From the human T2T-CHM13v2.0 reference genome, Homo sapiens, in NCBI RefSeq assembly GCF_009914755.1, contig NC_060947.1: a DNA stretch of 64,000 bases; one strand, 5' to 3'. Positions 1-64,000 of the stretch are shown here, one piece after another (within the stretch, counting starts at the first letter, position 1; the number at the start of each line of letters is the position of its first letter). The notes beneath the pieces are model-generated. The model made no database searches, was not told the origin of the DNA, and was given only the letters and a program-made list of their open reading frames with translations. The position numbers and the translations under genes are program-made.

Positions 1-187
1 GCTTTATATTCTAGACATGGTGGCAGCTGGTTAAATGGTGCCCACTCAGATTAAGGATGGGTCTGCCTCTCCCAGCCCACTGACTCAAATGTTATTCTCC
101 TTTGGCAACACCCTCACAAACACACCCAGGATCAATACTTTGCATCCTTCAATCCAGTCCAGTTGACACTCAGTATTAACCATCACA
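1..187 (-). mobile_element. MLT2A-type (HERV-L) LTR, 5' part, cut by window edge
   Basis: Reverse complement begins TGTGATGGTTAATACTGAGTGTCAAC..., the MLT2A start; similar to 3545-3734. Confidence 0.85.
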
Positions 188-800
188 ATGGCAGTGTAAG
201 TTACTTCAATCGTTGTGGAAGACAGTGTGGTGACTCCTCAAAGACAAAGACAGAAATACCATTTGCCCCAGGAATCCCATTACTGGGTATATATGCAAAG
301 GAATATAAATTGTTCTGTTATAAAGACACATGCACATGTATGTGCATTGCAGCACTATTCACAATAACAAAGATGTAGAATCAACCTAAATGCCCATCAA
401 TGATAGACTGGATAATGAAAATGTGGTACATGTACATGATGGAATATTATGCAGCCATAAAAAAGAACAAGATCATGTCCTTTGCAGTAACATGGACGGA
501 GCTGGAGGCCATTACCCTTAGCAAACTAATGCAGGAACAGAAAACAAATTCCACATGCTCTCACTTGTAAGTGGGAGCTAAATGATGAGAACATATGGAC
601 ACAAAGAGGGGAACAACAGACGCTGGGGCTTCTCAGAGGGTGGAGTGTTGGAGGAGGAAGGGGATCAGGAAAAATAACTAATGGGTACTAGGCTTAGTAC
701 CTGGGTGATGAAACAACCTGTACAACAAAGCCCCATGACAAAAGTTTGCATATGTAACACACCTGTACATGTACCTCTAAACTTAAAAGTTAAAAAAAGA
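188..800 (+). mobile_element. L1 3' end (older L1PA/L1PB type)
   Basis: ORF2 C-terminal remnant (IPLLGIY..., CIAALFTI), typical L1 3'UTR and A-rich tail near 790. Confidence 0.85.
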
Positions 801-1562
801 ATGCAGAGTATCTCCACTGCTATTGAATATGATGCTAAAGGTGTTTTTCTAAACAAGAAAAATAAGTAAACCAGTTAGAGGCATAAGGACTAGGAAAAAT
901 ACTAATTCCTATTATTTTTTAGATGATACCTGGAAAGCTTTAGATAATTAATGATCAAACTAATTCACAAAGTACAATAATTCAGTAAATTAGCAATAAA
1001 AATAACATACAGAAGTCATTAGTATACACCCAAAACAAAAATTTATAGAGTATTCAGTATTAGAGAAAACTCTATGTACAATTACAGCAAGATGACATAC
1101 CCCTTAGAAATAAAGACAAAAAGAAATGTGCCAAGTGTATAATTTAAAAAACCTTTAAAATCTGAAAGAAAAAAACGTAGATTAAACAAAAGGCCAAACA
1201 TCCTTGAACAAGATGGCTCAAAAACATAATGAAGTCAATTCTAAATGGGTGAATTTATAAAATTAATGTCACAATTTTTGAAAACTACGAATTGTCTTAT
1301 GGAGTAAGATTAGTTGACACGGAAGTTCATGTGGAATAACCAGCAGGCAAGAATAGCCAGAAAAACCCTTAGTAGGGTCAAGCCCTTTCAGAATTTCAAC
1401 ACATTATTAAGCATCTTTAATGAAAATAATTTGTTACAGGTACATGAGAAGACAGAAAGACTAGAGGAATAGAAGAGAACATCTAGAAACCGGTAGAAGT
1501 ACAGAAGAAGGCAGTTTCGTATTTAATAAGGATGGTATCTCAAACCACTGGGCAATAATAAA

Positions 1563-1855
1563 TTTTTTTCTTGAGACAGGGTCACACGCTGTTGCCCAGG
1601 CTGGAGTGCAGTGGCTCAATGAAGGCTCACTGCAGCCTCAGCCTCCAGGCTCAAACAATCGTCCTGGCTCAGCCTCCCAAGTATCTGGGACTATGGGCTT
1701 GCACCACCATGCCTGGCTACTGTATTATGTTTATTCTTAATTTAGAGACAGGGTCTCAATATGTTGCTTAGATGGGTCTTGAACTCCTGGGGTCAAGCCA
1801 TTCTTCTGCCACAGCCTCCTGAGTAGCTAGGACTACAGGTGTGCACCACAGTGTC
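1563..1855 (-). mobile_element. Old Alu (AluJ-like)
   Basis: TTGAGACAGGGTC...GCCCAGGCTGGAGTGCAGTGGC; diverged. Confidence 0.85.
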
Positions 1856-2185
1856 AAGAATAATGGATTTTTAAGCAAATGTTGGGACAAGCTGGAAAAT
1901 GATAAATTTAGATCCATACTTCATTTGTACACAGGAGTAAACTCCAAATGAATCCAGTATCTAAACATACATGCACATACACATGCTTAGATGTATGCAT
2001 ACCTACATAATACAGCCATGTAAGTGCTAGAAGAAAAATGAATTAATTCTTCTATAATCTCAGTGTGGGGAAAGGGCTAAGTATCACTCAAAATCAAATG
2101 CAATCAAATATATATAACATTTGAATATGTAATTTTCTAAAAATTTGCTGGGCAAAAAATGCAATTAAAAAGTCATGAGAAATAT

Positions 2186-2515
2186 ACACCTGCACCACAT
2201 AAGAATATTTCAGTCAGTGACAGACCACATATTTGATGGTGGTCCCATGAGATTACACCGTATTTGTAGCATACTTTACCTAAGTGTGGATAGGTTTAGG
2301 TACACAAATACCATGTGTAACATGTGTTACAGTTGTCTACATTATTCAGTGTGGTTTCAGGGTGCACAGGTGTGTAGCCCAGGAGCAATGGGCTACAATA
2401 TACAGCCCAGGTGAGCAGTGTGGGCTGTGCCTTCTGGGTTTGAGTGTGTTCACTCTAAGATGATTGCACAAGGACCAAACAACCTAAAGATGCATTTCTC
2501 AGGAAGTATTCCCAG
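2186..2515 (-). mobile_element. Tigger3a/MER7-like DNA transposon remnant
   Basis: Resembles the reverse complement of the Tigger3 ends seen at 17902 and 20382. Confidence 0.6.
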
Positions 2516-2844
2516 CACAGAGTTGTATAAGTAGCCTCATAAAGGAGCTAATGTTAATACATTTTTAAAAATTGAAAATTGAAGGAAAAAAATTTTTTAA
2601 AAATACATATGCTATGGGTACAGGCATATTTCTATTTAGATACTTTCTATCATGAAAATATTATCCAAATATAAATATAAGATTAAAAGGTTTCTAAACT
2701 GAGTTTACAATTCAATCAGATTTTAAAGATAAGTGATATTCCTCTAGGCAAGGCCATGGGTCAAAGAGACCTTTAAACAGCAAACTGGGCCTACAGTGTA
2801 ACCAATTTAAAAACTAAACTTAATTTACATTTAGAATTTATCTG

Positions 2845-3269
2845 ATAAGACTTTCACTCAGGGCAGTCTTAGCAAATTTGAGGCTCAGTATCTGCTTCTG
2901 AAGCTGGGAGACAATCCCTGAGTTCATCATTTTCTTTCATCACTTTGTCCACTGAACTTAGGAGCAACCAACCAACTTCATTATGTTCCTTGGTTCTCCA
3001 CATATGGTCAAAGGTATTATCTATAGAGTCACTAAACTCCTTGCCTTTCACAAGTAGTGAATCAGGAGTGTCAAATGCATTTATTTTGCATAACTCTCTA
3101 AACATTTCACACCAAAGACTATCAGTGTTCTCCATACTATTAGAAATAAAGTCCTTAACATTTTGGGGTCTAATCATGTTAAGCAACCAACTCCAGAAAC
3201 CCCAAAACTAACTAAAGAACTCCATCCTTAATATTCTATTCCTCTAGAACCACTTCTGGTACCAAAATC
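2845..3269 (-). mobile_element. HERV-L internal 5' fragment (PBS region plus start of gag), defective
   Basis: GATTTTGGTACCAGAAGTGG follows the LTR directly; ORF 2869-3186 (MENTDSLWCEMFRELCKINAFDTPDS...) resembles the ERV-L Gag N-terminus. Confidence 0.8.
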
Positions 3270-3734
3270 TGTATTACTTGGGGTTCCCTAGAGGAACAGA
3301 ACTAATAGGAGATATATATATATATATATATGGCAGTTCATTAAGTATTAACTCACATGATCACAAGGTTCCACAACAGGCCGTCTGCAAGCTGAAGAGC
3401 AAGGAGAGCCAGTCCAGTCTCAAAACTGAAGAACTTGGAGTCTGATATTCGATGGCAGGAAGCATTCAGCATGGGAGAAAGTTGTAGGCTGGGAGGCTAG
3501 GCCAGTGTAGTCTTTTCATGGTGTTTTTTTTTTTTTTTTTTTTGGCCTGCTTTATATTCTAGCCGTGCTGGCAGCTGATTAGATTGTGCCCACTAGATTA
3601 AGGGTGGGTCTGCCTTCCCCAGCCCACTGACTCAAATGTTAATCTCCTTTGGCAACACCCTCACAGACACACCCAGGATCAATACTTTGCATCCTTCAAG
3701 ACAATCAAGTTGACACTCAATATTAACCATCACA
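3270..3734 (-). mobile_element. MLT2A LTR (5' LTR of the HERV-L remnant)
   Basis: TG...CA termini, internal (TA)n, MLT2A-like sequence. Confidence 0.85.
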
Positions 3735-3759
3735 GGGCCCAAGCTTCATGATGGGATTA

Positions 3760-4056
3760 GTGGCTGATAAGAAGAGGAAGAAGATTTCTCTCTCTCTCTC
3801 TCTCTCTCTCTGTCTGTCTCTTTCCCCACCCCACACTAACCATTTGAGAACACATAGAGAAGTGGCTGTCTGCAAACTGGGAAGAGAGCACTCACTGGGA
3901 ACTGATTTAGCTGAAATCTTGATTTTGGACTTTCAAATGTCTGTTGTTTATGCCACCCAGTCTATAGTAGATTTGTTATTGTTGTTGTTGTTGTTTTAGT
4001 TGTTCTTTTTTTTGTTAGTTTGGTTTTTTTTTATAGCAGCCCTAGCCGACTAAGAC
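3760..4056 (+). mobile_element. MaLR LTR fragment (MLT1/MST type)
   Basis: Ends ...ATAGCAGCCCTAGCCGACTAAGACA, a typical MaLR 3' end. Confidence 0.6.
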
Positions 4057-4335
4057 AGATACCTCAAAGCCTCTGACCTACGCCTACTACCGTGGCAATA
4101 CAAAGTCACTGTTTCGTAACACTGTGACCCAGGATAATATTTTCAGTTCCATAAACACGTGTTTATAAACTGAAACCTCTTAGGTCTTTCTTTTCACAAT
4201 ATTCTGAAAACCAAGTGGATATGTTCTCAAATTATTTATGGTCAAAAGGGAAAAAATAGGAAGTGATTTATATTGTAAGGGACAGAAAACACTACAGTGA
4301 AGATTTACTGAGTAGTGTTGGTGTTTGAAATATAT

Positions 4336-4530
4336 TTCGTTGTTGTTGTTGTTGTTGTTTTTGAGACAGAGTCTTGCTCTGTTGCCCAGGCTGTAGTGCA
4401 GTGGCACCATCTAGGCTTACTGCAACCTCTGCCTCCCGGGTTCAAGTGATTCTCCTGCCTCAGCCTCCTGAGTAGCTGGGACTAAAGACATGAACCACCA
4501 CACCCGGCTGTAATGTTTTTGTATTTCTTA
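4336..4530 (-). mobile_element. Alu right-arm fragment with (TTG)n tail
   Basis: TTTGAGACAGAGTCTTGCTCTGTTGCCCAGGCTG... Confidence 0.85.
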
Positions 4531-6129
4531 GATTTTTTTCAAGTTGTTAACAAAGTGAACTTAAGAATGAGGACACCATCATTTGTAAATACTGACTAAT
4601 TCCATAGGCTGTAACAGAACAATTTATGCTAGACTGGTTTCCCCATTTTTCAAGTCTGTCTTTAAGGCAGTGAAAACAGGCAGGACTCTACAATTAGCTT
4701 TTTAGTCATATGATTAAACAAAGAATGCATTGGGCCTGGTGATACAGGGAGACCTTTCCTCTTACTGATAGTAAAAAAAATGAAATTCGTTTTTCATTTT
4801 AAAAAAAGTGATCGTAATTGTTTGGTTTTCTGGTTGATTGAAAGATCCAAAAAGAGGGTTGTGGTGCCACTGCCTGGTATTTGTTTTAAATTAATTTTAA
4901 TGCAAGTTGAAATTGTGATCAAAGATTTAGCTTTATCCAAGAAAAACAGTTCTTTATTCCTAATGCATTTCATTTCACGCCAACCAATTAAACCTGGCAA
5001 AGAGACAAGGGCATTAGCCGTTAATTAAACAGGGGAGCCCCAGAATGCAAAATTTAATGCATTCTACCTCTGTTCTACACTCCCAAGTTACCACCACATT
5101 TTTATTCATAAACTCTTATAATCCCATAGGACAGTTGGCATTCCCAGATATTTCTCCTTAAAAGTACTTGATGGGATTTTAAATATCAGTCAAATATTCA
5201 TAATTTTAAAATTGTATTTAGAAAAGCAGGAATGAATCCTAAAGTCCATTGGATTTCAGTAACTGTAGTTGTCTCTAAAAATACAAAACCATTTTCTTGA
5301 CTTCTGTTTCAGACAAATTAGAGTGACATATAACACTGTAATTATGTTTGAAGTTTGGCTCAACCATAGATAAGCTAAGAAAATAATAATTTTTAAAAGT
5401 TAAAGTTAATGGAAGGCTGAATGACATTTGTTTAAAAGCCATTTTTAAAACTTCAGCAAAAATTCTCAAGGACTTAAGGAGAGTTGCTGCACAAACTTTC
5501 CTTGTGAAAGGGATTGAGAAAGATTCCAACCAACTCCTCCGGGTGCCGTGAGTCATACTGTGTAAATGCAAAAGATTTCAGACTCAAGTCAACCGATTTT
5601 GAAGTGCTTTTGAAGTTTAAAGTGCTTTACCAATGAGTACCAAACATCAAATGAAATCTTCCGGGCAAAGCAAATCATATGTTCAAAACCAAATGCTTAG
5701 GAGAGCTCTCTGAGGTATTAGCATCTCAGATGTTAAGAAGAAAAAAAAATTCATCAAAAAATGTTTCATCTGATGCATCTCCTACTTGCAAATAGCTATC
5801 ACTGATACTTTTCAAAGGTGTTAGTCTTTCCTAAAAACCCAGTTGGGGATGAGAGTGAAAATGTATGTTTTAGACAGTATTCAAGTCATGTCTGAAGTGC
5901 TTTAGTCAAGTATACAAATAAATGCTGCTCCCGTTCTGGGTGAAAACATCATGTCGGGCAAAAGATTAGGACAGAATAGGCCTTTTTAAAAAGATTTTTT
6001 TCCAGGTGTTTTTGGGCCAAGTTGCCCAGTTATCAGAGAGCAATGAGGTTCACTTTCCACGACAGTATTATCCATGACAATACAACCTCCCCAGAAGGCA
6101 TTTGGCAAAGCAATCTCATGCCTTTGAAC

Positions 6130-6708
6130 TGTGAAGGCCAAGATCCTTGACCCCAGAGGTCTGCTGAAAAATCACTACCATGAGGCAAATTGATTAGTAG
6201 GAGAAAAGGCATACAAATATATTTAATGTGTACAGACAAGAGTCTTCACAATGAAGACTCAACCTCTCAATGAGGTTTGAAGCTTATGCACTATCCTGAG
6301 GTTACAGAAAGAGTGGGGGCCTTGGAGCCTTGTGAAATAGGTGACTGGAGGGGGAGAAGAAGAATTCTATTGTGGGGCAGTAAGTGATTACTAGGGAGAA
6401 TGAATACATGGGAAACAGGGATTAACTTGTAAATAGTTTTCTTTGGAATTTAACTGATTCTTAGAGACAGTCATCTGGAAAAAGGGTCTGTTCAGGTGTG
6501 GTAATATGTTGGTCATCTTTCCAGCAATGGGTAAGGAGATAATAGGAGAGGAACAAGAACAATTGTTCTCCTTGGTGGGTGAGTCCTAGCCTTATGTAGA
6601 TAGGAAAAAAGTTTTTTGCAGCACTTGTTGATCTCTAAGGGCTTTTCGTTCAAAATACTCATTATATCAGGGAGCCCTATTTTTCGGTGAAATATTTTGA
6701 TTTCCTTC
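6130..6708 (-). mobile_element. ERV1-class solo LTR (MER4-group-like, subfamily not assigned)
   Basis: TG...CA bounded ~580-bp segment with MER4-group-like ends. Confidence 0.45.
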
Positions 6709-6780
6709 ACAACCATAGTATCATGTGGCTGCACTTTTTGCAAGTTGATGAACTGGAAGAAAATGCCTGGGTGCTGAGTC

Positions 6781-7374
6781 TGATACCCGTAGGCTATGGG
6801 AGGTCCCCAAAACCAGGTGGGACCTCAATCCTGGCCGGTGTCCAGGCTCTTGATACCATCAGGAGAAGAAATTCAAGGAAGAGTCAAAAAAATAGTGTTA
6901 AGTGTGGACATTTATTGCATACCAAAAGTACACACCGAAGAAAGGTGAGTGCAGGTGTACTCAAGAAAATGAGTCACGCACAACAGAGTTTGGGGCTGCT
7001 ACCTTTATGGTTTTCTTAAACCAAGAGGTGGAATATTAACGAAGATTTCTGGAAAAAGGTGAGATTTCTCGGAACTGTGGTGCCACCCAGTTTTACACCA
7101 AATATGGGTGTTCCCAGATCTGTCATGGTGCTTGTGGGTGTATGATGTAGTATGTTAATGAGTGTATAATGAGGCCTTATGTGAAACGAGGTCAAATCCA
7201 GCATCATGTTGGGCCTAGTTGGTTTTAGCCAGCTTGGTCCACATCCTATTTTGTAGGTTCTTATCAGCCCCTAGCTTATGCAGCTATTTCAGCGGTTTCC
7301 TTTTGCTAATCATGTGGGACTGCTGCCTGAAATTTCCTTTTCTCCTGCCACCACCCTGTATCATTCCTGTCTCA
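6781..7374 (-). mobile_element. ERV1-class solo LTR (subfamily not assigned)
   Basis: TGATAC...CCTGTCTCA bounded ~590-bp LTR-like segment. Confidence 0.45.
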
Positions 7375-7910
7375 GGTCCATCAACTTTTCCACACTGCTT
7401 AGCCTGCAAGAGGTTACCTTCAAGAGGAGGAAAAGACCTGCACAAACAAATGCAGGAGAGACATAGGTGGGAATTGTGAGTCGTCAATTGGAGGTCATGG
7501 GCTCCCTATGCAAGCAGAATCTGAATCCTGATGGTGTCAGTTTCTGCTTAGAGGGATCTATCCCAACTCGCTTGACCTCACAGGATTTCAGTGTGCTCGC
7601 TGTACAACAGGGATAGTAATAACCACCTAAAACTAATGGCATTTATTCATGCACAAGGGTGGAGGCACAGCATAGAGTGGTGGTTAGGATTATAGGGTCT
7701 GGAGGCTGACTGGGTGGGAATCCTCAGGCCTCCCCTCCAAGGCTCTGTGCTTTAGCATCTCTGCTCTAGAGGGCACATGTAAATGGGGACAGTGACTGTT
7801 GTTACCCTGTGGGCCTTACTAAATCATGTGCATGAAATATTTAGCATGGCAACTCTCCCACTCTAAATTTGCAATGTATTTGATCTGAATGACAAATAAA
7901 AATGATTTCT

Positions 7911-8073
7911 GGCCGAGTGCAGTGGCTCACACTTGTAATCCCAGCACTTTGGGAGCCTGAGGCCGGCAGATCACTTGAGGCCAGGAGTTTGAGACCAGCC
8001 TGGCCAACATGGTGAAACCCTGTCTCTACTAAAAATTCAAAAATTATCCAGGCAAATAAAAAATAAAAATAAA
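7911..8073 (+). mobile_element. Alu left arm + linker + ~10 nt of right arm + A-rich tail, with 17-bp TSD
   Basis: AAATAAAAATGATTTCT at 7894-7910 and 8074-8090 flanks the element. Confidence 0.85.
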
Positions 8074-8951
8074 AAATAAAAATGATTTCTGAAGGGCCAT
8101 AAGGAAATTATGAGTAAGGGTTAAGGACATTCACAGGAACCCCCAATGTATTTCTCTATCAATATTCCAGAAGGAATTTATAATCAAAGGACTAAGAAAT
8201 TCAGAGATGCTACCATTTTCAACAGATGGAGAAGTGAGAATAGTAAAAACAGACAACTGCAATAGATACTATATGTTTAACTGTTTTAACATGCTACCAG
8301 TATTTATTCAAGTGATTAGAGTTAGTAACGGAAACATGTTCCATTAATTTAGGAAATGCTGATTAAGGACCTGCTTTGTGCTTCACCATTTGTGTATCTG
8401 TGTTAGAAACTAGGGTTATAAAAATAATGTGTTCTCCGTAAGGGAATGTATTTTAAATTGTAAGAGTGTTAAGACATTCAGAATAGTAGGGCAGGAGTCA
8501 AAGGAGAGCTGTATATTGACCTCTTAATAGATGCTCCAAGGTGGACTCTTCTGTCCCCTCTGCCAGCTCCCTGACTCCTTCCCTAGGATGGAGGACCTGG
8601 ATAGGACGGGGTCACAGGCAAGGCTATGGCAGGGGTAGGGGGGAGCTGGAAGGCAAGGGTGCCCTCAGCCTTTGCTCTTCTCTTTCTGCTCCTGGCTTGT
8701 TTTTTTCTTGTCTTTTCTCCCAGTTGAATGAGGTGAGTAAAGGCCTGTGGGGCAGAGGGGAGCCCTCGTAGGTGTCTGTGTCAGCCAAATGGTGTCCTCT
8801 CCATGTTCCAGACTAAATGAGCAGACAATGGATAGGATGATAAATCCAAACTCCTCTTCTCTTCCCAGACTCCTGTGTCCTTTTTGCTCTGATACAACAA
8901 AACAAGAAAGCTGGTCTTGTAATGTAGGTTATTCTGAGTTATAAAGGTTAC

Positions 8952-9476
8952 TGTATTCATTTACTAGGGCTGCCTTAACCAAGTAACACAACAGAAATGT
9001 ATTGTCTCACAGTTCTTGAGGCTTGAAATCTCCAGTGTTAGCGGGGGCTGGTTCCTTCTGAGGGGGATGAGAATGAATATGTTTCCCGACTCTCTCCTAG
9101 CATCTCATGGTTTGCTTGCAACGTTTGACATTCCTTGGCTGGTACATGCATCAACTTCATGTCTGTCTTCATCTGCACATGGCGTTCTTCCTATCCCTTC
9201 ACATCCTCTTGCCTCATGCATGTCTGTCTTCATCTGCACATGGCGTTCTTCCTATCCCTTCACATCCTCTTGCCTCATGCATGTCTGTCTCAGTGACGAG
9301 ATCTCCCCCTCTTAGAAGGACATCAGTCCCGGTGGATTAGGGCTCACCCTAATGACCTCTTTTTAACCTGATTGCCTCTGTCATGACCCTGTCTCCAAAT
9401 AAGGTTACATTCTGAGCTGATAGGAATTAGGACTCCAACATATGGATTTTTGATGTGCACAGTTTAACTCATAACA
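8952..9476 (-). mobile_element. MLT1 (MaLR) LTR containing a 61-bp tandem duplication
   Basis: MLT1-like motifs (CTAGGGCTGCC..AAC, GGATTAGGGCTCACCCTAATGACCTC). Confidence 0.7.
9158..9290. repeat. Perfect 61-bp tandem repeat, 2.2 copies
   Basis: CATGTCTGTCTTCATCTGCACATGGCG... restarts at 9158, 9219 and 9280. Confidence 0.95.
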
Positions 9477-9945
9477 GCAACCAATAGTGAAAGTCTAAAT
9501 AGTGATATAATTATTTTAAAAAATGGGATAAGAAGAGAGGGAGGTACTGTGAGTACTTTCATGTATCATAACAGCAGATCATTATATGGAGTTGATGAAA
9601 TTTTAAAAAGTATCAGTAGAAAGGTATCATTTGGTAATATGGAGGTAATTACTAAAATAAAAGCAGAAATGGTGGTGAGTTTTGCACTTGAGAATTGGTT
9701 GAGTTAAAAAAAACTTTTGGATCTGACTCTAAAATCTGTATTATAGAGTTTATATTAGTGGATCTCATGTATCTCTTCTCAAATTGTATGTGCCTTCTTG
9801 TTCAGAGAAATTTCATTTTTAATGAGAACTTAGACAAAAACTAATTAAATCAATCAATTCATCAATTGCAAGTCTAAGGAAATTTATAGGAAAAGCAACA
9901 TGTTCAACTCTATAGCTGGCAGCGCCCAGTGTATCAGTGTCTCAC

Positions 9946-11115
9946 TGTGTCCGGAATTGGTGGGTTCTTGGTCTCACTGACTTCAAGAATGAAGCCGCGG
10001 ACCCTCGCGGTGAGTGTTACAGTTCTTAAAGACGGCGTGTCCGGAGTTTGTTCCTTCTGATGTTCGGATGTGTTTGGAGTTTCTTCCTTCTGGTGGGGTT
10101 CGTGGTCTCGCTGGCTCAGGAGTGAAGCTGCGGACCTTTGCGGCGAGTGTTACAGCTCTTAAGGTGGCGCATCTGGAGTTGTTCATTCCTCCTGGTGGGT
10201 TCGTGGTCTTGCTGGCTTCAGGAGTGAAGCTGCAGACCTTCGCAGTGAGTGTTACAGCTCATAAAGGCAGTGTGGACCCAAAGAGTGAGCAGCAGCAAGA
10301 TTTATTGCAAACAGTGAAAGAACAAAGCTTCCACAGTGTGGAAGGGGACCCGAGTGGGTTGCCAGTGCTGGCTCTGGCAGCCTGCTTTTATTCTCTTATC
10401 TGACCCCGCCCACATCCTGCTGATTGGTCCATTTTACAGAGAGCCGAGTGGTCTGTTTTGACAGGGTGCCGATTGGTGTATTTACAATCCCTTAGCTAGA
10501 CATAAAGGTTCTCCAAGTCCCCCACCAGAGTCAGGAGCCCAGCTGGCTTCACCCGGTGGATCCTGCACTGGGGCCGCAGGTGGAGCTGCCTGCCAGTCCC
10601 ACGCGGTGCGCCGGCACTCCTCAGCCCTTGGGTGGTCAATGGGACTCAGTGCCGTGGAGCAGGGGGTCGATGCTCATCCGGGAGGCTTGGGCCACACAGG
10701 AGCCCACTGAGGGTGGGGGGAGGATCAGGCATTGCGGGCTGCAGGTCCCGAGCCCTGCCCCACGGGAAGGCAGCTAAGGCCCGGCGAAAAATTGAGCACA
10801 GCAGCTGTTGACCCAGGTGTTAAGCCCCTCACTGCCCCGGGCTGGCGGGGCCGGCTGAACCCACGGCCACCTGGAATTCGCGCTGGTCCCAGCAAACACC
10901 GCGCGCAGCCCCAGTTCCCACCGGCGCCTCTCCCTCCACACCTCCCTGCAAGCTGAGGGAGCCAGCTTCAGCCTTGGCCAGCCCAGAAAGGGGCTCCCAC
11001 AGTGCAGCGGTGGGCTGAAGGGCTCCTCAAGTGCCACCAAAGTGGGAGCCCAGGCAGAGGAGGCGCTGAGAGCCAGGGAAGGCTGTGAGGGCTGCCAGCA
11101 CGCTGTCGCCTCTCA
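9946..11115 (-). mobile_element. LTR12-family (ERV9) solo LTR, ~1.17 kb
   Basis: Minus strand starts TGAGAGGCGACAGCGTGCTGGCAG and ends CCAATTCCGGACACA; CpG-rich. Confidence 0.92.
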
Positions 11116-11576
11116 TCATCACTGCTGTAACAAAATATCACAAGCTTAGTGGCTTAAAATAACACAAAGTCACTATCTTATGTTGCTGGAGGTGAAAACT
11201 CTCACTGTGCTAAAATCAAGGTGTCTGCTGGGTATAATTTCTTCTGGAGGCTCAAAGGGAGATTTCGTTTCCTTGCTTTTTCCAGCTTCTATAGCCATTC
11301 GCATCCCCTGGCTTGTGGCTCCTTCCTCTATCAAAGTAAGCAGAGTAGCATCTTCATATCTGTCTCTGACTTTCACCCTTTCCTGCCTCCTTCATTCACT
11401 TACAAGGACCTTGTGATTACATTGGCACAATGAGCTAATATAAGATCATCTCCTATTTCAGGATCCTTAACTTAATCACATCTGCATACTCCCTTTTGTC
11501 ATGTAAGAAAACATATTTGCAGGATGTAGGGATTAAACTGGGGACATATTTAGGGGTCTTTATTCTGCCTACCATA
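11116..11576 (-). mobile_element. MLT1 LTR interrupted near its end by the LTR12
   Basis: CTGCTGTAACAAAATATCACAAGCTTAGTGGCTTAAAA...TATTCTGCCTACCA; terminal bases appear at ~9930-9945. Confidence 0.7.
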
Positions 11577-14500
11577 CTCAGTAAAAGACAAAGGCTGTTT
11601 TAGTTTGGATGTACAACAGACAAAGACAATAGAGAACAGCAGATATTCTGGTAAAGAAAAGCCATGGTTCCCATAATTCTCCCAGCAATGCTAGTGAGCG
11701 CCTTTTCCAGTGGGGACTATCTATCAAGTCTCTTGACAAAAGCAAATAGGATGTGGCAAGGTTGAACTACTGATCAGTATGCCCTTGAAACCCTTGGAGG
11801 GTTATGCTCAAGTAATGTTTTAACAAGGTGGGCAGAGGATAATTATTTCTCTAAGCCACAGGATGAATGGTAATTGATAAAATTCCAAATAGAAATTGTG
11901 AGCATGTGTAATTCGATTCATTATTTTTAACTTTGCAAAACATCATTTATCTAACTTTGCAAACTTACAACTTTGCAAAACGTTACAAGGAAAATCTTTG
12001 CGTTTTAGTTTCCAATGCTATTAAAATTGAATAATTTAAAATGCAGACTCTGACAGAATAACTTAAGTGAAAGAAAAATAAAGTTATACAGAATTTATTT
12101 AATCAATAGATTTGAGAAGACAGGAAAATTTAATGTTGAGGGTATCAAATAGGCGCCCAGTGGACAGAATTGTCTATGTGGTGGAATGAGATACAGCACC
12201 ACTGACACTTGCACCTGGAGGAATGCTTATTTAGACGGTAATAACAAAGTCAGTGATTTTTCCTACTATTTTCGATGCTATCCTCAGGCTATAGATTTAA
12301 ACTTTATGAGAAGTTCAATTAAAAAGGCGATATCTACTAATTTCTCAAATGGCCTTTATATGAGTCTTATATAGACACAGGGACAATTACATACAACTTG
12401 ATATGAAAATAAAGCAAACCAAGAAGTTAAAAGAAGTCTTATGGTTCATGTTTGTAAAATAATACATTGGAACATTTTTCCTAGTTGAGATTTAAACAGA
12501 AAAATTATATGTGTTGACTTACTGCTTGCATGTATATTTCTGCAAGAGATAAAAACCTTAGGATTAATAATTAAAACCATTCTGGAGTTTTATATCAGCA
12601 GGTACCAAAGCTGTCAGTTGCATGATCTTAACCACAATTAAATTCAGGCATAACACTCCCTGATTATACCAATATAGGGAGAAAAAGATTTCTTCTCGCC
12701 CAGGTCAGTTTTTATAGATAACAAACATTTAACCATAAAAGAAAACATGCTCTCTGTAGAGGGCTAATTAAACACCATAGTAATAAGATAGGAAAGGTTG
12801 TTTCAGGTGAGTGAACCCAACTCCAGTCATGGAAGAAAGAAAAGGAAGCCCTTGATTTCCATGGTTGGGAGAGGCACAGGTGGCAGCAGGAATCCTCAGG
12901 ATGTCCTAAGGAAAGGTTTCCTCTCCAGCTTTTAAGTCAGCCATGTTGGCTTCATATGTTAAAGCCCTTGCTGTTTACACAGTGCTGTTTACACTATTTA
13001 TTCCTGAACGCTTTGCCCTGCGTTTATCCCCCTGAGAAAGGATAAGCCCTTCCAAACTAATGACCCCCAATTCCTTTGTGGTTGGTCATCCTTTAGTGCC
13101 TCGTTAGCCAGAATTACTTAATGTCATTCATCAGCCTTGCAACACTCACATGGCATTTACTTGGCTAGCAATTTTATTGGAACTTAATTATTAGCGAGAA
13201 AAAATAGAAACATTAAAATGGTGCAAACCTATAGCAATGAAATGCTTAGCATGCTGTTAATGCTGCAGAGAATCTTAAAACTAAATTGAATCTGGCCTCA
13301 TGGCACTTAGGTTGTGAGAAGCACTGCTTGCATTTAAATATTTTGCTACACATAGATACAGGAAACATGATTTTGATGTTTGTTAAATAAGAGTTAATTT
13401 TTCTTATATAACAGAAAAAAGCCCTCCCTATTTTTTTCCCAATCAAGTTGTTTATTTCTAATTAGACTAAATATAAGGTGAAATGTATTCAACATATCCA
13501 AAACACTATTTTAATAAAGTGAGCAAATTGTCAAGATCCATATATTTATTTCAGACTTTTTAAAAGTTAAGACAATTTTAATTTATTATTCTATAAAATT
13601 CAGTTTAACTGTCAGTTTAGTTTTGAAATTCAGAAGTCAATTTGGAAAATGGAAGTGTTTATCATTAGTTGCATTTTGTCCTGATCTCAGAAAATTACGT
13701 ATATGTTTTCCTGTATATACTTCCATATTTGTCATTGGATGAGCAAATGATAAAAACACACTGAATTTATGTAATTTATCTCTAATCCCTTTAATAAAAC
13801 ATTTCATAATTTTCAGAGAATTCAGAATTCTTAATGAGTATTCTTCTTCATGAAACAGTGTCTTCTGTTCATATTGAATGCAGCAGACTCAGGAATAACT
13901 ATGATTTATCAATGGCATATTTTTAAGGCTAACATCAACAGTAGACTCTTGAATTCAATCATGTCAGCACAATTTCAAAGGATTGCCTTTGCTGAGTACA
14001 AAGAATCTACATGGTTAGCTAAAAATGGTGCAAACTTAAGCATTGTGTAAAGGAAAGATCTATTGATTTTCTGTGTTTCTAATTGGTGTTAGGCACCACA
14101 TTAGATCAACTCATCACTTACCTGCCATTTCTCCCTCTTTTTACTTTGTGTTGAAGAGTTTGGAAATCTTATGACTAGCCTACTTGTTCTGTGCCCATGA
14201 AGCAAATTAGGTATCATGAATAAAAGATCTGGGTCAGCACAAATGTAGCCTTACTCTCTCTGTTTATCTAAAGACCTAAGCCTGTTCACATCTCCAACAC
14301 CCTTTGCATGAAGGGGAAACCAGGTGACCCAAACCAGGTATCTGAAATGACATTGCATGCCTGAATTACAAATCCTCCTCCTAGCTTTACACCAAAGGGC
14401 TGGCAGTACTGACCTGGGTGTCTGAGAACTACAAGAGGAGAATATACTGAATTTTCAGTTCCTTCTGGGTCGATTCTAACTATTGGGCCCCAGAATGCAG

Positions 14501-14754
14501 TCAGTCATGGATTCTAAGAATCAGATTAAAAAATGGAGTTTAGGGGTCAGTCCATTGGGCATATCTGAAAACGCACCCTGTCGTTATTTTCCAAAGACCT
14601 GAGGGCACAGTTGGAACATAGCTGATACAGTCAGCAACTGGGAATATCCTACCCATTTGACCCTATCACCCATGCAGTAAAGATTTTTATAATAGAAATA
14701 ATTAAGTAGAAGTCTAAAGACCTGGCTTCCCTACTAAGATACTTGAACAAATTT

Positions 14755-14990
14755 AATATTGCATTCCTGGGGAGAATTGCAGAGATCAGTGTTACCATTA
14801 AAACTTGAAAATTTCAAGTGTGTTGTTTTCCATCACAACTCCACTGGACTTCCCCGTTCGAGATGTGTAGTTGATAGAAGACACTTGAAGAATGATGTAG
14901 TTTAGTAAACTCAACAAGATGCTGGATCTCTTTGCAGCTTTGGTTCAGATGCCATCTTTTTATTGGAATGAATAACACACAGCCTACCAC
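14755..14990 (+). mobile_element. ERV-L-class pol fragment, very degraded
   Basis: ATTGCATTCCTGGGGAGAATTGCAGAGATCAGTGTTACCATTAAA resembles the ERV-L RT start. Confidence 0.45.
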
Positions 14991-15049
14991 CAGACATTCA
15001 GTTAAAGGTTTGGTCGATTTTGACCAGTATTTATTCTCCCAGTATCCAC

Positions 15050-15499
15050 TCTCTTCTAGATACTTTTATTCACATAAGCTGTGCCAGGTTTTAGCAAGCA
15101 TATGGACATCCGGTTAGTCCCTGCACTTCCCTGACTACTTTGTAGCTGTACGTGGTCATGTGACCAAGTCCAGGCCAGAGGACTTGGTCACATGACCACA
15201 TACAGCTGCAAAGTAATCATGACCAATGGTGATGACATGAACAAGTTCTGTCTCTCATCCTTGAGAAATAAAGGCAAATGCATTCCATTATTTCTTCCTT
15301 CATGTTGGCTAAGTGGAACAATTGACTTAAACCCAGTGGTCTTAAGCCATGTATTAAAGATAACAAGGCTATCCTTTCCATCCTTGGCCATCTACTTCCA
15401 TCTGTTGCACGAAAGAGAAGAAAACTTCTCTCCTATTTGAACCATTATATTTTAAGGTCTTTTTGTTACAGCAGCTTAACATGTTTCCCAACTAATACA
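15050..15499 (+). mobile_element. Ancient ERVL-type LTR (LTR16/LTR33-like)
   Basis: Ends TTTGTTACAGCAGCTTAAC...AACTAATACA. Confidence 0.45.
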
Positions 15500-15814
15500 G
15501 CGTGTAACTCTCTGTCCACTTAATGCACTATTCCACATTGAGCTCAGGATACTTCTTCAATCCCAAAATAGATGCTTCTATTTTCTTGGTCATTCCAAGT
15601 TCCTCCTCCTTGGGAATGCTTGATTTCTCTGTGTTTATCCTCTCACTGTTCTACACAATCCCAATATAAACTTGAAGGTGTGCTCCCTCATTTGCCCAAA
15701 TGAGAACTCATACAACACATGTGTAGATGTAGAAAATTTCACAGGTTATTCAGATAACCTAAAATCAATACTTACTTACTGTTAAAAAATGTCCTTCAAA
15801 AATAAAAGAAAAAG

Positions 15815-16417
15815 AGTAATGTTTATAGTAGAGAAACTTGACAAACACTCGATCAACCAGATGATCAGGTCAACATCAAAAGTGACAAGTCATATTGACA
15901 GTATGTACCCATGGCATGATGTGATGAGAAGGAAACACCACCTCTGTGGTCTTCTTCCCAAATAGCCATAACCCCAGTCTAGTCATGAGGAAAACACTGG
16001 AAAAACCCAAATGGAAGGACAGTCTACCGACCAGTATTCCTCAAAGCCCTTGAGGTCATCAAAAACAGAAGGTCTGAGAAACCGTCATGGTCTAAAGGAG
16101 ACTTAGAAAACATGACTGTCAAATATAATGTTCAGCAGAACATTGAAAACAAAAGATGAAAAAAATGAATGTAATGTGATATCCTGGATGAAATCCTCAA
16201 TCAAGGGATATTAGGAAAAAAGTATGTAAATTCAAGTAAATGATAGCCTTTAGTTAATGATAATGTATCACTATCAGTTCATTATTTGTGGCAAATGTAC
16301 CAGACTAATGTAAGATGTTAACAATAGGGAAGTCTGGTTATGTGGTATAGGACTTTCTGTAATGTTCTTGCAACTTTTTTTGTAAATCCAGAACTATTTA
16401 TAATAAAAATTTTATTA
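15815..16417 (+). mobile_element. Ancient L1M (L1MC-type) 3' end
   Basis: GGCAAATGTACCAGACTAATGTAAGATGTTAACAATAGGG and other L1MC 3'UTR motifs. Confidence 0.65.
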
Positions 16418-16567
16418 AGTATGACCCAGGAATGGACTTTCAATGGGAAGTTGGTATGGTAAACACTGGACCTCACTATTTGAACACATTAGCTGGATAC
16501 CTGAAGAAATGGAGATAGGAGATAGATGATATGTAAGGCAGAAGATATGGGGTTAAGGAGCTGGAGA

Positions 16568-16734
16568 CTAGCTGTGGTGGTGCATACCCGTAGTCCCAGC
16601 TACTGGGAAGGCTGAGATGGGAGAATCACCTCAGCCAGGGGAGGTCAAGGCTGCAGTGAGCCGTGATTGTGCCATTGCACTCCAGTCTGGGCAAAAGAGT
16701 GAGACAATGTTTCAAAAACAAACAAACAAAAAAA
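16568..16734 (+). mobile_element. Alu right monomer (FRAM/AluJ)
   Basis: GTAGTCCCAGCTACT...GCAGTGAGCC...(CAAA)n tail. Confidence 0.85.
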
Positions 16735-18958
16735 GATGAAGATGGTGCATGAGGACATGAACTAGAGCAAAAGGAGCACTCATGGCCAGAGACAGGAACA
16801 TTTGATGTTAAGATGGTGTGTGAGATGAAGGCATCCCAAGTGATGACAAAAACGAAGGTAGGAAATGTGTGGAGCAGTCAATGTTTGGAGATGCCAATGG
16901 TCAAAGCAATAAAGTCATCATAGGTTATTTATTATGTAAAGGAAAATGTTAGAAGAAGTGGGAAGATGGAAAGAGGAGCATGACCGAGGGCCAGGAACTG
17001 ATGAACAAACAGGGGAGGTTAAGGAAGGGCAAGAGGTCAGCTGGTGGCTGGAGAGGAGAAGTGATACCAATTAGATATGAGAAGTATAATCAATATGGCA
17101 TTATTGTATTTCAATAGTGTTGAAAATAAATGAAATTTACTTAATATAGCACCATATCAAACGAAATACTTTTTCTGAACTGGTTTGGTTCCAGATTCTT
17201 ATTGAAGTAAAACATAAATCTACTTATGGGTATTAAGGGATAACGTATCATTGTGTGGATCATATGTTTGTCAGATACATTTTGGCTGACAAGTAATGCG
17301 AACGATAATTGTGATTTCTGGAAACTGGCGTACTGCATCTGAAGGTCAGTGTGCTCATTTCCCCTTGGATGCATACATTGGAATGTTATTGTAATTCAGA
17401 AGGTTCTTTCTCAGCTGCACTGCATTTCCATCGGGGAAAATGCCAACCCTCGGAATAAGAGCATGTGTTATAGAGACATGATGTAGTTGCTAAAGCAAAG
17501 TGATTTTAATTGAATTGTGATTCTTTCTCCTGTAACTTGAGTTGTACCATTTTGTGTTGATGTGATAAAATCTGAATTCTTTGTTAAGTGATGGCTTCAA
17601 CATGCACAGGTCATATGACATTTTAAATATTTCGTTGTATTTTCAGTTTTTACTTTTAGCTAACTGAACTTGACCCTAGAACTACTATTTTTCCTTTAAC
17701 TCCTTTCTTTTTTTTTTTTTAAAGACAGCAACCAAATGTGCTTGTCTTTTAAGGGACATATATGTCAAGAGTTTTGAAGGATGCTACAGTAAGTAATTTG
17801 GATGGCACTGGAATTAAAATCCAGCATGTATTTTTGCTGGATGTGACTTTCAGGAAAAGATCTTATAACTTGTTACAGTTCCAAAGCCATTACACAGTAT
17901 ACAGTCATGTGTCACTTAATGATGGGATAAGTTCTGAGAAATATTTCCTTAGGTGGTTGCATTGTTATTCAAATATCATAGGTTGTAGGTAAACAAATCT
18001 AGATGGTATAACCTACCACACATCTAGGCTACATGGTATATAGCCTGTTGTAACAAAGCTGTAAACTTCTACAGCATGATATTGTACTGAATACTATAGG
18101 AAGTACTGAATACTAACTCAACATAAGTATTTATATATCTAAGTAAATTTAAACAGGGAAATGGTACAATAAAAATACAGTATAAAAGATAAAAAATGGT
18201 ATACTTGTATAGGGCACTGACCATGAAACCATGAATGGAGCTTGCAGACGTGGGAGTTGCTCTGGGTGAGTTAGTGAGTGAGTGGTGAGTGAATGTGAAG
18301 GCCATTACTGTACACTACTGCAGGCTTTATAAACACTGTACACTTAGGCCCCACTAAATTTATTTTTAAATGTATTTATTTAATAAATTAACCTCAGCTT
18401 ACTGTAACTTTTTTTACTTTATAAGCTTTTAGATTTTTGAAAACTTTTTGACTCTTGTAATAGCACTTAGCTTAAAGCATACATGGTATGGTTGTACAAA
18501 AATGTTTTTTTCTTTATATCCCTAGTCTATCATCCAAGTTTTTTTCTACTTTTAAATTTATTTTTTTACTTTTTAAAATTTTTTGTGAAAAAATGAAGAC
18601 ACAAATATACTCAGTAGCCTAGGCCTACACTAGAGTCAGGATCATCAATATCACTGCCTTCCACCTTCACATATGGTCCCACTGGAAGGTCTTCAGGGAC
18701 AATAACATGCATGGAGGTGTGACCTCCAATAACATTGCCTTTTTCTACAACACCTTCTGAAGGACCTGCCTGCCGCTGTTTTACAGTTATATACATATAT
18801 ATAGTGTGTATACACACACACACACACACACACATATGTATATATATATGTATATATGTAGAAGCAAAACACTAAAATATTAGTAAAATATATAGTATCA
18901 TAAATATATAAACTAGTAATGTGGTTGTTTATTATCAAGTATTATGTGCTACACATAA

Positions 18959-19410
<452 letters not shown>

Positions 19411-19430
19411 TAATCTTATGGGACCACCTC

Positions 19431-20325
19431 TGTAGGGAGACCCCCTGAAACTATGGCTATGGAATAAAAGATGAAATGCTCCTGATTATTGTAAATACAA
19501 AATTGCATGCAGGATTGTGTAAAGACAATGCCAGGTTGGACTGCCAGAACGAGCCAACAGCACGTGATGTGCTTCCCCCTGCAGAGAGCCTATGAATGGA
19601 CATGCAGTCAGGGAGGTTTCACATCACCAAGATTCCTATCCCAGAAAAGCAGATGTTCATAGCTCTGGGAATGGAATGCGACCCTTGTGGAAAGCCTATA
19701 AACGGATGCACGGGGGGCACTTGTCCATATGGATAAGATAGGGCTATAAACGCCCTCATCTTGCCACGGCTCTTCTAGCCCTCTTTAGGGTTAAGGCATA
19801 CTCCCTTCTGAGAATTTCTGGTCTAACTGGTTGTCTAGCTTCACATCCTGTTTCCATGGATTGTTTGTAACTAGCTTTTGTTGCAATCGTTACTGCTGAT
19901 TAATATCTTGCTAATCATAGGTTACGGAAAGATTGTGTTTCTGTTTTAAGGCTCTGTTAGAAATTACTGATGCACACACTATATTGTAAATTCTTATCTC
20001 TGTATACTGTACTTCTACATACAAATGTACTGTACTTCTACATACAAATGTTATGTTAAAGAATTACTTCATCCCCATGTGACCATCTCACCTCATAATC
20101 AAATGACCCTAAATCCCTCACTAACCTACCCCCACCCTCACTAAACGTAATAATAAATGCTGGTATATCCAGTGCATTGTTGGCACCGCGGGACCAGAAG
20201 GCAGTGACCCACCTGGACCCAGCTTTCACTGTCTTGTGTGTGTCTATTATTTCTCAACCTGCCGATCCACCTGGGAACAAAGAGAGCCCCATTGCATTGC
20301 GGGCTGCTGGCCAGATCCCTCAATA
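19431..20325 (+). mobile_element. MER11D-like (ERVK class) solo LTR
   Basis: 895 bp starting TGTAGGGAGACCCCCTGAAAC; 6-bp TSD CACCTC at 19425-19430 and 20326-20331. Confidence 0.8.
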
Positions 20326-20416
20326 CACCTCCATATATGCAGTCTGCCATTAACCAAAATTTTGCTATGCAGCATATGACTGTAATTGATTCAAGATCAG
20401 TTATTTGAAAATGTAA

Positions 20417-20818
<402 letters not shown>

Positions 20819-21288
20819 TTAGTGCTAGAGAGATAGTTTATTTTTCAAGGTCATGTGACACTTACCGAATACTCTTAAAATTGTAAGCAAATAACATCTA
20901 GATTTTGCCGAGAGCTCCAACTTTGCAAGCGTGCATAAAAAGCCTCTGTTTCTTCCTAAGTCAAAGAATGGAAGACAGAGCCCTGGAGTGTCTGGGAGAT
21001 ACTTATTCTACATGTGCCAGGTGCTTAGTGCCCAGGCAACTGGTTAGAATCAAGTTAACCTCAATTCGTTTTCCATCAATGATTCTGGAATTTCTATGAA
21101 AACAGTTGACCTGGAGACCCCAGTAGTTGCTGAAGAAATCTGGGCTTTCAATCATCTCCTACTTTTGACTCCAGTCTATTCCAGAACTAGGCATTTAGCC
21201 TCTATTATGAATACTCTCCTCACTGGCAAAGAAAAGGAGGTGGGTAATGATTACCTAAACTTCAGAGCTAACTATAAGCATAATTTGT

Positions 21289-21642
<354 letters not shown>

Positions 21643-21744
21643 TCAGCAACATATAAGCCGTTTTATGGTATCATTAGGCAGAGAAAATCGATATACCTAA
21701 GGTGAATAATGTTTCTACTTGTACCACATCCGTGATAGTCTAAA

Positions 21745-22250
<506 letters not shown>

Positions 22251-22252
22251 AT

Positions 22253-22470
22253 CCAGAGGTCAGCAAACTTTTTCTGTAAAAGGCTAGATGGTAAATACTG
22301 TCGGCTTTGCAGGCAGTATGGTCTTCACCTCAACTACTCAACTCTGCTGTTTTAGCCTGAAAACAGCTATAGACAGGACGTAAGTTAATTGGGTTTGGCT
22401 GTGTTCCAGCAAAACTTTATGAAAAAAGCAGCTGGATTTGGTCAATGAGACATAATTTGCTGACCCCTAC
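22253..22470. mobile_element. MER58A (hAT) element
   Basis: CAGAGGTCAGCAAACTTTTTCTGTAAAAGGC...TTTGCTGACCCCT inverted ends. Confidence 0.75.
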
Positions 22471-23825
22471 TCTAAAATACTTCTTACTAATTTTAGACCA
22501 GTGGGGCTTGTTTTATATGAGTGGATTGAAAGCATTCATCTATGTATGTTATTTTTAAAAATAGATTCTCTTTATATAAAACGTATGTCTGTCTATTCCT
22601 GAGTACACATTAAAAACATCATTTTTAATTATCTGAATTTGTAAGTTTCATGGGTAAATAGAAAAGGAGATGCTTATGATAAAGTTAATCATAATTAAAA
22701 TTAAAATTATCACATAATATATTAAGATTCACATAACAAAATGTTAATATTCTCTTTAAATATCATTACTAACACATAATCAACAAAATCTTACCTTGGA
22801 TTTTATTACATAGTTTAGAACTTTTATTGCATGTCATAATCTTTGTAGTATAATAAACAAATTTTAACATTTCCTCTAAGCACAGGAGATCATATATGTC
22901 ATCACCCTTACCTTACAGCTAATAAATAGTTGTTCATTTCAGAATTCGGGCAGTTGAAGCTGTGTGAACATGAACCATTCATCATTACAGATGATCCTGA
23001 TCACATAGATACATGGTATCCAGCAATTGCAACTTAGAAAGTGTTATCAGTCCAAGATCTGATTGGTTCTGCAAATTTAGATGACTCGTTTTCTAATATT
23101 TTCAAGTTGTAGCCCAATGTTCTCATACATGTCATTTCTGATTTACCATTAAGGATGTTCTGGTAAATTGTTTCTCTCGACTGCTCATGCAGTGTTTTGA
23201 ACTGGTGCCATAGTAGATTTATTTTCTTCCCTTCAGTATAGACACATACATGTGCTTATTTCTAAACCTCATCACTTGACACTGAGGACCAGGAAGCAAA
23301 ACCTAAGTGACTGAAAGTCTTTTCAAGTTATTCTTTGATTGGCTTTTGGAGTGAGTTTGATGCAATCTCCTCACTTTTCTAGCCAAGGCGATTTGGCCAA
23401 GTTATCTGTTCTCAACCTTTCGGCTGTAATACTGTTTTGCCAAACACAGAAACACTAATGTAGATAGCTCACACTTACGGTTTCAGAAATTTTTTTCATA
23501 CAAGGAAGTTTTCTTAAAATGTGTAAATCTCTTTTTTTCTAAATCTACAAACAAGATTTAATAATATAACACATATACATTGTAATACATTTTGTAAATA
23601 TTTGCATATGCATATGCACAATATATAGTAAACGTAAACCATTTTATATTTCCTTGTATTTCTTAAAGCCAATGAAAAACATTTTAAGTACAATCATATA
23701 ATTTACTGATCAAAGAAAATTTTTTCCCACTCTTCTATAAACTTCACAGAGCCTGAGATTTTTATCAAATAAATCTTGGATACCTTCTAGCACTTGCGTA
23801 GTACGTTTTTTTAAATATATTTTTT

Positions 23826-23965
23826 AAATTTAGCTTTTATTTTCAGTAGAGACAGAGTCTTACTATGTTGGCCAGGCTAGTTTCCAACTCCCTGGGCTCA
23901 AGTGATTCTCCCACCTCGGCCTCCCAAAGTGCTGGGATTACAAGCAATGAGCCACCGTGCTGGCC
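23826..23965 (-). mobile_element. Alu left monomer (FLAM-like)
   Basis: CCTCCCAAAGTGCTGGGATTACA...GAGCCACCG. Confidence 0.8.
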
Positions 23966-24439
23966 TAGCATAGCCCTTTACTAAAAAAAAAAAAAAAGCC
24001 ACTATAAATATTTGCTGAGATACTGAGTGAATGGATGGACTAACAAATGAATTAACTAATGAAGCAGTGTCTGAATTTCTGAATTTAGGAGAAATTCTTT
24101 TTTTTTTTCAGGAACATTATTTAAAATGTATTTAACAGCTCCATGCAACTTCTCCAGAATGATGGACATTGCCCTATGGACATACATGAAAAATGTATAT
24201 ATTTATTTATAGCATATATATATAGCTTCCTTGATTAGTGTATTCACTTTATGTTGTATGTTTTTTTCTACAGATGACTGTAAAAGCCTGTTTGGTTATG
24301 ATACAATTTCTATAAGCACTAAAACAAACAAACTAATAGTCCCATCCCTATTAGTGTTGAATATTTGAAAGGTGTTATTTTTGGGTCATTTTTAACCACG
24401 TTGATATCTCTTTTTCTGAATTTGACTTTGTAATACTTT

Positions 24440-25241
24440 TTTATTTTTTAATTTATTTTTAATTTTTTTTTTATTTCCATAGGTTATTGGGGAACAGGTG
24501 GTGTTTGGTTACATGAGTAAGTTCTTTAGTGGTGATTTGTGAGATTTTGGGGCACCCATCACCGAGCAGTATATACATCACTCAACTTGTAGTCTTTTAT
24601 CCCTCACCCCCTTCTGACCCTTTCCCCAAGTCCCCTAAGTTCATTGCATCATTCTTATGCCTTTGCATCTGTGTAGCTTAGCTCCCACTTACGAGTGAGA
24701 AAATACGATGTTTGGTTTTCCATTCCTGGATTACTTCACTTAGAATAATAGTCTGCAGTTTCATCCAGGTTCTTGCAAATGCCATTAATTCATTCCTTTT
24801 TATGGTTGAGTAGTATTTCCTCAAATATATATATATATATATATCTCACAGTTTCTTTATCCACTCGTTGATTGGTGGGTATTTGAGTTGGTTCCACATT
24901 CTTACAATTGCAAATCATGCCACTATAAACATGCCTGTGCAAGTATCTTTTTTGTATAATGACTTCTTTTCCTCTGAGTAGATGCCCAGTAGTGGGATTG
25001 CTGGATCAAATAGTAGTTCTACTTTTAATTATTTAAGGAATCTCCACACTGTTTTCCATAATGGCTGTACTACTTACATTCCCACCAGCAGTGCAGAAGT
25101 GTTCCCTGATCACTGCATCCAGGTCAACATCTACTGTTTGATTTTTTTGATTATGGCCATTCTTGCAGGAGTAAGGTTACCACCTTACTCCTTATCGCAT
25201 TGTGGTTTTGATTTACATGTTCCTGATCATTAGTGATGTTG
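24440..25241 (-). mobile_element. L1PB-type 3' end, copy 1
   Basis: T-rich tail then TTTCCATAGGTTATTGGGGAACAGGTGG... Confidence 0.85.
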
Positions 25242-25486
25242 ATGCATATATTTATTATAACATACATGTAACTTTCTTGATTAGTGTATTCACTTAAGTT
25301 GTACTTTTATTTTTTTCTATGAATGACTTTAAAAGCCTGTTTGGTTATAATACAATTTCTATAGGCACTAAAACAAACAAATAGCCCCATTGCTATTTGT
25401 GGTCAGAATTTGAAAGTTGTTATTTTTGGGTCATTTTTAACCATGTTCATATCTCTTTTTCTAAATTTGACTTTGTAATGCTTTCT

Positions 25487-26105
25487 TATTTTTTAATTTA
25501 TTTTAATTTATTTTAATTTTTTTATTTCTATAGGTTATTGGGGAGCAGGTGGCATTTAGTCACATGGTATTTGGTTACACAAGAAAGTTCTTTAGTGGTG
25601 ATTTGTGAAATTTTGGTGCACTCATCACCCAAGAAGTATACACTGAACCCAATTTGTAGTCTTTTATCTCTCACCCCCTTTTCACTCTTTCCCCGAGTCC
25701 CCAAAGTCCATTTTGTCATTCTTATGCTTATGCATCCTCATAGCTTAGCTCCCACTTACGAGTGGGAACATGTGATGTTTGGTTTTCCATTCCTGAGTTA
25801 CTTCACTCAGAATAATAGTCTGCAGTCTCATCCAGGTTGTTGCAAATGCCATTAATTCATTCCTTTTTATAGCTGAGTAGTTTTCCATTGTGTATATATA
25901 CCACAGTTTCTTTATCTACTCGTTGATTGATGGGCATTAGGGTTGGTTCCATGTTTTTGCAATTGCGAATTGTGCTGCTATAAACATGCGTATGCAAGTA
26001 TCTTTTTCGTATAATGATTTCTTTTCCTCTGGGTAGATACCCAGTAGTGGGATTGCTCGATCAAATGATAGTTCTACTTTTAGTTCTTCAAGGAATCTCC
26101 ACACT
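25487..26105 (-). mobile_element. L1PB-type 3' end, copy 2
   Basis: Same L1 3' sequence as copy 1 but shorter. Confidence 0.85.
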
Positions 26106-27229
26106 GTAATGTTCTTTTAAAATATGTGCTTTTTATTTCTTGCTTGTATTTTTTTGTATTTTGAAATTGATTTAGGAAGTATATATAATCCATAGAGACC
26201 TCAGCCCATTTTTAAAGATTCATGTTACTAACACTCCAATAGCTTCCTGTGGGTTTGGCGTGGTAGGAAGTACAGGTGAAATAAGGCAAATAAGACAGAA
26301 CTGGTATTCTGGAGCTTGAGAAAATGAAGAACCCTGGCAATCACAATGCAGTGTGAGAAGTGTTATGAGACATGCATTTGCAGGACCCCTAGGGGCACGT
26401 GTCTGTCTCCTAGTGCAGCCCAGGAGGTATTGTCTTGGAAGGCATCCCTCTTAAATCATCTCCCAGAGGATGGCATCTGATGAGGGTAGGATGCATATTC
26501 CAGGCAAAGGAGGCAAAGGCACTGGGTTATTAAAGTATTGCAAATAACTCCTGCACACTTCTGGTACAAGTACAAATTGGTACAATCCCCGAGGAGAAAT
26601 ATTTGGTAACATCTACCAGTAATAAAATGTATTAATGATCAGATATGGGACCCAGCTCTCCCAGCTGTTCCATTTTTGAGAATGTTTCCTGCAGAGACAC
26701 TTGCCCATGGATGACGTGGCGGATGCACAGTTTTGTTCACGGCAGCCCTAGCCTTCGCACAGAGTTACAAACACCCTAGATGTTCCTCAGGAGAGGAAGG
26801 ATTCAATAAAACACTGTGTGTCCAAATGGTGGGAATGCCACTACAATCAAATGATAAGGAAGGCTTTCTGAGATATGATGTTAGGTGAAAAAAGTGGTTT
26901 GTAAATGGATGTGTATGATATACTATATATTATGTGAACAAGGGAAAATACATATATGCCTTTACTTGTTTCTTGTAAATGTATAAAGTCATCTCAACGT
27001 GTAGGTAAGAAGCTGACAAAAATATTTGTCTCAGTGTGTGGTGTTGTTATATGGGACTAGATACAGGACTCGTTGGGGTGAAGGATGAGAGGGAGAGAAT
27101 GGTCCAAGAAACAGCTACAGACCTTCTCCAAGCTTCCGCAGTCATCAACTCATGGCCAATTCCATTTCATCCCAACTCCTAGACATTTCTGCCTGCCCCA
27201 GAGTAGAATATCTTGTATATATACAGATG

Positions 27230-27231
27230 TG

Positions 27232-27279
<48 letters not shown>
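27230..27279. repeat. (GC)n(CA)n microsatellite
   Basis: GCGCGCGCACACACA... about 21 CA units. Confidence 0.95.
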
Positions 27280-27280
<1 letters not shown>

Positions 27281-28723
27281 TCATGTGCTTGGCTTATGGC
27301 CCAAATAAGATCCATGCATAAAAATTAAAGGTAAAATTTTTATTTTAAATATGTACTTTGTCAAACTTCTGCAATAATTATAAAAGCCTTAAATTATGAA
27401 TAGAGTAAAGGGAGTTTGTTATTAGTATCAAACTCTCCTAGACACAGTTTTATTTTTATTATGATTTTTCTTTTAACTCATGGTGATCTTTGTGTGTCTT
27501 TTTACATTTTTAAATATACAGGGCCATTGAAGGTTTTCTTTAGGCATTAACTTTTTAATTTTTGTATTATAGTTAGAAAATTTCAGATTCTTTGAAATTT
27601 GAGAAGACATACTTTATGTCAAGTGGGTAACCAAGTTTTAGAAAATTTTCTGGAACGCTTGAAAAGAACGTGTTCTCCAATTATTTCATGTAGTTTTCTA
27701 TATATGTCCATTACAAGGAGCTTATTAAACTATTAAATCTTTTATATTTATATTAGTTTGATCTCTATGCCAGTCATAGACCATTCTCACAGCTGGTGAG
27801 AATATGCTGAATTATCCCAGTATAATGGCGGATTTGTTCATTTCTATTTTCATTCTGTTAATTTTTCTTTTATGTATATTATATATAAATGCCATTTAAT
27901 TAGATGCATATAGATTTAAATTCTTATAGCTATCTGAGAACTTAACAGATTTTCTCAAATGGATGACTGTTTTATCCATAAGGATGACTTTAGCATTAAT
28001 ATTTAATTCATCTGATGTTGATACAGTTAAGCCTCTTTTCCTTGGGTTAACATATATTTGGTCTTTGGTTTTCCATCATCTTCTTTTCAAACCTTTTGTG
28101 TCTTTATCTTTTCATTATAGAGTTTAATCTGTTTGTATCCATTGTGTTTGTGGACTCATTTCTATCATCTTATATTGTACTTTCTGTTAGTATACTTGCT
28201 GTTCATATCACTTTTATTCTGTCTACCTTGTTTGTGTTTGTTTTATTTTAGCTTATTACCATTTTATTTTGTCCTTTATTGGGTCAGAAGTCACATCCTC
28301 TAATTTCATCCTTTTATTGGATATTATAGAAATGTTATAATATATATTTTTTGAAGTGTGTACACAAATAAAGTGAATGAGTAACCTGAGTCTTCTTCAG
28401 AAAAATATAAAGACCACACAAAGTGGGCACATAGCTGTGGAGGGACAAAGGTGATGCTGGGCACACAGACTGACCACACAGAGCTGGGTCTCTTCAACAA
28501 TGTCGTATGTCTACGTGAAGAAGGATGCCAAGGCACACTCTAAGATAATGTGTGTTGGGGGGGAGGAGGCGTGTGTGTGAATGTGTGCGGCACACCTGAT
28601 GCATGCTCAGGAGTGTATGTATATCTGTGCACCATTGTTTTTAATTCAAAAAGTGCATAGCTTTCATTTTCACAGGAAGTTATGATGCCTCATACAGCAA
28701 GTACCTTTGGTACCTTTGGATAG

Positions 28724-29026
<303 letters not shown>

Positions 29027-29902
29027 TAGACATTTTAAGGTAGCATGTCATTTTTGCCATGAATTTGGCAGCTGTCTACATTCTAAAAAGCTAGATTCAA
29101 CTTTGAAACTTCCCCAGTCTAGGAGAGTATAGTGTAAACAGATCAATCACCATAGAAGGGGGATTAAACAGACATATTCTGAGCAGGCAACTGGAACATG
29201 AAACCACTTTAAGTAGCAGAATTGGGCCTGTTGTGTTTAGAGGCACAAAAGGAACTGTGAAATATCTAAAATCCAATAGCTAAGAGAAATTTCACATGGA
29301 GAGACTGAGAAACTTCTGCAATAATTATGAAAGCCTTAAGTTATGAATGCAAAAACACAGTGTTGCAGATGTTTCTGTAGAAATCTACAAAAATGAATCT
29401 ATTGCCCACCGAAACTCAGGACAGTAAGGAAGCAGAAAGTTACGGCAAGACTGGGCTAATTCTAATTCCATTGGCCATGCCCGGCTAAGCATTTCATTAA
29501 TTCTTTACTGAGAAGAGATTTGAATTACAGTTGGCATCAAGAAGTAGTTACATCTCTATTTGCCAAGATCAATCATTCAGCAAAATTTAATAATTGATTC
29601 AGTAATATAGTGTCAGTCATTCCTAAATAATGTTTTCTGTTTGTTTTATACATTTCTGAAGCAAAAGGACAAAACAATTATTTTTAAAAATGAAAGGCCA
29701 GTACCAAAAAGGCAAAGTCAAAATTCTGCAAGTTTTGGTGCTGATCATGGGTTGGCCAGATATACTTTATTGCTTTTGGAAATGGTTCTTGAGTGATTAG
29801 TGTAGGAAATAGTGTAGAAATATTCTGGAAGGGCTTTCTCTGCCTTTGTGTGAAGATTTCCAGTTCCCCGGAGCCACAGAGCCTGATTCATTTGTCTACA
29901 CA

Positions 29903-29957
29903 CAATAATAATAATAATAATAATGATGATTATTATTATTATTCTGAGTTGCTTGAG

Positions 29958-29996
<39 letters not shown>

Positions 29997-30260
29997 CACA
30001 CACACACAAACATATATATATTCTGGTTATTAATCTCTCATTAAATGTATAGTTTGCAATTATTTTCTTCCATTCTTTAGGTTGTCTCTTCATTGAAAGT
30101 TTATTATACCATGCAGAAGCTTTTGAGCTTCATGTTATTCCATTTGTCTGCTTTGCTTTTACTGCCTGTGCTTTGGACATCTTACTCAAAAAGTCTTTGT
30201 CCAGACCAGTGTCCTCAAGCATTTCCCCATAGTTTTCTTCTAGTAGCTTCATAGTTTGTG
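29903..30260 (-). repeat. Compound microsatellites (AAT/TAT/CT/TA/CA) adjoining an L1 ORF2 fragment
   Basis: Simple repeats 29903-30020; minus-strand peptide KRQPKEWKKIIANY is L1 ORF2-like. Confidence 0.75.
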
Positions 30261-31398
30261 GTGATAAACTATGAGCATGCAGTTTTGACTCCATTTGCCA
30301 GTGTTGTGGACTAAAGTTGTGAGGACAGAATGGTTTGTGTTTTCATAAGTTTTCTTATGCAAAGTTGATTTGATGACAGTGGCCTCCTAAGAATGAACTT
30401 TCATCAAAACATTGAGGTCTCCAACCAAACAGACACAAAAGCACTCCTTAATGTGGGAGTCTTCAGTACCATATAAAATGTGCAAATTAGCAACATTTCT
30501 GAGTATTGAGCTCCAAGATTCAACTCTGGAATATTTTATGGTTTTCTTTGTTTTAATACTTAATGGAGGAGACACATTTTTGCTTGTAAACGAATAAACT
30601 CATGTGTCTAATTATGTATTAGGAAAATGAGGTCATTTCCTTCTATGTGGTAATATATTCACATATAGGGGGAAATGCCATAATATATGGGACAATAAGG
30701 TGAATAATACTATACTAACAAATATAATAATATGAATAATATGAAAAAAACATCAAGAGATGGAATTAACTTTAAATACAGGGCAGATATATTTTTATCG
30801 GCTTGCTGGGCTAGCACTTTTCCTTACTTCTCTCCCTGAAGGGTCCCCAATTCTGTTTCTATTCTGTGTGTCTTTTTCCCCCACTTCCGTGGACATGTGT
30901 CCAGTGCCCCTTCCCCCAAAGCCCTTCAACTAGTTATTCTCTAGCAGAACATTTTTCTGCCAGTAAAAATATTTTCTTTCAGGAATTGGCTAAAAGCTGT
31001 TTTCATAAAAACTTCCCTATATGAATCGAGCCTATAATTATCTGGCTCTTTCTTAGGATTTCTGCAGAGCGTATGCACACCTAAAGCGTACCAATTCACA
31101 CTTGGTTCCGGGGTCTATAGTAGAGTCACAGAAACATGACTCCTGTCATGAATGCAAGCTAGGATGTGGTCCCTACAGCAGGGGATGTGTCTCGAATGCC
31201 TCTTCAATCCTTGTACAGTGTCTAATGCAGTACTGCTTCCACAGTGTTGAGCAGCAGTCCTTAAGAGGGTGGGGTTTAGAGTTTGTTCTTTGCAGACCTG
31301 AGTTTTAATCCTGACTCTATAACCTATAAGCAGTATAAGAAAGTTACTCAAACTGTCTGTCTCATTTGTCCAGTGGGGACACTCCTCATTTTACAGGG

Positions 31399-31885
31399 TG
31401 TGATGGTTAATTTCAGGTGTCAACGTGACTGCCTTAAGGAATACGTCAGGAGTTGATAAAGCATTGTTTCTAGGTGAGCCTGTGCAGATACTCCCATGAA
31501 GATTGGTGTGAGCTGCTGGACGGAGTGGGGAAGATGTCTTCAATAGAAACAGGCCCCATCCAATTCTCTGAGCGCCCAGATAGAAGAAACAGGGCAGAGG
31601 AAAGGCACTTTCCTCCCTTTCTCTCCTGGAGCTGAGACTCTTCTTTTCCTGCCCTTGGACATCAGAACTTCAGGCTCTTTTTATACTAAGAGTTATACTA
31701 TCCACTTCCCTGGTTCTGAGGTTTTTGGTTGTGACCTGAGTCACACTCCTGGCATCCCTGGGGCTCCACCTTGCAAACAGTCTGCCCTGAGACTTTTCAG
31801 CCTCTAATTCCCCTAATAAATCCCCTCTCATCTGTCTTTGCTGATAACCTGTTGGTAGCGTCTCTCTAGAGCCCCGATTAATCCA
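31399..31885 (+). mobile_element. MLT2C/D-type ERVL LTR
   Basis: Starts TGTGATGGTTAATTTCAGGTGTCAAC; contains CCTAATAAATCCCCTCTC. Confidence 0.75.
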
Positions 31886-33934
31886 TAGGGGTAATGTGAG
31901 GGAGAAATGAGGTCATGCATGGAGAGCATTTCACACCCTGCCTGACACATGCCCAGGTCCAACAGGCTGCAGCTACAGTTATTCTAGAGCTTAGCATCAA
32001 TGTTCAAAATAGCGGAAGGCCTTCCCTCTGGTACCCAGCCATCGCGTTGAGCTTCTCCTGTCATTTTTCAATTCCAGAGTGTTTTTTGAGAGCAATTCTG
32101 TGTCGTGTGTATCACTGACGTGGGGCCAAAAACAATCGGTATGCGTGGGGATCTGAAGCTGGGAATGACCAATAGGTCAGAAAGTTCTTAGGAGTCAGGA
32201 GCAGAGGAAGCTGCATGGTCAAGGGGAATCGACGTGAGCCTTCCTGCCGTGTGTCCCATTTCCTGCGGTCTAATGAGACAGAGACATATGTATGTATGCA
32301 TCAGCTCATGCTTAGCTCTTTAATATGTACAAGGTGTTTTCAAATTCTCCCACCGTCTTTGACAGCTGAGAATTTCAGATCACCTGTTGTTCATGACTGC
32401 TGTCAAGGGGATCCTCCTTTTAGGGACACAGGAAGATTTGCCTAAAAACGTCAGGAAGCTTTGATATCTATTATTTTATTATAAAAATCAACTACAGCTT
32501 TGCTGCTATATTACTTTGGGTCTTTACTCATTCCACTGTTTATTTTAAGCCTCAGCTTGTGGATAGTTGGAGAAGGAGGGAAAATATGTAACACTGTTAT
32601 TAAATATTTTACTGTGTATGTAACATGTAGAATAAAGCAAGACTTGAAGATGTAGTATTTATGAATGCTCCAACAAATAAAATATTATTTAAATTATTGA
32701 TTTCTAATTAAACGACTTATTGTCCATAATGAATTAAAATAGTTTGTGAAAATAAATTCATTGATACTTTTGCATTTATAATTTGAGAATCATAGTAACT
32801 TTCCAAATCTGAAAATGCCTGAAACACAAGACTGCCAATCATCACAATAAAACATGAAGCCCTAGTGAACGAGCTAGTCAGGATGGGTTCCCAACAAATA
32901 GCAGTTGAAGCTCTTACTGCCATGAAATGATGAAAGAAACACGGTTTAAGTGCCATGGATAATTATTTCAATGCCAAAAGAATCATCACAGACTGTTGTG
33001 ACATGCAGAGCTTGAATGGAAATATGGCATTAAAATAAGGTGCACAAAATTAATTCTTGAATGTAATTTTTAAACACATTGCAAAATTGCTCCCTAATAT
33101 ACACCAAACCCAAAAGTGACCACTGACAAGATGAGTTTATTTCAGTTTTTATGCTGTCATTATGGAAAACACTATAGCAGAAAGTTCACCAATTTCCCTT
33201 TGGAAAGAGATATACAACCACAGCCAATAGGCTTTCCTAAAAGACAGCAGGAGCTTTTCATGCGGACTTGTTTCCCATCCATAACATACAAATATTTATT
33301 GTCCAGGGTCAATACAGCCTTGCAAATAAACAGGCTTTGAGTTATACCAAGCATGCTCATTCTTATATGGTATTTCCATATAAGAAATACAAAAGAAATA
33401 TACCACAAAATGATGGTGTTCAGGACATAGGGCAACGCCCTGTTTCTGTGGTATAGCGTCCTAGGTTTCGTAGGATTCCATAGGAGGCAGCTACAAGTTC
33501 AACTTGCAAAGCTCTGAAATCTCTTCCTAAGCTAATGAAGTGAAGCCCTGACTGCACCAAGGAAAGGATGAAACAGAACCCATTTATTGTTTCTCAAATG
33601 ATGCTACCATCTCTTCAAAGCCACCATTAATTTTAACGTCTTTAAAGCTATAAGAACAATCTATGTAACAAGTGAAAACTGCCTATAAAATTACTGCTTT
33701 ACATCTCAAACCCTTATTATATGGAAATTCATATTTTCAGAATCACATAAAAGTTTAACGTGCTATTCATTATAAGATTAAAGGGCATGAGTTATTCTGC
33801 CTGTGTAATTATTAACAATTGAAAATTAAATCGTGATAATTTTGTACTCTTTTCTTCTTAAAATAATTTCCTTTCTCCTTTTGCCTGAGACCCATGCTTG
33901 AACAATATTAACGTCTTACCCTCTAAAATAAATG

Positions 33935-34300
33935 ATTATATATAATATATAAATATGTTTTATATGTGTATTTATACATAAAATATATTTGTAAATATTT
34001 CTATATATAATCTACGAATTATATAAAAATACATATATTAATATATACATATATAGTAGGTTCTAGTATATCTAGAAAAGACCTGTGTATTTCTAAGATA
34101 TATATATAATCTATATCTATATATTTATATTTATATTATATATAAATATATAATCCATATTTCTATATTTGTATTTATATATTTTATATATAAATGTATA
34201 TAATCTATATAGGTTTGTATATAGTAAATATAGTTGTATATTACATTTTATTTACATATGCTTCTATATATTTGTATACAGTAAATTCTATATATAGAAA
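33935..34300. repeat. AT-rich low-complexity tract
   Basis: Degenerate (TA)n. Confidence 0.85.
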
Positions 34301-34713
34301 GGACCTGTGTATTTCTAACGCATGGAAATATGAAATGTACTTTTTGTCTCCTCAGTTGCGAATATAAAAAGGCTTTTTTCAAGTAGATAGATTTTTCTCT
34401 ACTTTGAATTTTTCTTCTTAAATATATTAGGTTGTAGGGAGGGGACGCTGAAAGGAAAGAGATGGAAACGATTCTTTCATCGGTTTCTATAACCGAAAAG
34501 GTATTTTAACAATGAAACCTAAGTAGGTAGAATCCAGTTCTTGGTACTTGGTGTATGTGCTAGCAAGATTGCATGAAGAAACAAACCGTGTAAGAAGCGG
34601 AGTCATCCTGTGAAGGGGAAATTTGTCTCCAGTGTTCAGCCATGACGCAATCCTTATCCTCCTGTCTGGCTAACTGTGACCTGTCCCTGTGACCTTAACC
34701 CCACGGGACCCCA

Positions 34714-37700
34714 CTTCCCTCCCTCCCCACACACCACCTATTCCTCCCTCCCTCCCTCCCTCCCCACACACCTCCTCTTCCTCCCTCCCTCCCCACACAC
34801 CTCTTCCTCCCTCCCTCCCTCCCCACACACCACCTCTTCCTCCCTCCCTCCCCACACACCTCTTCCTCCCTCCCTCCCTCCCCACACACCTCTTCCTCCC
34901 TCCCTCCCCACACACCACCTCTTCCTCCCTCCCTCCCTCCCCACACACCTCTTCCTCCCTCCCTCCCTCCCCACACACCTCTTCCTCCCTCCCTCCCTCC
35001 CCACACACCTCCTCTTCCTCCCTCCCTCCCTCCCCACACACCACCTCTTCCTCCCTCCCTCCCTCCCCTCACACCACCTCTTCCTCCCTCCCTCCCTCCC
35101 CACACACCACCTCTTCCTCCCTCCCTCCCCACACACCACCTCTTCCTCCCTCCCTCCCTCCCCACACACCACCTCTTCCTCCCTCCCTCCCCACACACCT
35201 CCTCTTCCTCCCTCCCTCCCTCCCCACACACCACCTCTTCCTCCCTCCCTCCCTCCCCACACACCACCTCTTCCTCCCTCCCTCCCTCCCCACACACCTC
35301 TTCCTCCCTCCCTCCCTCCCCACACACCTCCTCTTCCTCCCTCCCTCCCTCCCCACACACCACCTCTTCCTCCCTCCCTCCCTCCCCTCACACCACCTCT
35401 TCCTCCCTCCCTCCCTCCCCACACACCACCTCTTCCTCCCTCCCTCCCCACACACCACCTCTTCCTCCCTCCCTCCCCACACACCACCTCTTCCTCCCTC
35501 CCTCCCTCCCCACACACCACCTCTTCCTCCCTCCCTCCCCACACACCACCTCTTCCTCCCTCCCTCCCCACACACCTCTTCCTCCCTCCCTCCCTCCCCT
35601 CACACCACCTCTTCCTCCCTCCCTCCCTCCCCTCACACCACCTCTTCCTCCCTCCCTCCCTCCCCACACACCTCCTCTTCCTCCCTCCCTCCCCACACAC
35701 CACCTCTTCCTCCCTCCCTCCCTCCCCACACACCACCTCTTCCTCCCTCCCTCCCCACACACCTCTTCCTCCCTCCCTCCCTCCCCACACACCACCTCTT
35801 CCTCCCTCCCTCCCCACACACCACCTCTTCCTCCCTCCCTCCCTCCCCACACACCTCCTCTTCCTCCCTCCCTCCCCACACACCTCTTCCTCCCTCCCTC
35901 CCTCCCCACACACCACCTCTTCCTCCCTCCCTCCCTCCCCACACACCTCTTCCTCCCTCCCTCCCTCCCCACACACCACCTCTTCCTCCCTCCCTCCCTC
36001 CCCTCACACCACCTCTTCCTCCCTCCCTCCCTCCCCACACACCTCCTCTTCCTCCCTCCCTCCCCACACACCTCTTCCTCCCTCCCTCCCTCCCCACACA
36101 CCACCTCTTCCTCCCTCCCTCCCCACACACCACCTCTTCCTCCCTCCCTCCCTCCCCACAACACCCACCTCTTCCTCCCTCCCTCCCTCCCCACACACCA
36201 CCTCTTCCTCCTCCCTCCCTCTCCCACACACCACCTCTTCCTCCCTCCCTCCCTCCCCACACACCTCCTCTTCCTCCCTCCCTCCCCACACACCTCTTCC
36301 TCCCTCCCTCCCTCCCCACACACCACCTCTTCCTCCCTCCCTCCCCACACACCACCTCTTCCTCCCTCCCTCCCCCTCCCCACACACCACCTCTTCCTCC
36401 CTCCCTCCCCACACACCACCTCCTCCCTCCCTCCCCACACACCACCTCTTCCTCCTCCCTCCCTCCCCACACACCACCTCTTCCTCCCTCCCTCCCCACA
36501 CACCACCTCTTCCCCCCTCCCTCCCCACACACCACCTCTTCCCCCCTCCCTCCCCACACACCACCCTCTTCCCCCCTCCCTCCCCACACACCACCTCTTC
36601 CCCCCTCCCTCCCTCCCTCCCCACACACCTCCTCTTCCTCCCTCCCTCCCCACACACCACCTCTTCCTCCCTCCCTCCCCACACACCTCTTCCTCCCTCC
36701 CTCCCCACACACCACCTCTTCCTCCCTCCCTCCCCACACACCACCCTCCTTCCTCCCTCCCTCCCTCCCCACACACCACCTCTTCCTCCCTCCCTCCTCC
36801 CCACACACCACCTCTTCCTCCCTCCCTCCCCACACACACCTCTTCCTCCCTTCCCTCCCCACACACCACCTCTTCCTCCCTCCCTCCCCACACACACCTC
36901 TTCCTCCCTCCCTCCCCACACACCACCTCTTCCTCCCTCCCTCCTCACACACCACCTCTTCCTCCCTCCCTCCCTCCCCACACACCACCTCTTCCTCCCT
37001 CCCTCCCTCCCCACACACCTCTTCCTCCCTCCCTCCCTCCCCACACACCACCTCTTCCTCCCTCCCTCCCTCCCCACACACCTCTTCCTCCCTCCCTCCC
37101 CACACACCACCTCTTCCTCCCTCCCTCCCTCCCCACACACCTCCTCTTCCTCCCTCCCTCCCTCCCCACACACCACCTCTTCCTCCTCCCTCCCCACACA
37201 CTTCTTCCTCCCTCCCTCCCCACACACCTCCTCTTCCTCCCTCCCTCCCCACACACCTCTTCCTCCCTCCCTCCCCACACACCTCCTCTTCCTCCCTCCC
37301 TCCCCACACACCTCTTCCTCCCTCCCTCCCTCCCCACACACCTCCTCTCCCTCCCTCCCTCCCTCCCTCCCCACACACCACCTCTTCCTCCCTCCCTCCC
37401 TCCCCACACACCTCCTCTTCCTCCCTCCCTCCCCACACACCACCTCTTCCTCCTCCCTCCCTCCCCACACACCTCTTCCTCCCTCCCTCCCTCCCCACAC
37501 ACCACCTCTTCCTCCCTCCCTCCCCACACACCTCTTCCTCCCTCCCTCCCCACACACCACCTCTTCCTCCCTCCCTCCCCACACACCTCTTCCTCCCTCC
37601 CTCCCTCCCCACACACCTCCTCTCCCTCCCTCCCTCCCTCCCCACACACCTCCTCTTCCTCCCTCCCTCCCCACACACCTCTTCCTCCCTCCCTCCCTCC

Positions 37701-40700
37701 CCACACACCACCTCTTCCTCCCTCCCTCCCCACACACCTCTTCCTCCCTCCCTCCTCCCCACACACCTCTTCCTCCCTCCCTCCCCACACACCACCTCTT
37801 CCTCCCTCCCTCCCTCCCCACACACCTCTTCCTCCCTCCCTCCCTCCCCACACACCTCTTCCTCCCTCCCTCCCTCCCCACACACCTCCTCTTCCTCCCT
37901 CCCTCCCTCCCCACACACCACCTCTTCCTCCCTCCCTCCCTCCCCTCACACCACCTCTTCCTCCCTCCCTCCCTCCCACACACCACCTCTTCCTCCCTCC
38001 CTCCCCACACACCACCTCTTCCTCCCTCCCTCCTCCCCACACACCACCTCTTCCTCCCTCCCTCCCCACACACCTCCTCTTCCTCCCTCCCTCCCTCCCC
38101 ACACACCACCTCTTCCTCCCTCCCTCCCTCCCCACACACCACCTCTTCCTCCCTCCCTCCCTCCCCACACACCTCTTCCTCCCTCCCTCCCTCCCACACA
38201 CCTCCTCTTCCTCCCTCCCTCCCTCCCCACACACCACCTCTTCCTCCCTCCCTCCCTCCCCTCACACCACCTCTTCCTCCTCCCTCCCTCCCCACACACC
38301 ACCTCTTCCTCCTCCCTCCCCACACACCACCTCTTCCTCCCTCCCTCCCCACACACCACCTCTTCCTCCCTCCCTCCCTCCCCACACACCACCTCTTCCT
38401 CCCTCCCTCCCCACACACCACCTCTTCCTCCCTCCCTCCCCACACACCTCTTCCTCCCTCCCTCCCTCCCCTCACACCACCTCTTCCTCCCTCCCTCCCT
38501 CCCCTCACACCACCTCTTCCTCCCTCCCTCCCTCCCCACACACCTCCTCTTCCTCCCTCCCTCCCCACACACCACCTCTTCCTCCCTCCCTCCCTCCCCA
38601 CACACCACCTCTTCCTCCCTCCCTCCCCACACACCTCTTCCTCCCTCCCTCCCTCCCCACACACCACCTCTTCCTCCCTCCCTCCCCACACACCACCTCT
38701 TCCTCCCTCCCTCCCTCCCCACACACCTCCTCTTCCTCCCTCCCTCCCCACACACCTCTTCCTCCCTCCCTCCCTCCCCACACACCACCTCTTCCTCCCT
38801 CCCTCCCTCCCCACACACCTCTTCCTCCCTCCCTCCCTCCCCACACACCACCTCTTCCTCCCTCCCTCCCTCCCCTCACACCACCTCTTCCTCCCTCCCT
38901 CCCTCCCCACACACCTCCTCTTCCTCCCTCCCTCCCTCCCCACACACCACCTCTTCCTCCCTCCCTCCCCACACACCTCTTCCTCCCTCCCTCCCCACAC
39001 ACCTCCTCTTCCTCCCTCCCTCCCTCCCCACACACCACCTCTTCCCCCCTCCCTCCCCACACACCACCTCTTCCTCCCTCCCTCCCTCCCCACACACCTC
39101 CTCTTCCTCCCTCCCTCCCTCCCCACACACCACCTCTTCCTCCTCCCTCCCCACACACTTCTTCCTCCCTCCCTCCCCACACACCTCCTCTTCCTCCCTC
39201 CCTCCCCACACACCTCTTCCTCCTCCCTCCCCACACACCTCCTCTTCCTCCTCCCTCCCCACACACCTCTTCCTCCCTCCCTCCTCCCCACACACCTCCT
39301 CTCCCTCCCTCCCTCCCTCCCTCCCCACACACCACCTCTTCCTCCCTCCCTCCCTCCCCACACACCTCCTCTTCCTCCTCCCTCCCCACACACCACCTCT
39401 TCCTCCCTCCCTCCCTCCCCACACACCTCTTCCTCCCTCCCTCCCTCCCCACACACCACCTCTTCCTCCTCCCTCCCCACACACCTCTTCCTCCCTCCCT
39501 CCCCACACACCACCTCTTCCTCCCTCCCTCCCACACACCTCTTCCTCCCTCCCTCCCTCCCCACACACCTCCTCTCCCTCCCTCCCTCCCTCCCCACACA
39601 CCTCCTCTTCCTCCCTCCCTCCCCACACACCTCTTCCTCCCTCCCTCCCTCCCCACACACCACCTCTTCCTCCCTCCCTCCCCACACACCTCTTCCTCCC
39701 TCCCTCCCTCCCCACACACCTCTTCCTCCCTCCCTCCCCACACACCACCTCTTCCTCCCTCCCTCCCTCCCCACACACCTCTTCCTCCCTCCCTCCCTCC
39801 CCACACACCTCTTCCTCCCTCCCTCCCTCCCCACACACCTCCTCTTCCTCCCTCCCTCCCTCCCCACACACCACCTCTTCCTCCCTCCCTCCCTCCCCTC
39901 ACACCACCTCTTCCTCCCTCCCTCCCTCCCCACACACCACCTCTTCCTCCCTCCCTCCCCACACACACCTCTTCCTCCCTCCCTCCCTCCCCACACACCA
40001 CCTCTTCCTCCCTCCCTCCCCACACACCTCCTCTTCCTCCCTCCTCCCTCCCCACACACCACCTCTTCCTCCCTCCTCCCTCCCCACACACCACCTCTTC
40101 CTCCTCCCTCCCTCCCCACACACCCTCTTCCTCCCTCCCTCCCTCCCCACACACCTCCTCTTCCTCCCTCCCTCCCTCCCCACACACCACCTCTTCCTCC
40201 CTCCCTCCCTCCCCTCACACCACCTCTTCCTCCCTCCCTCCCTCCCCACACACCACCTCTTCCTCCCTCCCTCCCCACACACCACCTCTTCCTCCCTCCC
40301 TCCCCACACACCACCTCTTCCTCCCTCCCTCCCTCCCCACACACCACCTCTTCCTCCCTCCCTCCCCACACACCTCCTCTTCCTCCCTCCCTCCCTCCCC
40401 ACACACCACCTCTTCCTCCCTCCCTCCCTCCCCACACACCACCTCTTCCTCCCTCCCTCCCTCCCCACACACCTCTTCCTCCCTCCCTCCCTCCCCACAC
40501 ACCTCCTCTTCCTCCCTCCCTCCCTCCCCACACACCACCTCTTCCTCCCTCCCTCCCTCCCCTCACACCACCTCTTCCTCCCTCCCTCCCTCCCCACACA
40601 CCACCTCTTCCTCCCTCCCTCCCCACACACCACCTCTTCCTCCCTCCCTCCCCACACACCACCTCTTCCTCCCTCCCTCCCTCCCCACACACCACCTCTT

Positions 40701-43700
40701 CCTCCCTCCCTCCCCACACACCTCCTCTTCCTCCCTCCCTCCCTCCCACACACCACCTCTTCCTCCTCCCTCCCTCCCCACACACCACCTCTTCCTCCCT
40801 CCCTCCCTCCCCACACACCTCTTCCTCCCTCCTCCCTCCCACACACCTCCTCTTCCTCCCTCCCTCCCTCCCCACACACCACCTCTTCCTCCCTCCCTCC
40901 CTCCCCTCACACCACCTCTTCCTCCCTCCCTCCCTCCCCACACACCACCTCTTCCTCCCTCCCTCCCCACACACCACCTCTTCCTCCCTCCCTCCCCACA
41001 CACCACCTCTTCCTCCCTCCCTCCCTCCCCACACACCACCTCTTCCTCCCTCCCTCCCCACACACCACCTCTTCCTCCCTCCCTCCCACACACCTCTTCC
41101 TCCTCCCTCCCTCCCCTCACACCACCTCTTCCTCCCTCCCTCCCTCCCCTCACACCACCTCTTCCTCCCTCCCTCCCTCCCCACACACCTCCTCTTCCTC
41201 CTCCCTCCCCACACACCACCTCTTCCTCCCTCCCTCCCTCCCCACACACCACCTCTTCCTCCCTCCCTCCCCACACACCTCTTCCTCCCTCCCTCCCTCC
41301 CACACACCACCTCTTCCTCCCTCCCTCCCCACACACCACCTCTTCCTCCCTCCCTCCCTCCCCACACACCTCCTCTTCCTCCCTCCCTCCCCACACACCT
41401 CTTCCTCCCTCCCTCCCTCCCCACACACCACCTCTTCCTCCCTCCCTCCCTCCCACACACCTCTTCCTCCCTCCCTCCCTCCCCACACACCACCTCTTCC
41501 TCCCTCCCTCCCTCCCCACACACCACCTCTTCCTCCCTCCTCCCCACACACCTCCTCTTCCTCCCTCCCTCCCTCCCCACACACCACCTCTTCCTCCCTC
41601 CCTCCCCACACACCTCTTCCTCCCTCCCTCCCCACACACCACCTCTTCCCCCCTCCCTCCCCACACACCACCTCTTCCTCCCTCCCTCCCTCCCCACACA
41701 CCTCCTCTTCCTCCCTCCCTCCCTCCCCACACACCACCTCTTCCTCCCTCCCTCCCCACACACTTCTTCCTCCCTCCCTCCCCACACACCTCCTCTTCCT
41801 CCCTCCCTCCCCACACACCTCTTCCTCCCTCCCTCCCCACACACCTCCTCTTCCTCCCTCCCTCCCCACACACCTCTTCCTCCCTCCCTCCCTCCCCACA
41901 CACCTCCTCTCCCTCCCTCCCTCCCTCCCTCCCCACACACCACCTCTTCCTCCCTCCCTCCCTCCCCACACACCTCCTCTTCCTCCCTCCCTCCCCACAC
42001 ACCACCTCTTCCTCCCTCCCTCCCTCCCCACACACCTCTTCCTCCCTCCCTCCCTCCCCACACACCACCTCTTCCTCCCTCCCTCCCCACACACCTCTTC
42101 CTCCCTCCCTCCCCACACACCACCTCTTCCTCCCTCCCTCCCCACACACCTCTTCCTCCCTCCCTCCCTCCCCACACACCTCCTCTCCCTCCCTCCCTCC
42201 CTCCCCACACACCTCCTCTTCCTCCCTCCCTCCCCACACACCTCTTCCTCCCTCCCTCCCTCCCCACACACCACCTCTTCCTCCCTCCCTCCCCACACAC
42301 CTCTTCCTCCCTCCCTCCTCCCCACACACCTCTTCCTCCCTCCCTCCCCACACACCACCTCTTTCCTCCTCCCTCCCTCCCCACACACCTCTTCCTCCCT
42401 CCCTCCCTCCCCACACACCTCTTCCTCCCTCCCTCCCTCCCCACACACCTCCTCTTCCTCCCTCCTCCCTCCCCACACACCACCTCTTCCTCCCTCCCCT
42501 CCCTCCCCTCACACCACCTCTTCCTCCCTCCCTCCCTCCCCACACACCACCTCTTCCTCCCTCCTCCCACACACCACCTCTTCCTCCCTCCCTCCCTCCC
42601 CACACACCACTCTTCCTCCCTCCCTCCCCACACACCTCCTCTTCCTCCCTCCCTCCCTCCCCACACACCACCTTCTTCCCTCCCTCCCCTCCCCACACAC
42701 CACCTCTTCCTCCTCCCTCCCTCCCCACACACCTCTTCCTCCCTCCCTCCCTCCCCACACACCTCCTCTTCCTCCCTCCCTCCCTCCCCACACACCACCT
42801 CTTCCTCCCTCCCTCCCTCCCCTCACACCACCTCTTCCTCCCTCCCTCCCTCCCCACACACCACCTCTTCCTCCCTCCCTCCCCACACACCACCTCTTCC
42901 TCCCTCCCTCCCCACACACCACCTCTTCCTCCCTCCCTCCCTCCCCACACACCACCTCTTCCTCCCTCCCTCCCACACACCACCTCTTCCTCCCTCCCTC
43001 CCCACACACCTCTTCCTCCCTCCCTCCCTCCCCTCACACCACCTCTTCCTCCCTCCCTCCCTCCCCTCACACCACCTCTTCCTCCCTCCCTCCCTCCCCA
43101 CACACCTCCTCTTCCTCCCTCCCTCCCCACACACCACCTCTTCCTCCCTCCCTCCCTCCCCACACACCACCTCTTCCTCCCTCCCTCCCCACACACCTCT
43201 TCCTCCCTCCCTCCCTCCCCACACACCACCTCTTCCTCCCTCCCTCCCCACACACCACCTCTTCCTCCCTCCCTCCCTCCCCACACACCTCCTCTTCCTC
43301 CCTCCCTCCCCACACACCTCTTCCTCCCTCCCTCCCTCCCCACACACCACCTCTTCCTCCCTCCCTCCCTCCCCACACACCTCTTCCTCCCTCCTCCCTC
43401 CCCACACACCACCTCTTCCTCCCTCCCTCCCTCCCCTCACACCACCTCTTCCTCCCTCCCTCCCTCCCCACACACCTCCTCTTCCTCCCTCCCTCCCCAC
43501 ACACCTCTTCCTCCCTCCCTCCCTCCCCACACACCACCTCTTCCTCCCTCCCTCCCCACACACCACCTCTTCCTCCCTCCCTCCCTCCCCACACACCACC
43601 TCTTCCTCCCTCCCTCCCTCCCCACACACCACCTCTTCCTCCCTCCCTCCCTCCCCACACACACCTCTTCCTCCCTCCCTCCCTCCCCACACACCTCTTC

Positions 43701-46600
43701 CTCCTCCCTCCCTCCCCTCACACCACCTCTTCCTCCCTCCCTCCCTCCCCACACACCTCTTCCTCCCTCCCTCCCTCCCCACACACCTCTTCCTCCCTCC
43801 CTCCCTCCCCACACACCACCTCTTCCTCCCTCCCTCCCCACACACCTCTTCCTCCCTCCCTCCCTCCCCACACACCACCTCTTCCTCCCTCCCTCCCCAC
43901 ACACCACCTCTTCCTCCCCCTCCCTCCCTCCCCACACACCACCTCTTCCTCCCTCCCTCCCCACACACCACCTCTTCCTCCCTCCTCCCCACACACCCAC
44001 CTCTTCCTCCCTCCCTCCCTCCCCACACACCACCTCTTCCTCCCTCCCTCCCCACACACCACCTCTTCCTCCCTCCCTCCCTCCCTCCCCACACACCACC
44101 TCTTCCTCCCTCCCTCCCCACACACCTCTTCCCTCCCTCCCTCCCTCCCCCACACACCCACCTCTTCCTCCCCTCCCTCCCCACACACCACCTCTTCCTC
44201 CCTCCCTCCCTCCCCACACACCACCTCTTCCTCCCTCCCTCCCTCCCCACACACCTCTTCCTCCCTCCCTCCCCACACACCACCTCTTCCTCCCTCCCTC
44301 CCTCCCTCCCCACACACCACCTCTTCCTCCCTCCCTCCCCACACACCTCTTCCTCCCTCCCTCCCTCCCCACACACCACCTCTTCCTCCCTCCCTCCCCA
44401 CACACCACCTCTTCCTCCCTCCCTCCCTCCCCACACACCTCCTCTTCCTCCCTCCCTCCCCACACACCACCTCTTCCTCCCTCCCTCCCCACACACCCCA
44501 CCTCTTCCTCCCTCCCTCCCCACACACCACCTCTTCCTCCCTCCCTCCCTCCCTCCCACACACCACCTCTTCCTCCCTCCCTCCCCACACACCACCTCTT
44601 CCTCCCTCCCTCCCTCCCCACACACCACCTCTTCCCTCCCTCCCTCCCCACACACCACCTCTTCCTCCCTCCTCCCTCCCTCCCCACACACCACCTCTTC
44701 CTCCCTCCCTCCCCACACACCTCTTCCTCCTCCCTCCCTCCCCACACACCACCTCTTCCTCCCTCCTCCCCACACACCACCTCTTCTCCCTCCCTCCCTC
44801 CCTCCCCACACACCACCTCTTCCTCCCTCCCTCCCCACACACCTCTTCCTCCCTCCCTCCCTCCCACACACCTCCTCTTCCTCCCTCCCTCCCCACACAC
44901 CTCTTCCTCCCTCCCTCCCTCCCCACACACCACCTCTTCCTCCCTCCCTCCCCACACACCACCTCTTCCTCCCTCCCTCCCTCCCCACACACCTCCTCTT
45001 CCTCCCTCCCTCCCCACACACCTCTTCCTCCCTCCCTCCCTCCCCCACACACCACCTCTTCCTCCCTCCCTCCCCACACACCACCTCTTCCTCCCTCCCT
45101 CCCTCCCCACACACCTCTTCCTCCCTCCCTCCCTCCCCACACACCACCTCTTCCTCCCTCCCTCCCTCCCCACACACCACGTCTTCCTCCCTCCCTCCCT
45201 CCCCACACACCTCTTCCTCCCTCCCTCCCTCCCCACACACCTCCTCTTCCCCCCTCCCTCCCTCCCCCCACACCTCTTCCTCCCTCCCTCCCTCCCCACA
45301 CACCACCTCTTCCCCCCTCCCTCCCCCCCACACACCTCTTCCTCCTCCCTCCTCACACACCACCTCTTCTCCCTCCCTCCCTCCCCACACACTTCTTCCT
45401 CCCTCCCTCCCCACACCCTCCTCTTCCTCCCTCCCTCCCCACACACCACCTCTTCCTCCCTCCCTCCCCACACACCTCTTCCCCCTCCCTCCCCACACAC
45501 CACCTCTTCCCCCTCCCTCCCCACACACCACCTCTTCCCCCCTCCCTCCCTCCCTCCCCACACACCTCCTCTTCCTCCCTCCCTCCCCACACACCACCTC
45601 TTCCTCCCTCCCTCCCCACACACCTCTTCCTCCCTCCCTCCCCACACACCACCTCTTCCTCCCTCCCTCCCCACACACCACCTCTTCCTCCCTCCCTCCC
45701 TCCCCACACACCACCTCTTCCTCCCTCCCTCCCTCCCCACACACCACCTCTCCTCCCTCCCTCCCCACACACCTCCTCTTCCTCCCTCCCTCCCTCCCCA
45801 CACACCACCTCTTCCTCCCTCCCTCCCCACACACCTCTTCCTCCCTCCCTCCCCACACACCACCTCTTCCCCCCTCCCTCCCCACACACCACCTCTTCCT
45901 CCCTCCCTCCCTCCCCACACACCTCCTCTTCCTCCCTCCCTCCCTCCCCACACACCACCTCTTCCTCCCTCCCTCCCCACACACTTCTTCCTCCCTCCCT
46001 CCCCACACACCTCCTCTTCCTCCCTCCCTCCCCACACACCTCTTCCTCCCTCCCTCCCCACACACCTCCTCTTCCTCCCTCCCTCCCCACACACCTCTTC
46101 CTCCCTCCCTCCCTCCCCACACACCTCCTCTCCCTCCCTCCCTCCCTCCCTCCCCACACACCACCTCTTCCTCCCTCCCTCCTCCCCACACACCTCCTCT
46201 TCCTCCCTCCCTCCCCCACACTTCTTCCTCCCTCCCTCCCCACACACCTCCTCTTCCTCCCTCCCTCCCACACACCTCTTCCTCCCTCCCTCCTCACACA
46301 CCACCTCTTCCTCCCTCCCTCCCTCCCCACACACTTCTTCCTCCCTCCCTCCCCACACACCTCCTCTTCCTCCCTCCCTCCCCACACACCTCTTCCTCCC
46401 TCCCTCCCCACACACCACCTCTTCCTCCCTCCCTCCCCACACACCTCTTCCTCCCTCCCTCCCCACACACCACCTCTTCCCCCCTCCCTCCCCACACACC
46501 ACCTCTTCCCCCCCTCCCTCCCTCCCCACACACCACCTCTTCCTCCCTCCCTCCCTCCCCACACACCACCTCTTCCCCCCTCCCTCCCTCCCTCCCCACC
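34714..46600. repeat. RU2 VNTR of the CRI-S232 element (~11.9 kb, roughly 400 units of 26/29/30/33 bp)
   Basis: Unit CCCCACACA[CCA|CCT|-]CCTCTTCCT(CCCT)2-3; extreme strand asymmetry; lies immediately 3' of a VCX gene as known for S232 repeats. Confidence 0.95.
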
Positions 46601-46645
46601 ATCAGAGAACACGGAGTCACTCAGATCAATTTGCAACACATTCAT

Positions 46646-46651
46646 TTTATT
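46646..46651 (-). terminator. VCX2 polyadenylation signal AATAAA
   Basis: TTTATT on the + strand, 62 nt after the stop codon. Confidence 0.85.
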
Positions 46652-46713
46652 ATCTTCAGAATGGCAAGCACCCCGCTGGTGAGATCTCTGAGGTCTGGCG
46701 GCTGGGCCTGAAC

Positions 46714-47550
<837 letters not shown>

Positions 47551-48054
47551 TGACATCTAATGAGGAAGGCAGGGTGCTCTAATTGGAGAAAGGGAGATTT
47601 GGGTTAGCACCCCTAAAGATAGTTCCCAAACTGACATGTCGCCCCTCCTAAACTCCCCATGTTCAATTTTGGCAGATCACGTGGCACGGGAGGATATTTC
47701 CGCCACATGTTTCCCCCGGACCTCCCATTCAGTGGTACATTCTGTTCCTCCACACCTGCCATCATTACCCAGTTTCTGTATGACCTATCTAAAATCCCTC
47801 CATGCTAACTGGGATGGATGGAGGGCTATACGAAGATGTCAATCATCCCTCTCTCCTACAAATTCCTCTGCTACACCTTGAGGATCATTCACTTCTTGGA
47901 TGCCATGAAACAACTTTTCCATCTCACATACTTCTCCCAGCATCCACATAGTGCCTCACAATTTTTCATTCTCATGGTTTAAAGCACTGGCTTCCAGAGG
48001 TCAAGATCAGCAAACACACTCTCTCAGCTGGGTATCGGTATCAGGCTGGGTTTC

Positions 48055-48281
48055 GGTATCAGGCTGGGTTCCTCAGAGAAGGAGAAACTAAACCAACAGG
48101 ATATTGTGTGTGTGTGTGTGTGTGTGTAATATTATATATCATAAATATATATTTACTATCATGTAGTATTTATGAATTATATATATGATACAGTTTATTC
48201 TAAGTAATTGGCTCACACATTCACTCAATGTGGGGGTCTAGGAAGCTGAAATATATAGGGCAAGTGAGCAGGCTGGAAACT
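48055..48281 (-). mobile_element. MLT2-family LTR fragment with (TG)n
   Basis: GGGTTCCTCAGAGAA...AACCAACAGGA(TG)n...AATTGGCTCACA. Confidence 0.55.
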
Positions 48282-48740
48282 AAAAGCTTCTGCACAGCCA
48301 ACAGTCAACAAAATGAAAAGGCAGGCTATGGTTTGGGAGAAGCTATTTGCGAACCATGTATCTAATAATGAGTTAATATCCAAAATATATAAAGAACTCA
48401 CACAGCTCAATAGCAAATAAATAAATAGTCTGGTTAACAAATAGGCAAAGGACTTGAATAGGCATTTCTAGAAGGAAAACACACAACTGGCCAACAGGTA
48501 TATGAAAATGTGCTCAACATCGTTAATAATCAGAGAATGCAAATGAAAACCACAATGAACTATCACCTCACTGTTACACGCTGTTGACAGACGTGTAATT
48601 GGTACAGCCGTTATAAAAAACAGTGTAATGGTTCCTTGGAAAATCAAAATAGATCTACCATGTGACCCAGCAGTTCATCTGTTAAGTATGTACCACCCCC
48701 CAAAAATGAAGTCCACATCTCATATAGATATCTCCAGTAC
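48282..48740 (+). mobile_element. Old L1M ORF2 3' fragment
   Basis: AAAAGCTTCTGCACAGC...AATATCCAAAATATATAAAGAACTC. Confidence 0.8.
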
Positions 48741-49869
48741 TAACTAATTGTAACTCATTAATTACACAGGAAATTAGAGTTTCTATTTGAAAAGAATGTT
48801 TTTTTCACCATTCTGGTATCAAATATTTATTCTAGTCATCTCTTCTTATTTCTTGCTTTGTAATAACCTAGGTACTCACTACCCATTGACAGAACCAACT
48901 TATTATTCCAACAAGAAATGAGAAATACTGAGGAGAATGCAATGTGATACTTCTGTCTTCAACCAGTTATTCCAGTTTTATGGAGGATTCTGTATTTAAC
49001 TCTTACTCAGGTAACTCTAGTTACCAAATCCATAGTACCTAGTCAACAATCCTAAAAAAGTAAGAATACAGAATTGACTCGAATGGTTACTAAACTTTCT
49101 ATGTTCAACCAGTTTTCCTAGTAATTGCTAGTTGTTTGTTCAACTAGTACTGAGAAGAATTTGTTTATTCCAGGTACTGGCTTCATGTAGTTATCTCTAG
49201 TTAATTACTCACTTGGATAAAGTAGATATCTACTATATTAGGTAATATTTCTAACATGAGGTTGGAATTTTGCATTGAGGAAAATGGTTATTGAACTCCC
49301 TGGCATAGGCCAGTTATCTTCAGCTTCCTGCAATCAATTACCTGGTCTGGCTAATTCTAGCTATCTTTAGGTTGCTAATTACATGTTTACCACCAGATGT
49401 CTGTGGTAATTTATTATTCCAACAAAAAATAGTAGAATGATTAGGAAGGATTTTGCTTTTTCCAGGCATCACATAGATATTCAAATTATCTCCTGTTATC
49501 CTTTGGACCTTTTTTTCCTGGGTAGCACTCAGCACCTATCCTTATAAGTTCTTATACCAACTAAAATGAATAATTGAGACTTGCAAAGAACACGATTTTC
49601 AGGATCAGGTTCACTTAGTATTGCAATGACTGTTAGCTCTTTCTATGTAACGTGTTTCATGGGAAAGCCCAGTTAAGTAGAACTCATATATTAACTCAAC
49701 ACCAACAAAATTTTATCTGACCTGACTAGATTCCCTATGTTCTACATTCCACTGAACTATTGTTGTTGTCTCTATTTTACTACTTACTTAGGTATATGAC
49801 TCATCTGTAGTAGTAATTCATTATTCCAACAATAACTCAGCAGTAAGTGGTGAGAAGAACGTGATTTTA

Positions 49870-51820
49870 TTTTTAAAATTTATTTTTACTGAGGTAAAAT
49901 ATACACATGTAATGCACCCTCTTTACCACTTGTAAGTGTGCAGTTCAGTGGTAATATTTATATTCTTGTATTTATATTCTTTTATTTCCCCTTCATCCCC
50001 CGCTTCCCCTTCTGGCCTCTGGTAACCATCACTATAGTCACCATCTTCATGAGAACCACTTTTTTAGCTCCCATATATGAGTGAAAACATGCAATCTTTG
50101 TTTTTCTGTGCCTGGCTTATTTCCTTTAACATAATATCCAGTCATTCTTTTTATGCCTGGATAATATTCCATTGTGTACATATGCCACATTTGCCTAATC
50201 CATTCATCCGTCGATGGGCACTTAGGCTAAATCCATATTTTGGCTATCGTGACTTGCAATACACATGAGTATGCAGATATATCTCTTTGATATACAGATA
50301 AATTTATTTATCTATCTATCCATCTCTCTCTCTCTCTCTCTCTTTCCCCAGCAGTGGAATACTTGGATCATATACTAGTTCTATTTTTAGGATTTTGAGG
50401 AACCCCATACTGTTCTCCATAGGGGCTGTAGTAAATTACATTCCCACCAACAGTGTACACAGGTTCCCCTTTCTCCACCTCCTTGCTAGCATCTGTTCAT
50501 GCCTGTCTTTTGATAAAAGCCATTTTAACTGGGGTGAGATGATATTGCATTGTTTTGATTTGTATTTCTCTGATGATTCATAATAAGCATATTTTCATAT
50601 GCCTGCTGGTCATTTTTGTGTCTTCTTTTGAGAAATATCTATTCAGATTATTTGTCCATTTTTAAGTCAGATTGTTTGTTATTAAATTTTTTGAGCTCCT
50701 TATGTATTCTGATTATGAATCCCTTATCAGATGGATACTTTGCAAATATTTTCTGCCATTCTGTGGGTTGTCTCTTCACTTGGTTGATAATTTCCTTTGC
50801 TATGCAGAAGCTTTTTAACTTGATGTAATCCCAGTAGTTTATTTTTGCTTTGGTTCTTGTGCTTTTGAGGTCGTACTCAAGAAGTCTTTGCCCAGACCAA
50901 TGTCCTGGAGCATTTCCCCAATGTTTCTTGGTGGTTTCAGTTACAGGTCATAAATTCAAGTCTTTTTTTCTTTTTTTTTTTCAACAGAGTCTCATCTCAC
51001 TCTGTTGTTCAGGCCTAGGCTGGAGTGCAGTGTCACCATCTCAGTTCACTATAACATCCACCTCCTCGGTTCAAGTGATTCTCGTGCCCCAGCCTCCAGA
51101 GTAGCTGGGATTACAGGTGTGCACCACCACACCTGGCTAAGTTTTGTAGTTTTTGTAGAGACGGGGTTTCACCATACTGGCCAGGCTGGTCTCAAACCCC
51201 TGACCTCAAGTGACCCACTCACCTCGACCTCCCAAAGTGCTAGGATTACAGGCGTGAGCCACCACTCCCAGCCAGATTCAAGTCTTTAACCCATTTTTGA
51301 TTTGCTTTTTGTGTGTGGTGAAAGATAGGAATCTAGTTTCATTCTTCTGCATATACTTATCCAGCTTTCTAGTACTATTTATTGACATGTCGGTCTTTTC
51401 AGCATCATATGTTCTTTTTGTCTTTGTTTCAGTTGAGTTGGTTGTAAGCATGTGGCTTTATATATGGGTTCTCTATTCTGCTCCATTTGTCTCTGTGTCT
51501 GTTTTTAAGCCAGTACCATGCTGCTTGGTTTACTATAGCTTTGTAGTAAATTTTGAAGTCAGGTAGTGTGATGCTTCCAGCTTTTCACTTTTTGCTCAGG
51601 ATTGCTTTGGCTATTTGAGGTATTTTATGGTTTCCTATGAATATTATAAGTTTTTTCCTATTTCTGTGAAGAATGTCATTGGTATTTTGATAGGACTTGC
51701 ATTTAATCTGTTAATCGCTTTGGTGAGTATTGTGATTTATACAATATTAATCCTGTCAATCTATGAGCCTGGACTATCTTTCCATGTTTTTGTGTCCTGA
51801 GAAGACAGTGTTTTTTAAAT
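49870..51820 (-). mobile_element. L1MA/MB-type 3' portion interrupted by an Alu
   Basis: Long reverse L1 ORF2/3'UTR sequence (e.g. TATTTCTGTGAAGAATGTCATTGGTATTTTGATAGG). Confidence 0.8.
50962..51273 (-). mobile_element. Alu (older S/J type)
   Basis: Reverse Alu with TSD ATTCAAGTCTTT. Confidence 0.88.
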
Positions 51821-51890
51821 TTCTGTATTTAGTTTTTTTAGCTATTATTACTTATTCCTAGTAAACTAATTACCTGGGTACTGGCAGGTA

Positions 51891-52165
51891 CAGGTCGACC
51901 TCGTTTTATTGTGATGTACGTTATTGTGTTTATAGATATTGTGTGTTTTTTATAAACTGAAGGTTTCTGGCAACTGTCAAGCATGTCAGTGTCATTTTTC
52001 CAACAGCATGTGCCCACTTCATGTCCCTGTGTCACATTTTGGTAATTCTCACAATATTTCCAACTTTTCCATCATTATTATATCTGTTATGATGATTTCT
52101 GATCAGTGATCTTTGATGTTATTATTGTAATTGCTTTAGGACTCCAGAAACTGGGCCCATATAAG
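51891..52165 (+). mobile_element. Tigger1 5' end fragment
   Basis: TA|CAGGTCGACCTCGTTTTATTG...TTTTTCCAACAGCATGTGC. Confidence 0.75.
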
Positions 52166-52244
52166 AACACACAAGGAGGCATCGCACTACCTGACTTCAA
52201 AATATACTACAAAGGTATATTTCAAAATATACTACAGATCTACA

Positions 52245-52403
52245 GGAGGAGAAAGATGGCAGAATAGAATGCTTCACTGATTGTCCCCCTGACCCCCCAC
52301 TAAGGACACCAATTTAACAACTATCTACACAGAGAAAAACATCTTCATGAGAACCAAAAATCAAGTGAACACCCATAGTACCTGGTTTTAACTTCATATA
52401 GCT
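52245..52403 (+). mobile_element. Old L1 5'UTR start fragment
   Basis: AAGATGGCAGAATAGAA...AAGGACACCAATTTAACAACTATCTACAC. Confidence 0.6.
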
Positions 52404-52598
52404 TGATATGGTTTGGCTGTGTCCCCACCGAAATCTCAACTTGACTTGTATCTCCCAGAATTCCGACATGTTATGGGAGGGACCTAGGGGGAGGTAATTG
52501 AATCATGGGGGCCGGTCTTTCCTGTGCTAATCTCATGATAGTGAATAAGTCTCACGAGATCTGATGGGTTTATCAGGGGTTTCTGCTTTTGCTGCTTC
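52404..52598 (+). mobile_element. THE1A LTR, 5' half
   Basis: TGATATGGTTTGGCTGTGTCCCCACC...GGGTTTATCAGGGGTTTC. Confidence 0.8.
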
Positions 52599-52599
52599 T

Positions 52600-55180
52600 A
52601 AGTATTAAGGTGGATATTGCCTGAGTTTGAGTCCCTCCTGAACAATAGACAAACGTCTCCAACTGGTTCGCAGGTGTAGGCGGTGCGTTCTTTGTCGAGT
52701 GCTGGTGCCACCTTTACCCTGGAGCAGTAAATCCACATGGAGAGGCTTTTGAGTTGAACAGCTGTCGGGGTCATAAGGAGAATTTGGTGTGGTCCAGTCC
52801 AAACTGGCTCCAGTGGCTTTTGGTCCTGTGGGAGAGTTTTAAGATATACCTAGTCTTCAGGCATAAGGTTAGGGTGAGTGTTTCCTGAAAAAGAGGGGCC
52901 AGGTGTTGGACTATGAAGACTTTGATAATGATTGATGGCCTTGATGGTTTGTCCCAGGGACATAACATATTGCATGAGATAATGTCTCTTTGGGTCTAAC
53001 AAAAGGTCTGTTTGGAAGAAAGATCTTCCGCAGAGAATCTCAAAAGGGCTAGATGGGTTTCAGATTTTGGGGTGATACAGGCTCTTAAGAGTACAATGGG
53101 GAGCAAAGTTGACCATAACTGTTGGGTTTCATGTATTAACTTTGTGAAGTGCTTTTTCTGGTTTGGTTGGCTCTCTCCACCTTCCTAGAAGATTGTGGAC
53201 GCCAAGACACATGTGTCTTCACTGCATTTCATTTCTTAAATAATGGAGAGCTTCACTGATTCTCTGCATTATTTAAGAAATGAAAGTGGGGCCATTGTCT
53301 GACTGTAGGGCATGAGGGAGTCTAAAACAAGGAAGAATGTGGTCTAAAAGGGCTGAGGTGACTTCTGAGGCCCGTTCAGTTTTAGTGGGAAGGGCCTTTA
53401 TCCATCCAGTGAAGGTGTCTGCAAAGACTAACAGATACCTGACTAACAAATACACACATTGCATGATGCATGTGTGTAAAATATATTTGCCAGTCTTCTC
53501 CTGGTAGGGTTCCTCATCTTAGAATGGGTTGAAGGATTTGGGGAGGTTTGTGTGCTCCCTCTGGGTTTATTTGGCAGCAGGTGGGACATGCCTGTGAGAT
53601 GGCCCATAGAGCTTGGGCTATCCCCGTGCTGGTGAACAGTGACTTTATTAGATCTTGGATGGCCTTAGCCCCCAGATGAGTCGATTGGTGCACGCTATTT
53701 AGAAACTTCCTTTGTGAGGCTCCTGGGAGCAAGAGTTTGCCATTAGGACTTTTTAGCCAACCCTTTGAGGTATGGGAGAAATCTCTTTCTAGAGCTTTTT
53801 GGGCTTCCCCCTGTGTATAGTGTGGAGACAGGGAAGTTACGCTAGGAACGAAGACAGCTTGAAAGGGTGACCTGGCAGCCACTTTTACTTATTTGTCATC
53901 CCAGGTGTTCCTGATAGAGATTTCATCATTGCTTCTCTGATGGGCTTTGCAGTGAATGATAGTGACCTGTGGAGGAAGCATAACTGCCTCCAACAGGGCC
54001 ATGATTTCAGGAACACGTTTAATTGAAGTATTTCAGGCCATTAAAAGTCCTCTTTCCTGCCAAATGGCTGCATGGGCATGCACTGCATGAAAGACATAGG
54101 CTGAGTCTGTGTAAATATTAAGCCTCATGCCTGCCCCTAATTGTAAGGCACAGGTAAGAGCAATGAGCTCAGCCTTTTGGGCTAAGGGGCAGAGGTCCAG
54201 ATTCCGTGATTTCAGTTAGGTTAACAGTAGCATACCCTGACAGTTGGGTTCCACCTATCATAAAGCTACTGCCATCTGTGTACCGTGTGGCCTCTGAATC
54301 TATAAGGGGAGTATCCTGGAGGTCTGGTCTAACATTACAGGTTAGATCTATGGTTTCCAAGCAAGAATGTTTAAGTGGTCCCTCCACATTTGGGTTTGGT
54401 AACAGCATGCCAGGATTAAGGGTTGGCAGAGCCTAATACTCAATTCTGGTACCTGTAGAAAGAGTGTTGGAAATTTGCTTATATGGCTCTGTGAGATCCA
54501 GTGAAAGGCCTTTGAGTTTAGGACATTCATTACTTGATGTGGGGTGTAGACAGTTATTCCTTGGCCCAGAGTTAGCTCGGAGGCCTCCACAGCCAGGAGA
54601 GCCACACACACTAGCACTCAGAGGCATGGCAGCCATCCCCATGCCTTTTTTTTGACAAGTAACTAGCTGGCCACTGGGAGGGTCCCAGTGGCTGAGTGAG
54701 GACTCCAAGGGCTGTATCCCTTCTCTCAACTATGAACAAGTAAAGATGCTTTGTAAGATCTGGCAAGGCCAGGGCGCGGGCTCGTTTGAGGGTTTTTAGA
54801 ACACTGTCCATTTCAAGGCTCCAATTTAAGAGCTCCCCCCCGATCCTTGCAGTGCCCCATAAAGAGGTTTTGCTATAAGTCCTAACCGGGTTGCCCAAAT
54901 GTGACAGAAACCTACCATTCGAAGAAAGGACTACAACTGATGTTTAGTGGATGGAATGTCCACGTTTAGCATAAGATTTTTGCGGTGGTCTGAGAGATCC
55001 TTGGGCCCTGGGATGAATGTTAGTCTCAAGAATCAAACCTCCTGAGAGAAGATTTGAGCTTTGGAAGGAGACACTTTATAACCACAAGGAGCCAATGTCC
55101 AAAGAGTTGTAATAGTATTTAGGTCTGAGGCATTTTTGGTTGGATTGCAAATAAGCGGTTATCAACATATTGAAGGACTG
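52600..55180 (-). mobile_element. Class I (gammaretrovirus-like) ERV pol remnant: RT, RNase H, integrase; frameshifted
   Basis: QYVDN (YXDD-like) near 55165, ALALPDLTK, YTDGSS, NIYTDSAY, FADTFTGW and LQSDNGPTF in broken frames. Confidence 0.88.
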
Positions 55181-55182
55181 CT

Positions 55183-55420
55183 TGAAGCTAGGAGTTTGAG
55201 ACCAGCCTGGACAACCTAGTGAGACCCCTTCACTACAAAAAAAGTATTATAAGCTGCGGGTGGATGCACACACCTTTGGTCCCAGCTTCTTGGCAGGCTA
55301 AGGCAGGAATGTCGCTTGGGCCCAGGAAGTAGAAGCTGCAGTGAGCTATGACCATGCTACTGCACTCCAGCCTGGATGGCAGAGTGAGACCTTGTGTCAA
55401 AACAAACAAACAAACAAAAA
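55183..55420 (+). mobile_element. AluJ-like, 5'-truncated
   Basis: GGAGTTTGAGACCAGCCTGG...GCAGTGAGCTATGA...(CAAA)n. Confidence 0.85.
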
Positions 55421-55939
55421 CCTTCAAGCCCTGTGCTAGCCACTTTACGGATATATAAATGTATATGCATAGGGTAGATAATCTTCACAACAAAGGGAGT
55501 AGGTAGGAATTTTTTTTATTTCAAATAAAGAATAATCTCATTTCACATAAAGATACTTGAATTTCAGGAGCTGAAAGAACTTGCTGAAAGTTACAAATTA
55601 ATTATGTGACAAGGTTGGAATCTGAACTTATCTTTCACCACTACTACTGTATAGCTTCCCAGGTTTATAATAGTAATTAAATCGAGGAGGGAAATAAGTA
55701 AAATTGGCCAATGAAAGGGAAGCAGCACAGGTATAAATAAACTTACCCGTCATAAAGACCTCCTTCTTATCATGCAATGTCCTGCTTAATATGTAGACAT
55801 AAATAAGATCCATGTCCATTATTAGCTCAACAAGTAAAATGATTCATTTTATTTTCCTTTGAGGGTTTTTTCAAAAGGAAAAAAAGTGGGCTAGCACAGA
55901 ATGTGTTCTAATCATGAGTATAGAATCGGAGATTCTTTG

Positions 55940-56234
55940 TTTTAGTTTTTTTGAGACGGCATCTCGCTCTGTCGCCCAGGCTGGAGTGCAGTGGCGCGAT
56001 CTCGGCTCACTGCAAGCTCTGCCTCCCAGGTTCACACCATTCTCCTGCCTCAGCTGCCTGAGTACCTGGGACTACAGGCGCCCGCCACCACGCCCGGCTA
56101 ATATTTTTGTATTTTTAGTAGAGACAGGGTTTCACCATGTTAGCCAGGATGGTCTCAATCTCCTGACCTCGTGGTCCGCCCGCCTCGGCCTCCCAAAGTG
56201 CTGGGATTACAGGCATGAGCCATTGCACCCGGCC
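55940..56234 (-). mobile_element. AluY
   Basis: CACTGCAAGCTC and TTAGCCAGGATGG diagnostics; TSD AGAAT(C/A)GGAGATTCTT. Confidence 0.92.
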
Positions 56235-57500
56235 AGAATAGGAGATTCTTTGTAAATGAGTATATGTGTTTAAGAAATATATTCATATGGTTATGTTGAG
56301 GCAGATGCCACATATCCACACAAACCACATTAGCATCTGCAGTTTTCCAATTTCAGAAATAATTTTCATGCCTACATGTAAAAATGCAAAAGCATTCATG
56401 AACACATTACCTATTTTAGTAATACATATTTTAATACATAAATGATTTAGTTTATCAATAAATTAATTTATGAGTGTGATAAAGAACAGAGGACACAAGA
56501 ATTTATGCAGCATTGAAAGTCTTTGGCCACTGGGTGTCATGATTTTCCCCTGTAATGATTAACTCTTCAGCAATAAAAGATCCTGAATTTTTGGGGAGGA
56601 ACACTTCAGTGTTACACGGATTAGCATTGTCAATAGAAAGTTTTATTAAAATATGCCACAGTTTTTTCTCAGATTATTATGTCATATTTAAACCACATTA
56701 TTAGTGTAGCTTTTTACCTGAAACTGACCAAGAAATATTAGATGTTCAGATATTTAAATAACAAAGGAATACACAATTCTGTCGGTCATCTTCAAGTTTT
56801 ATTGTATCCAGGTTAAATCTGAAGAATTTGTACAGTGTATTGATGTGTGTGCCTGCGTACATTTTTGGAAGAACTCTTGGTTATACAGAATTTCCATTGT
56901 AGAGAAGTTAGCCCTAGATATAATTATTGTGTCTTAGTGTCCAACTGCTTTTACCCATGCCTTGTGTGTGCATATATGATGGCAGATGTATTCTAAAACT
57001 GCACCACTAATCAGAACCAGATACCTATGTTTTTTCTCTATGAATATGCTCCACTCTGCCAAGTTCGATGGAAGTGAGTGGTTGTGGCAATTCAAAACAG
57101 TTGTGCCTGTTCTACAACACAAATGCTGCTGAACTTGGAGAAAAGACCTGTGCAGACAGAATGAGAAGACTTAGTTGCTCTAAGAACATCATTGGAAACT
57201 TTCTTTTATTTTCTTTTCTTTATATTTATTTTGAAGACTAGTTATTGCCTAAGTTGTAAAGGTGAATCTGATAAAGTGGCTGACTAGTTTAGAGGTCAAT
57301 ATTTAAGCCATGTGATTGAATCTGTAGAGGGCAAGAGTTGGAAAGATGAAAATGGGTTCATGGGACAGTTATATTTTATTTTTGTTGTTTTTGAAACTGA
57401 ATCTGGAAAATATCCAAGTTATGTTTCAATATATAACACTACATCTTTAAATGACAATTTTGGCATATATTGTTATGGCCATTTAATAAATTGCTTTTTA

Positions 57501-57570
57501 TTAAACTGGTGCAAAAATAATTGTGGTTTTTGCCATTACTTTCAGACCTCAATTACTTTTGCACCAACCT
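57501..57570. mobile_element. MADE1 (Hsmar1-derived MITE)
   Basis: Inverted ends TGGTGCAAAA.TAATTG ... CAATTACTTTTGCACCAACC. Confidence 0.8.
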
Positions 57571-57924
57571 CTTACTAGTCATAAGAACATCCTTGCTTTT
57601 AACATAAAGGGATTGGTGAAGTTACCATGATTCTCACTTAAGAATTACTGAGAAAAATGCAGCAGCAGGGGTTAGCAAAAACTATTAGTTAATTGAAGGC
57701 CTGTGTTTATTTGAATGAAAGGATTTTTCATTTAAATTATAAAAACAGAGGAAGTGCCCAGTTATATCAAATCCATGTTCAATTTTATTCACAGAGATGG
57801 TGACAAAAGAGTAAATGAACAATGTCAGAATCAAAAGATACTCTGCCTGGTAAGAACTTGCAATGGAATTTTTTAAAAATGAGATTAAAACAAATAAAAA
57901 TATGTTTAAAACTCATTAAATATT

Positions 57925-58470
57925 TTTTAAGTACTTGCTGTTTTAATGAAACTGAACAACAAAGACCCTGTCCTTAGTGAGCCTGCAAGCTAGTGGGGGA
58001 CTCCAGTAATAATCAAACTATCACAAAAATATGCCTTTAAAACACATCACATTCTGTGAGACGACCTGCTAGGTGTTGGGGTTCAGAAAAGGTTTCTCTG
58101 CTGGATTGATGTTTGGCAATCAGGCCAATGGGAATGGGGCTTGGGGCGAGGATGACGTCAGTTGTCCAGGTAGCACTCTTGAGTGGAAGGTGCATGGATG
58201 GTTGAGGGACTGAGAGAATGTTACTGCAGTTAGAACTTAAAGGATGAGGGTGGGGTTCTGGGCATTGCAGGATAGAGACATAACACATGATGCATCAGGA
58301 GAGAAAAGGAAGGAAGGGCTATCTTGCACGATTTTTTAAAGATACACTGAGAACCTTGGCCATTCCTTGAGAGCTCACACTGGAGAGCATAAGAGCAGTT
58401 AGAAGACTGTCACAGTTACCCAGAGTAGAGACGATGATAGCTTGCGTAACGGTGGTGTTGGTGAAGATGG
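57925..58470 (-). mobile_element. L2 remnant
   Basis: Degenerate L2-like motifs (GAACAACAAAGACCCTGTCCTT, CCAGAGTAGAGACGATGATAGC). Confidence 0.5.
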
Positions 58471-58493
58471 AGAAAAACAGATAAAATGAGAGA

Positions 58494-58921
58494 TGTGTGT
58501 GTGTGTATATATATATAATATGTATATATATAATATGTATATATAATATGTATATATATAATATGTATATATAATATGTATATATATAATATGTATATAT
58601 AATATGTATATATAATATGTATATATAATATGTATATATATAATATGTATATATAATATGTATATATATAATATGTATATATAATATGTATATATATAAT
58701 ATGTATATATAATATGTATATATATAATATGTATATATAATATGTATATATATAATATGTATATATAATATGTATATATATAATATGTATATATAATATG
58801 TATATATATAATATGTGTATATATATAATATGTATATATAATATGTGTATATATATAATATGTATATATAATATGTGTATATATATAATATGTATATATA
58901 TAATATGTGTATATATATATG
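58494..58921. repeat. AT-rich minisatellite of 13/15/17-bp ATATG(TG)(TA)nA units next to an MLT2-like 3' end
   Basis: Visible tandem array; TTGGTTCTGTTTCTCTGGAGAACACTGACTAATACA at ~58938-58973. Confidence 0.9.
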
Positions 58922-59449
58922 TATTCTAATACTCAAGTTGGTTCTGTTTCTCTGGAGAACACTGACTAATACAGATGACAATTGAGTTATTGATGTCATG
59001 GGTATAATTAAATTGCTTAGGTAGAGTATACAGTGAGAAGACAGGAGGTCAAGGAAGGACCTTTGAGAAATTCCAGCACATAAAAGCTCATATAGCAAAG
59101 GTTTAGTATTGGGTTTACTTAGCACTCCTACTCCTCTCCCTTCATTGTAGAACATTACTCCTGCACACACATATCTGCTTGGAAATGGACTTACACGTGT
59201 AGTTTTCTTGTCATCTTCTATTTTCTTCCTGGACTCCACCATTCTGGTAACGTTTGATGGGTTCAGCTGTCCAATATGATCCAAATAGACAATATGATTT
59301 TCTTCCTGGAAAGAACAAAATATACAACCTGATACTGAGGACCTCTCAAGTCATTGAAAGGTCTTCTGAATTATTTGAGTTCAGCAAGGGCATTTCATTG
59401 AACCTTGAATTGAAATAATTATCTCTCTAATAGGAACAAACTCAGGCTA

Positions 59450-59817
<368 letters not shown>

Positions 59818-62456
59818 TCATTACTTTAATGACTGTGGCAGAGTTCACATCTCATTTACCCTCACCAGCAGGGTGGGTGGGTATGAAGGCCAACACCAAT
59901 TTATAAATATATTATTTTTACTTATCCAATTTCCTGGTTGTGTATTTTTCTCCCAAAATAATTATAGCCTTACTATGCAATTTGTCACATAAAGTTTGTT
60001 TTCAAGAAATGTCTTTAGGTAAAATCTTGTATCCATGTGCTAAAAACTATTGTCCCTGCCTAGTGGCCTTTAAAAATTTATTATGTATATTTGAGGTTTA
60101 CAGAAGAATGTTATGGGATATGTGTATCTCACTCGTGGTCTTGCAAGCAAATATACCAATTATTTTCTTCTTTTGGAATTCTAAGTGTCCAGCCACAATG
60201 AAGTCATCCACTGAGGAGTGAAAGACTTTCACTCCACTGAGTTATTGTAAATGTGTTTGGGGCTTCCAACTGAGAAGTAACCTCATCAGATGGTTTCTAC
60301 AGACTCCTATTCTATATTTCATTGCTACACAATGAATCAAAAGTAAAGATCCCAAGAATGTCTCTCCTTTCTTAGGTCATAACACCACAGGGGCAATTGC
60401 ACTATTTCAAAAGGCAGACCATTCTAGTGTCTGTTCTCAGGGTTTGTTTCTGTTGAAGCAGAGCTAAGGCATTTTACACCCAGAAATAAATTCTAATGAC
60501 AAATTAATTCATGTATTTCTTTACAACAGTGTCTCCGTGAATTGAAATAAAAACCCATTGGCACAGTAGGAAGGATGATCTTTATCAGGGAGGGTCACAC
60601 TAGTGACTGACTATTACTTCTGCTGCATATCCCTTTGAAAACCAGAAGTGCAAAGTTGTTTAGATTACACCTAAATCGATTCTGCAGAGGGTATGTGTAG
60701 AGAAATGAGGATCATCTGTGTGACAGGCCGTTTATCACTATACATATACATTTATAAAATGCATGTTTTAGAACTGTCAGCTTTCCTTTTATATCATCAT
60801 CGTCAAGTATTTTAAAGAATGAAATAAAATTTATTGAAATGCACTTGACAATGATCAAGGCACAGCTTAAAGCCTGGAGAGCTGTAGTTTGCAGTGAGCC
60901 TGGGATTTTGAAGTGCTGTACTAAGCAGCCATGCCAATTGACGTGTTTTAGTCCTGTGAGGTTTACCTGTTGTCTTTCCCAAATTTCCCAGAATTTTATC
61001 CTGGAAGGCTCTGGCTGATCCTGAATTCATATTTGGGTGTACCTTGAGTCTTTGTTCTGGAACCCAGCTGGGAAGGGCTCAGTCTGCCTAGCCCAGGCAA
61101 GGCCTGGAAGCAGACCTCAGGGAGGGCCAAACTACCCCTGGATGGCCAGGAGAACCTGGGCTGTATGGGGCCATGCTGTGAGGGTGTACTGCTTTACTGG
61201 GAGAGAGCAGACCAGGACAGACCTTCAGAGTCCAGGCATTCAACCACGTAGAAGGGAATTAGAGAAAAAAAAATAGGGAGACAGTGAAGCATACAGAGCA
61301 GACAGCTTCAGTGAAGAACTGTGATGAGAATTACAAGGATTTGCTGAGGAGAGTAAAACAGTAAAAAAAAATAACAAGGAAACAGTGCAAGAGAAAGTGA
61401 GGGAGAAGCAGACAGAGAGAGAAGATGCAGCTATGCACACATGCAAAGGCAGAGAAAGAAAAAGATACGCTTGTGTATGTGTGTGTAAGGAGAGAGAGAA
61501 ATAGAGACAGAGACAAAAAGAAGGGGTTTATGTCAGCCATGCACCAAAATATTCTTAATCCCAACACTCAAGTCTTCATTGGGAGATATTAAAAAGTTGA
61601 AAGTCCTACAGTGATACTATCCATCATATAAACAGTGAGTGGCATCTGATTATAAAATTATAATAGCAGTAATTTTTAATTTTTAATTTTTCTTCTGTGG
61701 TATTATCCTATAGCAATTGTAAGAGTGCATAAAGTTAATAGTTTTTTGTTATTTTATTAATTTAAAATTAAAGCGAGTTTCAAGGAGTTATTTTGGTGCT
61801 TAAATGAAATGTAATTCCAAATGTGTTGATTGAATGCCTGAAATGTGCAAGGCACAGAGAGATGCTGAAGTGTAAGACCCAGGGGGATCTATGAAACTAA
61901 GGTAATTGGACCTATAAGGCAGGTTTACTAATCATTGAAATGCAAAGGAGAATAAGCCACATGCACTTAAATGAATTCATTCAATGATTCAGGGGTTGAA
62001 ATTGGGAAAATCACACTTGACTCTAAAGAAACAGGTAAATACTCTGTTAAGAAGAGAAAGCTGAAGAAGATAGGAAAGGAAGCAAAATTTCTATTGGCCT
62101 AGTAGGAGCAAGGACTAAAAGCCAGACATGGGCCATGTCTGGAAAAGAGTGAACAATCCCATGTGACTAGAGCAAGGGTGAATGCAGAATGAGGATGGAA
62201 GACTAATGCTGGGGATTGCAAACATCTGAGGAAGACTCACAATGCCAGTTGGAGGAATGTTCAGGTATTCAGTGGGTCAGGGGAGCTGCTGAATGGTTAG
62301 AACTGAAGAAGAATGTTGCAATGCATTGCAGAAATATGTTTGCATACACATTACAGAGATTGTTACTAACTTGGTAGAAGGTGATCAAAGGCTCACCCCA
62401 CACAGCAGAAACCAAGTTTTGAGACTTATCCTCAGGTGTGATTCCATCCTATGTAG

Positions 62457-62660
62457 CAGCACTGCCCAACAGAACTTTCTGTGATGATCAAGAATCTGCG
62501 TATCTGTACTGTCCAATATGGTGGCCAAATGGGATTACTGACCACTTCACATGGGGCCAGTGAGACTGAGAAATTAATTTTAATTTTATCTAATTTTAAC
62601 GTATTTAAATATAAATATAAACACCTTAGGTTGCTGCTACTGATTACTGTATTAGACAGA
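62457..62660. mobile_element. MER3 (hAT) remnant
   Basis: GCACTGCCCAACAGAACTTTCTGTGATGAT...GTATTAGACAG. Confidence 0.65.
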
Positions 62661-64000
62661 AGATACAGCTATATAAGGATGTAGCATGAAAAGAAAAAAG
62701 CTTGTAAAACATGTTAAATAATATAAGATTTTGGTCCATTGAGGTCCAGAACTTTCTCCTATTTCCATTTCCAATACACTATCAGGTTAATTATCAGAAA
62801 ATTTCTGCCTCATTATGAAACTGGATGTTTAGAACATTGTCAAGGATACCCTAAAGGGTATTATGGACCAAGAGTCTAAGGTCTAATCTAATTTAACAAA
62901 TCCCCAGTTTCTGTTTTCCTGTCTGTTACAGTCACTTGACCGATTTTAATTGAATGTTCTCGTGTAGTGTTTATCAAATACCTTCAACCTTTTAAAACGC
63001 TTTGCTCAGTGGCAGCTCATTTTTGAGGGTGGATTTCTTTTGGTGGCTGAGAGAAAAGCAACTCCAAAGACTCATTTCGTGCTCGGAGATTCGTGCAGCT
63101 ATAATTGATTTAGGTGTTGGGCAAAACAGTCAAGGTGAGAAAACACATGCACAAACAGAAGTCATTACTGTAAATGAGAGGAAATATCTTCCTTGAAATA
63201 CTGTAGACAAGAACAGAAAAAAACAGAAGTACTTTTCAAGGAAAATTGGATCAGATCAAGAAATTCTTAATAGCTAAGTGAAGTCTTTCAAAATTATGCT
63301 CATAGCAGTGAACTGAACTATTATTAATAGTCTTTGAGATGAGAGTGAAAGTGATGGCTAATGGATCCAGAGATGGATTTGACTCCTTTTGTCTCCAAAT
63401 TCCACTCTTTATTGGCTTTGAGGCACCTTAATGAAGCCCAAGGTCTAGAGAAAACAGAGTTGAAAAAAAAAGTGTGCCTTAAATTAGATTAAATGGCCTC
63501 AATGCTATGGTGGAATAATACAACAATTCCTATTCTCATCACAGTTACCCAAAATAGAGAAGGAACTGACAAAGGCCACTTGAAGATGGTAAAACAAACA
63601 AACATGCAACAACAAAAACCCGGCAACGTGGTTTGTGGATGAAAACCCAAAAGTATCCAATTGCAGTTTGAGACGTGTTTGGGTTAGGTTGGCATTTGAT
63701 TTCCAGGTGAAAAAAATAAAAGGAATTAAGCTCTTATAGATCAAATGAGAATGAGAATTTTTTGCCAAAACTACTTTGCTATATCAACAAAAATTTAAAT
63801 ATCTCCCAAACAGAGAACACTACAAACAAAGAACAACCCATCCATTTCTAATTCTAATTTAATTCTATCACAAATGGGAACTGAACTCTGATATATGGGG
63901 TTTATATTTGGGATATGTGTTTAAGCTAATGGAAGAGCTTTGACAGGAACAAATTGTGAATTCAGTTCTATATTAATCTTAGAGCTTCAGTTAGTTATAT

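What the first reader, a model, noticed from the sequence alone, without database searches (positions are those of the whole stretch)
34714..46651. G-quadruplex/R-loop field starting ~45 nt after the VCX2 poly(A) signal
Seen: on the VCX2 sense strand the longer units read GGGG-A-GGG-A-GGG-A-GGG (four G-tracts, 1-nt loops), GC skew is essentially maximal, and the array begins 46 nt past AATAAA. Established: G-rich pause sites and R-loops downstream of poly(A) sites aid Pol II termination, and such tracts can form G4, i-motif and H-DNA. Inference: RU2 may be a length-variable terminator or R-loop element that couples germline VCX transcription to array instability, and may yield a G4-rich read-through RNA.
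Basis: partly seen in the sequence, partly recalled or inferred. Interest (0 to 1): 0.7.

Follow-up and report, generated by a model that had tools for sequence, protein, structure and literature searches.

The report
Known PRDM9 hotspot minisatellite behind VCX2
This 12-kb repeat just behind the testis gene VCX2 is a known array of docking sites for the meiotic recombination protein PRDM9, tied in print to the deletions that cause X-linked ichthyosis; its G-rich, quadruplex-like look is real but is likely a by-product of amplifying a short element that related genes carry unamplified.

Summary
Observation confirmed. An 11,885-bp minisatellite (34715-46599, about 388 units of 26-37 bp, one G on the + strand) starts 46 nt after VCX2's AATAAA and holds 200 four-tract G4 motifs with 1-nt, nearly all A, loops. 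RefSeq marks it as a meiotic and NAHR hotspot, and PRDM9 binds the VCX array and activates VCX in HEK293T cells (PMC5705219). Sequence tests favour recombination over a length-variable terminator. The five paralogous arrays are 0.5-1.8 kb with the same 46-nt offset. A ~55-bp unamplified seed sits at that offset in 14 distant X paralogues (0 of 14 with the short-loop G4) and 4 of 5 SPANX copies. Divergence between X copies falls to 1% beside the array, as ectopic gene conversion would give. A-loop G4s are the weakest class in print. A modest G-rich pause role for the seed and first units stays open. The seed origin and the conversion gradient were not found in my searches.

The parts
34715..46599 (-). 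RU2 minisatellite, about 388 units of 26-37 bp; G-rich on the VCX2 sense strand; 333 PRDM9 core 13-mers (read on the + strand) and 200 four-tract 1-nt-loop G4 motifs
   Evidence: RefSeq NAHR region 34432-46719 in the hub's table; name RU2 from PMC9317125 passage
45789..45801 (+). Example PRDM9 13-mer CCTCCCTCCCCAC; coincides with the first RefSeq nucleotide_motif row
   Evidence: read against the hub's table
46646..46651 (-). AATAAA poly(A) signal of VCX2
   Evidence: annotated 3' end at 46626, 20 nt downstream
46600..46625 (-). GU-rich stretch between the annotated cleavage site and the array; likely the core downstream element
   Evidence: sequence; same place in all 6 VCX/Y copies; function inferred
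46626..47949 (-). VCX2 gene; last coding exon matches Pfam VCX_VCY (E 3.8e-45)
   Evidence: hub annotation
46761..46824 (-). 30-bp coding repeat, 2.1 copies (RU1; name recalled)
47385..47390 (-). TATATA box; likely internal promoter, with a start about 755 bp from the array edge
   Evidence: the chr8 retrocopy's 5' end maps to about 47354; use of a promoter that skips exon 1 reported in PMC5705219 section 11
34415..34714 (-). Distal unique flank homogenised among X copies: X-X divergence 1.0, 2.5, 5.3% in successive 100-bp bins, then 8.5%; X-Y 11-15%
38311..38936 (.). Longest exact internal duplication (626 bp), copy 1
   Evidence: null 132-189 bp in 20 unit-order shuffles
35439..36064 (.). 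Longest exact internal duplication, copy 2 (offset 2,872 bp)

Best explanation
The feature is RU2, a minisatellite of about 388 units holding 333 perfect PRDM9 13-mer motifs, which likely draws PRDM9 and meiotic breaks, whose repair likely reshuffles its length, likely homogenises it with the other X copies and, as reported in print, produces the recurrent STS deletion. Steps: (1) Shown: the units carry the motif, and an unamplified ~55-bp, two-unit seed sits at the same place in related genes. (2) Inferred: the seed was amplified in the VCX/Y ancestor, before the X and Y copies parted, since the Y copies hold about 0.9 kb of degenerate units. (3) In print for the VCX array, in transfected cells: PRDM9 binds strongly, lays H3K4me3 over the gene and activates it. 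(4) Inferred: breaks in the array are repaired from sister, homologue or paralogue, giving kb-scale internal duplications, the conversion gradient in the flank and, between the direct-orientation copies 1.65 Mb apart, the deletion. (5) Inferred: the G4 motifs, the skew and the 46-nt offset are inherited from the seed; Pol II would enter the first units after cleavage, but array length is likely not needed for 3'-end formation.
For: 333 core motifs in the array, 0 in the other 52 kb. RefSeq motif rows match this 13-mer (with the hub's table). Binding and activation: PMC5705219 section 11. RU2 as recombination site: PMC9317125 passage. Motif in a minisatellite at the STS locus: PMC3759717 passage. 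About 86% of units keep the core motif and 52% the G4. The copy at chrX 6.09 Mb is in the same orientation, 1.647 Mb away. It differs from VCX2 at 1 of 200 flank sites next to the array versus 64 of 1,188 at 1-2.2 kb (p=0.0008), and shares a distal variant unit that the other copies lack. 52% of array bases lie in exact repeats >=200 bp. Paralogous arrays are 1,820, 492, 1,493, 930 and 901 bp, all with the 46-nt gap. The seed has 0 of 14 short-loop G4s and 8 of 14 core motifs.
Against: PRDM9 binding was reported for 'VCX' in HEK293T cells, not for VCX2 in germ cells; I did not see the figure supplement. The flank gradient was significant for only 1 of 3 X partners (p=0.0008, 0.062, 0.15). It shows conversion near the array but not what makes the breaks. 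The amplification predates the X/Y split of the copies (X-Y flank divergence 11-15%), whereas human PRDM9 specificity is young (recalled), so today's PRDM9 probably did not start the array. The 46-51 nt spacing is kept as far as SPANX and 9 of 14 seeds with their neighbouring bases have a looser G4 motif, which fits some 3'-end role. One genome only: allelic length variation was not measured.
Confidence: 0.8

Rival explanations
1. This is compatible with the best explanation.
For: The seed is kept 46-51 nt after AATAAA in 4 of 5 SPANX copies and at the same place in 14 other X paralogues. In six paralogues homology to the VCX-type flank stops within about 25 nt after the seed, at two different breakpoints. 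G-rich pauses behave this way at beta-actin and MAZ4 (PMC3145960 passages). 965 GGGAGGG in the array (as a MAZ site, recalled).
Against: Seed identity (0.79 over 55 pairs; 0.88 over the 10 pairs that keep the flank) is close to its neighbours (0.80 and 0.85 upstream, 0.80 for the next 60 nt), so constraint is not shown. Several paralogues may be pseudogenes. No functional data.
Confidence: 0.35
3. RU2 is a neutral slippage-driven minisatellite; its PRDM9 match and its 3' position are coincidences with no effect on breaks or expression in vivo.
For: Unit variation is mostly the number of GGGA tetramers; (GGGA)n repeats are the commonest short-loop G4 class in primates (PMC6614823); the degenerate 13-mer would occur 147 times by composition alone.
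Against: Reported PRDM9 binding and activation, the RefSeq hotspot and NAHR rows, the conversion gradient and kb-scale duplications are not expected from slippage alone.
Confidence: 0.1

Closest known systems
RU2 of the CRI-S232/VCX low-copy repeat (Van Esch 2005 as cited in PMC9317125; Myers 2008 as cited in PMC5705219)
   Same: This is that element: a repeat at the 3' end of a VCX gene, an array of PRDM9 13-mers, inside RefSeq's meiotic and NAHR regions.
   Different: This allele is 11.9 kb with 333 motifs, while RefSeq's tandem_repeat row spans 45852-46740 and lists 27 motifs (probably projected from a shorter allele; inferred). The seed origin and the conversion gradient were not found in the searches.
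G-rich Pol II pause sites (MAZ4, beta-actin; PMC3145960)
   Same: G-rich sense-strand tract just after a poly(A) signal; R-loop-favouring skew.
   Different: Those are short and tested by mutation, RNase H1 and senataxin; RU2 is up to 12 kb, varies 24-fold among paralogues and is untested.
G4-L1A (G3AG3AG3AG3) motif class (PMC6614823)
   Same: 171 of the 200 motifs are this core with one extra G; the oligo folds into a parallel G4 in vitro.
   Different: Here it is embedded in a 30-33 bp unit. The class is the least stable and least destabilising, unlike C- or T-loop motifs.
VCX/Y-SPANX-CSAG superfamily cassette (Hansen 2008, cited in PMC8327908)
   Same: Shared ancestry of the gene cassette.
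   Different: The citation speaks of promoter and protein homology; here the shared part is the 3' module (AATAAA, GU-rich stretch, G-rich seed). Hansen 2008 itself was not read and may mention it.

Membership tests
RU2 / S232-VCX repeat | Tandem repeat at the 3' end of a VCX gene within a low-copy repeat flanking STS | tested here: met
   shared flanks about 85-99% identical among copies
RU2 / S232-VCX repeat | Variable length | tested here: met
   492-11,885 bp among six paralogues in one genome; allelic variation not tested
PRDM9 motif-array hotspot | CCNCCNTNNCCNC / CCTCCCTNNCCAC motif density far above background | tested here: met
   333 core motifs versus 0 outside; shuffle mean 2.2
PRDM9 motif-array hotspot | PRDM9 binding, H3K4me3 and DMC1 breaks in germ cells | not testable with these tools
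   binding and H3K4me3 reported for VCX in HEK293T cells; RefSeq meiotic_recombination_region in the hub's table
NAHR substrate | Direct-orientation paralogue with signs of ectopic exchange | tested here: met
   chrX 6.09 Mb copy, same strand, 1.647 Mb away; 1 of 200 versus 64 of 1,188 differences
G4-L1A motif class | G3AG3AG3AG3 sequence | tested here: met
   200 four-tract 1-nt-loop motifs
G4-L1A motif class | Folding in chromatin or nascent RNA | not testable with these tools
   only in-vitro data on the bare oligo
G-rich pause / R-loop terminator | G-rich sense tract shortly after the poly(A) signal | tested here: met
   46 nt in 6 of 6 VCX/Y copies
G-rich pause / R-loop terminator | Sequence constraint above neighbouring DNA | tested here: inconclusive
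   seed 0.79-0.88 versus 0.80-0.85 for adjacent stretches
G-rich pause / R-loop terminator | Pol II pausing, RNase H-sensitive hybrid, read-through on mutation | not testable with these tools
   no nascent-RNA or DRIP data available
H-DNA mirror repeat | Long homopurine mirror arms with a short spacer | tested here: inconclusive
   best arm 11 nt at spacer <=8, in 12 bins; up to 19 nt with 9-24 nt spacers

The most novel reading that the evidence does not exclude
An ordinary 3'-end element of the VCX/SPANX gene cassette was amplified into a self-renewing PRDM9 landing strip that now works as a 3' enhancer. Motif number (12-333 per copy here) and PRDM9 allele would together set H3K4me3 on a TATA promoter about 755 bp away, and so VCX dose in early spermatocytes, while the same length would set a parent's risk of transmitting the STS deletion.
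Probability: 0.2. Interest if true: 0.65.

Novelty: already known. Interest (0 to 1): 0.3.

Why it matters
The element is already tied to a common recurrent X deletion, so the main finding is not new. Two side results are useful. The T2T allele carries 333 motifs where RefSeq lists 27, so RU2 length by PRDM9 allele becomes a testable predictor of deletion rate and VCX expression with long reads. The unamplified seed in SPANX and other X paralogues shows how a disease hotspot can grow out of a gene's 3' end, and gives natural controls (seed only, degenerate Y array, short and long X arrays) for the terminator idea.

Tried and rejected
Stable read-through RNA or hidden gene in the array: no ATG, no GGT[AG]AG donor and no poly(A) signal on the sense strand; Rfam found one match in 64 kb, an SRP-like hit at 21290-21406, none in the array. 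G4 as the conserved part of the unit: rejected, since it is present in 52% of units versus 86% for the core motif, and in 0 of 14 seeds. Seed constraint test: inconclusive. The gene-side identity profile (98-100% over about 1.2 kb for X partners, 95-98% for one Y copy) was not used as evidence because coding selection confounds it; the row for the second Y copy was mis-oriented and dropped. No 13-mer was found in the gene body, 46601-48000, although PMC5705219 reports binding mid-gene. One of 5 SPANX stretches (143.51 Mb) showed no seed in the 441 bp fetched and is unresolved. In one search my pattern missed AATAAA in two paralogues where it is visible in the print-out; two other paralogues lack a canonical hexamer and one has ATTAAA. 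The original RU2 papers (Li 1992, Van Esch 2005, Myers 2008, Liu 2011) and Hansen 2008 were not read. Searches for a VCX-G4/R-loop/termination paper, a seed description and long-read RU2 genotyping listed nothing specific; I saw listings only, and subscription journals are not covered.
Full report
1. Observation. The repeat runs from 34715 to 46599 (11,885 bp; TRF about 388 units). On the VCX2 strand it has 7,872 G and 1 C and begins 46 nt after AATAAA at 46651-46646. The common units are G4(AG3)2-3-AGGAAGAGG-(TG/AG)-GTGTGT variants of 26-33 bp. 200 four-tract motifs with 1-nt loops are present, against a shuffle mean of 20; about half of the units have only three tracts. R-loop initiation clusters occur only on the sense strand (381 versus 0). 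H-DNA potential within a unit is weak.

2. Read on the + strand, the junction between units is CCTCCCTCCCCAC, the core PRDM9 13-mer. It occurs 333 times in the array and 0 times in the other 52 kb. The first RefSeq nucleotide_motif row (45789-45801) is this sequence, and RefSeq marks meiotic and NAHR regions over the array (hub's table). PMC9317125 (passages) names the 3' repeats RU2 and cites them as recombination sites for STS deletions. PMC3759717 (passages) says the hotspot motif lies within a minisatellite at the STS locus. PMC6116924 (passages) lists X-linked ichthyosis among NAHR diseases with a PRDM9 hotspot. PMC7615360 (passages) lists the VCX family among genes whose mutations were attributed to meiotic recombination. 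PMC5705219 (passages and section 11 in full) reports that PRDM9 binds very strongly at the minisatellite near the VCX terminus, lays H3K4me3 over the gene and activates it from a promoter that skips exon 1, in HEK293T cells; the authors say this is not shown in vivo.

3. Paralogues as natural controls. The genome holds five other VCX/Y copies. Their arrays are 1,820, 492 and 1,493 bp on X and 930 and 901 bp on Y, all 46 nt after AATAAA. The X arrays share unit types with VCX2 (16-21 short-loop G4s per kb); the Y arrays are degenerate (3 each, 12-13 core motifs). Gene names for these copies are not given by any search and I use positions. The copy at chrX 6.09 Mb lies on the same strand as VCX2, 1.647 Mb away, the layout needed for a deletion.

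4. Origin of the array. Searches with the gene and its flank found distant X paralogues at 139.9-151.5 Mb. In the 14 stretches examined, a ~55-bp G-rich seed of about two units follows the poly(A)-signal position, and in several the same downstream flank follows as behind RU2. 0 of 14 have a short-loop G4, 9 of 14 have a looser G4 motif within 190 nt, and 8 of 14 have at least one perfect core 13-mer. SPANX genes, located with Pfam PF07458, carry a diverged seed 46-51 nt after AATAAA (hand count) in 4 of 5 copies fetched, none with the core motif. The seed is not clearly more conserved than its neighbours, though in six paralogues homology ends just after it. The amplification is inferred to predate the X/Y split of the copies, which argues that present-day PRDM9 took over an older array rather than creating it (the young age of PRDM9 specificity is recalled).

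5. Signs of recombination. 52% of array bases lie in exact repeats of 200 bp or more; the longest is 626 bp at an offset of 2,872 bp, against 132-189 bp when unit order is shuffled 20 times. In the non-coding flank beyond the far end, divergence among the four X copies rises 1.0, 2.5, 5.3, 8.5% over successive 100-bp bins, while X-Y divergence is 11, 15, 12, 8%. For VCX2 against the direct-orientation copy it is 1 of 200 versus 64 of 1,188 sites further out (p=0.0008); the other two X partners give p=0.062 and 0.15. This is what ectopic conversion starting in the array would leave; it does not identify the cause of the breaks.

6. The transcript's end. A chr8 copy (L032, 893-1549) aligns across the intron-2 junction at about 72% identity, starts about 30 nt after the TATATA at 47385-47390 and ends 11 nt after AATAAA, followed by an AG-rich run. 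It is likely a processed retrocopy, and it holds no RU2 or seed. It is one old molecule and reports cleavage, not where Pol II stops. Pol II would enter the first units after cleavage (general knowledge), so transient R-loops there are plausible by analogy with PMC3145960 (passages).

7. G4 as driver. PMC6614823 (passages) finds (GGGA)4 the least stable short-loop G4 (47.9 C versus 63-65 C in 1 mM K+) and, with the control repeat, the least unstable in untreated yeast; a G4 ligand raised its rate 7-fold. G4 density is flat along the array and lowest in the first kb. VCY is expressed with a G4-poor array, though below VCX (PMC13616518, passages), a point that fits both readings.

8. Verdict. 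Best explanation (0.8): known RU2, a PRDM9 motif array whose meiotic breaks likely drive turnover, conversion and deletion, with G4 and skew as by-products. A weak pause role for the seed is open (0.35, compatible). The strong terminator and transcription-driven-instability reading is unlikely (0.1). Nothing specific on VCX with G4, R-loops or termination, on the seed, or on long-read RU2 genotyping appeared in the listings; the original RU2 papers and Hansen 2008 were not read. Novelty: already known. Interest 0.3.

Noticed in passing
L032:893-1549 (G000:C8, about 94.354 Mb): Likely processed VCX-like retrocopy, about 72% identical, spliced across intron 2, ATG lost, with its own 27-30 bp coding-type repeats; its 5' end fits the internal TATA promoter.
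   Followed up: partly
L031:2500-3620 and L033-L045 (G000:C23, 139.9-151.5 Mb): Fourteen diverged VCX-like 3' modules with the unamplified RU2 seed; the 150.97-151.07 Mb group may be the CSAG cluster (recalled, not tested); others may be unnamed pseudogenes.
   Followed up: partly
L030:7107-8200 and L026 (G000:C23, about 8.575-8.579 Mb): A partial copy of the distal flank (92% identical) that breaks off about 140 bp short of the array position, next to LINE-like sequence (recalled look); no array or gene seen.
   Followed up: no
window 34415-34714: X-Y divergence is higher next to the array (27 of 200) than 1-2.2 kb away (68 of 1,198; p=0.0002), which could be break-associated mutagenesis or drift of the converted X tract.
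   Followed up: partly
window 34715-46599, + strand: The array lies in an intron of the predicted + strand lncRNA LOC107985675, convergent with VCX2; that direction has no G-rich RNA and so little R-loop potential.
   Followed up: no
window 33715-34314 and 58506-58924: Very AT-rich TA-type repeats; the first lies 400 bp beyond the array and varies among paralogues.
   Followed up: no
window 21290-21406: Rfam Metazoa_SRP match (72 bits), probably an Alu-type fragment.
   Followed up: no
window 9158-9290, 20005-20051, 48027-48070: Small tandem duplications (61, 23 and 18 bp units); the last is just upstream of VCX2.
   Followed up: no

What the first reader, a model, noticed from the sequence alone, without database searches (positions are those of the whole stretch)
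34714..46600. About 400 tandem PRDM9 hotspot motifs in a 12-kb array
Seen: nearly every unit ends in CCTCCCTCCCCAC, an exact match to CCTCCCTNNCCAC; the count is an estimate from length divided by ~30. Established: this is the PRDM9-A motif, and RU2 of the S232/VCX repeats is implicated in the NAHR deletions of STS that cause X-linked ichthyosis. Inference: allele length could tune DSB and NAHR rate, and so large an array could act as a local PRDM9 sink that renews itself by DSB-driven expansion instead of eroding.
Basis: partly seen in the sequence, partly recalled or inferred. Interest (0 to 1): 0.75.

Follow-up and report, generated by a model that had tools for sequence, protein, structure and literature searches.

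The report
Known VCX2 minisatellite of PRDM9 motifs
This is the already-described RU2 minisatellite just past the end of the VCX2 gene, here an unusually long 11.9-kb copy carrying 333 exact matches to the human recombination-hotspot motif, and its role in the deletions that cause X-linked ichthyosis is already in print.

Summary
Window 34714-46604 is one 11,891-bp tandem array with only one G on the + strand. It has about 388 units of 26-33 nt. 333 units carry the exact CCTCCCTCCCCAC, all on the + strand and none elsewhere in the window; 0.19 are expected by chance.

It is the RU2 minisatellite of the CRI-S232/VCX low-copy repeat, starting 22 nt past the VCX2 3' end. Papers already call it a minisatellite of PRDM9 motifs that PRDM9 binds very strongly (PMC5705219). 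They also name it as the recombination site for STS deletions (PMC9317125, PMC6116924), and propose that motif concentration there affects NAHR (PMC3759717).

Added here, from this one assembly:
- The array is 6.5-24 times longer than its five paralogues.
- It holds 4.3% of all exact motif matches in the genome.
- It grew by kb-scale internal block duplications.
- The motif is neither more eroded nor better preserved than the rest of the unit.

The "PRDM9 sink" and "self-renewal" ideas remain untested. Verdict: already known, low to moderate interest.

The parts
34714..46604 (+). RU2 minisatellite array: about 388 units of 26-33 nt, with 333 exact CCTCCCTCCCCAC on the + strand. The - strand, which is the VCX2 sense strand, is the G-rich one.
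   Evidence: One G in 11,891 bp, at 45181. 206 canonical G4 motifs on the - strand.
30796..34713 (.). Left flank of the low-copy repeat, homologous to the other VCX/VCY loci.
   Evidence: window 30796-34713 matches G000:C23:6081036-6085039 at 90%; the last 414 bp match five paralogues at 87-97%.
46605..50441 (.). Right flank of the low-copy repeat, containing VCX2.
   Evidence: window 46761-48571 is 96% identical, and 48574-50441 86% identical, to the 6.087-6.091 Mb partner; the 156 bp next to the array match five paralogues at 88-95%.
46626..47949 (-). VCX2 gene. Its 3' end lies 22 nt from the array.
   Evidence: Coordinates come from the hub's RefSeq table in the finding. The sequence was read.
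46646..46651 (-). AATAAA polyadenylation signal of VCX2, about 42 nt upstream (in the gene's sense) of the first array base.
   Evidence: Read directly.
46761..46824 (-). The 30-bp coding repeat of VCX2 (RU1 by recalled name), 2.1 copies.
   Evidence: It lies inside the coding part 46714-47031 of the hub's table.
35439..36064 (+). Longest exactly repeated block inside the array. Its second copy is at 38311-38936, offset 2872.
   Evidence: The wider blocks 34744-36200 and 37616-39072 are 98.6% identical.
37185..38832 (+). Block duplicated at 41747-43394 (offset 4562), 99.4% identical.

Best explanation
The array is the RU2 variable-number tandem repeat of the CRI-S232/VCX low-copy repeat. It sits directly downstream of VCX2, and this assembly carries a very long allele of it. 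Most units hold an exact match to the 13-mer recognised by the common human PRDM9 allele. In meiosis PRDM9 binds along the array, marks the chromatin, and double-strand breaks follow. Two kinds of misaligned repair then matter. Repair against the same array out of register, on the sister chromatid or the homologue, changes its length and makes its units more alike. Repair against the directly oriented array at the VCX3A locus, 1.65 Mb away, gives the recurrent STS deletion or duplication. Shown here: the anatomy, the motif counts, the paralogues and their orientation, and the internal block duplications. Taken from papers: PRDM9 binding and the use of RU2 as a recombination site. Inferred: that the block duplications and the great length of this allele came from meiotic breaks.
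For: Anatomy and counts. Position 22 nt past the VCX2 3' end: and the hub's table. The same array lies between the same flanks at three other chrX sites and two chrY sites. Their lengths are 1826, 498, 1499, 936 and 907 bp, with 48, 13, 47, 13 and 12 exact motifs. The 6.085 Mb copy has the same orientation as the window's and lies 1.65 Mb away, which fits the typical 1.6-Mb deletion stated in PMC10606178. Higher-order structure: exact repeats up to 626 bp occur at offsets 2872, 4562, 5175 and 7434. Unit-order autocorrelation is 0.28, 0.24 and 0.20 at shifts of 243, 149 and 94 units, against a largest value of 0.192 in 200 shuffles. Block copies are 98.6-99.8% identical, against 93.5% for an arbitrary pairing. 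The X paralogues share unit types with the window array (52 of 59, 8 of 16, 37 of 48 units) but not unit order, the longest shared run being 5 units. The blocks therefore arose inside this array. Papers, read in passages: PMC5705219, PMC9317125, PMC6116924, PMC3759717, PMC7615360. The hub's RefSeq table marks 34432-46719 as a non-allelic homologous recombination region and 32910-50394 as a meiotic recombination region.
Against: No binding, break or crossover data could be examined here. The published PRDM9 binding was measured in transfected HEK293T cells and reported for 'VCX', and short reads cannot tell the four X arrays apart. The array does not offer longer uninterrupted identity with its partner than the flanks do: the longest shared exact tracts are 198 bp in the array, 270 bp in the left flank and 322 bp in the right flank. 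Its advantage is in number of tracts of 100 bp or more: 81 against 2 and 3. X-chromosome hotspots are reported to favour deletions, which sits badly with a very long allele having been built by meiotic breaks. The Y copies also carry 12-13 exact motifs yet are short and degenerate, with 23 G and 2 of 39 unit types shared. Motif presence alone therefore does not give a long, homogeneous array.
Confidence: 0.85

Rival explanations
1. The array's length and turnover come mainly from replication-based instability of a strand-asymmetric repeat that can form G-quadruplexes. The mechanisms would be slippage, fork stalling with template switching, or break-induced replication in mitotic germline divisions. 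The PRDM9 motif would then be a passenger for length change, even if it matters for NAHR.
For: There are 206 non-overlapping canonical G4 motifs on the - strand of the array, against 1 and 1 on the two strands of the other 52 kb. There is one G in 11,891 bp on the + strand. Pyrimidine-only runs reach 32 nt. kb-scale tandem block duplications are also what template switching produces. Motif positions vary no less and no more than the neighbouring spacer: 1.17 against 1.19 variants per 100 positions.
Against: The Y-linked copies keep many G-rich units yet are short and diverged. PMC7615360 reports that indels in tandem repeats inside hotspots are larger and about 2-fold biased to insertions compared with those outside, so hotspot activity does affect repeats. 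This rival does not exclude the best explanation, and both processes may act.
Confidence: 0.25
2. The array acts as a local sink that holds enough PRDM9 to matter for other sites. It escapes the usual erosion of hotspot motifs because breaks inside it lead to expansion that makes new motif copies.
For: The array holds 333 of the 7,674 exact motif matches in the whole assembly, or 4.3%. By my count from the spacings, it also holds 285 of the 557 adjacent motif pairs. No other cluster can be larger, since only 272 pairs lie outside it. Block duplication copies motif-bearing units by the hundred. Variant density in the motif is not raised. My two searches found no paper stating the idea (only the 15 and 12 listed titles and abstract starts were looked at).
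Against: A few per cent of the strongest-consensus sites is a small share, and smaller still in a diploid cell with one X. PRDM9 also binds many sites beyond the exact 13-mer; the 360 looser matches in the array compare with far more genome-wide (number recalled, not measured). Units of 26-33 nt are about the size of one zinc-finger footprint (recalled), so not all sites can be filled at once. Breaks close together on one chromatid suppress each other (established for ATM/Tel1, recalled), so break number should not rise in step with length. X hotspots favour deletions. The three other X arrays in the same genome are 0.5-1.8 kb, so long length is not the rule.
Confidence: 0.1
3. The array serves VCX2 expression. 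It could be a platform through which PRDM9 deposits H3K4me3 and switches the gene on in early meiosis. It could also be a G-rich pause or termination zone just after the poly(A) site.
For: PMC5705219 reports that human PRDM9, but not its zinc fingers alone or the chimpanzee allele, activates VCX in HEK293T cells. It binds in the gene body and at the minisatellite. The array starts 22 nt after the annotated 3' end and about 42 nt after AATAAA, and it is G-rich on the sense strand.
Against: The authors themselves state that this does not show necessity or sufficiency in vivo. Array length differs 24-fold among paralogues of one genome, which argues against a length-constrained function. The terminator idea rests on resemblance only.
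Confidence: 0.15

Closest known systems
RU2 VNTR of the CRI-S232 / VCX low-copy repeats on Xp22.31
   Same: It lies at the 3' end of a VCX gene, is a strand-asymmetric minisatellite of about 30-bp units, has copies at the other VCX/VCY loci between the same flanks, and is annotated and published as the NAHR site for STS deletions (and the hub's table).
   Different: Nothing in kind. This allele, at 11.9 kb, is far longer than the roughly 0.8-kb stretch that carries the RefSeq motif and tandem-repeat features in the hub's table, and than the five paralogues in the same assembly. I recall a published size range of 0.6 to over 23 kb (Li et al. 1992). That paper was not held, so I did not see it.
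Hypervariable GC-rich minisatellites of the kind studied by Jeffreys
   Same: Short GC-rich units, strand asymmetry, many interspersed variant units (74 distinct among 389), and a position in a meiotic hotspot.
   Different: Germline mutation rate and polarity were not measurable here. The array shows kb-scale higher-order blocks rather than only single-unit variation.
Other minisatellites whose units carry the exact 13-mer
   Same: One search lists arrays at C2:1.056 Mb, C10:0.41 Mb, C11:69.07 and 70.97 Mb, and C12:130.68 Mb with a motif match in successive units.
   Different: In the listed part each shows from 5 to about 30 adjacent pairs, against 285 computed for the window array. They have different units and are not paralogous to it.

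Membership tests
RU2 VNTR of the CRI-S232/VCX low-copy repeat | Lies at the 3' end of a VCX-family gene | tested here: met
   The array ends at 46604. The VCX2 3' end is at 46626 (hub's table) and AATAAA is at 46646-46651 on the - strand.
RU2 VNTR of the CRI-S232/VCX low-copy repeat | Strand-asymmetric minisatellite with units of about 30 bp | tested here: met
   Period 29 or 33, about 388 copies. One G in 11,891 bp on the + strand.
RU2 VNTR of the CRI-S232/VCX low-copy repeat | Paralogous arrays between the same flanks at the other VCX and VCY loci | tested here: met
   Both flanks match three more chrX sites at 94-97% and two chrY sites at 87-88%, each enclosing an array. The gene names of those sites are inferred from recalled map order.
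RU2 VNTR of the CRI-S232/VCX low-copy repeat | Length polymorphism between individuals | not testable with these tools
   Only one assembly was available. One indirect hint: the RefSeq motif and tandem-repeat features in the hub's table cover only 45789-46740, as if carried over from a much shorter allele.
PRDM9-A dependent meiotic hotspot | Match to the 13-mer CCNCCNTNNCCNC, best form CCTCCCTNNCCAC (motif as given in the finding and in PMC3759717) | tested here: met
   333 exact and 360 degenerate matches.
PRDM9-A dependent meiotic hotspot | PRDM9 occupancy and PRDM9-dependent H3K4me3 | not testable with these tools
   Published for the VCX minisatellite in transfected HEK293T cells (PMC5705219). 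The paralogue was not resolved.
PRDM9-A dependent meiotic hotspot | Meiotic double-strand breaks (DMC1 signal) and exchange events at the site | not testable with these tools
   PMC6116924 states that X-linked ichthyosis breakpoints contain a PRDM9 hotspot, citing Myers 2008 and Pratto 2014. Those two papers were not held.
NAHR substrate pair for the recurrent STS deletion | Directly oriented paralogous partner at the right distance | tested here: met
   The partner array at C23:6085040-6086865 is on the same strand. The window array is at C23:7722714-7734604, so the two lie 1.65 Mb apart end to end.
NAHR substrate pair for the recurrent STS deletion | Long tracts of uninterrupted identity between the partners | tested here: inconclusive
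   The longest shared exact tract is 198 bp in the array, against 270 and 322 bp in the flanks. The array offers 81 tracts of 100 bp or more, against 2 and 3.

The most novel reading that the evidence does not exclude
RU2 allele length sets the local break load. This 11.9-kb VCX2 allele is the largest cluster of exact PRDM9-A motifs in a complete human genome: 4.3% of all matches and about half of all adjacent pairs. It would then be a high-risk allele for Xp22.31 deletion and duplication. It would also keep its motifs because kb-scale block duplication replaces units faster than break repair erodes them.
Probability: 0.15. Interest if true: 0.55.

Novelty: already known. Interest (0 to 1): 0.25.

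Why it matters
X-linked ichthyosis deletions and Xp22.31 duplications are among the most common recurrent rearrangements in people, and this array is where they are thought to start. That much is known. What complete assemblies add is the true size and inner structure of each allele. If long alleles such as this one raise the rate of breaks or of misaligned repair, then RU2 length, now readable with long reads, would be a measurable risk factor in carrier families. It would also be a natural test of how motif dose shapes hotspot strength. The block structure found here gives array-private sequence junctions. These could let short-read ChIP and break maps be assigned to one paralogue.

Tried and rejected
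1. Motif-specific erosion or protection. I aligned 387 of the 389 units, dropping the first partial unit and the last boundary unit, to the nearest of 16 canonical unit forms. Variants per 100 positions were 1.17 in the 13-mer, 1.19 in the spacer tail, 2.05 in the extra CCTC lead and 0.54 in the rest of the core. There is no signal either way. The variants are not independent, because blocks were copied; for example, the 19 units of type G sit in a few recurring contexts.

2. Import of blocks from paralogues. Rejected: the longest run of identical units shared with any paralogue is 5.

3. The array as the longest tract of identity for NAHR. Not supported.

4. Papers not held: Myers 2008, Li 1992 under my guessed id, Liu 2011, Pratto 2014, and a guessed id for a 2010 review. 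What I say of them comes from citing papers or from recall.

6. Searches for a long-read study of RU2 length, and for the sink or self-renewal idea, listed nothing on point. Only the listed titles and abstract starts were seen, and subscription journals are mostly not in the library.

7. Other primates could not be searched, so I could not test whether the array is as long or as motif-rich where PRDM9 binds other sequences.
Full report
**What is in the sequence**

Tandem Repeats Finder reports one array at 34716-46592 with period 33 or 29, about 388 copies and 85% matches. By composition the array runs from 34714 to 46604. It is 11,891 bp with A 1370, C 7875, T 2645 and a single G on the + strand, at 45181.

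The pattern CCTCCCTNNCCAC matches 333 times. Every match is on the + strand, inside the array, and reads CCTCCCTCCCCAC. There are no matches on the other strand or elsewhere in the 64 kb. Shuffles give a mean of 0.19. The looser CCNCCNTNNCCNC matches 360 times in the array, 24 of them as CCTCCCTCCCCTC.

Splitting at the A-containing cores gives 389 units of 74 distinct kinds. The seven commonest are 26-36 nt long and make up 263 units. They differ by one CCCT, one CCA or one CCT. 333 units carry the motif and 56 do not. The excess over chance reflects copying of one unit, not independent events.

**What it is**

The array starts 22 nt beyond the annotated 3' end of VCX2, which lies on the - strand, and about 42 nt beyond its AATAAA (gene coordinates from the hub's table). 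The 30-bp coding repeat of VCX2 is present in 2.1 copies at 46761-46824.

The unique sequence on both sides of the array recurs in the same assembly at three other chrX places and two chrY places. Each of these encloses an array of the same kind:

| Place | Strand | Length | Exact motifs | Other |
|---|---|---|---|---|
| C23 6.085 Mb | + | 1826 bp | 48 | |
| C23 7.398 Mb | - | 498 bp | 13 | |
| C23 8.033 Mb | - | 1499 bp | 47 | |
| C24 14.964 Mb | - | 936 bp | 13 | 23 G |
| C24 14.891 Mb | + | 907 bp | 12 | 23 G |

By recalled map order these are VCX3A, VCX, VCX3B and the two VCY copies. I did not verify the names.

The homology around the window array extends over 30796-34713, at 90% to the 6.08 Mb partner. 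On the other side it covers 46761-50441, at 96% and then 86%. This is the CRI-S232/VCX low-copy repeat, and the array is its RU2 repeat. [quoted passage not shown] 2005 (passage read). The hub's RefSeq table marks 34432-46719 as a non-allelic homologous recombination region.

**What is already known about how it works**

All of the following were read as passages.
[quoted passage not shown] It adds H3K4me3 over the gene and switches it on in HEK293T cells.
- PMC6116924 lists X-linked ichthyosis among NAHR diseases whose breakpoints hold a PRDM9 hotspot, citing Myers 2008 and Pratto 2014.
[quoted passage not shown] 2011)'. [quoted passage not shown]
- PMC7615360 names the VCX family among the few genes whose mutations had already been attributed to meiotic recombination.

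The feature, its motif content, PRDM9 binding to it, its role in STS rearrangements and the dose idea are therefore all in print. Myers 2008, Liu 2011, Pratto 2014 and Li 1992 were not held, so I did not see them.

Size and share of the genome's motifs:
- The window array is 6.5 to 24 times longer than its five paralogues.
- The whole assembly has 4082 + 3592 = 7,674 exact matches to CCTCCCTNNCCAC. This array holds 4.3% of them, and the six VCX/VCY arrays together hold 466, or 6.1%.
- The assembly has 557 adjacent motif pairs with a gap of 8-38 nt. From the spacings, 285 of these lie in this array. No other cluster can be larger, because only 272 pairs lie outside it.
- The RefSeq motif features in the hub's table begin at 45789, where I count 24 exact motifs. 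The annotation thus covers only the last 0.8 kb or so, as if carried over from a much shorter allele. This is an inference.

Growth by internal duplication:
- The array is built of kb-scale blocks. Exact repeats up to 626 bp occur at offsets of 2872, 4562, 5175 and 7434 bp.
- Unit order correlates with itself at shifts of 94, 149 and 243 units, with values 0.20, 0.24 and 0.28. The largest value in 200 shuffles was 0.192.
- Block copies are 98.6-99.8% identical, against 93.5% for an arbitrary pairing.
- The X paralogues share unit types with this array (52 of 59, 8 of 16, 37 of 48 units) but not unit order, the longest shared run being 5 units. The Y copy shares 2 of 39. The long allele therefore arose by duplications inside this array, not by import from a paralogue.

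Two negative or weaker results:
- Variant density in the 13-mer (1.17 per 100 positions) equals that in the spacer tail (1.19). It lies between the CCTC lead (2.05) and the core (0.54), based on 387 of 389 units. There is no sign of motif-specific erosion or protection.
- Against its directly oriented partner, the array offers 81 shared exact tracts of 100 bp or more, against 2 and 3 in the flanks. Its longest tract (198 bp) is shorter than theirs (270 and 322 bp).

**Mechanism and rivals**

The best reading is the published one. PRDM9 binds along the array and breaks follow. Out-of-register repair changes the array's length. Repair against the same-strand array 1.65 Mb away gives the typical 1.6-Mb deletion described in PMC10606178. 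The step from 'block duplications exist' to 'meiotic breaks made them' is inference.

A replication-based rival is real. The VCX2-sense strand of the array has 206 canonical G4 motifs, against one on each strand of the other 52 kb, and template switching also makes tandem blocks.

PMC7615360 cuts both ways. Tandem repeats inside hotspots show about a 2-fold insertion bias, which favours break-driven growth. But hotspots on the X are biased towards deletions.

The X/Y contrast is long or homogeneous arrays on the X against short, degenerate ones on the Y. It fits turnover that depends on exchange with a homologue, but other differences between the chromosomes could explain it equally well.

**The sink and self-renewal ideas**

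Neither can be tested from sequence. A 4.3% share of exact motifs is striking for one locus. It is still small against all PRDM9 sites, and smaller in a diploid cell with one X. Units of 26-33 nt are about one zinc-finger footprint (recalled), so full occupancy is unlikely. Nearby breaks on one chromatid suppress one another (recalled), so break number should saturate with length. The three other X arrays in the same genome are short. I give these ideas about 0.1.

Two searches listed no paper that states them. That covers only an open-access library and the listed entries.

**Verdict**

This is a correct observation of a known element with a known role. The new content is descriptive: the allele's size, its share of the genome's motifs and its block structure. 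Novelty: already known. Interest: 0.25.

Noticed in passing
L001 (G000:C16:23924738-23927768), match at C16:23926238-23926268: One exact 31-nt copy of the RU2 unit sits on chromosome 16 inside what reads like an Alu element, in place of the Alu's middle part. It could be chance in C-rich sequence or a small templated patch.
   Followed up: no
Each shows from 5 to about 30 adjacent pairs in the listed part.
   Followed up: no
window 34714-46604, - strand: There are 206 non-overlapping canonical G-quadruplex motifs, mostly GGGGAGGGAGGGAGGG, on the VCX2-sense strand. They begin 22 nt after the gene's 3' end. The other 52 kb of the window has one on each strand.
   Followed up: partly
L012 and L013 (G000:C24:14963400-14965000 and 14891000-14892600): The two Y-linked arrays lie in opposite orientation about 73 kb apart. 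They are 936 and 907 bp, carry 23 G each and only 12-13 exact motifs, and share 2 of 39 unit types with the window array. They are far more degenerate than any X copy.
   Followed up: partly
G000:C23:8575113-8575386 and C23:151.50 Mb: A partial copy of the left flank (95% identical over 273 bp) has no matching right flank nearby in the search. More diverged copies (74-80%) lie at 151.50 Mb on the X.
   Followed up: no
window 26119-28730: This stretch matches G000:C23:8346645-8349209 on the opposite strand at 95%. It is a separate duplicated segment outside the VCX repeat.
   Followed up: no
window 34098-34241: An AT-rich, TA-based repeat of about 140 bp lies 470 bp before the array.
   Followed up: no
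window 43900-45750: This part of the array has the most one-off unit variants: 21 of 60 units in that row of the unit map, against 3-10 in the other full rows. It looks like the least recently copied part.
   Followed up: no
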